DNA from: Raillietiella orientalis
Lineage: Eukaryota
Assembly (NCBI GenBank): GCA_036172245.1
Contig: JAYWIR010000013.1
Span: forward strand, 2,108,001-2,172,000
Length of the DNA stretch: 64,000 nt
Direction of reading: 5' to 3'
The notes beneath the pieces were generated by a model that was not told the origin of the DNA, did not search any database, and saw nothing but the letters and a program-made list of their open reading frames with translations. The position numbers were made by a program, and so were the translations under genes. Positions within the stretch are counted from its first letter, which is position 1, and each line of letters begins with the position of its first letter. Positions 1 through 64,000 of this stretch are shown here, piece after piece.

Positions 1-3000
1 TGTCAGATTTAAAACTGTTGAACAGGTTTTATTGCCTTTATTAAATAACATCAATTATGAGTGCTTCATTATTTTATGTACTAATTTAATGCTGCATTCT
101 AAAGGCTGAGGGTTTCAAAGAGATATTTGAAAAAGTGAGAGATGAGCAAGTGACCAAGGAAGTAAAGGTTTCTCAACTGGTTTCTGGGAGTTTTCAAAAC
201 GCAGGGAAAGATAAAAATGCAATGCACAGTTCGCTCTCATGCAATGCAAATTCATCCTTAAGTGATGACTCAGATTCAGGAAAAACAAACTCCAAGGTAT
301 TGGTCATATGATTAATGATACATTTTCCCCTGACATTCATTTGTGAAGAATGTTCCTGATTCAACATCAGTGACAGAAAAACCTGTGAAAGGTTTTGGTG
401 ACCAGTTCAAAGCAGCAGCAGGTTCATGGTCGTGTCCCAGTTGTTATGTGGTCAATGGTCCAAGTGTGGCTATCTGTGAAGCATGTCAGGAACCAGCACC
501 TGATATCCAGGTGTTTTAAAATACCATATTTTTTGATTAAAATACGTTATTGCGAATGATGTTAAATATGCTAATGAGACTAATTCGTTAATCTGTGTCA
601 CCAGGCTAGCAGAGACCAGCATGGTAACAAAAATTCTGAAGGCAAGAGCGACACTGGGATCTTCAGTTTGCGAGGTGCAACTGGTTTTACTGTTCCAACC
701 ATTTCCAATCAGACAAATTCTGAAGATACTCACAATCAAGGTGATCGTATTTACATGCAAAGTATTTATTGATTTATTTCAAACCTACTGCTTCAGTATT
801 ATGTTTATAAAAATAGGAGTGCTTTTAAAAACGTGTAGATTGTGATTCATAATGCTCAGGTAGTGAATTTGTTTTTTCCTCCGTGAAAAAGCTCAAATCA
901 CTTTAGTTTTTGTATACAAATTTTGTCAGATGCAAACTGTTTTTCCAGAAAAAATTTTGAAAACAAGTTTCCGTTCAAAATTCATTTAAAGTCTAGCCAG
1001 CTTTTTGAAATTTCAATGTTTCACAGTGAGATTTCAAGAGTTTCTTTTTGTTATCGCAGTGAATTTCTCAAGTTGTTCTTTTATGTTCCATACATGCCCT
1101 GTAAAGTTTTGATGTTTTAGCTCCAGTTGTAGAGAAATTTGTGTTTGGTTCCAAGGAAAAATTTCAATTCAGCTTCGATGTTTGTCCAGCTCCAAGTCTG
1201 AAGTCTCAGACTCCTGATCAGAAGGAGGATGTCTTCAATGAAGCTGCTGATGGTGGTGTTCGTTTCCAGGTTGGCTTATGTGCTGTTCACAAAAAATTTT
1301 AGTATAGCTGTATAGCCTGGTCTTCCCATTCCACAAAAATTAGATATTAAAACTGGTGAAGAGGGTGCAAGTGCAGTATTGTCTGGACGTGCTAAATTTT
1401 ATCGCTTTGACATGAATGAGTGGAAAGAAAAAGGTGTTGGAGATATGAAAAATTTGCGCCACAGCACCAATATCTGTCCGACTTCAAGTCTGAAGTCTCC
1501 ATCTCCTGATCAAAAGGAAGATGGCTACAATGAAGCTGCTGATGGTGTTCATTTCCAGGTTGGTTTGCATGCTCTTCACAAAAAATTATAGTATAGTTGT
1601 ATAGCCTGTTGTGCCCCTTCCACAAAAAGTAGATATCAGAACTGGTGAAGAGGATGAAAGTGTAGTATTCTGTGAACGTGCTAGACTTTATCGCTATGAC
1701 AACAAAGAATGGAAAGAAAAAGGTGTTGGAGATGTGAAAATTTTGTGCCACAATACCAACAAGAGGAAAAGGTTAAAGAATTATTGCTGATGGTTCTGTT
1801 CCAATTTCAGTCTTACAGAATAATCATGAGAAGAGACCAGGTGCTCAAAATGTGTCTAAATCACTATTTGACTCCAGATTTAAAATTCGGAAAAAAAGAT
1901 GAAAAATCATGGTTATGGGCTGCAGTAGATTTTTCCTCAGAAGAACTTAGTAATGAAACACTAGTGTTACGATTTAGAACGGCTGAGATGGCCCGTGCTT
2001 TCAAAGAAGCAGTGGACAAGTGTCTTGTGAGTTATTTCTCATCTTCAACACATGCTATTTGAAACTGACTAGGATGAAGATGCACTAGATTCTAATGCAA
2101 CCGTAGATGAAACTACAGTTCTTGACTGCAGTCCTCATTCTAAACATGGTATGTAAGCAAATACCTAGTATTGTTCACATTATCTTCATAGGTGTAAGTT
2201 CTCCTGAAGTCAGAACACCTGGAGCAGAAGAAGGTAGGATAATAGCTTGATTTATAATGAGAAAAAAAAAAAAGGTTTAAAATTCCATTTCTTTAAAACA
2301 TAGAAATTCAGCTTGTTCAAGTCTTGGAGGCCACTGATGCAGAAAAAAGTTTAGCTGCTGAACTTCAGTTACCTGCTAATTTTTTTTTGTATTCTCAAAA
2401 GAAACCTTGCCCTGGATGCAGGGGCTGCCTACATTCTTCTGATGATGAAGAACAAGATGGTGGTTGTACAAATAAAACAGGGAGTAAGTACCAGTATGAT
2501 TTATCTAGCCATGAAGTTATGTACTTCCATCATTTTGTTCAGGTGAACAATCAATTAATGGGGAAATAGAGGAATCCACTCAAGGACAGCATGATGCTGA
2601 AGAGAATGCTCAGGTAAATTTAGAGTGCCATTTGTTTTCAACTAGTTTTGTTTTTTCCAGGATGCAGTTCCTATAAATAAGGGTGCTAGCTGTAAGTCAT
2701 CATTCCTCTTTGGCACATCAGAGTGTCAGCCTTTATTTGCTGCTGTGGTGCACAACCAAACAGGTAGCATTTTTGGAGGAAGTTTTGGTAAGTTAGCAAA
2801 CGTTCCACGAGTGTTTTATGCCATTAAAACGTCATATAGTCATATAGGGCAAAAAGAGTAATATCATAATTGTATGTGTGTTTTTTTTTTTTTTGCAGGG
2901 AAGCCTGCTCTACTCAAAGTAAACACTGACTTATTTCCATCAGACCAGCAAGAAAACTGTGTAAGACATGCAGATGCTAATGTTTTTGATGCATCGAAAT

Positions 3001-4498
3001 GTGATTTTTCTTTTAAAACAGAAGATCAAAACAGTATGTTTGTGCAAAAATGTTACATGTTAAGCTTTCCTCTAGTTTTTGAATATTCTGCTTCAATATA
3101 TGTGAGAGAGTCTGCAACAGCATGTTGGAAGATCAAACACAAGGGGACAGTTTCTGTTAACAAGACCATATTGGCGTACTATTTAGTGCTTAGAAACGAG
3201 GTGATTTGGTCAATTGTTCGTTCAAAAGCTTGTATTTAGATAGGAGCACTAGAAGACAAGTTCGAGTTCTGTGGGCTTGAAACCTTGAATGTGCTGGAAG
3301 ATCTGGAAAACGGTTGGATTTGGTCAAATAATGCTGATGAAAGTCACTCGGAGTTTGCAATAGTGTTTGAGGTATGCACAAAGATCTAATGAGTGCTTGT
3401 CCTGTTATTGTTTGCCATAATGATTGCGTAGGCATCTCCTTGTGCGTGCTCTCCAAGCCCAGTTACTGATGTACACTTGCTTATGCTGGGTACATATGGC
3501 ATTATGAATATATCTAGATTGAGAATGTAAAACTTGCGATAAATGGGTCGAATAGTCTGTTGCCATTCTTGATATGTTATAACTGATCCAATTCCAGCTA
3601 AGAGGCTGTAGATGGGAATCATTGCTAAAACTGTATATTTTGCACAATTTGTTGTTGTCATTAGGACTCACCATTTGTTACAGAATTCTCTTTTTGGGAA
3701 ATTAAGAAATTTAGTACAAAAGCTAGAATGAGAACAATAAGACTGATAGATGCCAAAAAAATGAAAACATGGTATAATTCTAAAGGTTCAATCATAGGGA
3801 GCTTCCATCTGTTAATTGATCTTAATCCTTGATATTGCAAATCAGTGAAGCATTAGTTATGTTGCTTACCTCTGGTAACAATCTTATAGTAATGCTGGCA
3901 TATTTCACATTGTGGTCGAGCTGACTGAGAAATCCACTTTGTTAAGCATTGCTGCGAACATTAGATGCATTGTAAAAAAGTACCATACCACATGACAAAA
4001 TTGCAAGCTTCCTGTACATCTACATGGGCAAATAAGCTTGCTAGATTGTTCCTCAGTTTCATGGCAAATTCGGCATATCAATTTGTCCTCTTCCTGTAAT
4101 TCGAGCAGGCAGGACTGTGTCATCATTGGGAACACTGTCAGTTATTTACACTTTAGTTTACATATTGTCCATATTGATTGAACTTGTCTGTGCACACAAT
4201 AGAATTTTTCGTGTACCAGTAAACCAATAATATTACATTGTTGAACAGTTTTATGGAGAATTTTAATTGCAACAATGCTTTTCAGTCAGCTGATATTGCA
4301 AATGCTTTCCTGCAAGCATTTCAAAAGTGTAAAACAGATTGCCTCCAAATAAATCCGTCGTGGCAAGCAGCCAGCAGTTCCAGTAATGAAGAATGGCAAA
4401 CGGAATTTGATTCAGGTGAAGATACACAACTTGTGAAAAGCCACCTGCCGGTCTTTTGTAGATTGAGCTTCTGTATGCATCATGCAGATGAAAGATAA
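1..4498 (+). CDS. RANBP2: RanBP2/Nup358 nucleoporin, 3' part (gene begins upstream of the window)
   Basis: Hand-spliced, frame-consistent GT-AG exons: <1-25, 105-296, 349-510, 605-740, 1101-1269, 1316-1558, 1605-1771, 1819-2026, 2073-2148, 2192-2233, 2304-2483, 2543-2613, 2661-2787, 2899-3033, 3076-3200, 3240-3371, 4286-4498. They encode a RanBD end (VRFKTVEQ|AEGFKEIFEK), a RanBP2 zinc finger (GSWSCPSCYVVNGPSVAICEAC), a full RanBD (TGEEDE..RARLYRYD..EWKEKGVGDVKIL..RIIMRRDQVLKMCLNH..SWLW..LRFRTAEMARAFK), the invertebrate LPANFFLY..CPGCRGC motif and a divergent terminal RanBD. The exact 3' end is less certain because a further small intron near 4473 is possible. Confidence 0.88.
1182..1760 (+). 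repeat. Intragenic tandem duplication of about 290 bp (2 diverged copies, each containing the same 46-nt intron)
   Basis: 1182-1471 aligns with 1474-1760, e.g. CAAGTCTGAAGTCTC, AATGAAGCTGCTGATGGTG, TTTCCAG|GTTGG..TATAG|CCTG and GGAAAGAAAAAGGTGTTGGAGAT. Confidence 0.9.
3386..4126 (-). CDS. Membrane-associated RING-CH (MARCH-family) E3 ubiquitin ligase
   Basis: Exons 4126-3989, 3951-3870, 3827-3672, 3630-3386 (introns 37, 42, 41 nt, all GT-AG). C4HC3 RING-CH motif CRICHE..LICPCRCTGSLQFCHV|QCLTKWI..CEIC, followed by two hydrophobic helices (VFIFLASISLIVLILAFVLNFL; VLAMIPIYSLLAGIGSVITY). Confidence 0.88.
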
Positions 4499-4700
4499 TC
4501 CAGGAATAATCAGCAATGTTTAACCATATACCGAGAAATGAACGAATACGGAAGTTAAAATCAGTGAATGCAGCCACACTCCACTACATGTGTAGAAAAA
4601 ATCCGACTAATTGATGTATGCGAAAGAGACCTTGGGCATTTTCCCGAAAATTGGTTAAACTTTTAGACAAAAATCCTTTGTTAACAAGACTTTAAACTGT

Positions 4701-5714
4701 TTATTTAATGTATTTTTCCATGAACTTCTTGTGGAATTCACTCCGCAAGGCATCATTGATGAACCGCTTTTGTGTGCTGTCAGGCTCACCTCTTGCACAG
4801 TTTTTAAAAACCACATCATCATCCCATCGCCGTTTGATCTACGATGCACTAAGCTTAGCCACACAAGACAAATACTCACTTTGAATTCTGACTTAGAAGT
4901 GCCATATTTTTCTGATAACAGGGGATTGCCACTGAGAATGTTTTCCATTCTGATTTTTTCTTCCTCCTGCTTTCTTTCTGCATCCTAATAAAACACAGTG
5001 TCCAGACACTTTGAAATTCAAAACCCACTTTTCGTGCTTCCTCTGCAGCTCTTTCTTGTTTTATCCTCTGTAGTTCTGCCAACAATTCAGCTGTATCGTC
5101 CTCAGAGTTGCTTTCACTGTCTTCATCATCATCAATTGGATCATCAGCATCCAGATTACTTGATGCAACCTGAGCAATCCTTGATTTCTTGCTACCACTA
5201 GCATTAAAATTAATGAGTGCTTACATGTTGCCTCATCAACACTCATTTATGTCATTGCATACCCTTTTTCTTTTAAATGAGATGATTCAATTGAACGATT
5301 ATCTCGACTCTCCCTGGTTCTGTTTAACTGCTCCTTCTGTTTCTCGCTGCGAGCAATTTTTTCATTATCTTCCAATTCTTTTTTAAAGTCCTTGCCTTTC
5401 AACTCTTCTACTGTACCCTGTCCTGTTTCTCTGGAGGGGAAAAGGAAACCACAATGTCACAATCTGACCACAATCATTCACATATGCAACAATAATTCTT
5501 CATTTCCAAAGCCAGTAAGTTAAAACTCTGTGCATTTTCAAGGAAAAAAAAAAATTTGACTCAAGAACAGGACTCATTTTTACCTGTGTTTCAATTTTGT
5601 GTGAGAAGGGAGGTCTCTACTTGAGTACTGTTTTGACATTGCACTCAAATCCTTCTCTCCCCTGCCAGTACCTCCCCTGGCTGGTTCCCATGTAGGCCTT
5701 GCAGCAGTAGTCAT
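4701..5714 (-). CDS. CWC15: Spliceosome-associated protein CWC15
   Basis: Exons 5714-5584, 5430-5263, 5197-5029, 4984-4880, 4838-4701. Hallmark motifs [69 protein letters not shown] and [20 protein letters not shown]. Confidence 0.96.
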
Positions 5715-8700
5715 GTTGATGAATGCTTTGGCACTAAAACATTTGTCTCTGTTACAACCTATAATGTAATTTCCAAGTTCACCACTGTAAAGCAATTTTG
5801 CTTTTTTATTGCTGAGAAAGTCAAATAACTCCAAACATCCCTCAACAATCGATCTTTGAAAATGCACTTGGATCCCAAGGCATCCAGAAGGAAGACTCAA
5901 TCTAGTCCCAAAATACCTTTTTAAAGCCCCAATGTACAAACTGCCCATAGAAATTTCCTTTGCTGTGAACTCTGCACTGCTCCAAAATCACACGTTTATT
6001 GCAATGTTATTAATCACTTTTGGGATGCGAAATCCAAAATATTCACACAGAGATGGAATGCCATGTAACAAGCAGTAATGGTAATAGGATCAGAATGAGT
6101 AAACATCTGAATTAAAAACCAATGCATCAAGTTAAAAGTTAAATTACAGGGGAGAATTCTCATGGGCAAGCAACGAATCGTTCATGAGCTCACTAAACTA
6201 CATCTCTATAGCCTCTTTACGCTAGCCATGCAAATTTGAGAGTGCAACTGCAGTGCTAAACTTCAGGAAATCTATGGTGCTGATACATGCAGTTTTTAAA
6301 CCTTGCCTTTAAGTTGATTACATTTTGCATCTTAGATCCTTATAAATTAACATGTTCATATTATTTAGGAGGAACTGAAACTTTCACATTATTTGATTTC
6401 GGTGTTAAACCGTTTTGCAAAACAAACATAAAATGATGCAGTTTTGTTCATCGTGGCACAGTTTACCAGGGGAATGATGCATACTTTGACCCATCCAAAA
6501 CATCAGCATATTATTTATACTTGACATATTACCTGCAACAAGACTGGTGAACACTACTCTTTATAATCTGCGCGAAACAGCTGGCATTTCTAACCCCGTT
6601 TCAAAGTAACACGATCATTGACCAAAAACCGATCTGAGCATTAAAACACTTAAAACATGCGAAGGGATGCCAGATTATAATTATGCCTATGTACGAACAA
6701 ATGTCTTTTTTTGGAGATATGTTTTTACAACTCTACAAATGATGATCACTTCGCTATTTGTCATTCTGAGATCAAAAATTTCCTTTATGTCACAAGAATT
6801 ACCTTAGCAGTAACTTGATTTGCACCTCAAGAGCATCTACTAGAGTGTAGATGCTTTTAATATAAAATTAATAAAATATACTTTAAAATGGAGTATTTGG
6901 ATAAATGACATTTTATTGGGGTTTCCAAATATACTCATTCCTTTATGTATGAGATGTATGAATGAGGTGATGCATTCATGAATCTTTCAAATGAAAAATG
7001 GTTTATTCATATGGATTTAAGGAATTTTACTTTCAAAGAAGGGTACTTTCGATTATGATTAATTTGGAAATCAGTTGATTGGCAGAACATCCAGCATATG
7101 AGCCCATATTGAAGAAACTATTTTCCATAAGCATTTCAAAGTAGTAATTTTTATCAAGCATTAAATACTATATGAAAAATAAAAACAAAAAGAAAATTGT
7201 CACTAAAAAGGATCGTGAAGAACTAAAATGATAACTTTTGCATTCATAAACTGAATTCTAACTCCTTCTGTCATGTCAATCTGTACGTAGTTCATGCTCG
7301 ACACATGGAAGCATGGAGAGTTTTATAAGCAGCAAGCCATATATGTTTGTTTAGTGAAATTATGGAATTATGCATTTTATCCCTCAATCAAAGTGTAAAA
7401 CAAAATTAATCAATCAAGATATAATAGAACCAGAAGATCATGAAAATTAAGAATGCATATTTTTGATATGGCCAAGTCTTATCGAGGAAGAGATTAAATC
7501 GAGTTTTATTTTTAGGTATTACCGACAGATTGAGAAACAGATGATAGCAGAAATGTGGACGATATTAAAGAATCCTCGTTCATGATGTGGGTGGCGAATA
7601 CTTAAGGGGGAACATTGTGCACCAAAATCCAAAATATCTCCAGAATGGATTATCCAATACACCAAAGAAACCAGTTAATCAGCGAATTCCAAAATCATCA
7701 ATAAAAGGGGTGATATTAACAGTCTGCAATGCTCATTGATGAGACTTACCGGTTACATTAGAAACGCGATCAAGTAATTAGTTTCGTGTATAGTTTCAAG
7801 TACAGCGAATGAACTTGAATTTAAATTGAACAAGTATCGACGCAGATGAAACGTCGTTTCTACAAAGTTTCTTTCAAATCAAGAAGGAAAAGAAGGAATA
7901 GAAGAGAACTGAGAAAACATTTCTTGCTCAAATCATGGAACACATTTACGAACACTAGAAGCTTTTCTCCTAAGGGACAAATCCTCATAGAGGGAAAAGT
8001 TTTGCTGATAAATGGAAAGCTGCTCCATCTACACTCATATCTAAGACAGTAAATAAAACGTCTTATATACAAACCTGATAAGCTGTTTTATCTCATAAAT
8101 GAAACGAAAATTGGGTGAGATCCAAAATAATGAAAAGTGGCACAAAATATCAAAAGGAAAAAAACTGCAGCGAATCTCGGAATGGAAACAAAAGCAACTG
8201 AAATTCATGAGTCTGAGGCTCCTTTTGTCTGTGATACTCGAGATCGTCAGCGGCGTGAAGACACCCGATTTTTTTTTTAAACAAAAAAGTGCTGCATCCA
8301 TCAGTTGCAAGCGCTAACAGTTTTTAATGCATGTCTTCTTACAGCTGAGTACCTGGGCCTGGCCAGCACTGGGAAAGTCGATGTAGCATAAAATGAAACG
8401 TAACTTGCAAATTCTTGTTGAAAAATTGTTCCACATTAAGAAAAAATCCTGCCGACATGTGAGTAAACAAATGCATCGGCTTGTCACTTCACTACTGTAA
8501 ATGAGCCTATTGCAGTGCATTTTGTTCTGAGTGCCAAAATCTTTTACTCTGAGAATGCTGTGAGGTGGGTCAGCATCCCCTAGTGTTGCAATCAGACTCC
8601 CTCCAGAATCGGACCTGAGAACTTCGTAAATTGGAATCCTGCTATTTTGCACTCCCTGGAGTAGTAGCTCACAAGTGTGTATATGTATACTTGCCATAAT

Positions 8701-9504
8701 ACGAAGATCACGAGAGAAAAGCATACACGATTGTTCCATGCTGTAGGGCTTTTTTTTGTTGCGCTTTTTACTCACCATGGAACTCTTGGACATGAAACAT
8801 GACCGGTTTGAAAATAAAATGGGAAACAAAAAAAGTGGACGAGAAACTAATTCATGACATATACAGATGATAAGTCGACAAAGATTTTATAAAAGAATGT
8901 CATCCTGAATTGGAGTGTTGTCTGTCTCAAAACATGAGAGCAAACTGACCTCAATTGAGCAACCGAGGGTCATGCACATAAATATACTCCTTTTCTCTTA
9001 AAATGTAAAATCTATGCATTAAATGAAACAAATTTTTTGGTACGCTACTTTTTATTTCGGGGCTGAGAATACCTGGACTGCACACTGAAATGGACAATAA
9101 TTGGATGTAAAAAATCATGCAAACTTGATATTGATCTATTGAAAACTATTGTTTTGATGGTTTTACTATCAAAAGCACACATCTTGTATATCGAATTCAT
9201 ATTATTAACTAAATCCACAATAACTGTTTATCAAATCAAATGTTCAAGAATTCTAATTAAAGTTTTTTGAACAACCAACATGGAACACAAAGCATTTTCA
9301 AAAAACACCATTCAGAGGTAAATGGAGTTACCTCTACCTTCAATCCTTAAATTGGATATTTCACTGATAATTATTCATATGTTTTAGGAAAGGTACTAAA
9401 AGTAGTTTTATTTCTGAAAGATTTATCAGCACCACAGGAAATTGGGAACAAAGTAAGCTTTAAACCTTAATTTCCAAGTTTCCAGATGTAAAGTATTTAG
9501 TGCA

Positions 9505-10273
9505 TTAGATATAATTGATATCCGGATTTATTATTTCTGTGAGACTATAGCAAGAACAAGATCTTTGAATTACATCCACAGCAGAATCTCCAGATTTATT
9601 TTGAATGCTATGATCAAATAATGGATGAAAAAAAAACATTTCTACAATCTTTTTTGTGGCTGGTCCATTTACTATCATATGTAATGGTGTATTTCCTAGA
9701 ACTATACTAAGAGCATATATTTCAGGCAAACGTACCTCCAACAGATACAGCATTCACATCAGCACCAGCAAGTAGGAGCAAGTTTACACACCTTTCATTT
9801 AACCACTTGCAAGCAGAATGCAATGGCTGCCAACCATCCACTGTCTTAATGCTTACATCAGCATTCTTTTCCAAGAGAAACTAATGATACAATGCATATG
9901 GATACTAAGCTCAATAATAGCAAATACCTCAACAACATCTGGATGATCATTATAACATGCTCTGTGCAAAGCAGAATACCCATCATTATCTTGAGAATTT
10001 AAAAGATCCGCATTTTGCTCTAGAAAATTTTTGACTAGATCAAGCTCTCCTTTTTCTGCAGCCATTAAGAATTGGGAAATCTGACCTACTTGATGAAAAA
10101 TGTTCAAGAAAAAATTCCAGACTGAACGGGTGTTCTTTTGATTATGGCAATTGATATTCAAATATAAATAGAAAATCAAATCGTGAACTGCTTAAATCTA
10201 TGACTTGCATGATGCAACACGTGCCTTCTCCAATTTCGTCTCTATAGTTTATGGATGCGTCGTCATCAGACAT
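9505..10273 (-). CDS. Ankyrin-repeat protein, ANKRD49-like
   Basis: Exons 10273-10225 (tentative, GC donor), 10085-9928, 9880-9736, 9695-9505. Ankyrin repeats LMAAEKGELDLVK, DNDGYSALHRACYNDHPDVVE|FLL, TVDGWQPLHSACKW, GADVNA..GNTPLH and NKSGDSAVDV match the ANKRD49 pattern. Confidence 0.8.
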
Positions 10274-11779
10274 CTTTCAACAACTCCACGTACGCAGCAC
10301 TTATACAATCTGCACAAATATTACTGCATATCTCATTGGGCGCTGAATGCTACTAACACAAGGACAAATTATTCTATCTTAGTAGCCGCAATTCGGTGAG
10401 CATTGTAAAAAATGCATTGAAGTAAAAATAAGCAAAAAATTACTGCACGTGAACCATATATTGTGTGTTAAATCCACAAATCATACGTAGTAAATTATGC
10501 AAGTAACTAATACAAATCCTGATTACACTCAAGAACATTCTGATTCTGCGATAATTTTTCATTTTCTTTCCCTCACCCTCAGCAAAAAACTACATATATA
10601 TTCAATCGATGGCACGCTTATGCATGTAAACACACGTAAAGTTTGGTGTGAGAAATAAGTTCTCTTTCACAATCATTCAACAAATCACCTGCACTTCGCC
10701 TGCCCCCACGTGCGTTCTCCAGATACCTGGACAGAATGAATCTGAGAGCATAGGTACCAACACACCTGAAGTTTAGTGACTATGATGTCTAGAGAGATAA
10801 AAACCTAACTCAATAAACCGAGTTGGTAAAGCTAAGTTGGTAAGGCAGAAACTTCATTCAAACTTCGACGCCTACGAACTTCTAAACTCCTTTCCTAATT
10901 CTAGCTTGCAAATTCTCTATTGACTTGTCTTAGTTAAGTTGTTGAAAGCATTTTCTGGATTAGTCTACAAATATAACTAGCCTTGCCATTATATTGAAAG
11001 TTCTTTAATTCAACCATTTTGTTACCATGGAATATAACTGCCTAATGTATCGCTGTTTGGTGATTTTTCACAAAAAGTGATCAGTTGACACATATCGATA
11101 CTAATCATTTCCTTATTTATATCATTAGGATCAAGAGATGTTTCAGGGTCCTTTCTTATCAGTTTGTAATTTTCTCGAATAATACCATTCTAAGATGTGT
11201 ATGTTTGGTATGGTATTCTCTAAATTATAAACGATCTTTGAAGACATCTGTACAGGTTTCGACTAACCATGTGTATTGTTTATGAAGCATGTGATTTTAG
11301 AGGGTTTTATTTGCTTATGTTATCGAAAAACCACGTTTAAAAATTTTATGCAATCTCCACTGAACGCTGAAAACGATGATTCACATTTGTTGGTTAATTT
11401 CATGCTCATTCTGTAGTAAGATTAAAACAGCAAATAAACATCTCATTTGTTAATGCTAATATTTGCTATATTCCATTAAGAATCAAATAGTTTTGGTTTA
11501 TAATTCACCGAATTATTGAACCACCATTGAAATCACAGCCCATGATTCTTTTCCACTGTAAACTGCAGAGCTGACCTCAACAACAACAAAAACAGTTTTT
11601 TGCAAATACAATATTGGGGAAAGTATGATCATCACCCAAAGACCTTCATGGCAAATGGGTTTCCAAGTCACTGGCCTTTTCTTTTTAAAACATAACGTCC
11701 TTAAAATAGAATGGTTCTCCATCATTCGCGTGGGAGATATAGTTTTTTTTTTTTGCTAGCTTATTTGATTCATGAGAAG

Positions 11780-12260
11780 ATGCTTTCAAATGTAGCAAAG
11801 ACATCGACCTTGTTACATTCTGTGTCTCCTCACGATTTCAATTGCTTACAAAGGCATCAGCTTTATCATTCCGGTTCAGAGTAGTAATTTGATGGCCACC
11901 TTTTAATGTGATCCATTCAGATTCATTTTTCCAGGATGCCCTCGAAACTGTATGTTTCTGTATGATGATGCTCACTAAAAAACAAAGTTTGCATCATCAT
12001 TACCATTATTTTCACTCAGCAAAATGACCAATGCTTTCCACGATTCAAAGACCTTGTGAAGCATTCTAGCAAGAGCAATCTTGTAACAGAAGTAATTCAA
12101 AACAACATAGAGACCCTGTTTGTTTAGACCACTTCAAAGAACCTAATTGACTCAATTTCAGCATGTCTCTTCAATTTATTCGGCTTTACGTTGTCTGCAA
12201 AGCAAACAATGTGATGTTTTCATCACAAAAAAAAACTTCCAGTCCAGGACAGTGTTTTAG
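11780..12260 (-). mobile_element. Decayed, internally deleted hAT (Buster/ZBED5/SCAND3-like) transposase relic
   Basis: Minus-strand fragments NVKPNKLKRHAE (cf. MKPSKLKRHLET) and frameshifted ILEK..NLN..ITTLNRNDKADAF../KQLKS*GDTECNKVDVFATF (cf. IFEKLNELN.SLQG..TI....DKIKAF..KL.LW....GNLDMFPTL). Many stops, no TIRs found. Confidence 0.4.
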
Positions 12261-12801
12261 CTTTTTACACAATTTCTGTACTTAAACCAGATGTGCTTTC
12301 TTTTGAATTAGCCTCCTAAATCTCTCCCTTTGCGAACCGCTCAAAAATGTATCCCTCCTTTAAAAATCTGTCAGTTATCAACTAATTCAATGGATACCCA
12401 ACCTTTGTTAGATTCAACAGATTGCTGACAGTGGATGCTGCATTCAATAACGTTCGAAAACAGCAGCGTACTGTCGCCCATATCATAGTAGAGCGTTGTG
12501 AAAGAGTAGGGAAAGTTTCACAGTTTCACACAGGTGCTCTGGCAACCCTTGCGAGACGCGCCGCGCGTGGCGACAGACTAAGCGAACAGAAATGGAAGTG
12601 ACCGTGGTGCCAAATACCAGGAAATGGATGAGCAGATGGTTCCTTGTCGTCATCTCTGCGGAAAATCTCCGTCGGCCTTTCTCTGTCAACAAAACATAGA
12701 TTTCGTGCAAAACGCATTTACTTTAGTCGGAGAAAATGCATTTCGTTCGAATGTTTTCCCTTTACTTATACTAAAAGGTGGCAAGTAACAAATGATACTA
12801 T

Positions 12802-14002
12802 TTGTCACCCGGGTGCGCCGGGGCGTTTATTACAAACTGTCCGGGAACAGAGTTCCCGGACAAAGGGGAAAACAAGAGACGAAGGGGGTGGGATCCCCGA
12901 CACGCAGGTCGGTATGCTGAAAGTCCGGAACGGGAGGGAGGTGACCACAAATACACTACTATAAAAAATAAAAATAAAAATTTGGAGGGCAGGGGACAGG
13001 GGTCTTTGGTGAGTCCGTTCCTTCCTTTCAAAGCCGGCGATGGATGCCGGCGATCTCTCTCCTTACGTCCTGTGGCAGATGGGCCCACTCGGCAGCCGAC
13101 GACATGCTTGCGCTGGCTAATCCAGTGGGCTGACGAAGGATGGCCAGCTTCTCCAACTCTCGGTGGGCCTTGTCGATGGCGCGGGTGCAACACACGGTTG
13201 CAACGACAGCACCTAAAGACAGGCCGCCTGGCGTGAAGAAGCGGCGCATCAAGTCTGTTGCGGTGTCCCCCTGGTGCAGGAGAGCTGAGGCCAGCCTCCG
13301 CCACAGTCCTAGAAGGGCACCGCAGTCTAGGAGCAGGTTAGCGAGCGTTTCCACTTCCTCGCACCGCTTACAGTTCGGGGAGGCAACTCCCCCGGAAACA
13401 AGGTTCGTCCGCTGGTTGGAGTGAAAACCCAAATGCACCAGCATGATCACGTCCTGCTTCCACGAAAGGGGGAACACAGAAGTGTTCAAACAGGAGGGAG
13501 GGACCACAAGTTCTTCGGGGGGCACACTCAAGTGTTCACTCCACCGAAGGAGTCCCTTCGAGATGTGGCGAGGCGTGGCGGCGTCTGCCAGCTCGCAAGT
13601 CCTCCAGCCGCCAATAGGTCGTGTTGTTCCTGCGATGGTGCGGGCGACCTCCCATCTCGCCGGTTCGCAGCTGTCATCTCTTGCCCTGAGGGCTGACAGT
13701 CCGTCGGCGAGGGGGGTGAGGGCCAGGCCGGTCCACTTCTCCTGGCTGCTGCAGACCTCATCCACCGTGCAGTACGGGGAGAGGTGAACGCAACGGAGTT
13801 CCAGGAGGGAAACATCCTGGTGCTTTGCCCAGCCATACAACGGTTCCTGCCGCCAGGCTTGAAAGTTCGTTGGGCGGCAGGAGATCCATTCCTGGGCTGC
13901 CAGGAGCCGGTAGAGGGGTTTCAAGGGGAAACCGAAACTTGTCGTGGGGTGCTCCGTGTGCGGACGCAGCGACAGAAGGGAACAAAGGATATCCATTGCG
14001 GG
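12802..14002 (-). mobile_element. 5'-truncated Tx1/L1-like non-LTR retrotransposon copy with a perfect 15-bp TSD
   Basis: Direct repeat AACAAATGATACTAT at 12787-12801 and 14003-14017. ORF 13028-13996 encodes an ORF2 C-terminus with a zf-RVT-like motif CKRCEEVETLANLLLDC..LWRRL. The 3' UTR has a hairpin and AATAAA. Homologous to the copies at 18.4-19.4, 35.5-36.6 and 40.6-41.1 kb. Confidence 0.85.
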
Positions 14003-14049
14003 AACAAATGATACTATCGTGCAGGTGCCAACAACTTTGCTGCTAGTTG

Positions 14050-15540
14050 TTGGGGCGGGGAAGGCGGAAGGATATCATTGATTTTGTTTTTGTTTTTAAT
14101 CAAAAAATCAAATTGGCAAAGTTTTTGTGATCCAAAAGGGAAGAAATACTTATGGCGCTAAAGTTTGAACAGTGCAAGAGATAGCATGAATGGGAAAAGC
14201 TTTCGATTTGCCCGAGGATATTTTGTAGATGGATGTTCCTGCAAGCAATGCAAGGGCGTGCGAATAGCTGGCCAGTAAAGTTTTGAGGATCATACTGAAT
14301 TCTGTTTGTGCTATGCGGAGGGATAATTCAAAGATTGTCCGAGAGTTATGAATAGTGACCTTAAAAGAACAGAAGACACTCTGTACGCCATGTGCTTAAC
14401 CCTTTGAGTGCTATGGACGCATGTATGCGTCTGAAGAAAAGTATCGGCGTGGACTGTGGACTCATATGTGCGTCTGGCAAATGTTTTTACCTTGTACATA
14501 CGCGACATAAGTTAACACTATCCATGTTTGAGGTGGACACATACACTTACGTTCTTACAATTCCCTTAGCAACGACATGAAACAAAATCTATTTACATCG
14601 GCTAACGATTCTCGGGTTTTCAGAGAGTCACCTCTCTGAAAAACCGAGAATGAAAATATTTTACTTAATATAGTGTAAATAAACAATTACAATAGTAACT
14701 TTAATCAGCACTTTATGTAGTCAGTCGGGTGGCGCCTCTGATAGAGCACGCGGTACGCGCAAAAGCGTTCCGTGCAGCTGCGACTCGCGTGCCGTCAACG
14801 CGGAACGTCAAAATCTGATGAACTCCGCACCCAAAGGGTTAATATAGTTATTTGCAGCTCAGGAAAATATGATCCTTTATAAGCAAGGCCGCTCCGTTCC
14901 AAGCCGAGTCCTTCGGTCACCTCACATACGTCGCCCCTTTCTGGAATATCCTGAGTCTCAGTTGTCCTGAGCATTCCAGGCGACTCCCACTTGGGAGAGC
15001 ACTCCTTAAAAGGATCTTATAGGCTTCTGTGGTAATTCTTCACGCGCGCACATGTGCAAGTGCAACTGTTCCTAATCTTCATTGGACTTCCTGGACAGTT
15101 CTGAAATTGTCTGCTTTGGATGACGGAAGACATAAACACTGAGAGCTTTTTTCTTTTTAATGGCTTGTACTTCCATTTTATTGTCATCATGACTGGATTC
15201 TCATCCAGCCACGGTGGCAGTTACATACATGATCCAGTTATCCCTATCTGGTCGCTCACTTCGAACTCATAGTAAAGAAAAATCCAGGAACGTAGTTTTG
15301 GGGGGAATCTTATCGACCGTGAATAGAATTCGTTAACTTTCGATCCATTGCGGGAACTGCAGCGACCTCTTTGCTGGCATCCTAATACCCGATGCGATTA
15401 TTTCTGGGAGGCATAAAATAAATGCTTTTATCATCGTCAGTTCTTTTCATTGCACCTCGACGATCACCGTCGTCTGGCGACAATTCCTTGGTAGCTGGAA
15501 TTAAAGTCAAGCTACGCAGATGACAGAGAAGAAAACGAGT
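14050..15540 (-). mobile_element. Old, AT-richer non-LTR relic interrupted by a MITE
   Basis: Weak motif remnants: IILCLPEI (APE LQET region, about 15400) and LSLRIA..MILKTLLAS (RT thumb LS..GR..LIKSLL region, about 14300). Heavily degraded. Confidence 0.35.
14400..14838. mobile_element. Non-autonomous piggyBac-type MITE, copy 1 (439 bp)
   Basis: TTAA at 14396-14399 and 14839-14842. TIRs CCCTTTGAGTGC / GCACCCAAAGGG. No coding capacity. Second copy at 32173-32656. Confidence 0.87.
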
Positions 15541-15589
15541 GCCTTTCAGATCATTTTCTTTTTATACAGAAAGCCTCTGCACCCCAAGG

Positions 15590-16330
15590 ATCTCTTACAA
15601 TTGGTAAATTGAATAAAAATCTCTATGATCCGACAGCTTCGGAGTTGTAGAACGAGCTTCTGCATTCTATAACTTGCGATTGAAGGATAAGCCTTTTCTC
15701 ATCCTTGGCTGAATGGGAAGGACTTGGCTCCCACATTAAAAGCGCGGCAGAAGGTGACCGCACTGGTCGAAAAGCACCCTCTGCAGCACCCTCTCATGGC
15801 ACAGAATGGAGCCATTGTGCAAAAGGAAGATGTGGTAGTGACCACCTGCACCAGCGGCAGTGCCGCCACAAGCGAAATCGATCTCGTCTATTCACGTCAG
15901 CCGAACTTGTTCTCAAGAGATGAGCCGAAAACGGAAGATGGGAACCAAAGAGCTGAGAGGAAGCCAGTAGCCCCCACTATCGTCTCAGCCTTTCCCCATG
16001 CCCAGTAGGTGTTTTCCCGATAGGGTTGTGTGCAATGGGCAGGCACGATGGGGAAAGAAGGCTGCTCGAGTGCCCTCGATGGCTTCCACTCTGGGAGCAT
16101 CCGTTCACTTCCCATTTCGCTTGAGCGCCGCTACCTCACGCAGATGGGGTCCCTCCCTTCCCCCAAGCATCTTCGAGGGATTCTCGTGCTCTTGGAGGAA
16201 TCGGTCCATTCCAGCTTCCTCCTTCCTTCCTTCGCCTCCATTGGTCTGGATTCGATCTCGATGGTTTTCTCGATTTCTTAGTGAAGTCTTCCTCCTAGTG
16301 CATCGGATCTTCAGATCGGCAGCAAATGGG
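15590..16330 (+). mobile_element. Internally deleted Tx1/L1-like relic (APE endonuclease remnants joined to the family's C-terminus)
   Basis: NLYDPT (NIYAP), DKPFLILG (..GDFN) and TTCTSGSAATSEIDLVY (T..SRID) appear in APE order. They are followed by SAATSRRW../HLRGILVLL, resembling the C-terminal W.HL..R.E.AGI motif of the other copies. Confidence 0.5.
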
Positions 16331-16399
16331 AGTCCCCCCCCCCCCTTTCTGGCTAAATTCGAAATTTCGGATTTCCTCTTGTCTTCCATTCACGCTCCG

Positions 16400-17330
16400 T
16401 GCTTATTTTGAGAACGGAGTTCGTTTCTGGATGCTTTTCCTCCGCTTTGTCCCCCCCCTCCTTCCTTTCGTCCGCTCTCAAAATATGCAGCAGCGCGGCG
16501 CATTTTTAGAGGAAGAAGACAACTCTGCGCCGTTCCAGGACTGCGCCGGAACCGACGGTGTTCGCGTGGCGCCTCTGCCCTGACTGCTCGCCCGATGCAC
16601 TCAGGTGCACCGCCGCAACGGCGGGTAGAATTTCCCTCCTCTGCTGCGAGTCTTCCCTGGAGAGCACGCTCGCCGGGTTGCCGGCCTCGCTCGCTCGCGG
16701 CCAAGTGGCACATCTCCGGGGGACAACTTGCTCGCATAACCGCCGCGGATGATCCTCCACGTGCTCTCCGCCGAGTGAATAAAGCATGCGCTCTCATGCC
16801 AAGAGCACTCTAGGGGTGACGCGCGCGGGGCAGAGAAACTTCCATGTCCTCGCCCGGGGACGAAAAGAGCGCCGTTTCGCCGCTGACCCCGCTCCCAAGA
16901 CACCGCACCGCCTCCCCCTCCAGCAGGCAGGTAGGCTTCCGCGTCTTCGCGACGGTGCCTCGCCGGAACATCTCGAGAGCAGACAAACCACGCGGCCTGT
17001 CCAACCCTCTTCACATGTTCCCTTCTTCCGCTTCGAGTGCTATTCCCACTCCGCCGTCCCCGAGGACGCCGGAATTCTCCCGGGGACGCTAAAGGGACGG
17101 CCTCTTCAACCGTTCGAAGCGCCCGGCTTCTCGATGGCTCTGTCTCGACATACTGCTCCGCGCGCCACCAGCAGGTGAATTGCTGATGGCGCGGGGAGCA
17201 TCGAATTTAGATAGGGCGTGTCCGCATTCCCGAGCGCCTCCCAAACCCACGTCTTTCGTCAGTGAAGGCATCCCGGACCCAGCGGTCCCTGAGATGACTC
17301 GTGCCAATGGTGGTGACGTCTCGACGAATA
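16400..17330 (-). mobile_element. Degraded non-LTR (APE-region) relic
   Basis: GGVGIAL, KPTCLLEGE and EDH remnants in APE order, frameshifted. Confidence 0.3.
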
Positions 17331-17479
17331 TTTATAGAACGGATCGGTTGCGGATACTCTTCGGAAGGGAGAGGGGTGTCACCTGTGGCGCCACGTTTAT
17401 TTTTAAGAGCCGCAGAGCGGAAGAGTTGCCGCGCTCCCCCTCCCCTCCTAGGAATCTGTCGCTCCTCTTCTTGAAGCCC

Positions 17480-18380
17480 GGATGACGGTGGTGCTGCGCG
17501 TACGCGAGAAACCGCTGCCGTTCCGAATGCCTCGCCGCTCGCGAGCGGGGCCGGCTGCTGGAGGGAGGGGGGGCAGCTGCAGGACCTCCGCGGCTCGAGG
17601 AACAGCCAGCAGCAGCAGCGACCTCTACGGGCGGTTCCGCTTCTGGCGGCGGACGGTGTCACGTGAGCTCCGAGACCGCGGGGCGGGATCAGAAGTCGGC
17701 AGAACGGGGGGGTAGAGGATCGGTGAGAGCGACTCCGCAGCGAGGAAGTCGCGCCGGAGGGCTCACCAGGCAAGCGGAGGCCACCGCCAAGCCTTGTGCC
17801 AAGCGCGAGCGAGGCGAAGGCCGCTCGACGTTCGCCCCCCACCTCACTCGGAGAGTAGCCGAAGCTCCACGGGTACCTCCCTCGTCTCGAACGGGCCTTG
17901 CAGGGTTCCGAGAAGAGCCCGGATCTGCCTCCTCCTCGGGCCTCCTGCACCATCGGGATCCTCGGTCTCGGCAGGAGCTTCGCTTCGTTCACGAGCCACC
18001 ACCAGACAGGCCACCCCGAGCTGCGGGCGTTTCCGTCGACTCCTCGGACAGCTCCCGTGCTCGCGACGTGCTCCCCACGGAGATCGCAAGATCCGCAGCT
18101 TCCGCCACCACCCTCCTCCGTGACGTCACCTTCAGTGCGTCCAAACCGAGAAACTCCGAGAACTCGCTTGCAGAAACCCTGCTTCCGCGCGGAAACCGGT
18201 CGAGAGTTGGCCGCATGTTGGGCAGCCGGGCAGCGGCTGCCTACCTTTGCGTATGCGCAGGCAGAAGGAAGGAGGGGAGGAGGAAGGGAGAAGGCTCTCA
18301 CGGGACTCCCCGAGACCTCGGTCGCTCCCGAAGAGCCAAAACATGAGGAGGAGAAGGCGGGCGGGAGATCTCAAAGAGCC
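17480..18380 (+). mobile_element. Degraded ORF1 (gag-like) relic of the same family
   Basis: PCFRAETGRELAACW..QRLPTFAYAQA resembles a decayed CCHC knuckle. A similar segment (..GRPISCVPTYVYADA) recurs on the minus strand at about 42800. Confidence 0.35.
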
Positions 18381-18391
18381 GGATTAAAGCT

Positions 18392-20300
18392 TTCCATCCA
18401 GGTCACTCCCGGGAGGGAAATCTTCGTAAAAAATTGACTAGCCGGGAACACGCCGGTTCCCGGCTGAAGACAAAACAAGTCCGAGGGGGGAGAAGAGGTC
18501 CGCTGACACACAGGTCGGGACATCCCAGAACGGGAGGGAAGGGGCAGGGAAGGGCTTTTGGTATCCACTTAGTGTGCACCGGAATGAATATGCAAACGAC
18601 CGGGAAAGTCCGAAGCGGAAAGGAGTGGGAAGCGAGGAAAATAAAATAAAATAAAAAAGAATAAAGGAAGGATGGGGTCAAGGGTCACCGGAGTCAAGTG
18701 CCGGCGATCTCCGCCTTCACTTCTTCTACGGGGCGAGGTCACCTTGCCGCCGCCCTCGTATGGGCGGATGCCATCACGGTGACCTCCTTCCGCTGTGTGG
18801 TCGTCTCGATCGAATGGCAGGCCGAGACGATGAAGCGGACGCGGCCCACCGTTGCCGATGCCAGCCTGCGCCACACGGTTCCTGGAGGGCGCCGCAGTCC
18901 AAGAGCAGGTGAGAAGATGACCCCCACCGACGCGCACCTGGCGCAACATCTCTGAGACTCTGTAGGCCCTTCCTGGAGACGAGACGAGGGTGCAGGCGCT
19001 GGCTGTACCGGGATCTCCGGTGCAGAGACTGCAGAACCGCCTGCCTCTAGGTCACAGGGAACGCGGGAGTGTTCGAACACACGGGAGGGATCACGGGTTC
19101 GCCGGGGCCGACGCTTGGAATTTCGGACCACAGAAGGAGTCCCGCCGCCTGGATACACAGAGTGGCAGCGTCCGCCAGCTCGCGCATCTTCCAGCCGCCC
19201 GGAAGTTCCGTCTTTCCAGCGGCAGTGCAAGGCAAGTCCCACCTCGCCGTTTGGCAGCTGTCGCCGCTTGCCCTCAGGGCAGACGACTCTGCGGCAAGGA
19301 CTTTGGCAGCCAGGGTGGACCATTTCGTCGAGTCCTGCATCTTCGCTCCCAAGGGATGGCTGAGGAAGTGGCTCAGGGAGCGAAGTTCCTCCTGGCGCAG
19401 GACCCGGGGCCGGGATGCGCAGACCGGGACGCTACCGCCTCCTGCTGACAGTCATGCGAGTTCAGAGGGCGGCAGGAGAAGGGATGGAAGCTCGTCGCCG
19501 TCCGCGTCGCTGCTCGCGAGGAGCTATGGCAGTCGGTGGGCCGAACGCAGCTCTTCCGGCTCCGGAATCGGATCCCCATAGGGACAGCGGGGATGAGAAT
19601 GGGAGCGGAAGCCGGGAGGCTGTGACTGCAGCGGCAGATCCTCTCTCTACGTGGACCACCGCCCGATGCATGCCCTTGGGGACGAAAGAACGAGGTGGTG
19701 CGCCTCCCTTCGCCTAGGAACGGCCTCAGCAAACTGCAGGTGGGGAAGGTCGACCGAGCGGTCGCTCTCGGTCGACAACAGGGGTGGGAGACTGCCTGCC
19801 TCTTGGGGTCGCACCCCAGGTTGGCACCCGGGGGCACGCAGGAAGAAAGCAAAGTGGAATGGAAGCTGCACTGGCAGCAGGTCATTGGGGGGCAGAGGCG
19901 TTAGCGCTTGCCAGCTTCCGCATCTTCTCGGCCGTCTCGACTCGCTCTCCCTCCTCCTCCTCCTGATCGCCACCACCACTAGCACCACTACTACCGTCGT
20001 CACCGCCATCCTCCGCCCTTGCTTCCATGGAGGCCGCTCGCCTCCGCATTCCTTCCTCTCTTCCTCCAGTTCCAGTGCCCTTTCCGAGGTCGAGGACTCC
20101 CACGCGCGGGTGCTGCCTCCGCGTAGGAATCGCCGTCCAGACCCAGGAACGCGGTTGCCGCGGTGACCGCGGGGATGTGGTCTCGCTCCCATGACGAACA
20201 CGGGCCATGGGGCAGGTAGGGGTGAGAAGGGGGAGGCGCAACCGCTCTCTCGGAGTCTCTTCCTCCTCCCCTCCCCCCTTGTAGTCACAGTCGCAGGACT
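18392..20300 (-). mobile_element. Tx1/L1-like relic, RT thumb plus C-terminus and 3' UTR (frameshifted)
   Basis: KWSTLAAKVLAAESSALRASGDSCQTARW..GGWKMRELADAAT..GLLLWSE..VIPPVCSNTPAFPVT and HLLLDCGAL align closely with ORF 13028-13996. It has the same 3' hairpin (18440-18465). The 5' boundary is approximate. Confidence 0.75.
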
Positions 20301-20375
20301 GAGCCGCTCTCGGTAGCGGTTCAGGCGGATCGATCCCCCCTCCCTTCTTGTCTTTTTTTTCCTTTTCGTTTCCTG

Positions 20376-20381
20376 TTTATT
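20376..20381 (-). promoter_or_regulatory. Candidate polyadenylation signal of the PLD6-like gene
   Basis: AATAAA on the minus strand about 52 nt after the stop codon, followed by an A-rich tract (20345-20371). Confidence 0.5.
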
Positions 20382-20432
20382 CCAAACGAGGGTGCAGTCC
20401 GCTTTCGCCTCCTGGAGAGCGACTTCGCGCGG

Positions 20433-21425
20433 TCACATGTAGCAGCGTGCGGCGGCGTCGGCGGCGGCGGTGTCTCCGCAGGTGACCACCTTCTCGGTCA
20501 GCTGGCAGGCGACCTCATTGCGCAGCCGGACGAACTCCTTGTAGTAGGGCAGCACGATGACGGGGTTGTTGGTGATGAGGAGGTTCTCGTGGTTGCCTTG
20601 GAGGCCCTGCACGGACCAGTTGAAGGAGCCGTTGACCAGCACGGTCCTGTCCACGACCACGAATTTGTGGTGCATCAGGAAAGGCGAGATCTTGGGGAAA
20701 ATCTGCACCCCTGCCGCCTTCAGCTTGTCCACTTCCTCCTTGGAGACGCTGCACCCGAACTCCTGGTCCATGATCAGCCTCACCGCCACCCCGCGCATCT
20801 GCGCCTCGACGAGCAGGCAGGTGAGGTCCGGGTGGGAGATCATGAAGAGGCAGCCGTCGATCGACTCCTTCGCCTCGGAGATGCAGGTGCTGATCAACTT
20901 GTGCCCCGGGTTGATGGGCCCGCGGGGGCCCTGGACGTCCGAGGGCAGGAACACGATGTGGTGGTAGACGCTGGCCCTGGCCCGGCGGACGCAGGAGAAC
21001 GGCAGGCAGGCGATCGACTTGCACAGGGAACAGCACCTGCCGAGCATCCTCTTCACCCTCCGCGAGCCCTTCCGGACCGGCGCCCAGCTCTTCAGGCGTA
21101 CCGCCAGGTCGTAGAGGCAGAAATGGTACAGGAACTGGAAGATCAGGAAGAACAGGATGGTGAGCACGACCACCTGCCTCCAGGACGAGTCCTTGGCGAA
21201 GAGCCAGTTCCACAGGTTGTTGAACCGCAGCACCAGCGGGAGGAGGAGCTTGCGGAAGAACTCCGAGATGATGCCCAGTCTCGTCGTAGGGCCCTTTGCC
21301 TCGGCGAGAGCCCCCGCCTTCGCCCGGTCGGGCTCATCGGCTTTGCTCGCCTTGCCCTTGTCGGCGCCGGGCTTGCCCTTCTTCTCCGGGGCCTTCTTGC
21401 CCTTGTCTAACTTCTTCGGCGCCAT
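20433..21425 (-). CDS. PLD6: PLD6/Zucchini/MitoPLD-family single-HKD phospholipase D/nuclease, intronless, 330 aa
   Basis: One complete HKD signature LMHHKFVVVD..LVNGSFNWS..G..GNHEN, upstream AKESIDGCLF..L..A..RGVAVRLIMD, and an N-terminal TM helix (VVVLTILFFLIFQFLYHF). Uninterrupted ORF with strong G/C third-position bias. Confidence 0.92.
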   Translation of the reverse strand: MAPKKLDKGKKAPEKKGKPGADKGKASKADEPDRAKAGALAEAKGPTTRLGIISEFFRKLLLPLVLRFNNLWNWLFAKDSSWRQVVVLTILFFLIFQFLYHFCLYDLAVRLKSWAPVRKGSRRVKRMLGRCCSLCKSIACLPFSCVRRARASVYHHIVFLPSDVQGPRGPINPGHKLISTCISEAKESIDGCLFMISHPDLTCLLVEAQMRGVAVRLIMDQEFGCSVSKEEVDKLKAAGVQIFPKISPFLMHHKFVVVDRTVLVNGSFNWSVQGLQGNHENLLITNNPVIVLPYYKEFVRLRNEVACQLTEKVVTCGDTAAADAAARCYM

Positions 21426-22699
21426 CCGAACGCGAGAGACACCGGTGAGGGACGCTCGGGTCCAGAGACGACGACCATCGGAATTTCGAAGCGCTGCCGA
21501 GTCGCGTCCAGCACGGCTCGAATCTTTGTCTTCTCTTCGTTTCGCCTGCGCGCCCGCGCCGTGTGCGTGGGCGTTTCCTCTTTCCTTCTTCTTTTCTTCT
21601 TGTTTTTCGTTTTCTTAGCAACGAATTTTCGAGCTGAGGATCGCGGCGTTAGGAATGTGGTGATGGGTTCGGATCGAGGAGCGGAGACGGGAAGGGGAAA
21701 GGGGCGAGAGAGACGCCGCCACGCGTCCACGCCTCCGATCTCCACGACCCACACCCCGTCCCGGATCAGGATCGGAAAGGCCCCCTCCCCCGCGGATCCC
21801 TGTGAGTTAGCACCGCGCGCCCTGCCGGCAGTCACTTTCCGAGGCGAGCTAAAAATAAACCCGCGCGCTGCCTCTTCCGTCGTCGGGTCGCCTCGAGACG
21901 TTCGGACAGGGGGGGGGGGGGTTGGCGTGGCGTCACACAAACGCGCGCGAGTCTAAATTTAGCCGCCTCTGCGCTCGGCCGCCTTCATCCCCGACTTCCC
22001 TCCCCCCTCTTGGCCCCTCTTGGGATCACGAGAGCGAGGGCGCCTGCATCACCCGCATCCGGCCCAGGACGGCTTCGATGACGCGGATTTTCGAGAGCGA
22101 TCCCGCCGCGAGTCGAGCGAGCTGCGCTCGCCTCCGTGAATAAACCGACCCTTTCCAGGTATCGGGGAGGGTGCGAACGACCCAACCCTCCCCCGACCCG
22201 CCAGAGAGGGGAGAGTCGACCGCTGCCTAAAAATGAAGGGAAGCACCGCTGCACCTCCCTCCCCCCCGCTCTTCCTACGACCAGCTCGAACGATGATCCC
22301 GCGTCAAAGAGTTTTGGCATCCTGAGGGAGACGGAGGGGAACGTCGCGGAGTCTCCAGGTGCTTTCGCGCGCGCAGTCTCCGAAGCACGGGCTCGCGTCC
22401 TTGGAGACAACGTGGTTCATCAGCTTGGTTTGACGAGCACTTTGTGATGACTTGGTCGTTTTCGACATGCGGCACACCGCGTTCATGCTAAACGCCACGC
22501 AGACCTCCACGCTAGAGAACGCGGTCATCATCATGCACTCTCGTGCCACACCACAGCCACCCGGGCCGCTTTGCATTTCGTTGTTGGAACGCTCCCCCCC
22601 CCCCACCACCCCTACTGTCACGCATTCGCTCTGGTGACGCTTGCGTGGAGGCAGTTATTTCTCCTCACCGCCCTACGCCTTGAAGTCCACCACCGCAGG

Positions 22700-24290
22700 C
22701 ACCGTCCCGACAGCCCGTTTCGCCGAAGGATGCTATGTGAGCGCCCCCTTTCCTCCCTTACTCTTTCCGCAGCCTGTTCCCATTTCATGGATCGGTATTC
22801 ATGCGACATGGATTTCGCGCTAGAGAGAGAGAAAGAAAGAAAAAAATGCTTGCGGGAGCTCCGCATAGCGCACCAGAGAGCAACGAGCCGTTCTTCAGTT
22901 GCGCTTTCACGCAGAGGGGGGCCCCGCGGCAAATAGGAAGGAACGCGTTTCCCACGACCGTGCCTTAATGGCAGGCAGACGACGTCGCCAAACTTCCTTA
23001 CCACGGAGTAAGGACGCTCGTCCGGAACGGGGCCGGGCAACAGAAACTAACTCAGCGCGGTAGGAACTAGCAGCCCCGGCAGCTGGAGACACAAGAACGA
23101 GGAACCGCTGCGTGGGCGCGGCCAGTCCTTCATCTTCTGGGCACGGAACGGAGGAGCGACGGATTGGACGTGAGTCTTTGACGACCTGCAGAGAACCAAA
23201 GGGTGCGATGACGGGTAGGGAGTTACCCCGAATCAGCGTCCGCCTGCTCCGAACCGCGTTTTCTGCCGTTCCAAGGTCGACCACACAGCCTGCGTCTATT
23301 TATTAATTTAATGTATGGCATGTACGCGCATGAGTTGTGGCCGCTGGCGAGGCATTTGAAAACAAAAAGCAGCAAATAGGGATAGGGCATCCGTTCAGCG
23401 GGCTCATGGGACCATGGGCAGGGCTGCTTGTTTTGCTTTTCCTCCAAAGTGGTTGCCGCTTGTTTTTACCTTCCATGTGCGTGCGTTTTCGTCTTGGGCT
23501 TGCGAGGCCGATTGCTAATTTGGGGTAGCGGTGAGGAATGCCTGCTGCCAAAGAAGGATGGCTGCAACGGAGTTTCGAAATCCTCCCACGGTTTCGAGTA
23601 CCGTCCATGTTGGACACCGGAAATCCAGCAGGTACACCGCAAGTTTCAGCAAAACCGGCGGCAAGGTACTTCCCAAGCCGCTTCCTGAACCTCCAGATTG
23701 GGGTGCAACGCACCCGTTGAGAGTGACAGGACAAACGATTCGACAGCCCTTGTGGCGACGAAAGAGAGCGAAGCGGGCTAATGAAACCGGCGTGACGAGG
23801 AGTGTTGCTCGGCGAAGAGGAAACCCAAGCCTCCCTTTCTTCCGGGACAGACTCCACTCACGGATGAGCCGTCGTGTCGACTCGCCTGCTGCCTTCTGGC
23901 GGGAGGTGCACTCGTATTCTCTCAGCTTTCTTCACCAACGACTGCTACTTCAAGCAGCGCAGAAGAAACACTCGAATAACCTTCGTACCCGTTCTCCTTG
24001 CGCTTGTCGGGCGGGGGAGAGCGTCCTGTCCTGTCCGGATCGTACTCTCGTTCGGAGAGCCATCAACATTTGATTGTCCGAGATCTAGCTTACGGTTGAT
24101 GAGGCAAAGATGCGCAGGATGTTTCAGTTGATATTCAGGAACCATCTACGAGAACTCGTTGGTCAGAGACGGTTGAGTGGACCGGATGACAACATCCCTC
24201 ACTGACAGCGAGCTATGAGGGTTATGTACCCTTCATCACTGTTCCGCTATTGGAGGTGGGAAAAAGAGTAGGGACAAAGAATTGGAACTA
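22700..24290 (+). mobile_element. Degraded Tx1/L1-like RT relic
   Basis: SKVDH (KAFDRVDH), LMYG and QIGIGHPFSGL (RQGCPLSG) remnants, followed by AFWREV (LW.R) near the C-terminus. Confidence 0.45.
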
Positions 24291-24299
24291 AAGGTCCCC

Positions 24300-24960
24300 T
24301 TCTTCTTTTTGTTACCACTCTTGTTGAATTCTATGGACAAACGAATGAGATGAAAATTTCGAGCTTAGCAGACCATGGCTCAAGAATAAACTCAAAAGCT
24401 GGTACAGAAAGCACGCAGCTGTAAAGATCGACTCCCCCACGGGGAACGAACAGGGACTTTGGACTTTCGACGTCAGGATCGCCCGCTTTGCGATCCACGG
24501 ATGGTGTGCAGAAGACTGCCGATCGATTTGGAATCCACCAGTGTTTACGACGTTGGGGACGATTAGCTGTTCTAATCCCCATTGGCAAGTCTTACAGATC
24601 TTTTCAAGAAGCACATTTCACCTCCATCCAGATTACATTACATACATTACGATCCTGTATCCCGAATTCTGCCTGCAGGTAATCAGAATGGCGATGTTTT
24701 GGTTAAGATCGCACTCCCCAAACCGACAAAACCGGCCGTTCTGATGGAAAAGCCGTGCAACGGCCGTTGAAACTCGTTCTCACTTTCGTTGCATTCCTCT
24801 CGGAAAACCAGCTACAGTCTCGCATCGACACCTTCACATAGACTGCTACTCAAATCCAGAGTGGCTGCTGCATGAGCCACAACAGGTCCCGGCCACTATC
24901 GGTCGCACGTGCCGATTTCAAAGTCGCATAGTGGAAATACCACGGCCACTCGGTTGCAAC
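24300..24960 (-). mobile_element. Degraded non-LTR RT-core relic
   Basis: HQNGRF..DLNQNIAIL (Q.GF.GRSI.DNI), VIWMEVKCA (LDFEKAFD) and PRGGVDLYSCVLSVPAFEFILEPW (RGVRQGCPLSP.LF..LEPL) occur in the correct order. Confidence 0.55.
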
Positions 24961-25434
24961 GAGAGGAATTAAGAAGCGCCAACTAAATTACTTGGCGACA
25001 GTATTGATAAAACAAAACTGCATTCCAAGCACTAAATCTGCATTTTGAAAACGAAGAGCAAAAAAGTCCATGTTGCAAGCATAAATTCAATACGTGAATA
25101 CTTGAAAATCATCTTTTTCATTTCACGTCCCTAGAAAACGATGCAAAGTGAAGTTTAAGCATCCAAATGGAAAGAAGAAAAGGAAGACCAGAGGCGTCTA
25201 CTGTATTCTCATATTTATTGCTTTTATGGGATTACGAATATCTACAAACACAAAACAAACAGCAAGAGATTAAACTCATGTGTGAAACTTTCAAGGGCTG
25301 CAAATGCCATTATCACAGCACAATGTTACTCATTCATGATAAATTTAAAATTCATACTTCATAGACTGAATGCTTAGCAGCTAAAATATAGGCACAATTC
25401 AAGTATATATTTTTCCACAGTCGTAATAAAATAA

Positions 25435-28011
25435 CTACTTTATCTTCAATTCTTTTCCCTCTTTAGGAGATGTTTTGAGGATGGACTTTTTAGGCACCTT
25501 ATTGGACAGCATGGTACTGTTCAGTTTTTCCAATATTGCATTGAAATTATCCTTTCCCATATAGTCTATCTGGCCGGACTCCCAAGCGTAGTAACGATCC
25601 CCTTCTGATACCAGGTTTACAGATGCCAGGGATGCAGCTAATCCTGCCTGAAATTACGTAAATTAGAACAGCGTCAAGAACAACACCAAGCTAGGCTGAG
25701 TGACATTAGCATGAAGGAATCAGAAGAATGGATGGGGTCAGAAAGAAGTAAGAATGTAAAGGATCAAACTTACATCCAGACTATGTCCAGATGAGAACAA
25801 GCAAGGCATGCTAGCACTTTTGAACTGCAATTGAGTCATGAGCTCAGTCTCAGTACCAAGAGTAACCCGACCAGAGCCGCTCTCTAACTCGATCTCAGGG
25901 AGAAGGGAGGGAGCAGGAGTGGAGCAGAAGGAAAACGACGGAGACTTTGCTTCTCTGAAGTCCAAATTCGACTGTTCAACAGTTGGGTGCACTCTTAACA
26001 ACTCCTCAAGCTTTGTTGCCTGTGTTTGCAACTGGGCAAATATTTGGCAAACAATGTGAAAGCGATTTAACAGTTCCATACATTTCTGATAGCATTGCGC
26101 ATCATTGCCAGTTAGATATTTTTGAATCAACTGATTTATCTTTTCATCAAGTAATGAGAAAACTACTAGCAGATGATCCAGAAGCATAATTTCATCACTT
26201 AGCTGCAGCTGTTCATCTAGCAATGCATGTACGCCTGTTTCACAGAGCTCCCTTTTGTAAGGTTCTGCAGCCCATTCCACACGGCTGCTGCTGGACTCCT
26301 TCCTCTTTTTTCTCTGCCGTGATTCAAATGGCACATGAGTTTGCTTTTCATTTATTGGAAATTTCACATCAGCAATTTCAGAATCACCATTCTCAATGTC
26401 ATCGAGCTTTTTCTGGATCTCCTCAAAGCATGGCTCCATCTTGCAATCAAACCAAACAGGAGGATTTCCATCCCATTCCACAGGTATGCAGCTTTTGGAA
26501 CAATCCCCATCATCACTGTTTGCTTGGTGCTCCACTGATGTGTGTGATATTAAGGGAATAGGTCTGAGGGGACAACTTGCGATACCCTGGCCCTCATGCT
26601 GATAAGGCAACAAGTCCTCAACGAATTTACCTAAACTCTGATGAACAGAACGGAAGGAACAATGGGGTAAGCTTCCCATGCCACTTAAATATCCAGGAAC
26701 ATAATCTGCAGGGAAAGGTAACTGGGAGTGTGGTTGAAAGTCATTCATGACATGAGGAAAAGGATAGAGACAATGATCTGGAATCAATCCAGATGACTGG
26801 TTTGGCAACAGGCAGAAATCAAAGTAGGATGGTTCACAGGGAATGTAACATGGCCCATCCCATCTATCAAAATCAGAGGAACAATGAGTCAAGGTTTCCT
26901 GAGTCAGATCAATCTGATCAACAGTTGTCAGGCAGGATGAAGAATGAGTAAGTTTCACTTGGAAGCTATCGACCAGCCAGCTCTAGAAGAGCAGGAAGTC
27001 AACAGGATGATAGGCAAATTAAAAGCTTGTTAAAACCAAGGAATTACCATTTCTGGACTCAGATGGGGCAGGACATCTTTTTCACACAGATCCCACCACT
27101 GCTGAAGATAAATATCTGTCAGTTTGCTTTCTCCTCTACAACGGTGTTTATGCATCCAGGGTTTGTTACCACCCAAAAAGTGTACAATCTTCACGTGGTC
27201 AGCACACCTGAGGGCAGCAATATCCATTAAGCATTGCTTTCAACCATGATTACTAACTCCTTGTACGCAGGGATGTATGTGTAACTGACACTGGAGACCA
27301 TATTATACACAAATGGTAGATGCTTGCTGAAGTCACTCAAATGGCTTTTAAAATATTTATTCAACAGGCCTTGATCTCCACCTATGCACTGCAATGTGAA
27401 AATCAGAGTCCCTTAAGTCCTTCTTTACCATCAAAACTGCCTTCTGACAGGGCTAATTGCAAAAGAGCAGTATATGTGTCCAAAGATGGCCGAAACACAA
27501 ATACTCCGGTATTAAAATAATCTGGCCAACCAGCATCTCGAGCTGCTGAAAACTCTTCCTTTTCAAATAACTCATCACAATGCTGAACTACCTGCACACC
27601 AAATGTGAGGTTATAGTTGTGATTCCACACTTACCAAAGTGTCAGAGTCCAAAAACACACACTTTGAAAACTGGGTCAAACGCCAGCAATGCAATTTGGT
27701 GAATGTAACACCTAAATCCGGCCTACCCATCAGTGACAAGTTAATATCATCTCCAGAATCCAGAACATTTACCATTTCAACATAATCGAATACAGATCTC
27801 AACAGATCTCTGACAAGGGAGGGGGGGGGGAATTAATTGTTCAGTCAAGAAACTACTATCAGTACCTCATGGCGGTAGTGACTTCATTCGTGATCATAAT
27901 AACTAAGGGACGTGTAGTACCCACTTTTTTCAATGAATGAGCCAAAACCAAAGCTCCCAGTGCATATGAATCATTAGTTGCTAATGTTACCCAAGCTTGA
28001 TCATCCACCAT
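25435..28011 (-). CDS. GYG1: Glycogenin (GT8) with a large internal exon
   Basis: Exons 28011-27866, 27809-27635, 27591-27429, 27381-27258, 27207-27048, 26982-25774, 25647-25435. Motifs [72 protein letters not shown], the acceptor-Tyr region [21 protein letters not shown] and the C-terminal synthase-binding [21 protein letters not shown]. Confidence 0.95.
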
Positions 28012-29829
28012 TTTAGAAATGCTAAACAAAATATTGCAACGTGCACTAGTAATTACAGATTTAGTTTGATGATTACTAAAAGTTTACAAAATGAAAAAAA
28101 ATATCGTAATGCAATGCATTCCTCTTCTGAACAAATACATTTCAAATAACTAATGCTGTGAGTGCGAAAAGTTTGAAATTCTGGATGTCCTCGAAGTTAC
28201 CATGTTACAGTGAACTCTGATTTCCCACATTGACAAGAAAATACTTTCTTCATCTGATTATATTTGAAAAATGTAAAACTGGGCTCTCTTTATACAAGTA
28301 TACATAAAAATGTACCGATTTATTTGAGTAAACTGTGAAGGTTATTAATCCTGTTGCCCATTCCTGAGCACTTTCGCGCTGGTACTTTTTTCGGAAAACA
28401 CAAGGCAAGAGACAATAACCTTAAACGCAAGGGGAAGTATGTTGGAATAGGCTGAATTCGCGTGGAGGATAAGTTGGAAACATGGAAACATTTCCGTAGA
28501 TGAACCAAGTATTACGAAATGGGTCGAGCAAACACTTTTATAACGGTCAGATGAATTATATTAAATTAACTTGGCTGCATGTCAAAAGTTATTTATAGAC
28601 GTTGAACCATTCCGACAACACGAATTTCAATGTGTAAGCACGCAGCATAAAGGAATGCAAAAACGTGCTTCTACAGTTAAGATGAAATATAACGGATAAC
28701 ACGGAACGGGCACAAGAAAAAAGAAAAAAAAACTGACATTAGTTAACGAGCCTGAAACAAACTGTGATCAAACACAAGCAAAATGGAACTTTTGTTGACA
28801 GCGCGTAAAAACTGCACGAATTCACAAACTCGCTAATAGAGTCTCACGCGTAAATTGCATTCTCAAGAATGACTTTTCTATTTAGGAGGTGTTTCACACT
28901 GGAAAATCCATTCCGGAGAATGCCTGCTCAGCATCTTACGAAACTTTGCCAAGTTGCGATCACAAATTACCTTACAACGAGGATCACTTATGCTTACGAC
29001 GCGTATTCAAGGAGTTTAGGATTACGAGTTTTCCTTTTCTCTCTCTCTTTTTCAGAGGAAGGAAAGGAGCCTGGCAATCCCGGAGCAGCAGCCACTTCCA
29101 CACTCGAAGCCACCACCACTACGCGCTCGAGTACCACGCGCGCGCGCTCTTCCGCGTATGATGCAACGCAGCCGCCCCACTCCGTGGTAACTGCGAAGGC
29201 GGGCGGTCCGCGCGCTGCCGCCGCCACCAAGACGTGCGCTCAACTTGGCGCTCGGATGTTGTGATGGCCTTGATCCCATCGGGAAGTATCCGAATGTCAC
29301 AATTGGCTTCTGTGGTGTTTCTCTTTGCACCTCCTTCGCAACCAGCCGGGCACACCCAAGTCGCGCTTCCCAGTCCCCTGCTGCAGGAAAGCTTGCTCCC
29401 CATTGCGTACCTGAAACTCGATCCGACTCTCAGTTCTCCGCGAGCACGTTCGTGGGGAGAGGGAGACGGGGGAGGGGGACGGCCTACACGTATTGTGTTC
29501 TGATTAAAAACGGATTAGGGTGAAACATCCTCGTGTTATGTTGATTCCCCACCACTCCCGCATGACCTTAACCTTCCAAACGGTCCTCATTCGTCAGTTT
29601 GAGAATCACCAGAGAGACATATATGGTTACAGAGAAACGGAGAAGGGGGGAGGGAGGGAGAGAGACTTATTTAAAAAGTGATCGTGGCTTACTGAAAATT
29701 CACCAGCGGAAATAGGGGACACGTTTGCGCGCAACAGTTCGGCTGGTTCCGTCTGAAAATCCCAAAGATTCATCGATATTTGCTCGTCACTTTTTTTTTT
29801 GCCTCTGTTTCCTTCCTGTCTCACAGAGG

Positions 29830-31620
29830 ATCCCCCAAAAGCTCCGTTCTACCGCTGACGAAAGTTCCATGGAAGAGTGTGCCCTGCTGGAAGAGCTCAG
29901 GTTTCTTCGGTTCACGGCTCAGGGGATGCGTTCGCAGGACGAAGGAGCAGCAGCAACGTTGAAGAGTGGAGATCAACTGAACTTACAACCCGAGTAGAAA
30001 CGGCAATTTTTTTTTTTTTTTTGTATGCATTTATTCCCGCCAGTAAACATTTCATTGCCATCGCCCGTTGCTCATTTTCCACTCAAAAGTTGGCAGAGGT
30101 CAGAAAGAAAGCCGCGGCACGCCTCTTCTGGGTCCCGCTCGACGGTCAGGAATAGGTCGTTCGATTCTGCTTGAGTGTCTGTTCCTGGCCATCTCAAATA
30201 CCAGGAGCAGGCGGTCTGTTGTTTACTGAGGTTTCCTATCATCTTCCGTGTTGCCCGACACGTAAACGTGTGTGCGCTTTGATTCCATGGCATTCAAAGA
30301 CAAATCTGACGTAACCGACGGAAGCACCGTTTCCAGGCACCCGACGGTCCCCTACGGCGTGTGCCTGTTGCAGATTCGCCCGGAGAAGCAGAGGCTGCAG
30401 CTGGTCGTGCACGCCTCCCACACAGCACAGTTCGACCCTACGATTCCCAGTGCGCCGGTCTCGGAAGCACCCTCAAGCCATTCCATTTTCCGATGCACTG
30501 CCGAAGAAATGAATCCTCGCTTCGTTCACGAGGACGCAGTCGAAACTCCAGCAAGCAAAAAGGTCCTTGAGATGCAACGTGGCTGATGTTGATTTGCTCT
30601 TCTCCAGTACACGCGCTACACGAGAGCAAACGTGGCACGCCCAATTTCCATTCGGCTCCCCAAGGAGACGCTGCGTCTAGCCACAAAGGGGTGCAAAGGG
30701 GTGGGGGTAACTGGAACCGCGCTTTGCAGCGGAGTGGATCAGCAGCACGGCGTTCGCTTCCCCGGGAGACACACGGGACGATGCTGATCTGCATCGATTT
30801 TTCGAGAATCCCCACAAGTCAGCACATCCTGGCTTCTCACGTCATCCCCGCTGGCCGTTCCGATCCCCCACCAGGAGCAGGAGGCACCTTTGCCCGGTCC
30901 TTCATCGACTGCTTTGGGCTTCGATCCACAGGCTAGCGAATCCCTTGCTTCCGTGAAGGAGAGTTTTCGTAAAGACTATTTTGGTACAGTATGGCAACCG
31001 ACCAGAGTGTATACGACAATGTAAACATCGTACGCCGTTTACGCCCAAACGAATCGTTCGCGGCACGAGTCCTCACTTCCCTAATGATTCTATTAAGTGG
31101 CGGGTAAGTGGGTTTCGGCATCCCAAGGGAATCCCCACGAGTTTTTCTTGGGAGTGCGCTGGGGGGCACAAAATCAGAAGCAAACCAGTCCTTGTTGGAA
31201 AGACATAGGAAACTCCTACCGCCTGTGACACCAGCTGCAGGCTCCAGATCATGTCCAAGGGAGGAGGCATTTCGTCCGAAGCGGGTCGCGGTTCCCCGCG
31301 TGAGAAGCAAAAAGGCTCATGACCTCTGGTTCACTCATTGCTCTTGGCAACCGGGATTTCCACGACCACACTGGAGCGAGCTACAGTTCTTTCGCAAAGC
31401 AGCAGCATTCGTTTAGTGCGGATCCCAGAGGCCTCCCGTGAGTCTGGCATCCCGCCATCTTTCACTTGAAAGGACCCAGCCTTTTCTTCTGATGGGGTGA
31501 ACGAAATCACCTTAGCACTGCGACGAAGCGCGCGCGTTACCAGGGACGTCCCCGCGTGTGGTGCGTTGCCAGTCAACAGTACTCCCAACAATACCGGCGC
31601 AGTCGTCCCGGAAGCGAGCC
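29830..31620 (+). mobile_element. Degraded non-LTR relic (ORF1/APE/linker)
   Basis: RETH, NVNIV, KPVLVG and NEITLALRR remnants in APE-to-linker order. Weak. Confidence 0.33.
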
Positions 31621-31749
31621 CTGCAAAAAAAAAGAAAAAAAAAAAAAAGAGGCGTTTCTTCTTTCTTTAAATTCACATTTCGTTAAAGCAAACACAATAT
31701 TTCTTGCACCTGTTGAAAAGTGACTGGACAAAGAGATGAGCAGCAGAAG

Positions 31750-34700
31750 AGCAGCAAACAGTGAATGAATAATGAAATTGTGACTTGAGAAATCGCTCGC
31801 AGCTGTGTAGGGATACCAAGTGTTTCTAGACAAAAAGCGAAATAGGTTCAAAAACAAAACCAGAGACTGTGTTTGGAACAGCAATGGGGTCTGTGTTGGG
31901 AGAAAACCGCTTTATTTCGGGAAGCAGGCGATAGTTATGCAGAGAAACGCAAGCAACAACTGCAACATGCAATTGAGGGAAGACTTACGACATCGAGATC
32001 AAATTCGCCAGAACGTTTGCAAAAGGTTGGCTCGCGTCAGCATCCCGCCCACCGTTATGCCACTTGGCAGCTTGTGAGACAAATGCATTTGCTGCTTTTG
32101 ACAAAGTGAGACAACGATGAGTAGGCAGTTGGGAACGAAACGAGTACATATGAAGGTCCACCAGTCTGCTAACCCTTTGAGTGCTACGGACGCATCTACG
32201 CGTCCGGCGAAAACTAGCAGCGTGCGCTATGGACGCGCACATGCGTTTGGCAAATGTTTTTTACCTTATACTCGCGGCATAAGTTAGTACTATCCATGTT
32301 TGAGATGGACGCATACACTTACGTTCTTATGATTCCCTTGGCGACGACAGCAAACAAAATTCTATGCATACCGGCTAACGTTTCTCCGTTTTCCTCGGTG
32401 TCGTACACAATTTATTATATTGTTTTTCATCTTTGTGATATCTTAAAAAGGTGAATGAATTCTTGATTCATTCGAATTATAATTAAAATTTTTAAATCAA
32501 TAATATATATATGTGAAAAGTGAAAATATTTTAGTCAATCGGTACCTCGATAGAGTATGCGGTACTCGAGGAAGCGCTCCGTCCACAGATCGCAACTGCG
32601 ACTCCGGTGGCATCAACATTGAACGTTTCAATCTGATAAGCTCCGCGCCCAAAGGATTAAAAAACCAGTGGTCCATAGGTTGTCTGCAGCGAAGCGCCGA
32701 TGGAATGCGTATCAGTTTCAGTCAGAGTTGCATAGTTGGGCACCTCGTGGGAACCGCATCCTAAATGGTTACAAGGCGGGAAGGATGGTTGCAGATGCCA
32801 TCTTAGGGAACACCAATGCGCATGCCTCTCGGTTCCTTCTTCGGCCTTCTGGAATGCCTTTTTCCTCCCTATAGGGACAGAGACACTTTCGGGATTCTGG
32901 CTGCCAAACTAGAATCCACAATGAGTGCACCTGTGTCCTCTTCGGTAGCGACGCTTATCTCCTTGAGTGTCAAAGCGTTTACCTTCTTTGGCACGGATCC
33001 TGGAGGTGCTTGCTGAAGATAGAAAGTGCCACCGCTTAATGGACGACGAAAGAACAGGAAATAGAAAGAAGTAGAAAACAGTGCACAGATAATTTTCTTC
33101 TGAGGCAACTCAACCGCAGGCGCTCCTCTCAGTCGGATGATTCGGTGCGGCTGGAAAGGAAGGCGCTCGGGAAGCGCATGGCTCAAATCAGCTCAAGCTG
33201 GACGACTTTCACATGCTGGAAAGGAACGAGGAAGCACGGACGAATCTGGGTAGACGCGGTAACGAGGAGTCTTTCTCTGCATCTCTGAATCGGAAAGCGG
33301 CGGGCGGCTGATTCGTAAAGCCAGGCCAAATAGCCTTTCATGCATTTAAGAACGTATGTAAAGAACGTGTATTTTAAAGCATGAGCAGGTTGCGAAGATC
33401 ATCTCCTGAAAGGGGAGAACGGAATCGGCTTCCCAATTTCTCTGAAGGCTCTCTTCGAAAGGAGCAGAGCGCTTCTCCACACTCTCGAGAGATATCATCA
33501 ACCCACCAGCTCCAAAGTGCGGCTTCACTTTCCCTAGTGGAAGGGAATCCCGAAGGGAACGGGCTCCTTGATTCTTGGAAGGACTCCGGAAGTTCCTTCG
33601 CAATTCCAACCCCGGCCAGTCAACGGGAGCTTCCGGATTCCACCAGTGCCGCAGGCCAACCAGCTTCTGGTTACTTCCTGAGGTCCTAAATTTGCGACAG
33701 ACTTCAAGAAATTCGAGTGGCCTGATGAAAATCGTCGAGGAAACGATGGAAAGAAATACGGCGCTGATGGATTCTGCTTTCCGTTTGGAGTGGATGACAC
33801 GAGTGTTTTCAGCAAGGAAGGAGGAAGGAATCACCTTGTTCTGTGGGAGTGGCTCTTCGTGTATTTAATAGCACACTGTTTTCAATTGCTCGAATCTTCC
33901 AACTGACTCCCACAACTGTGAAACACCGCTGAAGTGCATCCTCAGAAAATGAGAAAAAAAAAATTATGGAAATGCAACGAGAAAGCATCTCTCTGCGGCA
34001 ATCTGAGAAATGTTGGATCCACTGCTGTCAGCGATGAGTCCCCTCTGGTCTTCTCCAACAGCGATGGAATGGAACAGAAGTAGAAGTCACGCCCGTGCCA
34101 ACGTACGCGTTTCTCTCGGAATCCTCCCAGCTTGCATAGTTGTGAGGAAGGACGCATCCTGAATTCAAGAAGTTGCTTGTTCGGTGGCCAGTTCAGGAAG
34201 ATTATCCACTGCATCACGGAACACGCTCTACGGGAAAGCTGGAAAGCATGCAGTGGAGGCGCGAGTTGCAATTCCTCCGGGCTTGCATCCGCGCGCGAGC
34301 AAACTCCGAAGAAAGTGACCCGTATTTGCTCCTGGAAAGTCGAATCTTCTTAATGGAATCGACAAACGATTCTCTTTATAGCATCGGAGCTAGCGCAGGA
34401 ATTGGTGCCAGCGTTTTCCAGCGACTGCACCGGTCGACTCGTTTGTTCAGGAAAGCAGCTCGTTCCAGCTTATAGAACGTTTGTGTGGCACGGGAAGTTC
34501 CCGAGCCACCACGGGATACCAAACAGAACTTCCCGCTCGCTTTCAGAACAGCATCGCCTGGAAGGCTGGGCTTTCCCATCCCGTGCAGCCGCCACCAAAC
34601 GCAAGCGGATCCGAAATGGCTCGCTCCATCCTCGGGAGATGCGATCCTCCGGTGCGATCCTCCCTGATCCTGAAGACCACGTCAGAGGGAGCTGACCGAC

Positions 34701-34870
34701 CTGAACGCATACATCAAACGGGAGACTTCCGAGATTACTCCCCACTTCGTTTCGGGTTCGGACTCGAGAATGAACCCGGCGCAGGTCTCAGCTTTTGCAT
34801 GCTGAACTTTCGTCTGCCATTCTCAGCGCGACGGAGGGAATCTGGAAAGCATAGGGGGGTACTCGGTTCA
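31750..34870 (-). mobile_element. Degraded Tx1/L1-like element (ORF1-APE-RT) interrupted by MITE copy 2
   Basis: LLNTRR and PQEVT (APE), TSFYFLF..ALTLKEISVA (linker) and KVSLSL*GGKG..RNR..SATIL (RT N-term). RFAADNL | LIVVSLCQK (GRS..DN..LSLDQEKAFD) continues across the MITE. Confidence 0.55.
32173..32656. mobile_element. Non-autonomous piggyBac-type MITE, copy 2 (484 bp)
   Basis: CTAA|CCCTTTGAGTGC ... GCGCCCAAAGGA|TTAA. The 5' ~220 bp and 3' ~100 bp align with 14400-14838. The AT-rich centre differs. Confidence 0.82.
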
Positions 34871-34879
34871 GCATCCACT

Positions 34880-37300
34880 TGATGAAGCGATGTGCCCGTG
34901 GAGTAAATCATCGTGAAGCGTTACGTGAAACGAGAACCGCGTGACAAATCTGCGCTCGTTCATCAGCAAGTCCGACCCACCGGGGAGGATGACAAACTGT
35001 CAGAAGACGCACAAAGGCTGGCCAATGAGTCCGGCACGTTTACCACTGGCAACTGCCTCCAAACGACTCACCTGTCCATACAACACGGTAAAGAAATTAG
35101 CAAAGGAAACGCTCAGAGAAGTGGTCCATAAAAGAATCTTCGAACCAGCGACGGACGAAAATCTCGGGGATTTCCTCCAGGAGATCCGCACAACGCAACA
35201 GGAACGCCAAGAGTCTTTGGGCAAAAGGAAGGAGGGCCTCAAGAAGAACAAAAGCCCTCTGGATATTCAACAATGGGAAACCCACCATAACGGTCGCCGG
35301 CGTCATCTTCAGCGGCAGCACGAGGAGGAAGGTTACCTCCAGCGTAGGAGCACTGCAGAGAGAGCACACATGGCAATCCCTAATTCAAAAACACATGAGT
35401 CAGGGGTAAGCCATGCAGTGTGTGAGCATGCACCACGCCTCAAGTCTCTTCCTCGCCAACGGAAGTCACCTGAGATTCGAGGACTACAAATTCATCCACG
35501 CATCCAGACTAAACATGCTACCAGTCAGGGCAGTCAGGGCTCTATGTGGAGCGCAGATCCAGGAGCCAAGCGCGGAACAGGTACGATGTTTCCTGTACTC
35601 GCGTAACAGCTGCACGCTCTGGGAGATCCTGGAAGATCCCGCGAAGAGTGCATGGGAAAACAGAACCTCCTTCCCCGCCGCGCTGCCCTCCTTTAGAGAG
35701 CACACGGACAGCAGCCTTACGGCTAGATGGGAGGTTATCGTGGAAATCTCCGGAAAAAGAAGAGGACTGGAAGAGTGGACGATGAACCAGCTCACCGACG
35801 CTGCGACCCGAATCGCTCGACCTCATGGACTTTTGCGCTGGGGTGTGCTACTGGGTATTCCGGAGGAAGACCTGCAGTGGCCCCCGGTGCTCATGAACAC
35901 CCGCACCTTCCCCTTAAACTAGCACAAGTCGACATTGATGCTGCTGCACTGGGACCTCTTGTGCAATGCCCGCCGGCATCATTGGACACGGGGTGGTGTG
36001 GATCCAGACTGTGTAAGGTGTGGGAGCAGAAATCCCTTCCGCACCTTCTAGTGCACTGCCCCTTTGGGAGCGCTTTGCCGCGACCTTGCGGATCCCCGAC
36101 AACCCCAGAAGCGTTTTGAAGCGCCTGTTCGTGATCGACGCCCTCACGCCGGCCGCATCCCTAGCAGCACTCTGCTGCCTACGCGGCGGGACCGTGGTTG
36201 CTTGGAGTAGCAACGCTAGAGGAGGCCAGGACGACAGGAACGCCACCCATTTTGCTGTCCTCTTTATGAGGACAGCGTCGAGATGGCTCCATCTGGGAGT
36301 CTTGAAACAGGAACTCGCTGGCATCCTTAAAAGGATCCAGAGGACACCCTCCAGCACACAGTGGCCCTTCCCGAACCCCTCATTTTTTTCATTGTTTTTT
36401 GTTTGATTTTTATTTCTTTTTGTTTGTGTCTTTCCCTGTGCTGCCGAGGCAAAGTCCGCTGGCCTGCGTGGCAGTTCCCAGCAGGTTCCTTTCGTAGTTA
36501 TAAGTAACGTGGCAGGATCAAACGTCCTGCCACAGACGTAAGTTTATTTTATCAATAAATGCCCCGGATTGACCGGATGTCAACTAGTCAGGATTGGAAC
36601 CAAGATGAAGCGGGAAGAACTCGCGTGTCGGCGCTGCCGGACAGAAGACGAGACGTTGTCTCACATACAAAACGTTCCTCTGTTCCTGGCACGCCGCAAC
36701 GCGATTCAAGAGATAATCGAAAAGGCTGTAGTGGATGAAACGAAATGGACCCTTGTGTCCAGCAACCAGGAAGTTCCAAGAACTTCCCTCTTAAAACCGA
36801 ATTGGGTAATAGGAAAAGGAAACCGGGTATTCGTTCTGGACGCCTACGAAAATGGGAGAGAGGCGTTCAGCGCAGCCAGAAGAAGCAAAGAGGAAAAATA
36901 CAAGGAAGTAGCCCTCCGGCTGGACAACGAGGGAAAGCAACGCAAGGTACACGCATTTATCGTTGGCTCTCTGGGAGCCTGGGATCCAGGAAATGAGTAA
37001 GTACTGCAAGATCTGGGAATTTCGAGGAAGGAATTGGTGACAATGAGGCACCGGATGGTGGCCTCGTGCATCCGGTACTCCAGCGACATCTATGCAGTCC
37101 ATGCGCCATGGAAAGGCCACAACCGGCCGGAGAACCCCACCTGTTAGCTCTTACTATACGGAAGATAGGAAGCGGAGGAAGCAACATGATGAGGGGCGAC
37201 CTAGTGCCCCAGATAAACAGAGGAAGAACTGAGGAAGGATCTCCAGACCCCCCCCCCTCCCTGTAACCAGTTATGTAACTGTAAATATGAACAATGAAAC
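34880..37300 (+). mobile_element. 5'-truncated NeSL/Utopia-clade (RLE) non-LTR retrotransposon, split by a nested insertion at 35530-36583
   Basis: KRLTCPYNTVKKLA..VVHKRI..DFL; SQG..SSLFL..G.HLRFEDYKFIHASRLNMLPVR; CRRC..DETLSHI..RRNAIQ..KPNWVI..YENGREAFSAAR..KEEKY..AFIVGSLGAWDPGNE..LGI..MVASCIRYSSDIY. This is the CCHC plus PD-D-K restriction-like endonuclease region typical of NeSL/Utopia, with stops and deletions. Confidence 0.85.
35530..36583 (+). mobile_element. 5'-truncated Tx1/L1-like copy nested in the Utopia-like element
   Basis: ARWEV..GLEEWTMNQLTDAAT..GLLRWG..PEEDLQWPPVLMNTRTFP, CVRC../HLLVHC, LWERFAATL, ALCCLR, RWLHL..ELAGILKR. Flanked by C[C/T]AGTCAGG at 35521-35529 and 36584-36592. 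Confidence 0.82.
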
Positions 37301-39729
37301 GCCACCCGCAGCCGCGGAAGGACGCTCGCGACGCAGGGGCGGTCCCGCCGCAGGCATCGCCAGCGAAAATTCGCACCGTCCAGCGCAACGAATCGAACGA
37401 ACTTCGAGAGCGTCTACAAGTCGCCACGAGGGGAACACTTGAATCATTTCTCCCAGAAAGTGCCAAGTAATCTCCAGGCCTCTTATGTGCTGCCCATTCT
37501 TGCAGCCATTGGGCCGTTCCCCTCCCCTCGTCCGTTCCCAAGTAAATGATGCTGCAGTACGTCATCAGCGAGAACAAGTCGAGAATGAAAATCCATCCGA
37601 ATTTTACCCTGGAGGTGTGCTTGTCTCTTTTCTATTTCGGATCTGAATGTGCACCCTTGCAAGGGATACCAACATGGGAGCACACACAGCGTTGAGAGCA
37701 TCCACACTCGGCTTAAAGATGTTTCAGGAAAGAAAAAAAGGAAGAAATGGAAGAGAGCAGCCCTCGGTACTGCGTGGACGTATATTTGTCCAGCCTCCTT
37801 GTGAATATTTGTTATTATTAAAGATGCAATGCCTCTGCTACGTCACGAAAATAGCGAAAAGGAGATCGGTTTATTTATTCATTTAATGAAAACAACGGTC
37901 AGTTCATCAGTCAAGCTGACCGACCACGCCTTTGGATGCAGCACGATATTCGCGTAAGGATTTACAAAGACGCCGTGGACTTGAAGATCCAGGGCGGCTG
38001 GAGTCGCAGCAAGTTGCGAGCTCTTCGGAAGAGACACGCCTCGCAACGGTGGCAAATTCTTGCAGTCGGTCCACAGTCTCAGCTGGTGGATGCAATCGCC
38101 AGAATTTCGTGGATTCCTCGGGCTGTGGCCGCAGGGCATTTTCGAAAAGCGAAAGAAAGAGGGTAATCGAGATTGTTCGTCGCCTGAATGTTGGGAAGCG
38201 AACAGGAGAAACAAAGAAACGCATCCAAATTGAGTTTTCGTATTCATGTTGGTCGTTTTGCCCCCGGCATCTTCCCTGTTTCGGAATGTCGCTCATTCCA
38301 GAAAACCACGGGTCGCACCATCCGATTTCATGTTTGGGTTTCTTCTCTGCAAGAGGGACAATTCCGGAAAACTTACGAAGCCCTGATGCAAAATGAAGCT
38401 AAGAATGTGGGGCACGTGCCCATTTATTCAAAATCGCCTTATTTATAAAAAAAAAAAAAGAAGTAAATAATGCTGCGTAGATGTTTTCATGGACTGAATT
38501 AACAAAGGGAAAAGCAGATGACCATTTGGAAAGCAGTGTAAGAACACATTTTCAAAGTCCATTGAAGTGTCACGGTACTCTTACATTACCATTGGGATAC
38601 AACCTAAATTTAAACTGGAGTTAGTGCACAGGTGAAATGTGGAGAATGAGAGCACCTGACTATGTAGAGAGGGGAGAGTATATCTCGAAGATGCGTGTCA
38701 AAAATGAAATAACCCTTCGCCATACTTTAGTAGTCATTAGTAACGATCGCTTCAATCTTTGGTGATGATCCTCATAAGAAGTGGGAATTCTTGAGGGATT
38801 TTTGCCTACCTGGCACTATGGACGTTGATGTTACGAATGGAGATAAATAACAATTGAACACCAAAAGAAACACACACTACACACCTGCATGCCTGCGTGC
38901 GTGCAGGTGCACGTTTGTAAAACGAGTGCATGGGCAAGCCTGAAAATTCAACCAGCATTCTGGAGGAGATTGTCGCATGCAGGCTTCTCAGACTCACTCC
39001 GGTGGTTAACTTTCGATCTTGCGGATTATTTCAGACGCTTCGAATGGAAGCACCGAAATGAAAGCACGAATGACAGCGCCATCTCGATGGTGGGGTGGGT
39101 GCGTGTGGTAGTCGAACGAGGAAAAGGGCATCCCGAAAAAAAATCAAAATAAATACTCGAGTGCACAAAACATTCCGTTTTTCTCTTGAGTGTCTACGTC
39201 GAGGGTAGCTGCTCTCTGAGACACGCCTGATCTTGACATTGTGCAATGGCTGATTTTCCTGAACGAGCTAGAGTTTTTCTCCTCTTTCTTGGGATAGAGA
39301 ACAGGCTGGAGGGGAAGAGAGTAGGAAAAAAACAAAACAAAAAGGGATGAGATGGAGAATTGTGCTCTGTTTCACAAAAGCAAAAAGGTCACTCTGGTAA
39401 AACATTCTTCCTTCCTAAAAGGGACTTGATAAAGTATAATTAAATAAAATCTAGAAGCTACATGGAAGTCCGTGAAAGAAGAAAGTAAATCTGGTAACCT
39501 TCCATGCCTAGGACTTGAGAATATTCCCACCAACATGAAACCACTAACCTCCTCCATTCTCATTGAGAGAAGTTGGGAAAATTGAGAAAATGGAAAATTT
39601 ACTCTCTACTTTGACTGCTCTGTTCCTCTTTCCCGGAAATGATGTCATAACCAAATAAGTCCCTTCCCACCCATGCTTAGGAATTTCTTGTGTGGCATCC
39701 AAAAGTTTCCAACTGTGGGCTTTCATATA

Positions 39730-41130
39730 GCGAATGGTTGGGCGCACCCAGCCATGACGCGAACGAATACACAGCTGCAAGATAATTCATGCACTATTAT
39801 TCTTGATGTACCAGACGGTCAAGGTGTTTGACACAAACCCCGTGGAGCACCCGAAACGATGTCTCGAGGGATGGAAGCCGGGTCCGTTATTGTCGTGCCA
39901 AGCCCAAGTGATTTGCGTTCTTGGAGACCCGTCAAACCGTCTAGAACTTTCTCAACCAGGCTCTTACTCCGCGTGCTTCGATTCCTTTACTTGAAGAATG
40001 CGCTGGAGGAAAACCTGGATACATGAGCATTCGAATGCACCGCGTAAATCGGTGTGTCCTTTCCCGGAACATCCTTGGTCTCGAGTTCTTGTGCTCTCCA
40101 ACAGAAGACGGACTCTCGGGAAATAGGGCAGTCGCCCGCATCAGTCAAAAAAAACTCCCGCAATTGGGGATGGAGTTGGGAGGAAATTCATCTCCGGAAT
40201 TTCATCCCGGCAACGGCAAGGTCTGCCGAGGACTCGTACATTTGCAACGCAAACAAAAGTGATCGAATAGATGAATGACCATAGCAGGAAAAGAGATGGC
40301 GATGGTAGTAAACTCTCCTCGCGTTTAGACGTACCTTGCGCGCGCGGCTAGACCTGGCCCGTTCCCGTCTCAGCGCTTGGGTCATTCGATGGAAGCAGGA
40401 CAGCCGCTCTCCGGGACCTTCAAGAGGAGATGCCTCATCCGGTTGCTGCAAGAGTGCTGATAGGAGGATCTCCACGTTCAGACTGGTCATGCGAGCATCC
40501 CCGAAGGCACCCGACGAAGGTACCAAGACGGAGGAAGCGGACGAAACACGCGTAAGGTCATCCCATGTTTGGGAAGGTTTCGCGCCTCGGCCGCTGGCAG
40601 ATAGGAAGCGACGGCGTTTCGCGTCTCCGCGGACGGGAAGGAAGAACTGTTGCACCGGGACCTCCCGTGCAACGCACACCAACATCCCTGGGCCTGGGGG
40701 GTGAGGGATGATCCCGGACTGTCGCAGGTGCGGGGAACGGGAATCCCTCCTGCACCTGCTTGTGGACTGCACTACCCTCCGACCCCTGTGGGGGCGTTTC
40801 GGAGCGACCCTCCCGATCCCGGATGGCAGCTCCAAGGACGTCTTACGGCTCCTCTTCGCGCGTCGCGCCCTGCAGCCAGCCGCAGTCCCAGCAGCGCTCT
40901 GCTGCATCCGCGGGATTGCGGCGACCTGGAGTAAAGCTAACAGAGGGACACTGTCCATTTCGATTTCTGCGGATGGCGGTACCAAATGGTCCTACCTGGA
41001 ACCTATTCGGATGGACCTAACCGGCATCCTGGAAAGGATGAAGACTCCCTGCAGAGGACAGGGATCCCTTCCCGGCCCTCTTAAAGATTCTTATTTACCC
41101 TTTCTTTTTCTTTTTGTTTTTTCCCTCCCC
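39730..41130 (+). mobile_element. Tx1/L1-like relic, RT remnants plus C-terminus
   Basis: KVFDT..LEGWKPGP (KAFD..FGFGP), NANKS and RLSAW, then the well-preserved CRRCGERESLLHLLVDCTTLRPLWGRF..ALCCIRGI..KWSYL..DLTGILER. Confidence 0.75.
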
Positions 41131-41139
41131 CTCCGCTAC

Positions 41140-44100
41140 CGAGGTGATCCTCGCCGGCCTGCGCACCGGCGACCCGACAGCTCTACTGTGGGATCGGTCG
41201 TGGTGGTCCACGGCATCACGGCAGCTACGAGTTGGTCCTTTGAAATGAATACCCCAGCGTGAACGAGTGGCAACGGGAAGGGAGGAACACGGGACGATGA
41301 GCGACTGAGAAGGCGCTCGAAGGTGCACAGCGTTACATCCAGCCACTGGCAGATGCTATGCATTCGTGCTGGACCACGGCTCTCTGCACCCAGAGGCGGA
41401 AGTCAGGAGGCACCCTCGCTGGCGGGCGAGCGAGCGTGCGCGGGCTGCGTGAAAGCAAAGGAGACCAAGGTGGTCGCTTCCCTACCTGACGGAGGATGCG
41501 CTGGCGATCCCGGCGCGCGTTCGATGCTGAGGACGAGGTGGACCCGCTCCTCTGTCGCAGAGAGCCGATTCCTCCGCGAGGACGATGCTACGAAGCGAGC
41601 CCGTGGAGTGGAAGGAGACGAGAACCGTGGAAGGAGCGCCATTTTGCATCCGGTTGACGCAACCCTTGGCTCCCGGAGAGCTGGAAGAGCGGCGTTTCCG
41701 GGGTGATGCTAGCCGCGCGTAGGAGGCTCGCGAGAGAGCCTCCAACCTCTTTCCGCACGAGCAGCCCCCGAGAAGAGTTCACGCCGACAGAGCGCCGGCA
41801 CCACTTCGGAGGCCGTGCCGGAGTCCAGGGATGCGGACGGGACGGACCGTGGCTCTCGGGCTAACTGGGGAGATTAGGGCCGAGTCGGTTCGTGGAGGGA
41901 GGACCAGGAGACGGCGATCAGGAAGGAAGCTGCGTGCCGCTGCACCCAGGAGACGACGCTGGCGCAAAACCGCGCGGCACCGCTCCCGAGAACGAGGACG
42001 TGCTGACCTGGACGGGCACCTGGAGCGGGGAGAGCGTCCCGGAACTTCCCCTCCGCAGCGAAGGCAGTCCTTCCGCGACCGGAGAGGGAAGCTTCCTCCT
42101 GCGTCCGTACGAGGACGCCGCAGGGAAGCGCTCCCATCGCGCAGGCTGTCCCCGGGACGCTCACGTCAGATTCGGACAGCCCTCCGTCCGCGTCGGCGTC
42201 GTCGCATCGATCCGGCAGGAGCGACTTCCGGGTCGGAAGACGCATGGGCGCGGAGGGGACTTCCGCGCCGTGACGGCAGCGGCCGGGAGAGCGCCGTCGG
42301 AGGGAGCGGGCGGAGGGACCAGGCGATGACGAGGCGAGTCCCGACAAGTGCCTGGGGGAACTTTGCACCCGGCCATTCCGAGGGGCGCGGTGGGCGATCG
42401 GAGCTCCCCAAAAGGAGCCCCTCTCGGGAGCTGCGCCTTCGGCTTCCGACGCGGTTTTTGCGGTCAGGTCGATGACCACCTTCCAGGAAGGAGGAAGGAG
42501 GAACGGCTGGGGTCGCGCTTCCTACAATCCTGCGGAGCGGGATGGAGAAGCACTTCCTCTTCCCACTCTTCCCTGCGCATCCGCAGGACCTCGTTCCTTA
42601 GTGCGTGGGAGGCGCATGCTTCGCGCTTCACAGGCGTCCGTGGGAAGGACCACACTTCCGGTGGACCGGAAATGCGGTCTCTCCTCCCCCCCCCCCAGCG
42701 CAATGCGATAAGCCCTAAGAGCGCGGATCCCCAGCTACGAGGGACTCACGCCTCTCACGATGTGGCGGTGCGCTCGACGCGTACCGAGGCGCAAGCGACG
42801 CGTCTGCGTAGACGTAGGTCGGCACGCAGCTGATCGGCCGACCCCGACTGGCTGACTGCGACGTGCGGCGCGGTTGGGGTTCGAATGGAGACGGCGGCCC
42901 GGCGAGTTGACGGGCAAGGGAAATCACGGAGGGGACCTCGGCGGGACCGACAGACACTGCCAAAAACTCCCAACGTTCCCTGGGCCTCGGACGGTGCGCC
43001 CCCGAAGGGGGAAGCGCGCGCTCGCAAGGTTACGGGGAGGCCTTCCCAGGCCGAGTCCCGTCGGGCCACCGGCAGCGCGGCGGCAGGCCGTGCGCGCCAG
43101 GACTCATTGCGTTTCGCTTCCCGGATCCGCCCTTTTGGACTCCTCACTCATCACGAGGGCGCGGCTCCTCAAAGGGACCGGCGGCCCGACACCAGAGGCG
43201 GGAGTCCGGTCGCCTCCGGACGACCTTCCTGATGTGAAAGCCGGTGACCGAAATCGCCGCCGGTCAACATCTTGCAAAACGACGTTCCTGAACTTCTGTT
43301 GGATGTCTTCCGGCAGCGACCCTGGAGAGGGGCGCACCGCGGAATGGCGGGCAGACCGTCTTTTGCGCCACCCCTCAGGGATGCGAAGTGTCCGGCCGTA
43401 AAGCGCCGCATCTTGGCGAAACCTTGGCGACGGATGGACGGCAGAAGATCCTGGGTCGGCGGTGCGGGACTGCCAGCAGTGCATCCTCTTGGACGAACGG
43501 CTGAGATGCCCACATCCCCCTCGCACGTCTGCCGGGATGAATAATCCCGGTCTGAAGAGAGGTCAACTGTCGTTCCCGGTAGATGGCTCGTGATGCGTCG
43601 CTTTGCCCCGAGCAGAAAACCTCTGAAGGGCGCCTCCCCGAAGGGTGCGCTTCTGACACTGCGGACGAGCGACCCTCGAGGAGGGAGGAGTTTCGCCCCA
43701 TTTTCACAAAAGATTTCGGAGTGTCGACTTCCGATCCCGGCCAGTCGACGAAAGCATCCAGTTTTATCAGCGTTGCATCCGAGCATGCGCCAACCAGTGC
43801 CATCCTGCGGAGGAAAGGGGGAGAGGAGCTCCCTCGGAACCCACGACGCAGCAGCCCCCATTTCTCGGCGCCGACCCTCCTCCCTCCCCTGGCGAAATTC
43901 GAACGCGCGACGTTCAGCGCAGCAATGCGGACCGCCGACACAGGCGCCATCTGCGCGCGAGGAGGAATTACTATGACTTTCCAGGGTGTCCAGGACGAGT
44001 GCCCGCAGGTTTGAGGGAGGACTCAACTCTGCTCAGTGGTACCCCCACCACTGGAAGATGGGGTCGCAGCAAGGGGAGTGAGGAAACTGGTCGCGAGGAA

Positions 44101-44400
44101 CCTGGCGACGTTTGCAGCTTCTCTTCAGACTCTTCCGTGCCTCTTTTTTTCGGTTTTGTTTTCCCGCCAGGCACGCAGCAGAAGCGCCAATCTGTCCGTC
44201 TGAAGAATTCCGTTTGTGCCCTCGAAGGTGTCTTTCGCCCTGATTTCCCAGCTCTGCCGCAGTCGCGGGCAGACGACGGCCGGGATCTCTGCCCGCAATG
44301 GGTGCGTCCATCTAGGAGTGGAACTCTAAGGAAGGTCGGAATGGGCTGCGAGGTGCGATCTTCGCGCGTTCCCATGGCAGCGCGGAAGATGAAGATTCGG
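41140..44400 (-). mobile_element. Degraded non-LTR relic (ORF1/APE/linker)
   Basis: ORF1-like segment matching about 18200 (+), and FISKDQLVAAV (linker). Very degenerate. Confidence 0.35.
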
Positions 44401-44599
44401 CGCGTCTCCTTGCCGATTCCGCTTTGCATACATTTTCTCAGAAAGAAGCGAATCTCCAAAATCCTCGCTACAGGGCGAGCAGCCCTAAGAAGAAAAAAAA
44501 AGCGTGGAAATGACCAGTGCTTTCGCGTGCAGCGGCCAAAGTCCCCTAAAAAAAAAAGTGCTTTTGCAACCGTGGACGACGACGATGAAAAGGGAAGCA

Positions 44600-45880
44600 A
44601 AGGATTTTTTGGTCACAACGCACTGTAGAAGTTGGGAGCAACTCGCAAGGACTTTACGCTGTTCCCGACCTAAAAGGTGAAGTTTGGAATGGACAAACGC
44701 TGTCGTTCCGAGCCCCGCCAATCGTCTCGCATCGTTTCGAACGGGATGCGTGAAATGAACTCTGGTACTTTTGAAACGCAGGGATGCTGTCTTTCATCAA
44801 CTGGTGGAGTGGAACAACGTTAATCTCAAGTGTATTTGCCCGTTGTGACGCCGCCGAGCCTGCGCCGTGAGCTGTTGTAGGATCCGTGGATCAATAAGGA
44901 CCGCTGCAGTAGCCATGCTTGCCAACTTCAGAGAAGGCGTAGAGCCTCCTCTGATGTCAGGGTCTCAAATCACCTACTTAAACAGTGTGTGTGTGTGTGT
45001 TTGAATGAATTTCGAATCTTCCGATGGACACGTATACGGGCTCAGAAAGAGGAGCATTTTCGAATGGAGGAAGCTCATTCCTCGCACGCTGCTCTTCTGG
45101 ATGAATCGTTTCAACCTGTTCTGCTCCAGCGAAATGGCATTCCGCTTGCGAACCCCCCCCCCCCCTTCCCGCCTTGGTATGGAATCATAACTCGCAGGTG
45201 TTGCTGCTACTCCTGCCCAATGGGAAAGCAACGTTAGTTCGAACCGGTGTTTCGCGGAACATTCTCTGGGGACAGAACACTCGCTGCGGGGGATTTTCTC
45301 GAAAAGCAGGCGCCGTGCACGCGACTGGAGAAAGGACAAGACATCGTGTTCGACCAAAGTGAGGCCCGATGAGAGCGTTCGTTCGGAACCATCCCACGTG
45401 CTGGAATTCCCAGCAACCAGTCCCGGCTTCCCTGAGTCCCGAACTGAGATTCTCGAAAAGATTTGCCGCCTCTGGTCGGAAACCTTCACTTTACTTGTTG
45501 GCAACGGATCCCCCAACGACGACCACGATCCACACTCAGAAACAAACTATCGATTTAGGGATTCTTCCTTGGAAATCCTTGTAGGAAGTCCTTAATCATC
45601 CTTTCAGAATTCCAACGCAATCTCAGGCATTGCTCGTTTCTCCAGAACGTCTGCATTAACTTCACCTCAAGAGCGTCCTGTTTGTCTGGGACGTTTCGCT
45701 GGTTGGCAAGGGAGCTACCACTGACGAAAGTCACAAGAGCCCAGATGAAGCTCGACCGGAGCGTTCCTTTCCACTCTACGTTTCACTGATGGAAAAGCAT
45801 CCTGAAGATCAAAATTCTGTGCGCCGGACCAAAGGAAATTTCTGTAGCCATCGAAAGCATCACGCGTCAGCGAGACCGCG
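44600..45880 (-). mobile_element. Degraded APE-region relic
   Basis: ADVLEK, GKPGLVAGN (PLILGGDFN) and KHRFEL (SRIDR) remnants in order. Confidence 0.35.
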
Positions 45881-46029
45881 ACTCACCAGGGCGCCGTCGA
45901 GCCATTGCTCCTGTCTTGCCACCTTCTGTGCAAAGCTCGTGTTGGTTCGAATGTTATCCTGCTAGTTTCTGAAGAAATTGAAAGATGGCGCAAGAGCAGC
46001 CCCAAAGCGTTCGTGCGACGCACTCCCTG

Positions 46030-48900
46030 AACTCGTAAAAGGAAACATAGAGGGTGGGTGGGTAGGCAGGGGGGGGGGACAAGAGCTGCCTTCAAGGCCG
46101 TAGGCCAGCCTCCAGTGCACGTCTTGAGGCCATGAACTCTTACCCCTGAGGGGGGAATCTTTTCCTGGAAGCACAGGAGGCACTGCCGCTCCTCGAGAGC
46201 ACTCGGCAACTACCACCTCCTGCCACCTTGTCGGACTCCGTAGGGAGGGGGGTTCCTATTTCAGGGCGGACTCTGACACGTGCTCTGCGGAGTCCGGGAA
46301 GCATCTTTGCTCTCCGTGTGCCTTTTCGGCTGCCGCTAAGCTTGTGTCGGCCAGCAGCACCGTGAGTCTAAAGGCGCCCACGCGCAAGAGTGTAGACGCA
46401 AAGAACGCAGGGACAGACTACCACGATTGGGAGGGACTTTGCGATGCAACGAAGAGAATGGCTGGATCGATAAGATTTGGGACCGAATGAGAGGAGTGTT
46501 CGATGGGAAGAGTCCCCAGGGGGTTCATGGGAACACCTCTGGGAACCGCTCCTCGACGAAGGATTCTGGCAGTGGCTGGTGACGTGTGGGATCGAAAACG
46601 GCGATGCGCCATCAGATCAGGACGACGCCGGCGCCGCATCTATCTTCGGGTCAGAACGAGCACTCGATGTTGGAACCATCGCTACCACCGCAAGCTTCCG
46701 AAGCTCGCGCCGGCCACAACATGGCGCAACCCGTTCAGGAGGAATATGGGACGCTGCCCCGGACGCCTCAGAAAGTGGCTCCCTGAAGCCTCGTCAGGAC
46801 AGACCCCGACACGCACAGGAGCGTTCCGGAAAAGCGTGCGTGCAGAGTTGACGTGAGGCGTTCTCGGGACCGTGGGGGCGTGGCCGCCGACCCCACACGA
46901 AGGAGAGGAATCCTCCTCCCGAGCGTTCCGGAACCCTCGGAATCCTCTCATGCAGCCACCCCTTTGTCATCCTTCCCTTTCTTCTTTGGCAACACCGCCG
47001 TCGGGGAAAAACCCCTCTTGGAGACCTCAGCTTCTCAAAGAGAACTCTGTTGGCTGCCAAGGAAACAGAGAGCTGTGGCATCCTCCTCGAGAGAGTTTCT
47101 TCTCCCCCCTCTTCCTATAGGAAGAGAAAACATCTCTTACGAAAGATGCTGGGAACTTTCCAGGCGGACGAAGCCCCAGGAGTGCAGCCTAGATGGGGAC
47201 ATCTTCCTCAGTCCTGGGAGTAAGAAGAGGAAAGGAAGGTGAATGCCAACCTAGTCCTGGGGATAGGGAGTCAAGATGGTCCTTTCTGCAGATCAACCAC
47301 TGCGGTTCAGATTGACCTCTGCGATACACCCCCGTCTGGTCACACAAAAAGCATGCTGGCGGGGAACTTCGCCTGGAAAGGGGGGTTCCCCACCATTTCA
47401 GGCGATCAGGTCATCCCCTGTTTCCTCCGGACGAGTCTGGGACTCTCCTGGAGACGACTTCGTCGGAGGAATCGTGGACCAACCAGCGCTCCCTTCTTGG
47501 AGGCGTCTGCTGCCGGAGCTGCTTGAACTGGTCTCCCTGGTGGCCTCGTCAGACGCCAGCATCCCTTCGGGGGAAGGCAGAAGGGCGCCTGACCTACCCT
47601 CGCTGCTGGGTCTCTCCCGGAGCCTCTGCTAAGCTCTCGAAGGGGCGGGCGGAAACGGCCCAGCGCGACTGCCTTCCCTTCGTCCTGGGGCACCGGGGTG
47701 GACCAGCGGTAGATTAGCATCCACCACTGGCCGAGAACGGCTGGTCAGGGTCGCCACCAGCTCACCGGAAGCCTCCTCTCTCCGGCCACGACCAGTGCGT
47801 CGCTGGTCACATTGGGAGGCCGATGCAGAGGTCCATTGAGGAGTTATTCCCGTGCCACGCGCCTCTCATCATCCCTGGCGCGGTGACGCTCGCAGGGGCG
47901 ACGGCACGCTGACGGTGCGGGCGACCCCGCCGAAAGGACTCGAGCTCTTCCCGTCGAGGGAAGGTCGCACCCGTCGCGCGCGGCATTGGGGCGCACCCTC
48001 CTTCTCGTAAGAGGCTCCATGCTACCCGGAGCTCCCAGGCCAGAGGTCGTCCCCCTTCTGCGTGGTTATCGAAGTCGCTCAGCGGCATCCGATCGCGGCC
48101 GGCCGAACAACCGGTTCCGCTCTGCACCGGAGGTTGCATCAGGAGGGAGCGAGAGGCCTCTGAGGCGACCTGCCCCACCGACCACCTTTTCTCCGGCGTC
48201 AGCACAGCACGCACGCGCCTTCCACGTGCCCCGAAGGCGTGGCGCAGCAGGGAAAGGGAGGGCGTCCCCGCCCCGCCTTTTCAGCGAAACCACGGACCCA
48301 CTGCTCCCCTCCCAGACACCTCGAGTCGAGCCCTCCGGGTCCCGTTGGGTGTCTGCGTCCCTAAAGCGAATCGAAGGAGGTGCTCCTTGGACTTCCTCAC
48401 TTTAGCACCGGGAGCAGCTCGGATTGCAGATTTCCCTTTTCTTCCTCCTCGCAGCTCCTCTCCCTTCCGCCGTCTCCCGCTATCGAGAGATGCCCGCCCC
48501 GTCGAGAGCAACGAGAACGACAAACAGGAGTTCCCTTGGCTCTGGTGCACTCCGCTTCCGGCGTTTCTTCCTCGTCCCCCCCGCCTGGAGCCGGAGAAGC
48601 CGCGCACTCGCGCAGGCACAGGCGGATGCCGGCTGCGCCAGGTGTGGGTGCTGCCGCCCCGTGGCAGCGCAGGCGCGCTGCGGAACGCCACCCTCCTCCG
48701 GTCCGCCGCGAGCTCCCGCTTCTCACAAAGGGGAAGAGGAGTCAGGAGCGCCCGATGCAATCCCCGGGAGCACTGCGTCGGCCCTCCGGAGAAGGGGAAA
48801 GGTGGAGGTCGCAGAGTGCTCCTGACCTGTCATCTGGCGGCTTTCGTACGAGCTGCAAAGTAGTTCAGAGAAGATACCGCCAGATGGGGGTGGAGACTCG
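46030..48900 (-). mobile_element. Degraded Tx1/L1-like relic (RT thumb to C-terminus)
   Basis: RVGQAPFCLP.. followed by a frameshifted RRDAGV (cf. LCLP..GGLG), and WPQDVHWRLA resembling HLPQDVRREIA of the 13-kb copy. Confidence 0.42.
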
Positions 48901-49049
48901 GAGGCCGATCCAGTCAGCTTGTCCGTTGATCCCCGAGGGTTTCTCTTTGTTCCTCCCCTTCTCCTACTTTCCCCCATCCCACCCCACCCCGTGCCCACTC
49001 AAAGAGGAATAGAGGGAGGAGTCTCCTCCCTCCCCCCTCCTTCGTCACC

Positions 49050-50260
49050 TCTGCGCTCCAGCGCGCAGTCACCATCCTGACCACAGCGCAACCTCGACAG
49101 CTTTAGCAGGGCGTGTCCAGCGCTATCATCCCCGCCCAGGGGACGGGCCGAGCCCTACACGCTCCAGCGGCGGGAGAGACATTGCTGGGAAACCGACAGG
49201 AGGCTTGCGTGCCTTCATCGCCGCGCTCGGAAGGCACGTGGAAGAACGTCGTCGTGGCCACTGGGAAGGTGGAGGGGGTTGACTTACCTCCCCCTCCCGG
49301 GAGAAAGGAGTGGATGGACCAATCTCTGGCGCCCCCGGACCGTGGGTGCTCGGCGAAAGGCAACGGGTCGGGCACGCGGTGGCAAGGAAGGGAGCGCCGT
49401 CGCCTGGAAACCTCCGAAGGAGGTGGCGCAGCCGGATCCTCTCCGGGAAAGGGGGCTTCCTGGAGGAAAGGATGCTGCCCGACCCATCTGGGGACCCACT
49501 GGCCTGGGATCCCCCCAGGAGGCGGCTTCAGAGTCGGTCCCGCGCTCACTCGCCAGTCCGCGCTGACCTCGACTTAAGTTTTTCCTGCAGAACGATGTCC
49601 ACCTGAGTCCGGCTCCGCGGAGAGTGAGGGCGACCGCTTCCCCATCGGCGGGGTTCACTCGCAAGATGAGGATGAGACCTCCCCGAGGCCACCCCATGCC
49701 CCTCTCCAGGAGGGGCGTCCGCCGCGCGTCGCCTCGGAGGTGCTCCCTTCTTTCTTCTGCCGCTTGCCGAACGCTCCCGAGGAGAGACGCGCTCCGACGC
49801 GCCCTCGGCGCCGCGGGGGATGCACGCGGCGAACAGGAGGGGGAACTGAGACGGCAGCGCGGACGCCGGAGAACCGGACGGCGGTAAGGGTCCGTCCTCC
49901 TCCCTCTTTTCTCCCTAGGGTGAGGGGCGCTCGGGGCGGACACGTGGCGCGCGTGACCCAGGAGTCGGCACGCGAAGGACGGAAACTTGCGCGGACGGAC
50001 CTGCCGGCTGGCCACGCGGCGCCAACCGGACGAGAGGGCAGTGGCCGGCTGCAAAGCGTGGAACCCGGGCGCGGAAGGAGCATAGGCTCTCCGTCGCGGG
50101 CGTTGGCGGGGGCGCCGCATGCGCCGCGACTGCCCTCTTCTTTCCGCCGGTCGAACTACCAGCTGGAGCGGCGGATCGGCTGGGGCGCGCTAAGGAGGAA
50201 GATTGCAGAAATTCTCGAGGGTCACCACGCGAGCCCCAAGCTCCTTGGGTGGCTCGGGAT
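49050..50260 (+). mobile_element. Internally deleted relic ending in the family C-terminal motif
   Basis: IGWGALRRKIAEILE resembles VRREIAGIHRR / KQELAGILKR. Confidence 0.33.
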
Positions 50261-52599
50261 CTCCAGAGAGATACGGCTTTCCGCTCTTCCCCTCCGCTGC
50301 CTCCGCCCGCCCGCCACGGTCCAGCGGACTTTTGTTTCCGGCAGTCGGCGTTCCGGAAGACGCGGACGTAGCAGCGGCGAAGACTGTCCTTTCGGAAGGA
50401 GAGCAGAGAGCCTTCCGCCTCCGAATTTGTGACCGGAAGAGGTCGCCTTCCGGCGCCTGGTGCACCCCCGTTGGGGAGAGGAGGGGATTGTGGAGAGGAT
50501 TCCCGGCTGCGACAGCGAGGGCCGTCACCGGACATGCGAATGTGCCCGGGAGCATGGGAGACGGTCCTGTTGCCCATAAAAGCGACCGCTGACAGCCTCC
50601 GCCCCGCCGTGCTCCCTCTCCCATGACCCCCTGTGAACGGAAAGGCAACGCGCAGTGGGGACATATCCGCTGTCCTGGACCCGTACGAACCTCGAAGGAT
50701 GGGCGAAGTCCCACGCCCTCGTTCCACGTCTGTCGGTTCGGCCCTTTCCCCCAGGGCACCGCCTGTGGGTCTCGTGAAGCCTGTGGCACCCAAAAACGAG
50801 AGGGGCCGCCCGGGAGAAGAGCGTCTGGTCGCACCCTCCCCCGCGCCCCGCCTACGAGAGTCCTCGGGTTGCCGTGGCAACCCTGGCTCAAGCGAGGCGG
50901 GGGAGGGGCATCTCGTATCAGAGGGAAGGTCATCTCCATCTCCCCGGGAGCGCGAGAGGGCGGCTGCAGCCCCCCGGACCTCGCTGGACATTCCGTGAAC
51001 GAGTGGAGCTGCAGTTTCAGATGCCGCAGGGAGCAGCGGCCCTCGGAGGCGGTGTTCGGCACCAGCAGCGCTTCCACGCAACCTGCGGTCCCAGGAGAAC
51101 TGTATGTTGCCGTCGGCGTTCGGTGAGAGGCGAGTAGGGGTTGCCATAGCAGTGGCATGAAAATCTCCATACACGCTCGATGGCGCGACTGCTGAAGACC
51201 ACGCTTTGCCGAGGCCGAGCTCGACGCGTCCGTGGCGGCGGCAGCGGCGGCCCTGTTGCGTCATCTCCATGTGGGGACGCCGCGCTTCGGGTCCTGCCGC
51301 TAGCGCGGGACCCGAAGCCGGTGGTCTCTCTCCGGCAGGAGGGAGACCACCAGCTCCCGCTCCGCATACCGGAATCCTTGACCTCTGATGCTTGCCTACC
51401 GGTCACGCGAGGAATATGAACGAAAGCACCCGAGCGTCAGCCTGGATCTCAAGGAGTTTGCAAGGGGCTGCAGGGGCCGTACCCCTCCCCCCCCCCTCCG
51501 CCTCGCGCGCGCTGAGAAGCGACGACGTGGCCTTGCTCTTCGCCGATGCTCGAAATGGCGGCATTGCTAGCAAGGTGCATCTCCGCCCCCAACGTCCGCG
51601 TGTAGGCGTGGAGGGAGCGCGCCACCGGTGCCGCAGCTAAGTCTTCATCCGTTCTACCTTCCGGGGACCTGGGAAAAGTCCCGCTAGAGATGGACAGCTG
51701 GAGTGCTGGGGCGTCCATCCGACAGGCGCCGTCTGTGGGAAGAACTCTCGAAGTGCACTGAGCAGGGGATGCACATACAGGTAAACACCTGCGTCCTTCC
51801 TGCGTCTTGGGCGAGGTGAGGTCAGATCTTACACAACAGCCTCCAAGAAACCGGAGGATGTCTATGAAAGCCCTCCTGCCGGAAGGTTGGAAAACGAGTC
51901 GGAGCTTCTCTTTTTCTTGGAAAAAAAAAAACTTTCCTTTTGACTTCCTTGGGCAGATTACGCGCCGAGTTCATGAAGAGTGGAAGCTGCAACGAGTGCC
52001 TGACCGGAGGAGGGGTCACCTGAAGATCGTGAGACGGAGTGAGGAAGAAACTCATCCCAAGGAGAGAAGAGTCTGGCGCTTCCCGCGAGAGAACGGCCAG
52101 CGTGGACGGACGAAATAGGCTGACCGACGAGGACGGCGAGGAGTCCAGCGCTCCTCAGCCAGCGTCTTCCCTCGTTCGAAGCGAGCAGGTGGGCGGGACC
52201 GCTCGGCGGAGGATTCTTCTCAGCGGAAGCCCCACGTGGAGCACCAGGAAAAGCAAGAACGGGGGTGCGCGAAGCCGCGTGTCGCCACGCCGACTGCTGG
52301 CGGCTCGTGGGCCGCCAGAGCGTCGGGTGCGCCGAGGAGGCGCCGGAAGCCATGGAAGGGGGTGGGTGGAAGAGTCCGCAGAATGCGAGGCACTAGCGCC
52401 GAACCGGGCGCCAGCAACGACGGGCCTCTCGGGGGAAGGGCGTGCGTCGGACGTCCGCGGAACGAAAGCGAAAGTGCGGAGGGGAAAAAAAAAAAAAAAA
52501 AAAAAAATGGAACCAGTGAGCGGGCACGTCGGCGAGCCGAAGGCGAAGGAGAGGGGGGGAGGGACCTCTCGTGATTCGCGCGCGCCGAAAGATCGCGGA

Positions 52600-53900
52600 C
52601 GTTCCCGCCGGCGGGGACCGGTTGGCGGTGCCGAATACGTAGGAAGGGACGGACGGCCGCTTCGCCCCGCCAGCGACAAAGGAGAAGCGTGCGGCGTGCC
52701 GGAATCGATGCGGCCGAAGCGGAGGCCTCCCGCCTGGAAGATGGCAGGAAGGAACGGGCACGTGGGACGGGTGGTGGGAAAACACCTCCGCGCGCATCGG
52801 TGAGAGGCGCGGCCATGGGCGGCATCGGAGAGCTCACGGGGACTGTGGCCGGGGCTTCGGCGGGGAAGGGAAGCGAGGCACTGCCGGGGAGGTTTCAAAG
52901 CAGGTAGCTGCGCGGCGGCGGCAGCGCCCACCTCGCGTGCTGGGCGGATCTGCTGCCGTGCTGTGTGGCGGGGCGCACCTCGGCGGTCTCGCTCCGAGAG
53001 GCACGAGGGGAAGGGGGAGCAGAAGTGGGGGGAGGGAGGGCAGAGGGAACCTCCTCTTCGTGCAGGCGCGACGAAATGCGCAGGGAGAGCTCTCTCTCGT
53101 CCTCTCCGGCAGGCCTTTTCGCCGGGAAAGCACGACCCATCATCAACCACGAAGACGCATCTGCGCTCCCGAGCGTTCCCGAAACCGGGACCCTCTGGAT
53201 CGTCCCACCAACCACCGGAACCGTCATCTCCTCACTCCTGGAAACCCAGGGCGTCACTCCCCACCCATTACTGGATGCGTGAGATACGCAGCGCCGACGG
53301 CGCCCGGACCCGACCTCACTGGGGCACGTCGGCAGCGCGACAGCACGGGGGCGCGAATCTGTGGGAATGGCGGTGGGTTGAAAGTCAGGTCCTGGGGAGG
53401 GAGAGGGGGGATGAGCCAGGCGCGCGAAGGGCAGTGCGTCCGAGAAGGCCGCTTTACTGATATGACGCTTGCGCGGCAGGGCGGGAAGGGAATATTCTAA
53501 CGGGGGGGACGTGGAAAGCGCGTGCGTGTCGTTCTGCGACCCCGAGATCTCCCTACGGGTCACAGCGTCGCGCGCGGAACCGGTTTGGAAGGCAGCTGGA
53601 CCCGCAGCCGTCCAGCGGTGGAAACCGCGTCTGCCGAATGCAGCAGGAGGGGAAGGAAGGCAGGAGCGCTTGGGAGATGCATCCAAGCTGACCCCCATCA
53701 CAGTGTCTGGGAACGCGTGGGGGAAGGAGGGGAGAGGAATTTTGCCGGGGACAAGCAATCGAGCCAACTCACCGGCCGGCGCGCGCGGGAGGGGAGAGAG
53801 AGTAAGAATCCCTCTGGAGACGACGCGAGTCCTGGAAGATTCCCCCAAGACGCAGTCGGGTTGCCGGGAAAGAGATGAAGGCGCGCGTGATTGAATATAA
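52600..53900 (-). mobile_element. Degraded Tx1/L1-like C-terminal relic
   Basis: WGVTPWVSRSEEMTVP (W...L.VP.EEL.VPP) and CRRGRERALPAHF (CRRCGERESLLHL). Confidence 0.45.
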
Positions 53901-55082
53901 GCGCCGCCGTTGCGTGCTGCGATCGACGGAGACACGACAGGAGCGACCGCGAAGCTCGACGTGTTCTCAAACGCAACGCAACGTGCGACGCGTCCTGTGC
54001 GGCGGCGTTGCCACGCATGCGCATTGGGTGCGCGCGTTGCTCACCGGGAAGCTGCTGCATTCCGCGTGCCCTCCCCCCGGAACGTTCCAAAGAAGACACT
54101 TCCGAAAGGACTTGGGTGTGTTGGACACCGGGGACCACCGATACGTCTTTGCAATTCCGCAGCTCGGCTTCTCCGCACCGTGGAGACCGGGGGATTGAGG
54201 GGTGGGGTGAAGAGAACAAAAAAAAAAAAAGGGGGAGTCGGGGAAGAGATGGAATCTCCGGAGAGCGGGCGAGCTTTCCGCGTTGCGAGGGGCGCGAGAG
54301 CGCCGTGACGCAACAATGCGACGCCGCATCTGGTGCCGTGCCGCGCGCTGCGGTGTCCGGGGAGGGAGAGCGCCTAGGGGGCAAGCGCGACGATGATGCT
54401 GTAGGGAGAAAATTGGCCAAGGGTTCGCTGGAAGCAACGGAAGGGAGTGTGCCGGGAACGCGCGATCTGTCCCCGCCCTCTCACCTCTCTGAGTAGGTGA
54501 GGAAGATGCGAAAAGGGGTGGGGTGGGACGCGCGAAATCGGGGGGAATCTTTCTGCTGTGACGGAACGTCGAGAAGTGCGGAGGAGGAGGAAGAGAGGGG
54601 GCGGTTTTTTTTTGGGTTTTACGTCGAAGCAACGGCTGATAGTGACGCTTGGGGCGAGGGGAGGGGGGAGGGGCGAGTTCCGGTCGATGCCCGTTGTCAC
54701 GAGACGAGTTCGGCCAGAGAGGACGGTCGGTCGGTCGGTCGGTCGACTGCGAAGCTCATTGCTTCCGGCGCGCTGCACATGCTGTTCCTCCCCCGCCGTA
54801 TGACCGCGGGGTTCCCCCAATCGATTTGACCGTGCGCGCTCCTCGCACTCCGAGTTCCCCCAGGGAAGTGCGCGCATGCGTGCGCGAGCGGGAAGGGGGG
54901 GGGGGAGGCGAGGGGCAGGAAACGCGTCGTCGTTCCGCGTGCAGCGGCGGCGGCGGGGTAGCCGCGCGCGTCTCGGGCGGCGCGCGCGCCGGGTGGGGGC
55001 CGCCTCGAGCAGGCGGCGGCTTCTCTCGCTGGGCGAAGAGACGGGCGGCAAGCGCGCGCAGGGATTTCCATATCTTCCCGCC

Positions 55083-55121
55083 CGCCCGCCCGCCCGCCGC
55101 CGCCGCCGCCGCCGCCGCCGC
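55083..55121 (+). repeat. (CCCG)n/(GCC)n microsatellite
   Basis: cgcccgcccgcccgccgccgccgccgccgccgccgccgc, read directly. Confidence 0.85.
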
Positions 55122-56399
55122 CATCTCCGCGTCCCCGTCCCGAAGACGTGTATCCCTGGCACGGGAGGCAGCGGAAACTCATTAAGCTCCCGGTGAGCCC
55201 CAGATAATGACGTTACTGTGATAACCTTAGAAACCAAACGTAATGGAATTTCGACGCACGTCCTGTCTAATGCAGTCCCACACGTCTGATCCAGATCTCC
55301 CCGCTTCCGCCTCTCTTCCTCCGTGCGCGCCCGCTCCCCCTCCCCTTCCCGCTCCTCCCCCCCCGTCGCGTACCGCTCGCGCGCGGACTCGTCCATTCAT
55401 CCTCCTCCGTCTCGTTTCCAAGAAATTTCCTTGATCCGGCTTAGCGCAGGCATGGAGACGCTCCGGAGAATTTCCTGCGGTTCTTCCTCTACGCTTCTTC
55501 TCCCCCTTTCCGTCCCATCCTCCCTCCATCCCTTCCTTCCTTCCTTCCTTCTTTTTGTCTCCGTGTGCGTCGCTGTCCTTCGCCTCTCCCGTTCCTCCTC
55601 CTCTCCCGCGCGGAGCGGAACGCTCCTCTCCCCGGAACGGAGAGGGAGCCGGTTGTCTGGCAATGAGACGTTCGGGCTCCCGTGACGCCGGATCCGTCCG
55701 TGATCCCCTCCCCTCTCCCGTGAGCCGGCGCTCCGGAGGATGACTCCCGGGATCCGCTGCTCCCAAGCCCGCTGGTGCTCGCGGGTTAATCGACGATGCA
55801 GGGAACCTGCCAGGCTCTCCGCATCCCGGCATCCTCCGCGAGACGGGCGACATCTGAAAATAATCGCAGGGAGCTGGGGAGGAAGGAGGGGGAGGGAAGG
55901 GGCGGGAAATCAGGTTCGCTTCCTTGGGGTTCGGGCTGGCAGGGGGAGGCAGGAAGGGGCTCTTCCGCGCGCCGTCCAGCAGTTTCGCAGGACGGCGCAC
56001 GGAAGCGCCTGATCGTCGTCGGAGGTGATCTGCCCATCTGCTGGTGCACTCCGAAGGGGGCAAAGGGCAGGAGGGGGGAGCTGCTGCTCTCTACCGCGAA
56101 AATGAAAAAAACGCAACGTGAATAAAAAGAGAACTCGAAATGAGGAGGGGGGGAGATGAAAAGGAGAGCCAGAGAGACCTGGGGGAGCGCGCACCCTTCC
56201 AGCAGCAGCAGCAGTAGCAGCTGTCCGGAGGCAGCTGCCGCTCCGGGCGCGCCCGCGGGCGGGCCGCAGAGGGCTCCAACCGTGCCCGACTCCGGGGAGC
56301 GAAAGGAGAAGCACGCGCGCGGGAGGGGGTCAGCCGACTCCCGTACGCCCCCGCAGGGAAGCGACCGCCTTCCCCTGGTCGGAGCGGCTCAGTAGGTCG

Positions 56400-59330
56400 T
56401 TTGGGAACCGCGGGTCACCTGCGAGGAGTCGGTCCCGGTGTGGGCGTCCTCCTCAGGGAGGAGGAAGAAAACTCCCCGTCTTTGAGAGCGAGCGGTGGAG
56501 CCCCGGGCAACCAGCCACGCCAGCCCGCGTGCTTAGCGCGGGACGGAAGCACCCTTCGACAGCATCCGCTCGCCCCGGTTGGTTCCAGAGGGGCATTTCC
56601 ATCAACGTGGCCTCCAGGAGCGACGGAGGCCTCCCCAGGCGTCCCGCCTGTCCGCGCGGTGGAGAACCACCGCACTCCTCCCGCGTGCAGACTCCAGAGC
56701 AGCATCCCGAGGGCAGGAAGCGGGTTGTGGACCACCCTTCCGGGGGATGCCATCGTCTCCGAGGGACGGGCAGCGTCCCCGGGGTTGCTTCCGGGCGACC
56801 GCAAGGCTGCATCGTCAGTGGCGGAGGCGCGCAGTGGGCGGGACGACCCCTCGCGACGAGCCCCCCGCCTTTGGATAATGCCGCGGGTCCCGGCTGGAGG
56901 TTCGAACGGGCGCGTGAAGGGCAGCGGCGTCGCGCGCTGCAGAGATGGCCCTGTTCTTCGCCAGCCGGCTTTCGGATTTCGGTGTTGGGTGAACGCGGTG
57001 TGTTCGGGAAGCGTTCCCGTTTCCCAGACGGGCTGCTATGTGTGCGGCCCTACGAGGAACCACGCGCAGCGGCGGCCGACACGATGAACCCCCGCTGCAG
57101 CCCCAATGCGCCGGGCACCAGGCGGTGGAGCCAGATGACCTCGCCCTGGCCGGGAGTTGCCGCTCCAGAAATTTCGGACCGAAGCGCCCATCCGGCTGCG
57201 GACTCCTCCTCGCACCCTCTTCCTGGAGGACCGACCCCGAGTGCATGAAAATCGCCCCAGCGCACCTCGAGGAGAGTGGCGAGGAACCGGAAGCTGCGGA
57301 AGGTCTCTGAGACCAGGGAAGAGCAGCCGGAGGTCGTGAGCCCGGCGGGCTGCGCGCGTGGAGGGCCCGCTCTCTTCGGCGTCCCCCCGTGTTGAGGATC
57401 CGCAGGGAGCCGGGAGGGAGGGCGACCGACTCGCGGGACAGAGGAGCGGGCACTCACGGAACGAGCGTGCAAGGGGTGAGGCGCCGCCACCGTCTCACCG
57501 CCCCAGGGTTCGCTCCCTTCGGTGGGGCCTGGGACGCACCTTCGGGCTCTCCTTCCGCCTCCGATCTACGCGTGCCGAAGGAGGTCTATGAGGAGTCGCT
57601 CCGTATTGAGGGAGCTACCCCGACGGCCCTCTCCGCCGCGGTATTGACCAGGCGCGGGGGCGCAGACTCCAGACGTGTAGAATTCGCATTCCACCGGTGA
57701 CCCCGTGCACCTCGGCAGCCGGCGGATTTCCTTCTCGCGCTCACGCGAGGATGACGGCCGCAAGGACAAGGGATCCGTCCTTGCTGTTTGTCTGTTCGTT
57801 CCGTGGGGATCGAGGTTCCGACCGTGGCAGCGCGATCTTCCACTAGGACCAGCCGTGCTAGCGGGGGGGGGGATTTTAGCCGGAGGGACAGTGGGGTCAG
57901 GCGTTCCCGGAACCGTTCGAGGGAAAGGGGCCCGGCGCCCTTGATGGCGGGGAGGAACGGGCAGGGTAGTCGCCGTCCCCCCTCTGGCTCCCTTAGCTCC
58001 TTTTTTTTGTCCCCCTCCTCGGTTCAGCCCTTCCCGGGAACCTTTCCGGTGGCGGTCGCGAGTGGGCAGCCCATCCTGCCTCGGGTGCGACGCAGCGTTC
58101 GTGAGTAGGCGGGTCTGTGCCCTCCCTCCCCCTTCCGTGCCACGGATCTTTCTCATGTTGCAGCGCTTTGACACTCTTGCCGCCCGGACGATGCGGGGAG
58201 CTCATGCTTCCTGCCCCTTCCCAGAGTGCCCGACCCTACCCGGCAGGAGCGGCCGCTCCCTCTGATGGCGCGTGCTGCCCGAGTGTGCGTCCGAGCTGCG
58301 CGTGGACGCGTCCTGGAGGGGGGAGGGGAGGAAGGTCCACTCTTGAGTCTTGCGCCCCCAGCGCTCCGCCCGCGGTTCGTCCCTCCCCCGCCGGCCACAC
58401 GTGGGCTGCCCTGGCGCATGCTCTTGGCGGCACGAGCGGAGGACCCCCCAGGGAACGACGAATGGAGTCGCAGTGGCCCTTTGGAGACGAGCCGGAGACC
58501 ATCAGGAGTACAAGGACCTCATCCTAGGAGCGTCCCTGGGCCTGGTCTACTGGGGGGTCACCGACTCGCCTTCTGTGGGAGCGACCGGACGAAGAAGAAC
58601 GCGGCCGTTGCCCAAGAGGGGCTTCGCCCTCGCTCCAAGAGCGGTCGGAGAGCCGCAAAGCAGCTGTGGGTCCCTTCCCGCTCCTTCCTGGCAACACTCC
58701 CCCTGGTCGCATTCCTAGCGGTGATCAGTCCTTCTCCCCCCCGCGTCGGTCGAGCTTTTCCCTGGGGACGACTTCTCTCACTCTCCTCCGCAGCTGCCAC
58801 CGACGGGCGCTGCTGCTCTGCTCGGCGGTAGCAGGGGGGACCCGGTCTGTTCTCTCGGGAGCGGCCCCGGGCAGGCGTATCTCCCGTGAGACCCTTCCCA
58901 CTGCCCAGGGAGGAGGGACCATGGCTCGGAGAGGAAAGGAGGCCGGGCGCCGAGACGCGGCCTCGTGGCGCCTCGCTGGGTCCACTCAGCCATCAGCCGG
59001 AGGGCGGGAGGGAGATGCGCCCGTCCATCAACGACGTCCCCGAGGCGAAGGCAGGTACGGAGAGCCAGGAGATGGCACTATGGATGGGGAGGCGCTCCGA
59101 CCTGCCCCGTCGCCGCCTCGGCTCCCCTCGGGTGGCGAGCCTGGGAAGGATTCCAAGGAGTGCGAGCCTCCGCCGACTGATGGGAGGGTGAGGAGGAGAG
59201 AGAAGACCCCGCCGTCTCCACGACAACCACGTCCACCCACCGGCCACAGCTCGCATCTTTCGTCGGTGACCTTCCAAAAAGGAGGGGAGGCGGAGGGTGC
59301 CCCTGCGGAGGAAGAGTCGCCTCCCTTCTG
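56400..59330. mobile_element. Two divergently oriented degraded non-LTR relics (about 56400-57750 minus; about 57900-59330 plus)
   Basis: Minus: LLWSLHAGGVR (SLNVRG). Plus: NGVAVALWRR (RGVAIL), SGDQ (GGDFN), SWRLAGS (WKLN.S). Confidence 0.33.
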
Positions 59331-60521
59331 AGCGCGCGTGCACGAGGCGTTCCCGAGGGGACCTCTCGGATCCCTCGGCCTCTGTGGGAGGAGGTGGGAG
59401 GAGAGGACCCGCTTGGAAGGAGCCCTTCTGGCGCAGATGGGCGTCTCTACTGGGCGCCCGGTCGCGAGTGCGCGCGCGAGTCCGCCCCTTCCGTTCGAGG
59501 CGCGGTCGTGCGTGCGAAGGGGCGGCGCGAGGGGCCTGGTGGGAGAGGAGCCGAGCCGCGCGCGCCCGGAGAGCTCCGCCACGGGTCGACCTCAGTCCAG
59601 TGCCCCCCTCCCAGGGCTCCTTCCCCTTCCGCCGCCGCCAAGAGGGCGAGGCCGGGCGGACGCCCGCCTGTCCCGCGCCGCTTGCAGATTCTTCTCGGAA
59701 CCGCAGGCGCTGGGAGAGCCGGGCTCCGTGTGAGAGCTGCCCGCCAACGCCGGGAGGCTTCTCTTCCCGGGGGGAGAGCGGTGGCAAGGAGGAGGAGTTG
59801 GTCGCGTGGGCGGGAGACCCTTCGAGCGCGCGAGAGGGGCGAAGCGGCGGCGGGGGCCTCCCTACGTGTCCTCGCGTTTCTCGGAGCACGCGCGCGCTCT
59901 CCTGCCTGCCTGCACGCATGCACGCACGCAGGCAGGCACACGCACGCACGCACGCTGGGGTGAACCGAGGGGACACGCGCCGCCTCGTGGCGGCGGCAGT
60001 CGTGGAGGGTGAGCCCCGCTAGCGGCAGCGGAGGCGGGCAGGGGTCAACCGCGCGCGCTGCCGCCGCCTTAGCCGCCGCCGCCGCCGCCGCCGCTCGCGG
60101 CAGAGCTCAGGCAGTCGTCAGTCGGTCGGTCCTTTATCGATTCGCCTTCCACTCGAGCGCATCGGCTGCGGAGGCAACGCGGCGGCATCCTCGTGGTCGC
60201 AGCGGTCGCCGCTCCCCCGCCTCGCAGGCGGTGAGCCCTCGCACCGCTCCCGCGGCGCGCCGGCGCCCGCGGAGGCAGCGCCGAGCCCTGGCGACGGCCC
60301 AGAGGAGAAGCTTCCGCGGCAGGGCGCGCTCTCTCCCTTCGCCGCGGTGGTTGCGATGTGCGGGAGGAACGGCGGCGATGGGGGGTGAACCGAGGCGCCG
60401 CGCGTGCGCGCGAATACGCTGCAGGCGCGCACGGGCGAGAGATCAGCATCTGCTTTCCCTCCTCCTCCTCTTCTCCCCCCCCCTCGTTTTTCGAAGGAGA
60501 AAAGAAAAAAAAAAAAAAGGA

Positions 60522-60550
60522 AGCAGCAGCAGCAGCAGCAGCAGCAGCAG
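60522..60550 (+). repeat. (AGC)n microsatellite after a poly-A run, within a GC-rich low-complexity region (59.3-62.1 kb)
   Basis: agcagcagcagcagcagcagcagcagcag. Nearby are (GCC)n at about 60073, (GCAC)n at about 59912 and 61835, and (TTTC)n at about 62033. Confidence 0.85.
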
Positions 60551-62149
60551 AGGGAAGCCCTGGGAGGCGATCATTACGAACCGCAAAGGATGGCCAGGGA
60601 TCAGCAGGATGAAAGCGTCTGCCGCCTTTTTTTTTTTTTTCTCGCTCGCGATCTTCCCGCCTCCGAACATCTGCGTCGCATTCGCCGGGCGGGATCGAAT
60701 TTGTTCCCGAAGAAGCGCGCGCGGGGCGGAGGGAGGAGGGGAAAGAGAGAAACGGCGGGGGAGGTGGGTGGTTCCGTGGCTCGTGATCCCAAGGCTCCCT
60801 CCGCGCGTAAGGGGGGAGGGGAGCGGGAGGGCGCGCGCGAGCTCCTGAAGCAACAGCGACGTGCGTGAGCCCCCGCCACGCGAGCTCCTCCAAGGTGACG
60901 GCGGCGGCAGCAAAAGCCGTCGCCTCTCCCCCTCCTCCCTTTTTTATCTCTCCTTTTTTTCCTCCCCTTTTCTCCCTTTCCCCCCCCCCTTTTTCCCCCT
61001 ATTCCCGGAGATCCCGGAAGGAAACGCAAAAAAGGGGAAAAGCAAGGAAAATCGAAACGCGACGTGCGCGGGGATTCGCGGGGCGAGATTTTTGGGATTT
61101 TCCTTGCTCCCCACCGCACCCCGCCGCCCTTCCGCTCTCCCCAAGCGTGCGGCGCCGCTTGGCACGCGGGTCGCGGTAGGAAACAGCCCGGGCCGGTTTC
61201 GGCGCGCCGCATGCGCTCCGCCGATCACCTCGGAAACCGACCGCCCCGCGGGAAGAGAGACGCGAAGGCAAACCTCGGAGTAGGTTGCCTGGAAACACGC
61301 GCACCCGCGCACACGCAAAATGAAGAAGGGGAAAAAAAGAATCGGAGGCGGGTCCTCGGGAGCCGCGTAGCTCGGCCGGCTGAGCGCGCTCCTTGCGGTT
61401 CGCCAGAAGTCACTGCGGAGCACCGCCCAAGTCCCACCGCCGCCACCGTCGCCGCTGCAGGTATTCGCGTGCCTTCCTCCGCGCCCTCCTAGGTGCGCGT
61501 GCATCAAAACCGACGAGCCCCTCGCTGTCCCTCAATCCCTCGCACGCGTGAACCAACTTGGTGATCGGCGCCATTAGAGGGAGAGAGGGGTGGCAGGTGC
61601 CGCGTCATCTTCCTCCTGACATGTCGATGATGATGATGATGACAGCAGCGACGCACCTGCAGATTGCTGTGCGCGTGGTGGTGATGGCGGTTTGCCGCTG
61701 GCGGGCCCGCGCGCCTTTCGTGAGGGAGCGCGCGCGCACGTGCAGCGTAACTGAAGCGCTCGATGCGTAGAGGTAGGTGGTGGAGGCGTGGCAGAGGGAG
61801 AGGGCGAAAGAGAGAAGGGAGCGCGCGTTCGCATGCACGCACGCACACACACGCACGCACGCACCTTCCTGTTCTCCCAAAATGCACTGGCTTACCCGCC
61901 ACCTCCTCGCCTTCCCCTGCTCGCCGCCGATTGATCGGCAACCTCTGCGGACGCCCTCAGGATCCGTTCTTGGTCTTCTATCGCGTTCTTACTTGCAAGC
62001 AGCCCCTCCTTACCCCCCCCCCCTCCCCCTTTTTTCTTTCTTTCTTTCTTTCTTTCTTTCTTTTCTGAATGTTTACCTTTTAGAAGGGAAAAAACGACGG
62101 ACTTTCCATGAGCGTCTTTAGCAGTCTGATTGCACAGACAGCGCGCCAC

Positions 62150-64000
62150 CTTCGGCACCCAAACGCGCTCTTGGACACAAAGGATGGCAGTCGATTGTTA
62201 CCGCACTGGTCGAAGGAAGACGTCACAACCACCGGAAGCGGGAGAGCCGAACACCTGACTCGCAGAGCGAGCCTCTGATTCGCCGTCGCTCTGCGAGACG
62301 GGCCCAGGAGGGAGGCAGGCCGCCTGTGGAAGCCGGCAACAGTGGTCCGCGGGATTCATTGTTGCAGGCCTACGCCACCTGGTTCGAGAAGCATCCATCC
62401 GTGGGTGTTCCCCCCTCCCCCCTCTTCCCTTCCTTCCTCTCGGAGACGAGAATTCAGACGACGACGAGAGCGCGCGAAGTGCGGGGCTGCCATTTGGAAG
62501 GAGTGGCTTCATCGATTCCTATCTGCAGGGAACCGCTCCTGAAGCCCGTCCATCCCGTTTGCCCAAACCGTTCTCTTCCCTGTTCAGAGTGAACGCTCTC
62601 CTCACACGCTACCGAAGCCCACGTGCACCTCGGTCCGGAAACCTTGCGCAGCCAACACCACAGGATGCTCGTGGCGGCGCCGTGCCTCCGTGCCGGACGG
62701 GTACCGATGCAGCGGCATCACGAAAGCAGTGAAAGACCAGCCTAAGAAAAGCCTTGCAGCCCCGCAGTGGACGCTGACTTTCAAAATCGAAGGCTGATTT
62801 TCCCTTTCGAGAGCAACTTTTGCTTCCGCCGTGCAGATCGTGGTGCGAGCGGCCCGCGCATGCACACATGGCATGCGAGGCACACGAAAAGCATGGCAGT
62901 CGCAAACGTTCCTTCCCTTCCCTTCAGGGGCCGTTAAAAGGCCTGGTGGTACCGGTTGCCATTACTTTGTCTAACAAATGAAGAAGCATGGCTGAGAATG
63001 CATCCAAATTTCACCTGAGTCCGAAAACTTCTCGGGAAATCGGCCAGAATGAGCAAAGAACTTCTCGGGGAAGTTATTCGCTCGTTCGCTGGCATCCAAA
63101 GGAGTTCTTCTGCTCGCATTTAATTTTCTCTTCTATTTATTACTTAACGTGTCCATTAGCTGAGTAGACTGTTTTTTACAGCCCCTCTTCGAGCTCGTAC
63201 CTTACCGAGTACCCTAGATACGGAGAGGAACCATGATACCTCTCCTGACTCCCTCCATTTCCGTAACGGGAATCTCGGCTCTTTCGTGGTGGTAACGCTA
63301 CTCAACACCTGATCGTTTCTTTAGATGCATCCATCATACATTCACGCTCCTTCAGGCTCGGTAGCTGCCAAGGAAAGCATTTCCACAAGAAGATTCTTGT
63401 GGATCAGGACCGGTTTGTGTCTTTTCACCGAAGACTGAATCGCTTCTGACCAAAAGGCCATCCCCAAATCTGCTTAGCTGTTTGTTCGACTGGTGAACCT
63501 CTTCGCCCACTTTTATCCTGGCAGAACTACAGGACGGAATTTTTCTTCCATGGAAAATCAAAAACAAACCCGGTCTCCAATCTACTCCAACTTATTCTTT
63601 CGAGCGTCTCCCATTCTACTCAGATGACCAGATTGGTAAATTTTCGATTATCCCTTTCTTCTTCTTCTTCTACTCGATCATTTCGCCGAAATTTTTGACG
63701 GGAGTGCAGGTCAACCGTGCCATTGCAAACTGAAATGCACCTCTGTATCCCTAGACGAGGAGGGAGGTTTCGTGAAAGACCATCACGAAAACTCCTACTC
63801 TTTCTAGAGTGACCGAACCAAGGATCACTGCACAACAAGGAAATGTGATTACGAATCCCCACGAGGACTTCGCCCAACGCTCAAAATCAAGTGGATGTCG
63901 AGCGCACAAGGACGGGCATCTGTAGATCATATAGGTTGTTGGTTCCAATACTGATTTCTACTCGACAAAGAACTCGTGCTTTCAGTGGCTCTTGTACGAC
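62150..64000 (-). mobile_element. Degraded non-LTR relic (APE to RT N-terminus)
   Basis: VFVMVFHET (DI.CLQET) near 63780 and KGKSAFDFESQRPL (KGD..DLKNWRPI) near 62790. Confidence 0.4.

Follow-up and report, generated by a model that had tools for sequence, protein, structure and literature searches.

A strongly diverged, probably functional PLD6/Zucchini-type gene without the family zinc finger, in a GC-rich island that carries decayed repeats

Among the features that define the PLD6/Zucchini family is a CCCH zinc finger, placed between the FFPD strand and the domain's first helix. The characterised animal members act on single-stranded piRNA precursors, and cardiolipin is a further substrate that has been reported. 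Mouse and human PLD6 (MitoPLD) and Drosophila Zucchini have one HKD motif in a single PLDc_2 domain, a helix N-terminal to that domain and an FFPD-like strand before the first helix, and they form a symmetric dimer via the HKD residues. In the part of PMC10474768 available to us, the family is described as HKD nucleases with an anchor in the mitochondrial outer membrane and a narrow groove for single-stranded RNA. Bacterial Nuc (1byr) and NucT (6ehi) have the minimal single-HKD fold with no zinc finger, and differ from the animal proteins in having neither the membrane helix nor the FFPD-like strand context. The protein described here, encoded in a 64-kb stretch of DNA (the window), shares with the animal proteins the single domain and motif, the preceding helix, the FFPD-like strand (VFLPSD in its case) and, as a prediction, the dimer. 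It departs from them in lacking the finger.

The gene is an intronless coding sequence (20433..21425, minus strand, stop codon included) for a 330-aa protein, P0001, and its frame of 330 codons is intact from ATG to TGA. GC at codon positions 1, 2 and 3 is 0.56, 0.41 and 0.94, and the 500-bp flanks have a GC of 0.63. Upstream, GC3 is 0.48–0.68 (0.52 immediately before the ATG); it rises to 0.96 in codons 1–25 and drops to 0.68 past the stop codon. In a 50-codon sliding scan of the whole window this periodicity was confined to 20431–21465, apart from a 150-bp blip at 58216–58365. As the GC3 of 0.94 starts at the ATG, ends at the stop and is without equal elsewhere in the window, the frame is real coding sequence, beyond chance. 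From stop to stop it is 393 codons long, and the longest frame in 200 shuffles of 16001–24000 was 362. A sequence-only reading of this DNA had described a complete, intronless, single-HKD frame with all catalytic motifs, and the frame, the domain match and the motif alignment agree with it. Its remark that the codons mostly end in G or C, unlike those of the AT-rich neighbours, also holds, with GC3 of 0.28–0.43 in the ORFs of the neighbouring CWC15 gene and RanBP exon.

The PLDc_2 catalytic domain (20523..20888, minus strand) occupies residues 180–301 (Pfam E 1.5e-26; also supported by the AF2 model and Foldseek). Its single HKD active-site motif, H252-x-K254-x4-D259-x6-G266-S267-x-N269 (20619..20672, minus strand), is complete, and N278, E280 and N281 are also present; in alignment A1 (15 sequences) the columns concerned are invariant or nearly so. 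All 25 of the invariant columns of A1 are retained. One departure is at W302, which is arginine here although at least 90% of the relatives in the alignment have the tryptophan. Mouse and human PLD6 and fly Zucchini are the best matches in sequence and fold among solved structures. By sequence (phmmer) the PLD6 chains 9lkx_K (7.9e-22) and 4ggj (1.5e-19) come first, with fly Zucchini and bacterial Nuc and NucT ranking below them. The AF2 model has a mean pLDDT of 72.8, and of 84–96 in most 10-residue blocks of the core. Foldseek matches it best to 4ggj, which is mouse Zucchini, with an E-value of 2.2e-12 and a TM-score on the target of 0.78, though when the two structures are aligned only about 30% of residues are identical. 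Mouse Zucchini takes the first two ranks, and NucT and Nuc are close behind; for these bacterial proteins the TM-score is 0.79–0.81 on the target, but in sequence they are less similar than PLD6 (E 5.2e-9 and 1.3e-6).

Prediction of a homodimer gave a score of 0.78, against 0.00 for the best control, with at least 97% contact agreement across three runs and a partner pLDDT of at least 81. Of 30 proteins whose solved structures are pairs of one chain, 21 attain this scoring mark, as against none of 23 solved as single chains. The predicted interface is made of the HKD residues (249–255, 265–268 and 277–281). Since similar dimers have already been solved, this pass may come from the model's memory of the Nuc and Zucchini structures.

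N-terminal to the domain is a single strong hydrophobic helix, as in the PLD6 family. It is predicted at residues 83–108 (21102..21179, minus strand), where the Kyte-Doolittle 19-residue mean reaches 2.35, and AF2 places a helix at 82–114. In the family this helix is at the N-terminus, whereas here it is shifted inward by a lysine-rich extension of residues 1–50 (21276..21425, minus strand). The extension contains 13 lysines and has a net charge of +8, and is disordered in the AF2 model; in A1, none of the 11 PLD6 rows of eukaryote type has anything aligned with it. That it is translated follows from the GC3 of codons 1–25, set against that of the sequence directly upstream.

After the helix comes a basic linker, about 45 residues long and containing five cysteines, another difference from the family. 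These cysteines (C131, C132, C135, C140 and C145; 20991..21035, minus strand) lie upstream of strand beta-1 and 20–30 residues upstream of the usual zinc-finger site, in a part of the model with a pLDDT of 40–46. At the usual site, after the FFPD-like motif, A1 shows no CCCH finger in this protein, which instead has VFLPSDVQGPRGPIN, 11 residues with no cysteine. A C..C..C..H insert is present in 8 of the 11 eukaryote-type rows and missing from P0017, P0020 and the present protein.

Relatives are distant. The best pairwise identity among the matches listed (545 were found) is with P0017, at 48% across 35% of the protein's length, and none of the databases searched contained a relative exceeding about 48%. 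In metagenomes there are nine loci with relatives, in the domain only, at 30–48% identity over it. In an 80-row tree the domain is on the side of 13 named animal PLD6 sequences, apart from seven named bacteria (SH-aLRT 96), where it branches off as the sister of the 25 animal-type rows taken together; its end branch is 1.73 against a median of 0.13, about 13 times as long. In a 62-row domain tree it falls within the animal group, together with tandem proteins of Darwinula and Ephemera. Both trees put it on the animal side, but its exact place differs between them, and both are quick searches subject to a long-branch caveat. The fast evolution of the protein could reflect relaxed constraint or altered function.

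The tandem proteins, from Darwinula stevensoni (P0002) and Ephemera danica (P0005), also have the top whole-protein scores among the matches listed (5.6e-46 and 7.6e-35). Each has two PLD domains per chain where the present protein has one, and the high scores are made up of two matches each, at 32–39% identity apiece. The first Darwinula domain likewise lacks the zinc-finger cysteines. The grouping in the domain tree (SH-aLRT 93 and 80) may nevertheless be an artefact, since all its members are long branches. A second comparison is with the single-domain P0016, P0017 and P0020, which both trees keep together as one group, on short branches and deep within the animal clade. P0017 and P0020 are also without the zinc-finger cysteines, but all three differ from the present protein in having the membrane helix at the N-terminus and no lysine-rich extension.

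The reading that we favour, and hold to be probable, is that this is a genuine and probably functional animal-type PLD6/Zucchini gene, for a membrane-anchored single-HKD phosphodiesterase that has strongly diverged. Most likely it is an ordinary, though divergent, member of the known family, because nothing indicates a nematode or PIWI-less host. By analogy with the family, the hydrophobic helix would anchor the protein in a membrane, presumably the mitochondrial outer membrane. Two catalytic domains would pair, as modelled, and their two HKD motifs would make one active site; this joint site would cleave a phosphodiester bond in a substrate that the family suggests. In a host that has PIWI, the enzyme might on the same analogy be expected to act in piRNA biogenesis. 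Should it simply be the host's PLD6 gene, its importance is small: a family already well studied gains one more sequence, a very diverged one, in which the HKD core and dimer interface persist despite an absent zinc finger and a longer N-terminus. It would matter more if it were a second copy that arose by retroposition and is expressed in a pattern of its own.

Such a copy is the best surviving alternative, though an unlikely one: a processed retrocopy, the lineage-specific second paralogue of a canonical PLD6, arising when mRNA reverse-transcribed by a LINE inserted in the repeat-bearing island, and now either newly functional or drifting to a pseudogene. The gene has no introns, against four in the roughly 230 codons of CWC15, but in many animals the PLD6 genes are themselves poor in introns, so that their lack is weak evidence. 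An AATAAA poly(A) signal (20376..20381, minus strand, by direct reading of the sequence) lies 51 nt past the stop and is followed by an A-rich tract, as a retrocopy would have. The very long branch also fits. On the upstream side a purine-rich motif (21575..21620, minus strand) resembles, in pairwise alignment, the stretch at 20335–20375 just past the poly(A) signal; the two are a possible, though weak, candidate for the target-site duplication of a retrocopy. The shared pattern RAAACGAAAA occurs three times in the window, with 0.74 expected, and two of the three flank the gene on the same strand; however, it is of low complexity and was picked post hoc, and three or more were seen in 6 of 100 shuffles. 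Against the pseudogene form of this alternative, the gene retains a sharp codon periodicity and has lost none of its catalytic residues, so it is not a decayed one.

The retrocopy alternative also draws on the surroundings, where decayed repeats with weak zf-RVT hints come within 1.1 kb of the gene. Comparison of the window's ORFs with the window (tblastn) gave four decayed copies of one dispersed repeat family, at 31–55% amino acid identity. The nearest (18979..19326, minus strand) lies 1.1 kb downstream of the gene and has 44–56% identity to 13392–13828, which is within the longest copy, P0124 (13031..14074, minus strand), which itself resembles three further parts of the window. The third (35410..37000, plus strand; similarity at 35551–36400) continues in translation into a CxxC...ETLxH stretch, which may resemble the C-termini of R2-type LINEs; this copy is without a Pfam match, and its 36542–36997 part gave nothing relevant in PDB. 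The fourth, at 40647..41078, was found by similarity, with no strand assigned. Sub-threshold zf-RVT matches are present in the longest copy (E 0.15) and the fourth (E 0.09). P0124 had no match among 1.84 billion representatives, and zf-RVT occurs in 24–29% of the members of its atlas neighbours; possibly it is the C-terminal part of a non-LTR retrotransposon ORF2. The gene had been placed by the sequence-only reading among decayed transposable elements. The four copies bear out the decayed repeats, but no reverse transcriptase, RNase H, integrase, gag or transposase Pfam domain was found in the 793 ORF translations scanned (316 of 321 ORFs of at least 90 aa and 477 of 548 of 45–89 aa), so the description is confirmed only in part. 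The window has one further repeat pair, of 225 bp.

Far less probable than a retrocopy is the earlier proposal that the host is a clade I nematode that has lost PIWI and has retained the gene for a PIWI-independent job, in mitochondrial lipid signalling or in making small RNAs for another Argonaute. What the neighbouring genes say of the host is as follows. The 3′ part of a RanBP2/Nup358-like gene (334..3236, plus strand; Pfam and PDB matches) has a zinc ribbon, RanBP1 domain exons and a weak IR1-like motif. A CWC15 gene (4704..5713, minus strand; Cwf_Cwc_15 on five ORFs, and human CWC15 in PDB) is AT-rich and CpG-depleted, with five exons and four short GT-AG introns of 41–152 bp. Ankyrin exons are present at 9.7–10.2 kb and an AT-rich exon at 25.7–27 kb. 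The CpG observed/expected ratio is 0.25–0.37 in the AT-rich gene bodies (0.36 in the CWC15 bin, 4001–6000) against about 1 in the GC-rich island, a value suggestive of an island that is free of methylation. The RanBP2-like, CWC15 and ankyrin neighbours, together with a CpG depletion limited to AT-rich gene bodies, indicate a metazoan with gene-body methylation.

The premise that clade I nematodes are without PIWI agrees with PMC4323106, the portion of which available to us gives clades I–IV as lacking PRG-1/PIWI, and gives DNA methylation in Trichinella and methylation machinery in Romanomermis. On that portion, nothing in the shortness of the introns, the AT-richness of the genes or their CpG depletion is incompatible with clade I. 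A Zucchini-type gene would be unexpected in a PIWI-less host, and the missing zinc finger and long branch would fit an altered function. However, nothing puts the window in Nematoda, and the nematode identification is left without support. CWC15 exon 1 is nearer to human (36 of 44 residues) than to C. elegans (31 of 44), though the exons of this gene are too conserved to discriminate taxa. The rhabditid nematode acceptor consensus is TTTCAG, and the CWC15 acceptors are TAG in three of four cases and CAG in one, none being TTTCAG. The RanBP2-like gene with its weak IR1-like motif also speaks against it, and no Trichinella or Trichuris protein is among the named rows of the 120 matches listed (of 545 found). 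The sole database match of the RanBP exon is from an insect, Timema, at 57%; with the ostracod and mayfly partners in the domain tree this makes two taxon hints, and they point weakly to arthropods. The 414-aa exon P0122 gave no match in a near-length search and no usable match in the atlas.

A wider form of this idea is a long shot: that in some PIWI-less lineage a zinc-finger-less, N-extended PLD6 relative has been maintained by selection for a PIWI-independent job, as a natural separation-of-function variant of Zucchini. Examples of what it might then do are the cutting of single-stranded transcripts of the repeat island for another Argonaute, or the production of phosphatidic acid at mitochondria. 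If the host did prove to be PIWI-less, the gene would testify directly to a function that Zucchini-type enzymes have independently of piRNAs.

It is least likely of all, to the point of being barely credible, that the gene is foreign, whether transferred from a bacterium, virus or symbiont or contributed by a contaminant that the assembler joined, since the features that suggest it (GC3 so far above that of the neighbours, the undepleted CpG of the island and identity of up to 42% to Pseudomonas proteins among the matches listed) are outweighed by the animal-side placement away from the seven named bacterial rows, the eukaryotic layout of helix, FFPD-like strand and domain where the bacterial rows have a different N-terminus, the AATAAA signal, a search of viral contigs that gave no relative, flanks without the coding periodicity of a bacterial or viral insert, and the alternation of GC-rich and AT-rich blocks with copies of one repeat family, at 13, 19, 35.5 and 40.7 kb, to either side of AT-rich exons.

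As that repeat family flanks both the PLD6-type gene and the 25.7–27 kb exon, the GC/AT mosaic belongs to one genome and is not an assembly chimera. A location of the gene inside an intron between the ankyrin exons and the 25.7–27 kb exon was considered and is unlikely, because CpG depletion is absent across 12–24 kb. Rfam and tRNA scans of the window gave no matches. GC-rich and AT-rich blocks alternate several times in the window, with junctions near 12.5, 24.5, 29 and 40 kb, and the PLD6-type gene stands alone in a GC-rich, CpG-rich, non-coding island with old repeat remnants, flanked by housekeeping genes that are AT-rich and CpG-depleted; a gene of such high GC3, in such an island and among AT-rich genes, may interest specialists in genome evolution.

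The Zucchini/PLD6-type gene on the minus strand of 20433–21425 is a 330-codon frame, ATG to TGA, found by ORF search, and it is coding sequence; a chance ORF in GC-rich DNA is rejected. GC at its codon positions 1, 2 and 3 is 0.56, 0.41 and 0.94 (0.63 in the 500-bp flanks). Measured in-frame in 25-codon blocks, GC3 is 0.48–0.68 in the five blocks 5′ of the ATG, 0.96 in the first block past it, 0.76–1.0 over the remainder and 0.68 past the stop. Of the ORFs in the window that are 100 aa or longer, just two, this one and its antisense shadow, combine GC3 of at least 0.8 with a GC3 minus GC2 above 0.3, and a frame-free sliding scan of the window gives a periodicity signal only at 20431–21465 and in one 150-bp blip (58216–58365). 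The longest ORF in 200 shuffles of 16001–24000 is 362 codons; that observed is 393 stop-to-stop. Because periodicity extends over the first 50 codons as well, translation probably begins at the first ATG; M127, the next Met in frame, is C-terminal to the membrane helix.

The sequence-only reading was right that the ORF is complete, has a single HKD and contains every catalytic motif. PLDc_2 is its single Pfam domain (residues 180–301, E 1.5e-26) and 25 of 25 invariant columns of a 15-sequence alignment are kept, the HKD motif being H252-x-K254-x4-D259-x6-G266-S267-x-N269, with N278, E280 and N281 also invariant. The top solved-structure sequence matches, 9lkx_K (7.9e-22) and 4ggj (1.5e-19), are both named mitochondrial cardiolipin hydrolase (PLD6); fly Zucchini (6.8e-11) and then bacterial Nuc (5.2e-9) match more weakly. 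The AF2 model has a mean pLDDT of 72.8, with the catalytic core mostly at 84–96 per 10-residue block, and Foldseek ranks mouse Zucchini 4ggj first (E 2.2e-12; TM-score on the target 0.78), ahead of NucT, Nuc and fly Zucchini. Modelled as two copies, residues 150–330 score 0.78 versus 0.00 for the best control; among proteins solved as same-chain pairs 21 of 30 come up to this mark, among those solved as single chains 0 of 23. Between runs, 97% of contacts or more are shared, the partner pLDDT is at least 81, and the modelled interface consists of the HKD residues of both chains. The score shows likeness and, Nuc and Zucchini dimers being solved, may be memory. The protein would act as a membrane-anchored homodimeric phosphodiesterase.

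Its N-terminus (residues 1–50) is rich in lysine, with 13 K and a net charge of +8, and comes out disordered in the AF2 model, which has a second, weaker helix at residues 49–75. The sole strongly hydrophobic segment, residues 83–108, is followed by a very basic stretch at 109–160 (net +13, five cysteines, pLDDT 40–46). In the same alignment the strand HHIVFLPSD is the counterpart of the '(V/L)xFFPD' strand of relatives, after which 8 of the 11 eukaryote-type rows carry a C..C..C..H insert of 20–25 residues; the query has VQGPRGPINPG there, without cysteine. Five Cys at residues 131–145 (20991–21035, minus strand; CCxxCxxxxCxxxxC, then HH at 155–156) lie directly upstream of the first PLD-domain strand, the canonical CCCH finger site being empty. 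They are possibly a relocated metal site, in a part of the model that is of low confidence.

When 5.8 billion proteins were searched by word index, 545 matched, and there is no close relative among the 120 listed. Identity among these peaks at 48%, with P0017, a single-domain relative, over 35% of the query; named PLD6 proteins of annelid, mollusc, spider and tick origin are at 41–46%. The two top-scoring matches, from Darwinula stevensoni and Ephemera danica, are tandem double-PLD proteins whose score is the sum of two 32–39% matches, and a metagenome search gave nine loci at 30–48% identity, domain only. In a tree of 80 rows (the query, 78 listed matches of at most 270 aa and Thecamonas, with 41 longer matches omitted) the query groups with the side of 13 named animal proteins, away from 7 named bacteria (SH-aLRT 96); all 25 animal-type rows together are its sister group, and its end branch measures 1.73 versus a median of 0.13. 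In another, of 62 rows (the query and 61 domain segments of 54 matches, tandem proteins split), it falls within the animal group, beside the second Darwinula domain (93) and a Darwinula/Ephemera set (80). Both trees are quick searches, and long branches lead to the query and to its partners, so they are read only as 'animal-type, strongly diverged'. The ORF probably encodes a working member of the animal PLD6/Zucchini family, one that has diverged strongly. The absent zinc finger, long basic N-terminus and long branch, and a setting in which such a GC3 (0.94) occurs within a CpG-rich non-coding island, make it worth noting within the family without amounting to a new kind of system.

That the gene is a retro-paralogue is rather unlikely. 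It is intronless, AATAAA stands at 20376–20381, 51 nt past the stop and with an A-rich tract next, and purine-rich motifs at 21575–21620 and 20335–20375 are alike. Their RAAACGAAAA core occurs three times in the window (0.74 expected), twice flanking the gene; however, three matches also occur in 6 of 100 shuffles and the pattern was picked post hoc, so the motif pair is a lead only.

The 'retrotransposon graveyard' proposed around the gene shrinks to four decayed copies of one family (31–55% identity in protein-level self-comparison); 793 ORF translations of the window held no RT, RNase H, integrase, gag or transposase domain. The copies are at 13031–14074 (minus strand, the longest), 18979–19326 (minus strand, 1.1 kb downstream of the PLD gene), 35551–36400 (plus strand) and 40647–41078. 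zf-RVT is sub-threshold in two (E 0.15 and 0.09) and present in 24–29% of members among atlas neighbours of the longest, which had no match among 1.84 billion representatives. The same self-comparison found no second copy of the PLD ORF within the window; the ORF is therefore not part of the repeated unit. Self-comparison at the DNA level yields only a duplication in the RanBP2-like gene and one 225-bp dispersed pair (14397–14619 and 32170–32392, 81% identity), possibly a short non-autonomous element, with weaker protein-level likeness continuing at 14670–14846 and 32549–32659. A CxxC...ETLxH stretch (36542–37000) found no PDB match.

That the host is a PIWI-less nematode, as had been supposed, is very improbable. 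The literature premises are sound as far as the sources consulted go: Table 1 of PMC4323106 has nematode clades I–IV without PRG-1/PIWI, and PMC10474768 describes Zucchini as an HKD nuclease that is tethered to the outer mitochondrial membrane and whose ssRNA groove is narrow. Nothing supports applying these premises to this window. The neighbouring genes indicate a metazoan, by Nup358-type architecture and by CWC15 exon 1 (36/44 identical to human, 31/44 to C. elegans). The RanBP1 domain shares only about half of its residues with RanBP2 of human and Xenopus (counted by hand from the alignment) and is therefore not a vertebrate orthologue; its exon has one database match, an insect (57%). This and the Darwinula/Ephemera grouping are two weak hints that would point towards arthropods, with none towards nematodes. 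A foreign origin of the PLD gene is also very unlikely, and viral contigs searched gave no relative of the query.

The recognisable neighbours sit in AT-rich parts of a compositional mosaic. The RanBP2/Nup358-like 3′ end comprises a zinc ribbon, RanBP1 domain exons and a weak IR1-like motif. A 289-bp tandem duplication (1156–1759, plus strand, 82–84% identity) copies the exon for the first half of a RanBP1 domain. The IR1-like stretch (2297–2566, plus strand; Pfam IR1-M 3.5e-4, below cut-off; PDB 1z5s_D, E 0.06) weakly resembles the human IR1 SUMO-E3 motif, a region that is not known outside vertebrates. A RINGv (MARCH-type) exon (3908–4141, minus strand) separates this gene from CWC15 (five exons, GT-AG introns of 41–152 bp), and farther along are two ankyrin-repeat exons (9725–10191, minus strand); at human 11q21, CWC15 and the ankyrin gene ANKRD49 are presumably near PIWIL4. 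A 414-codon ORF (25741–26982, minus strand) in AT-rich, CpG-depleted DNA is coding-like (GC1/2/3 0.51/0.38/0.41); with no Pfam domain, near-length-search homologue or usable atlas match, it is probably one large exon from a gene restricted to its lineage.

GC is 32–39% at 1–12 kb, 56–65% at 16–24 kb, 36–43% at 25–29 kb, 46–55% at 29–38 kb and 52–72% at 40–62 kb, with sharp boundaries near 12.5, 24.5, 29 and 40 kb. CpG o/e is 0.25–0.37 over the AT-rich gene bodies (1–6 kb, 26–28 kb) and 0.8–1.15 in GC-rich parts, which is the signature of mosaic methylation confined to gene bodies. Sliding and ORF scans otherwise found no codon periodicity, and Pfam no domain, in the GC-rich parts. At 40000–62000, about 20 kb, mostly of 60–72% GC with CpG o/e of 0.8–1.15, lack both and have almost no internal repeats; at 52–55 kb there is a purine-rich strand bias (GC skew from +0.12 to +0.22; AT skew as high as +0.32).
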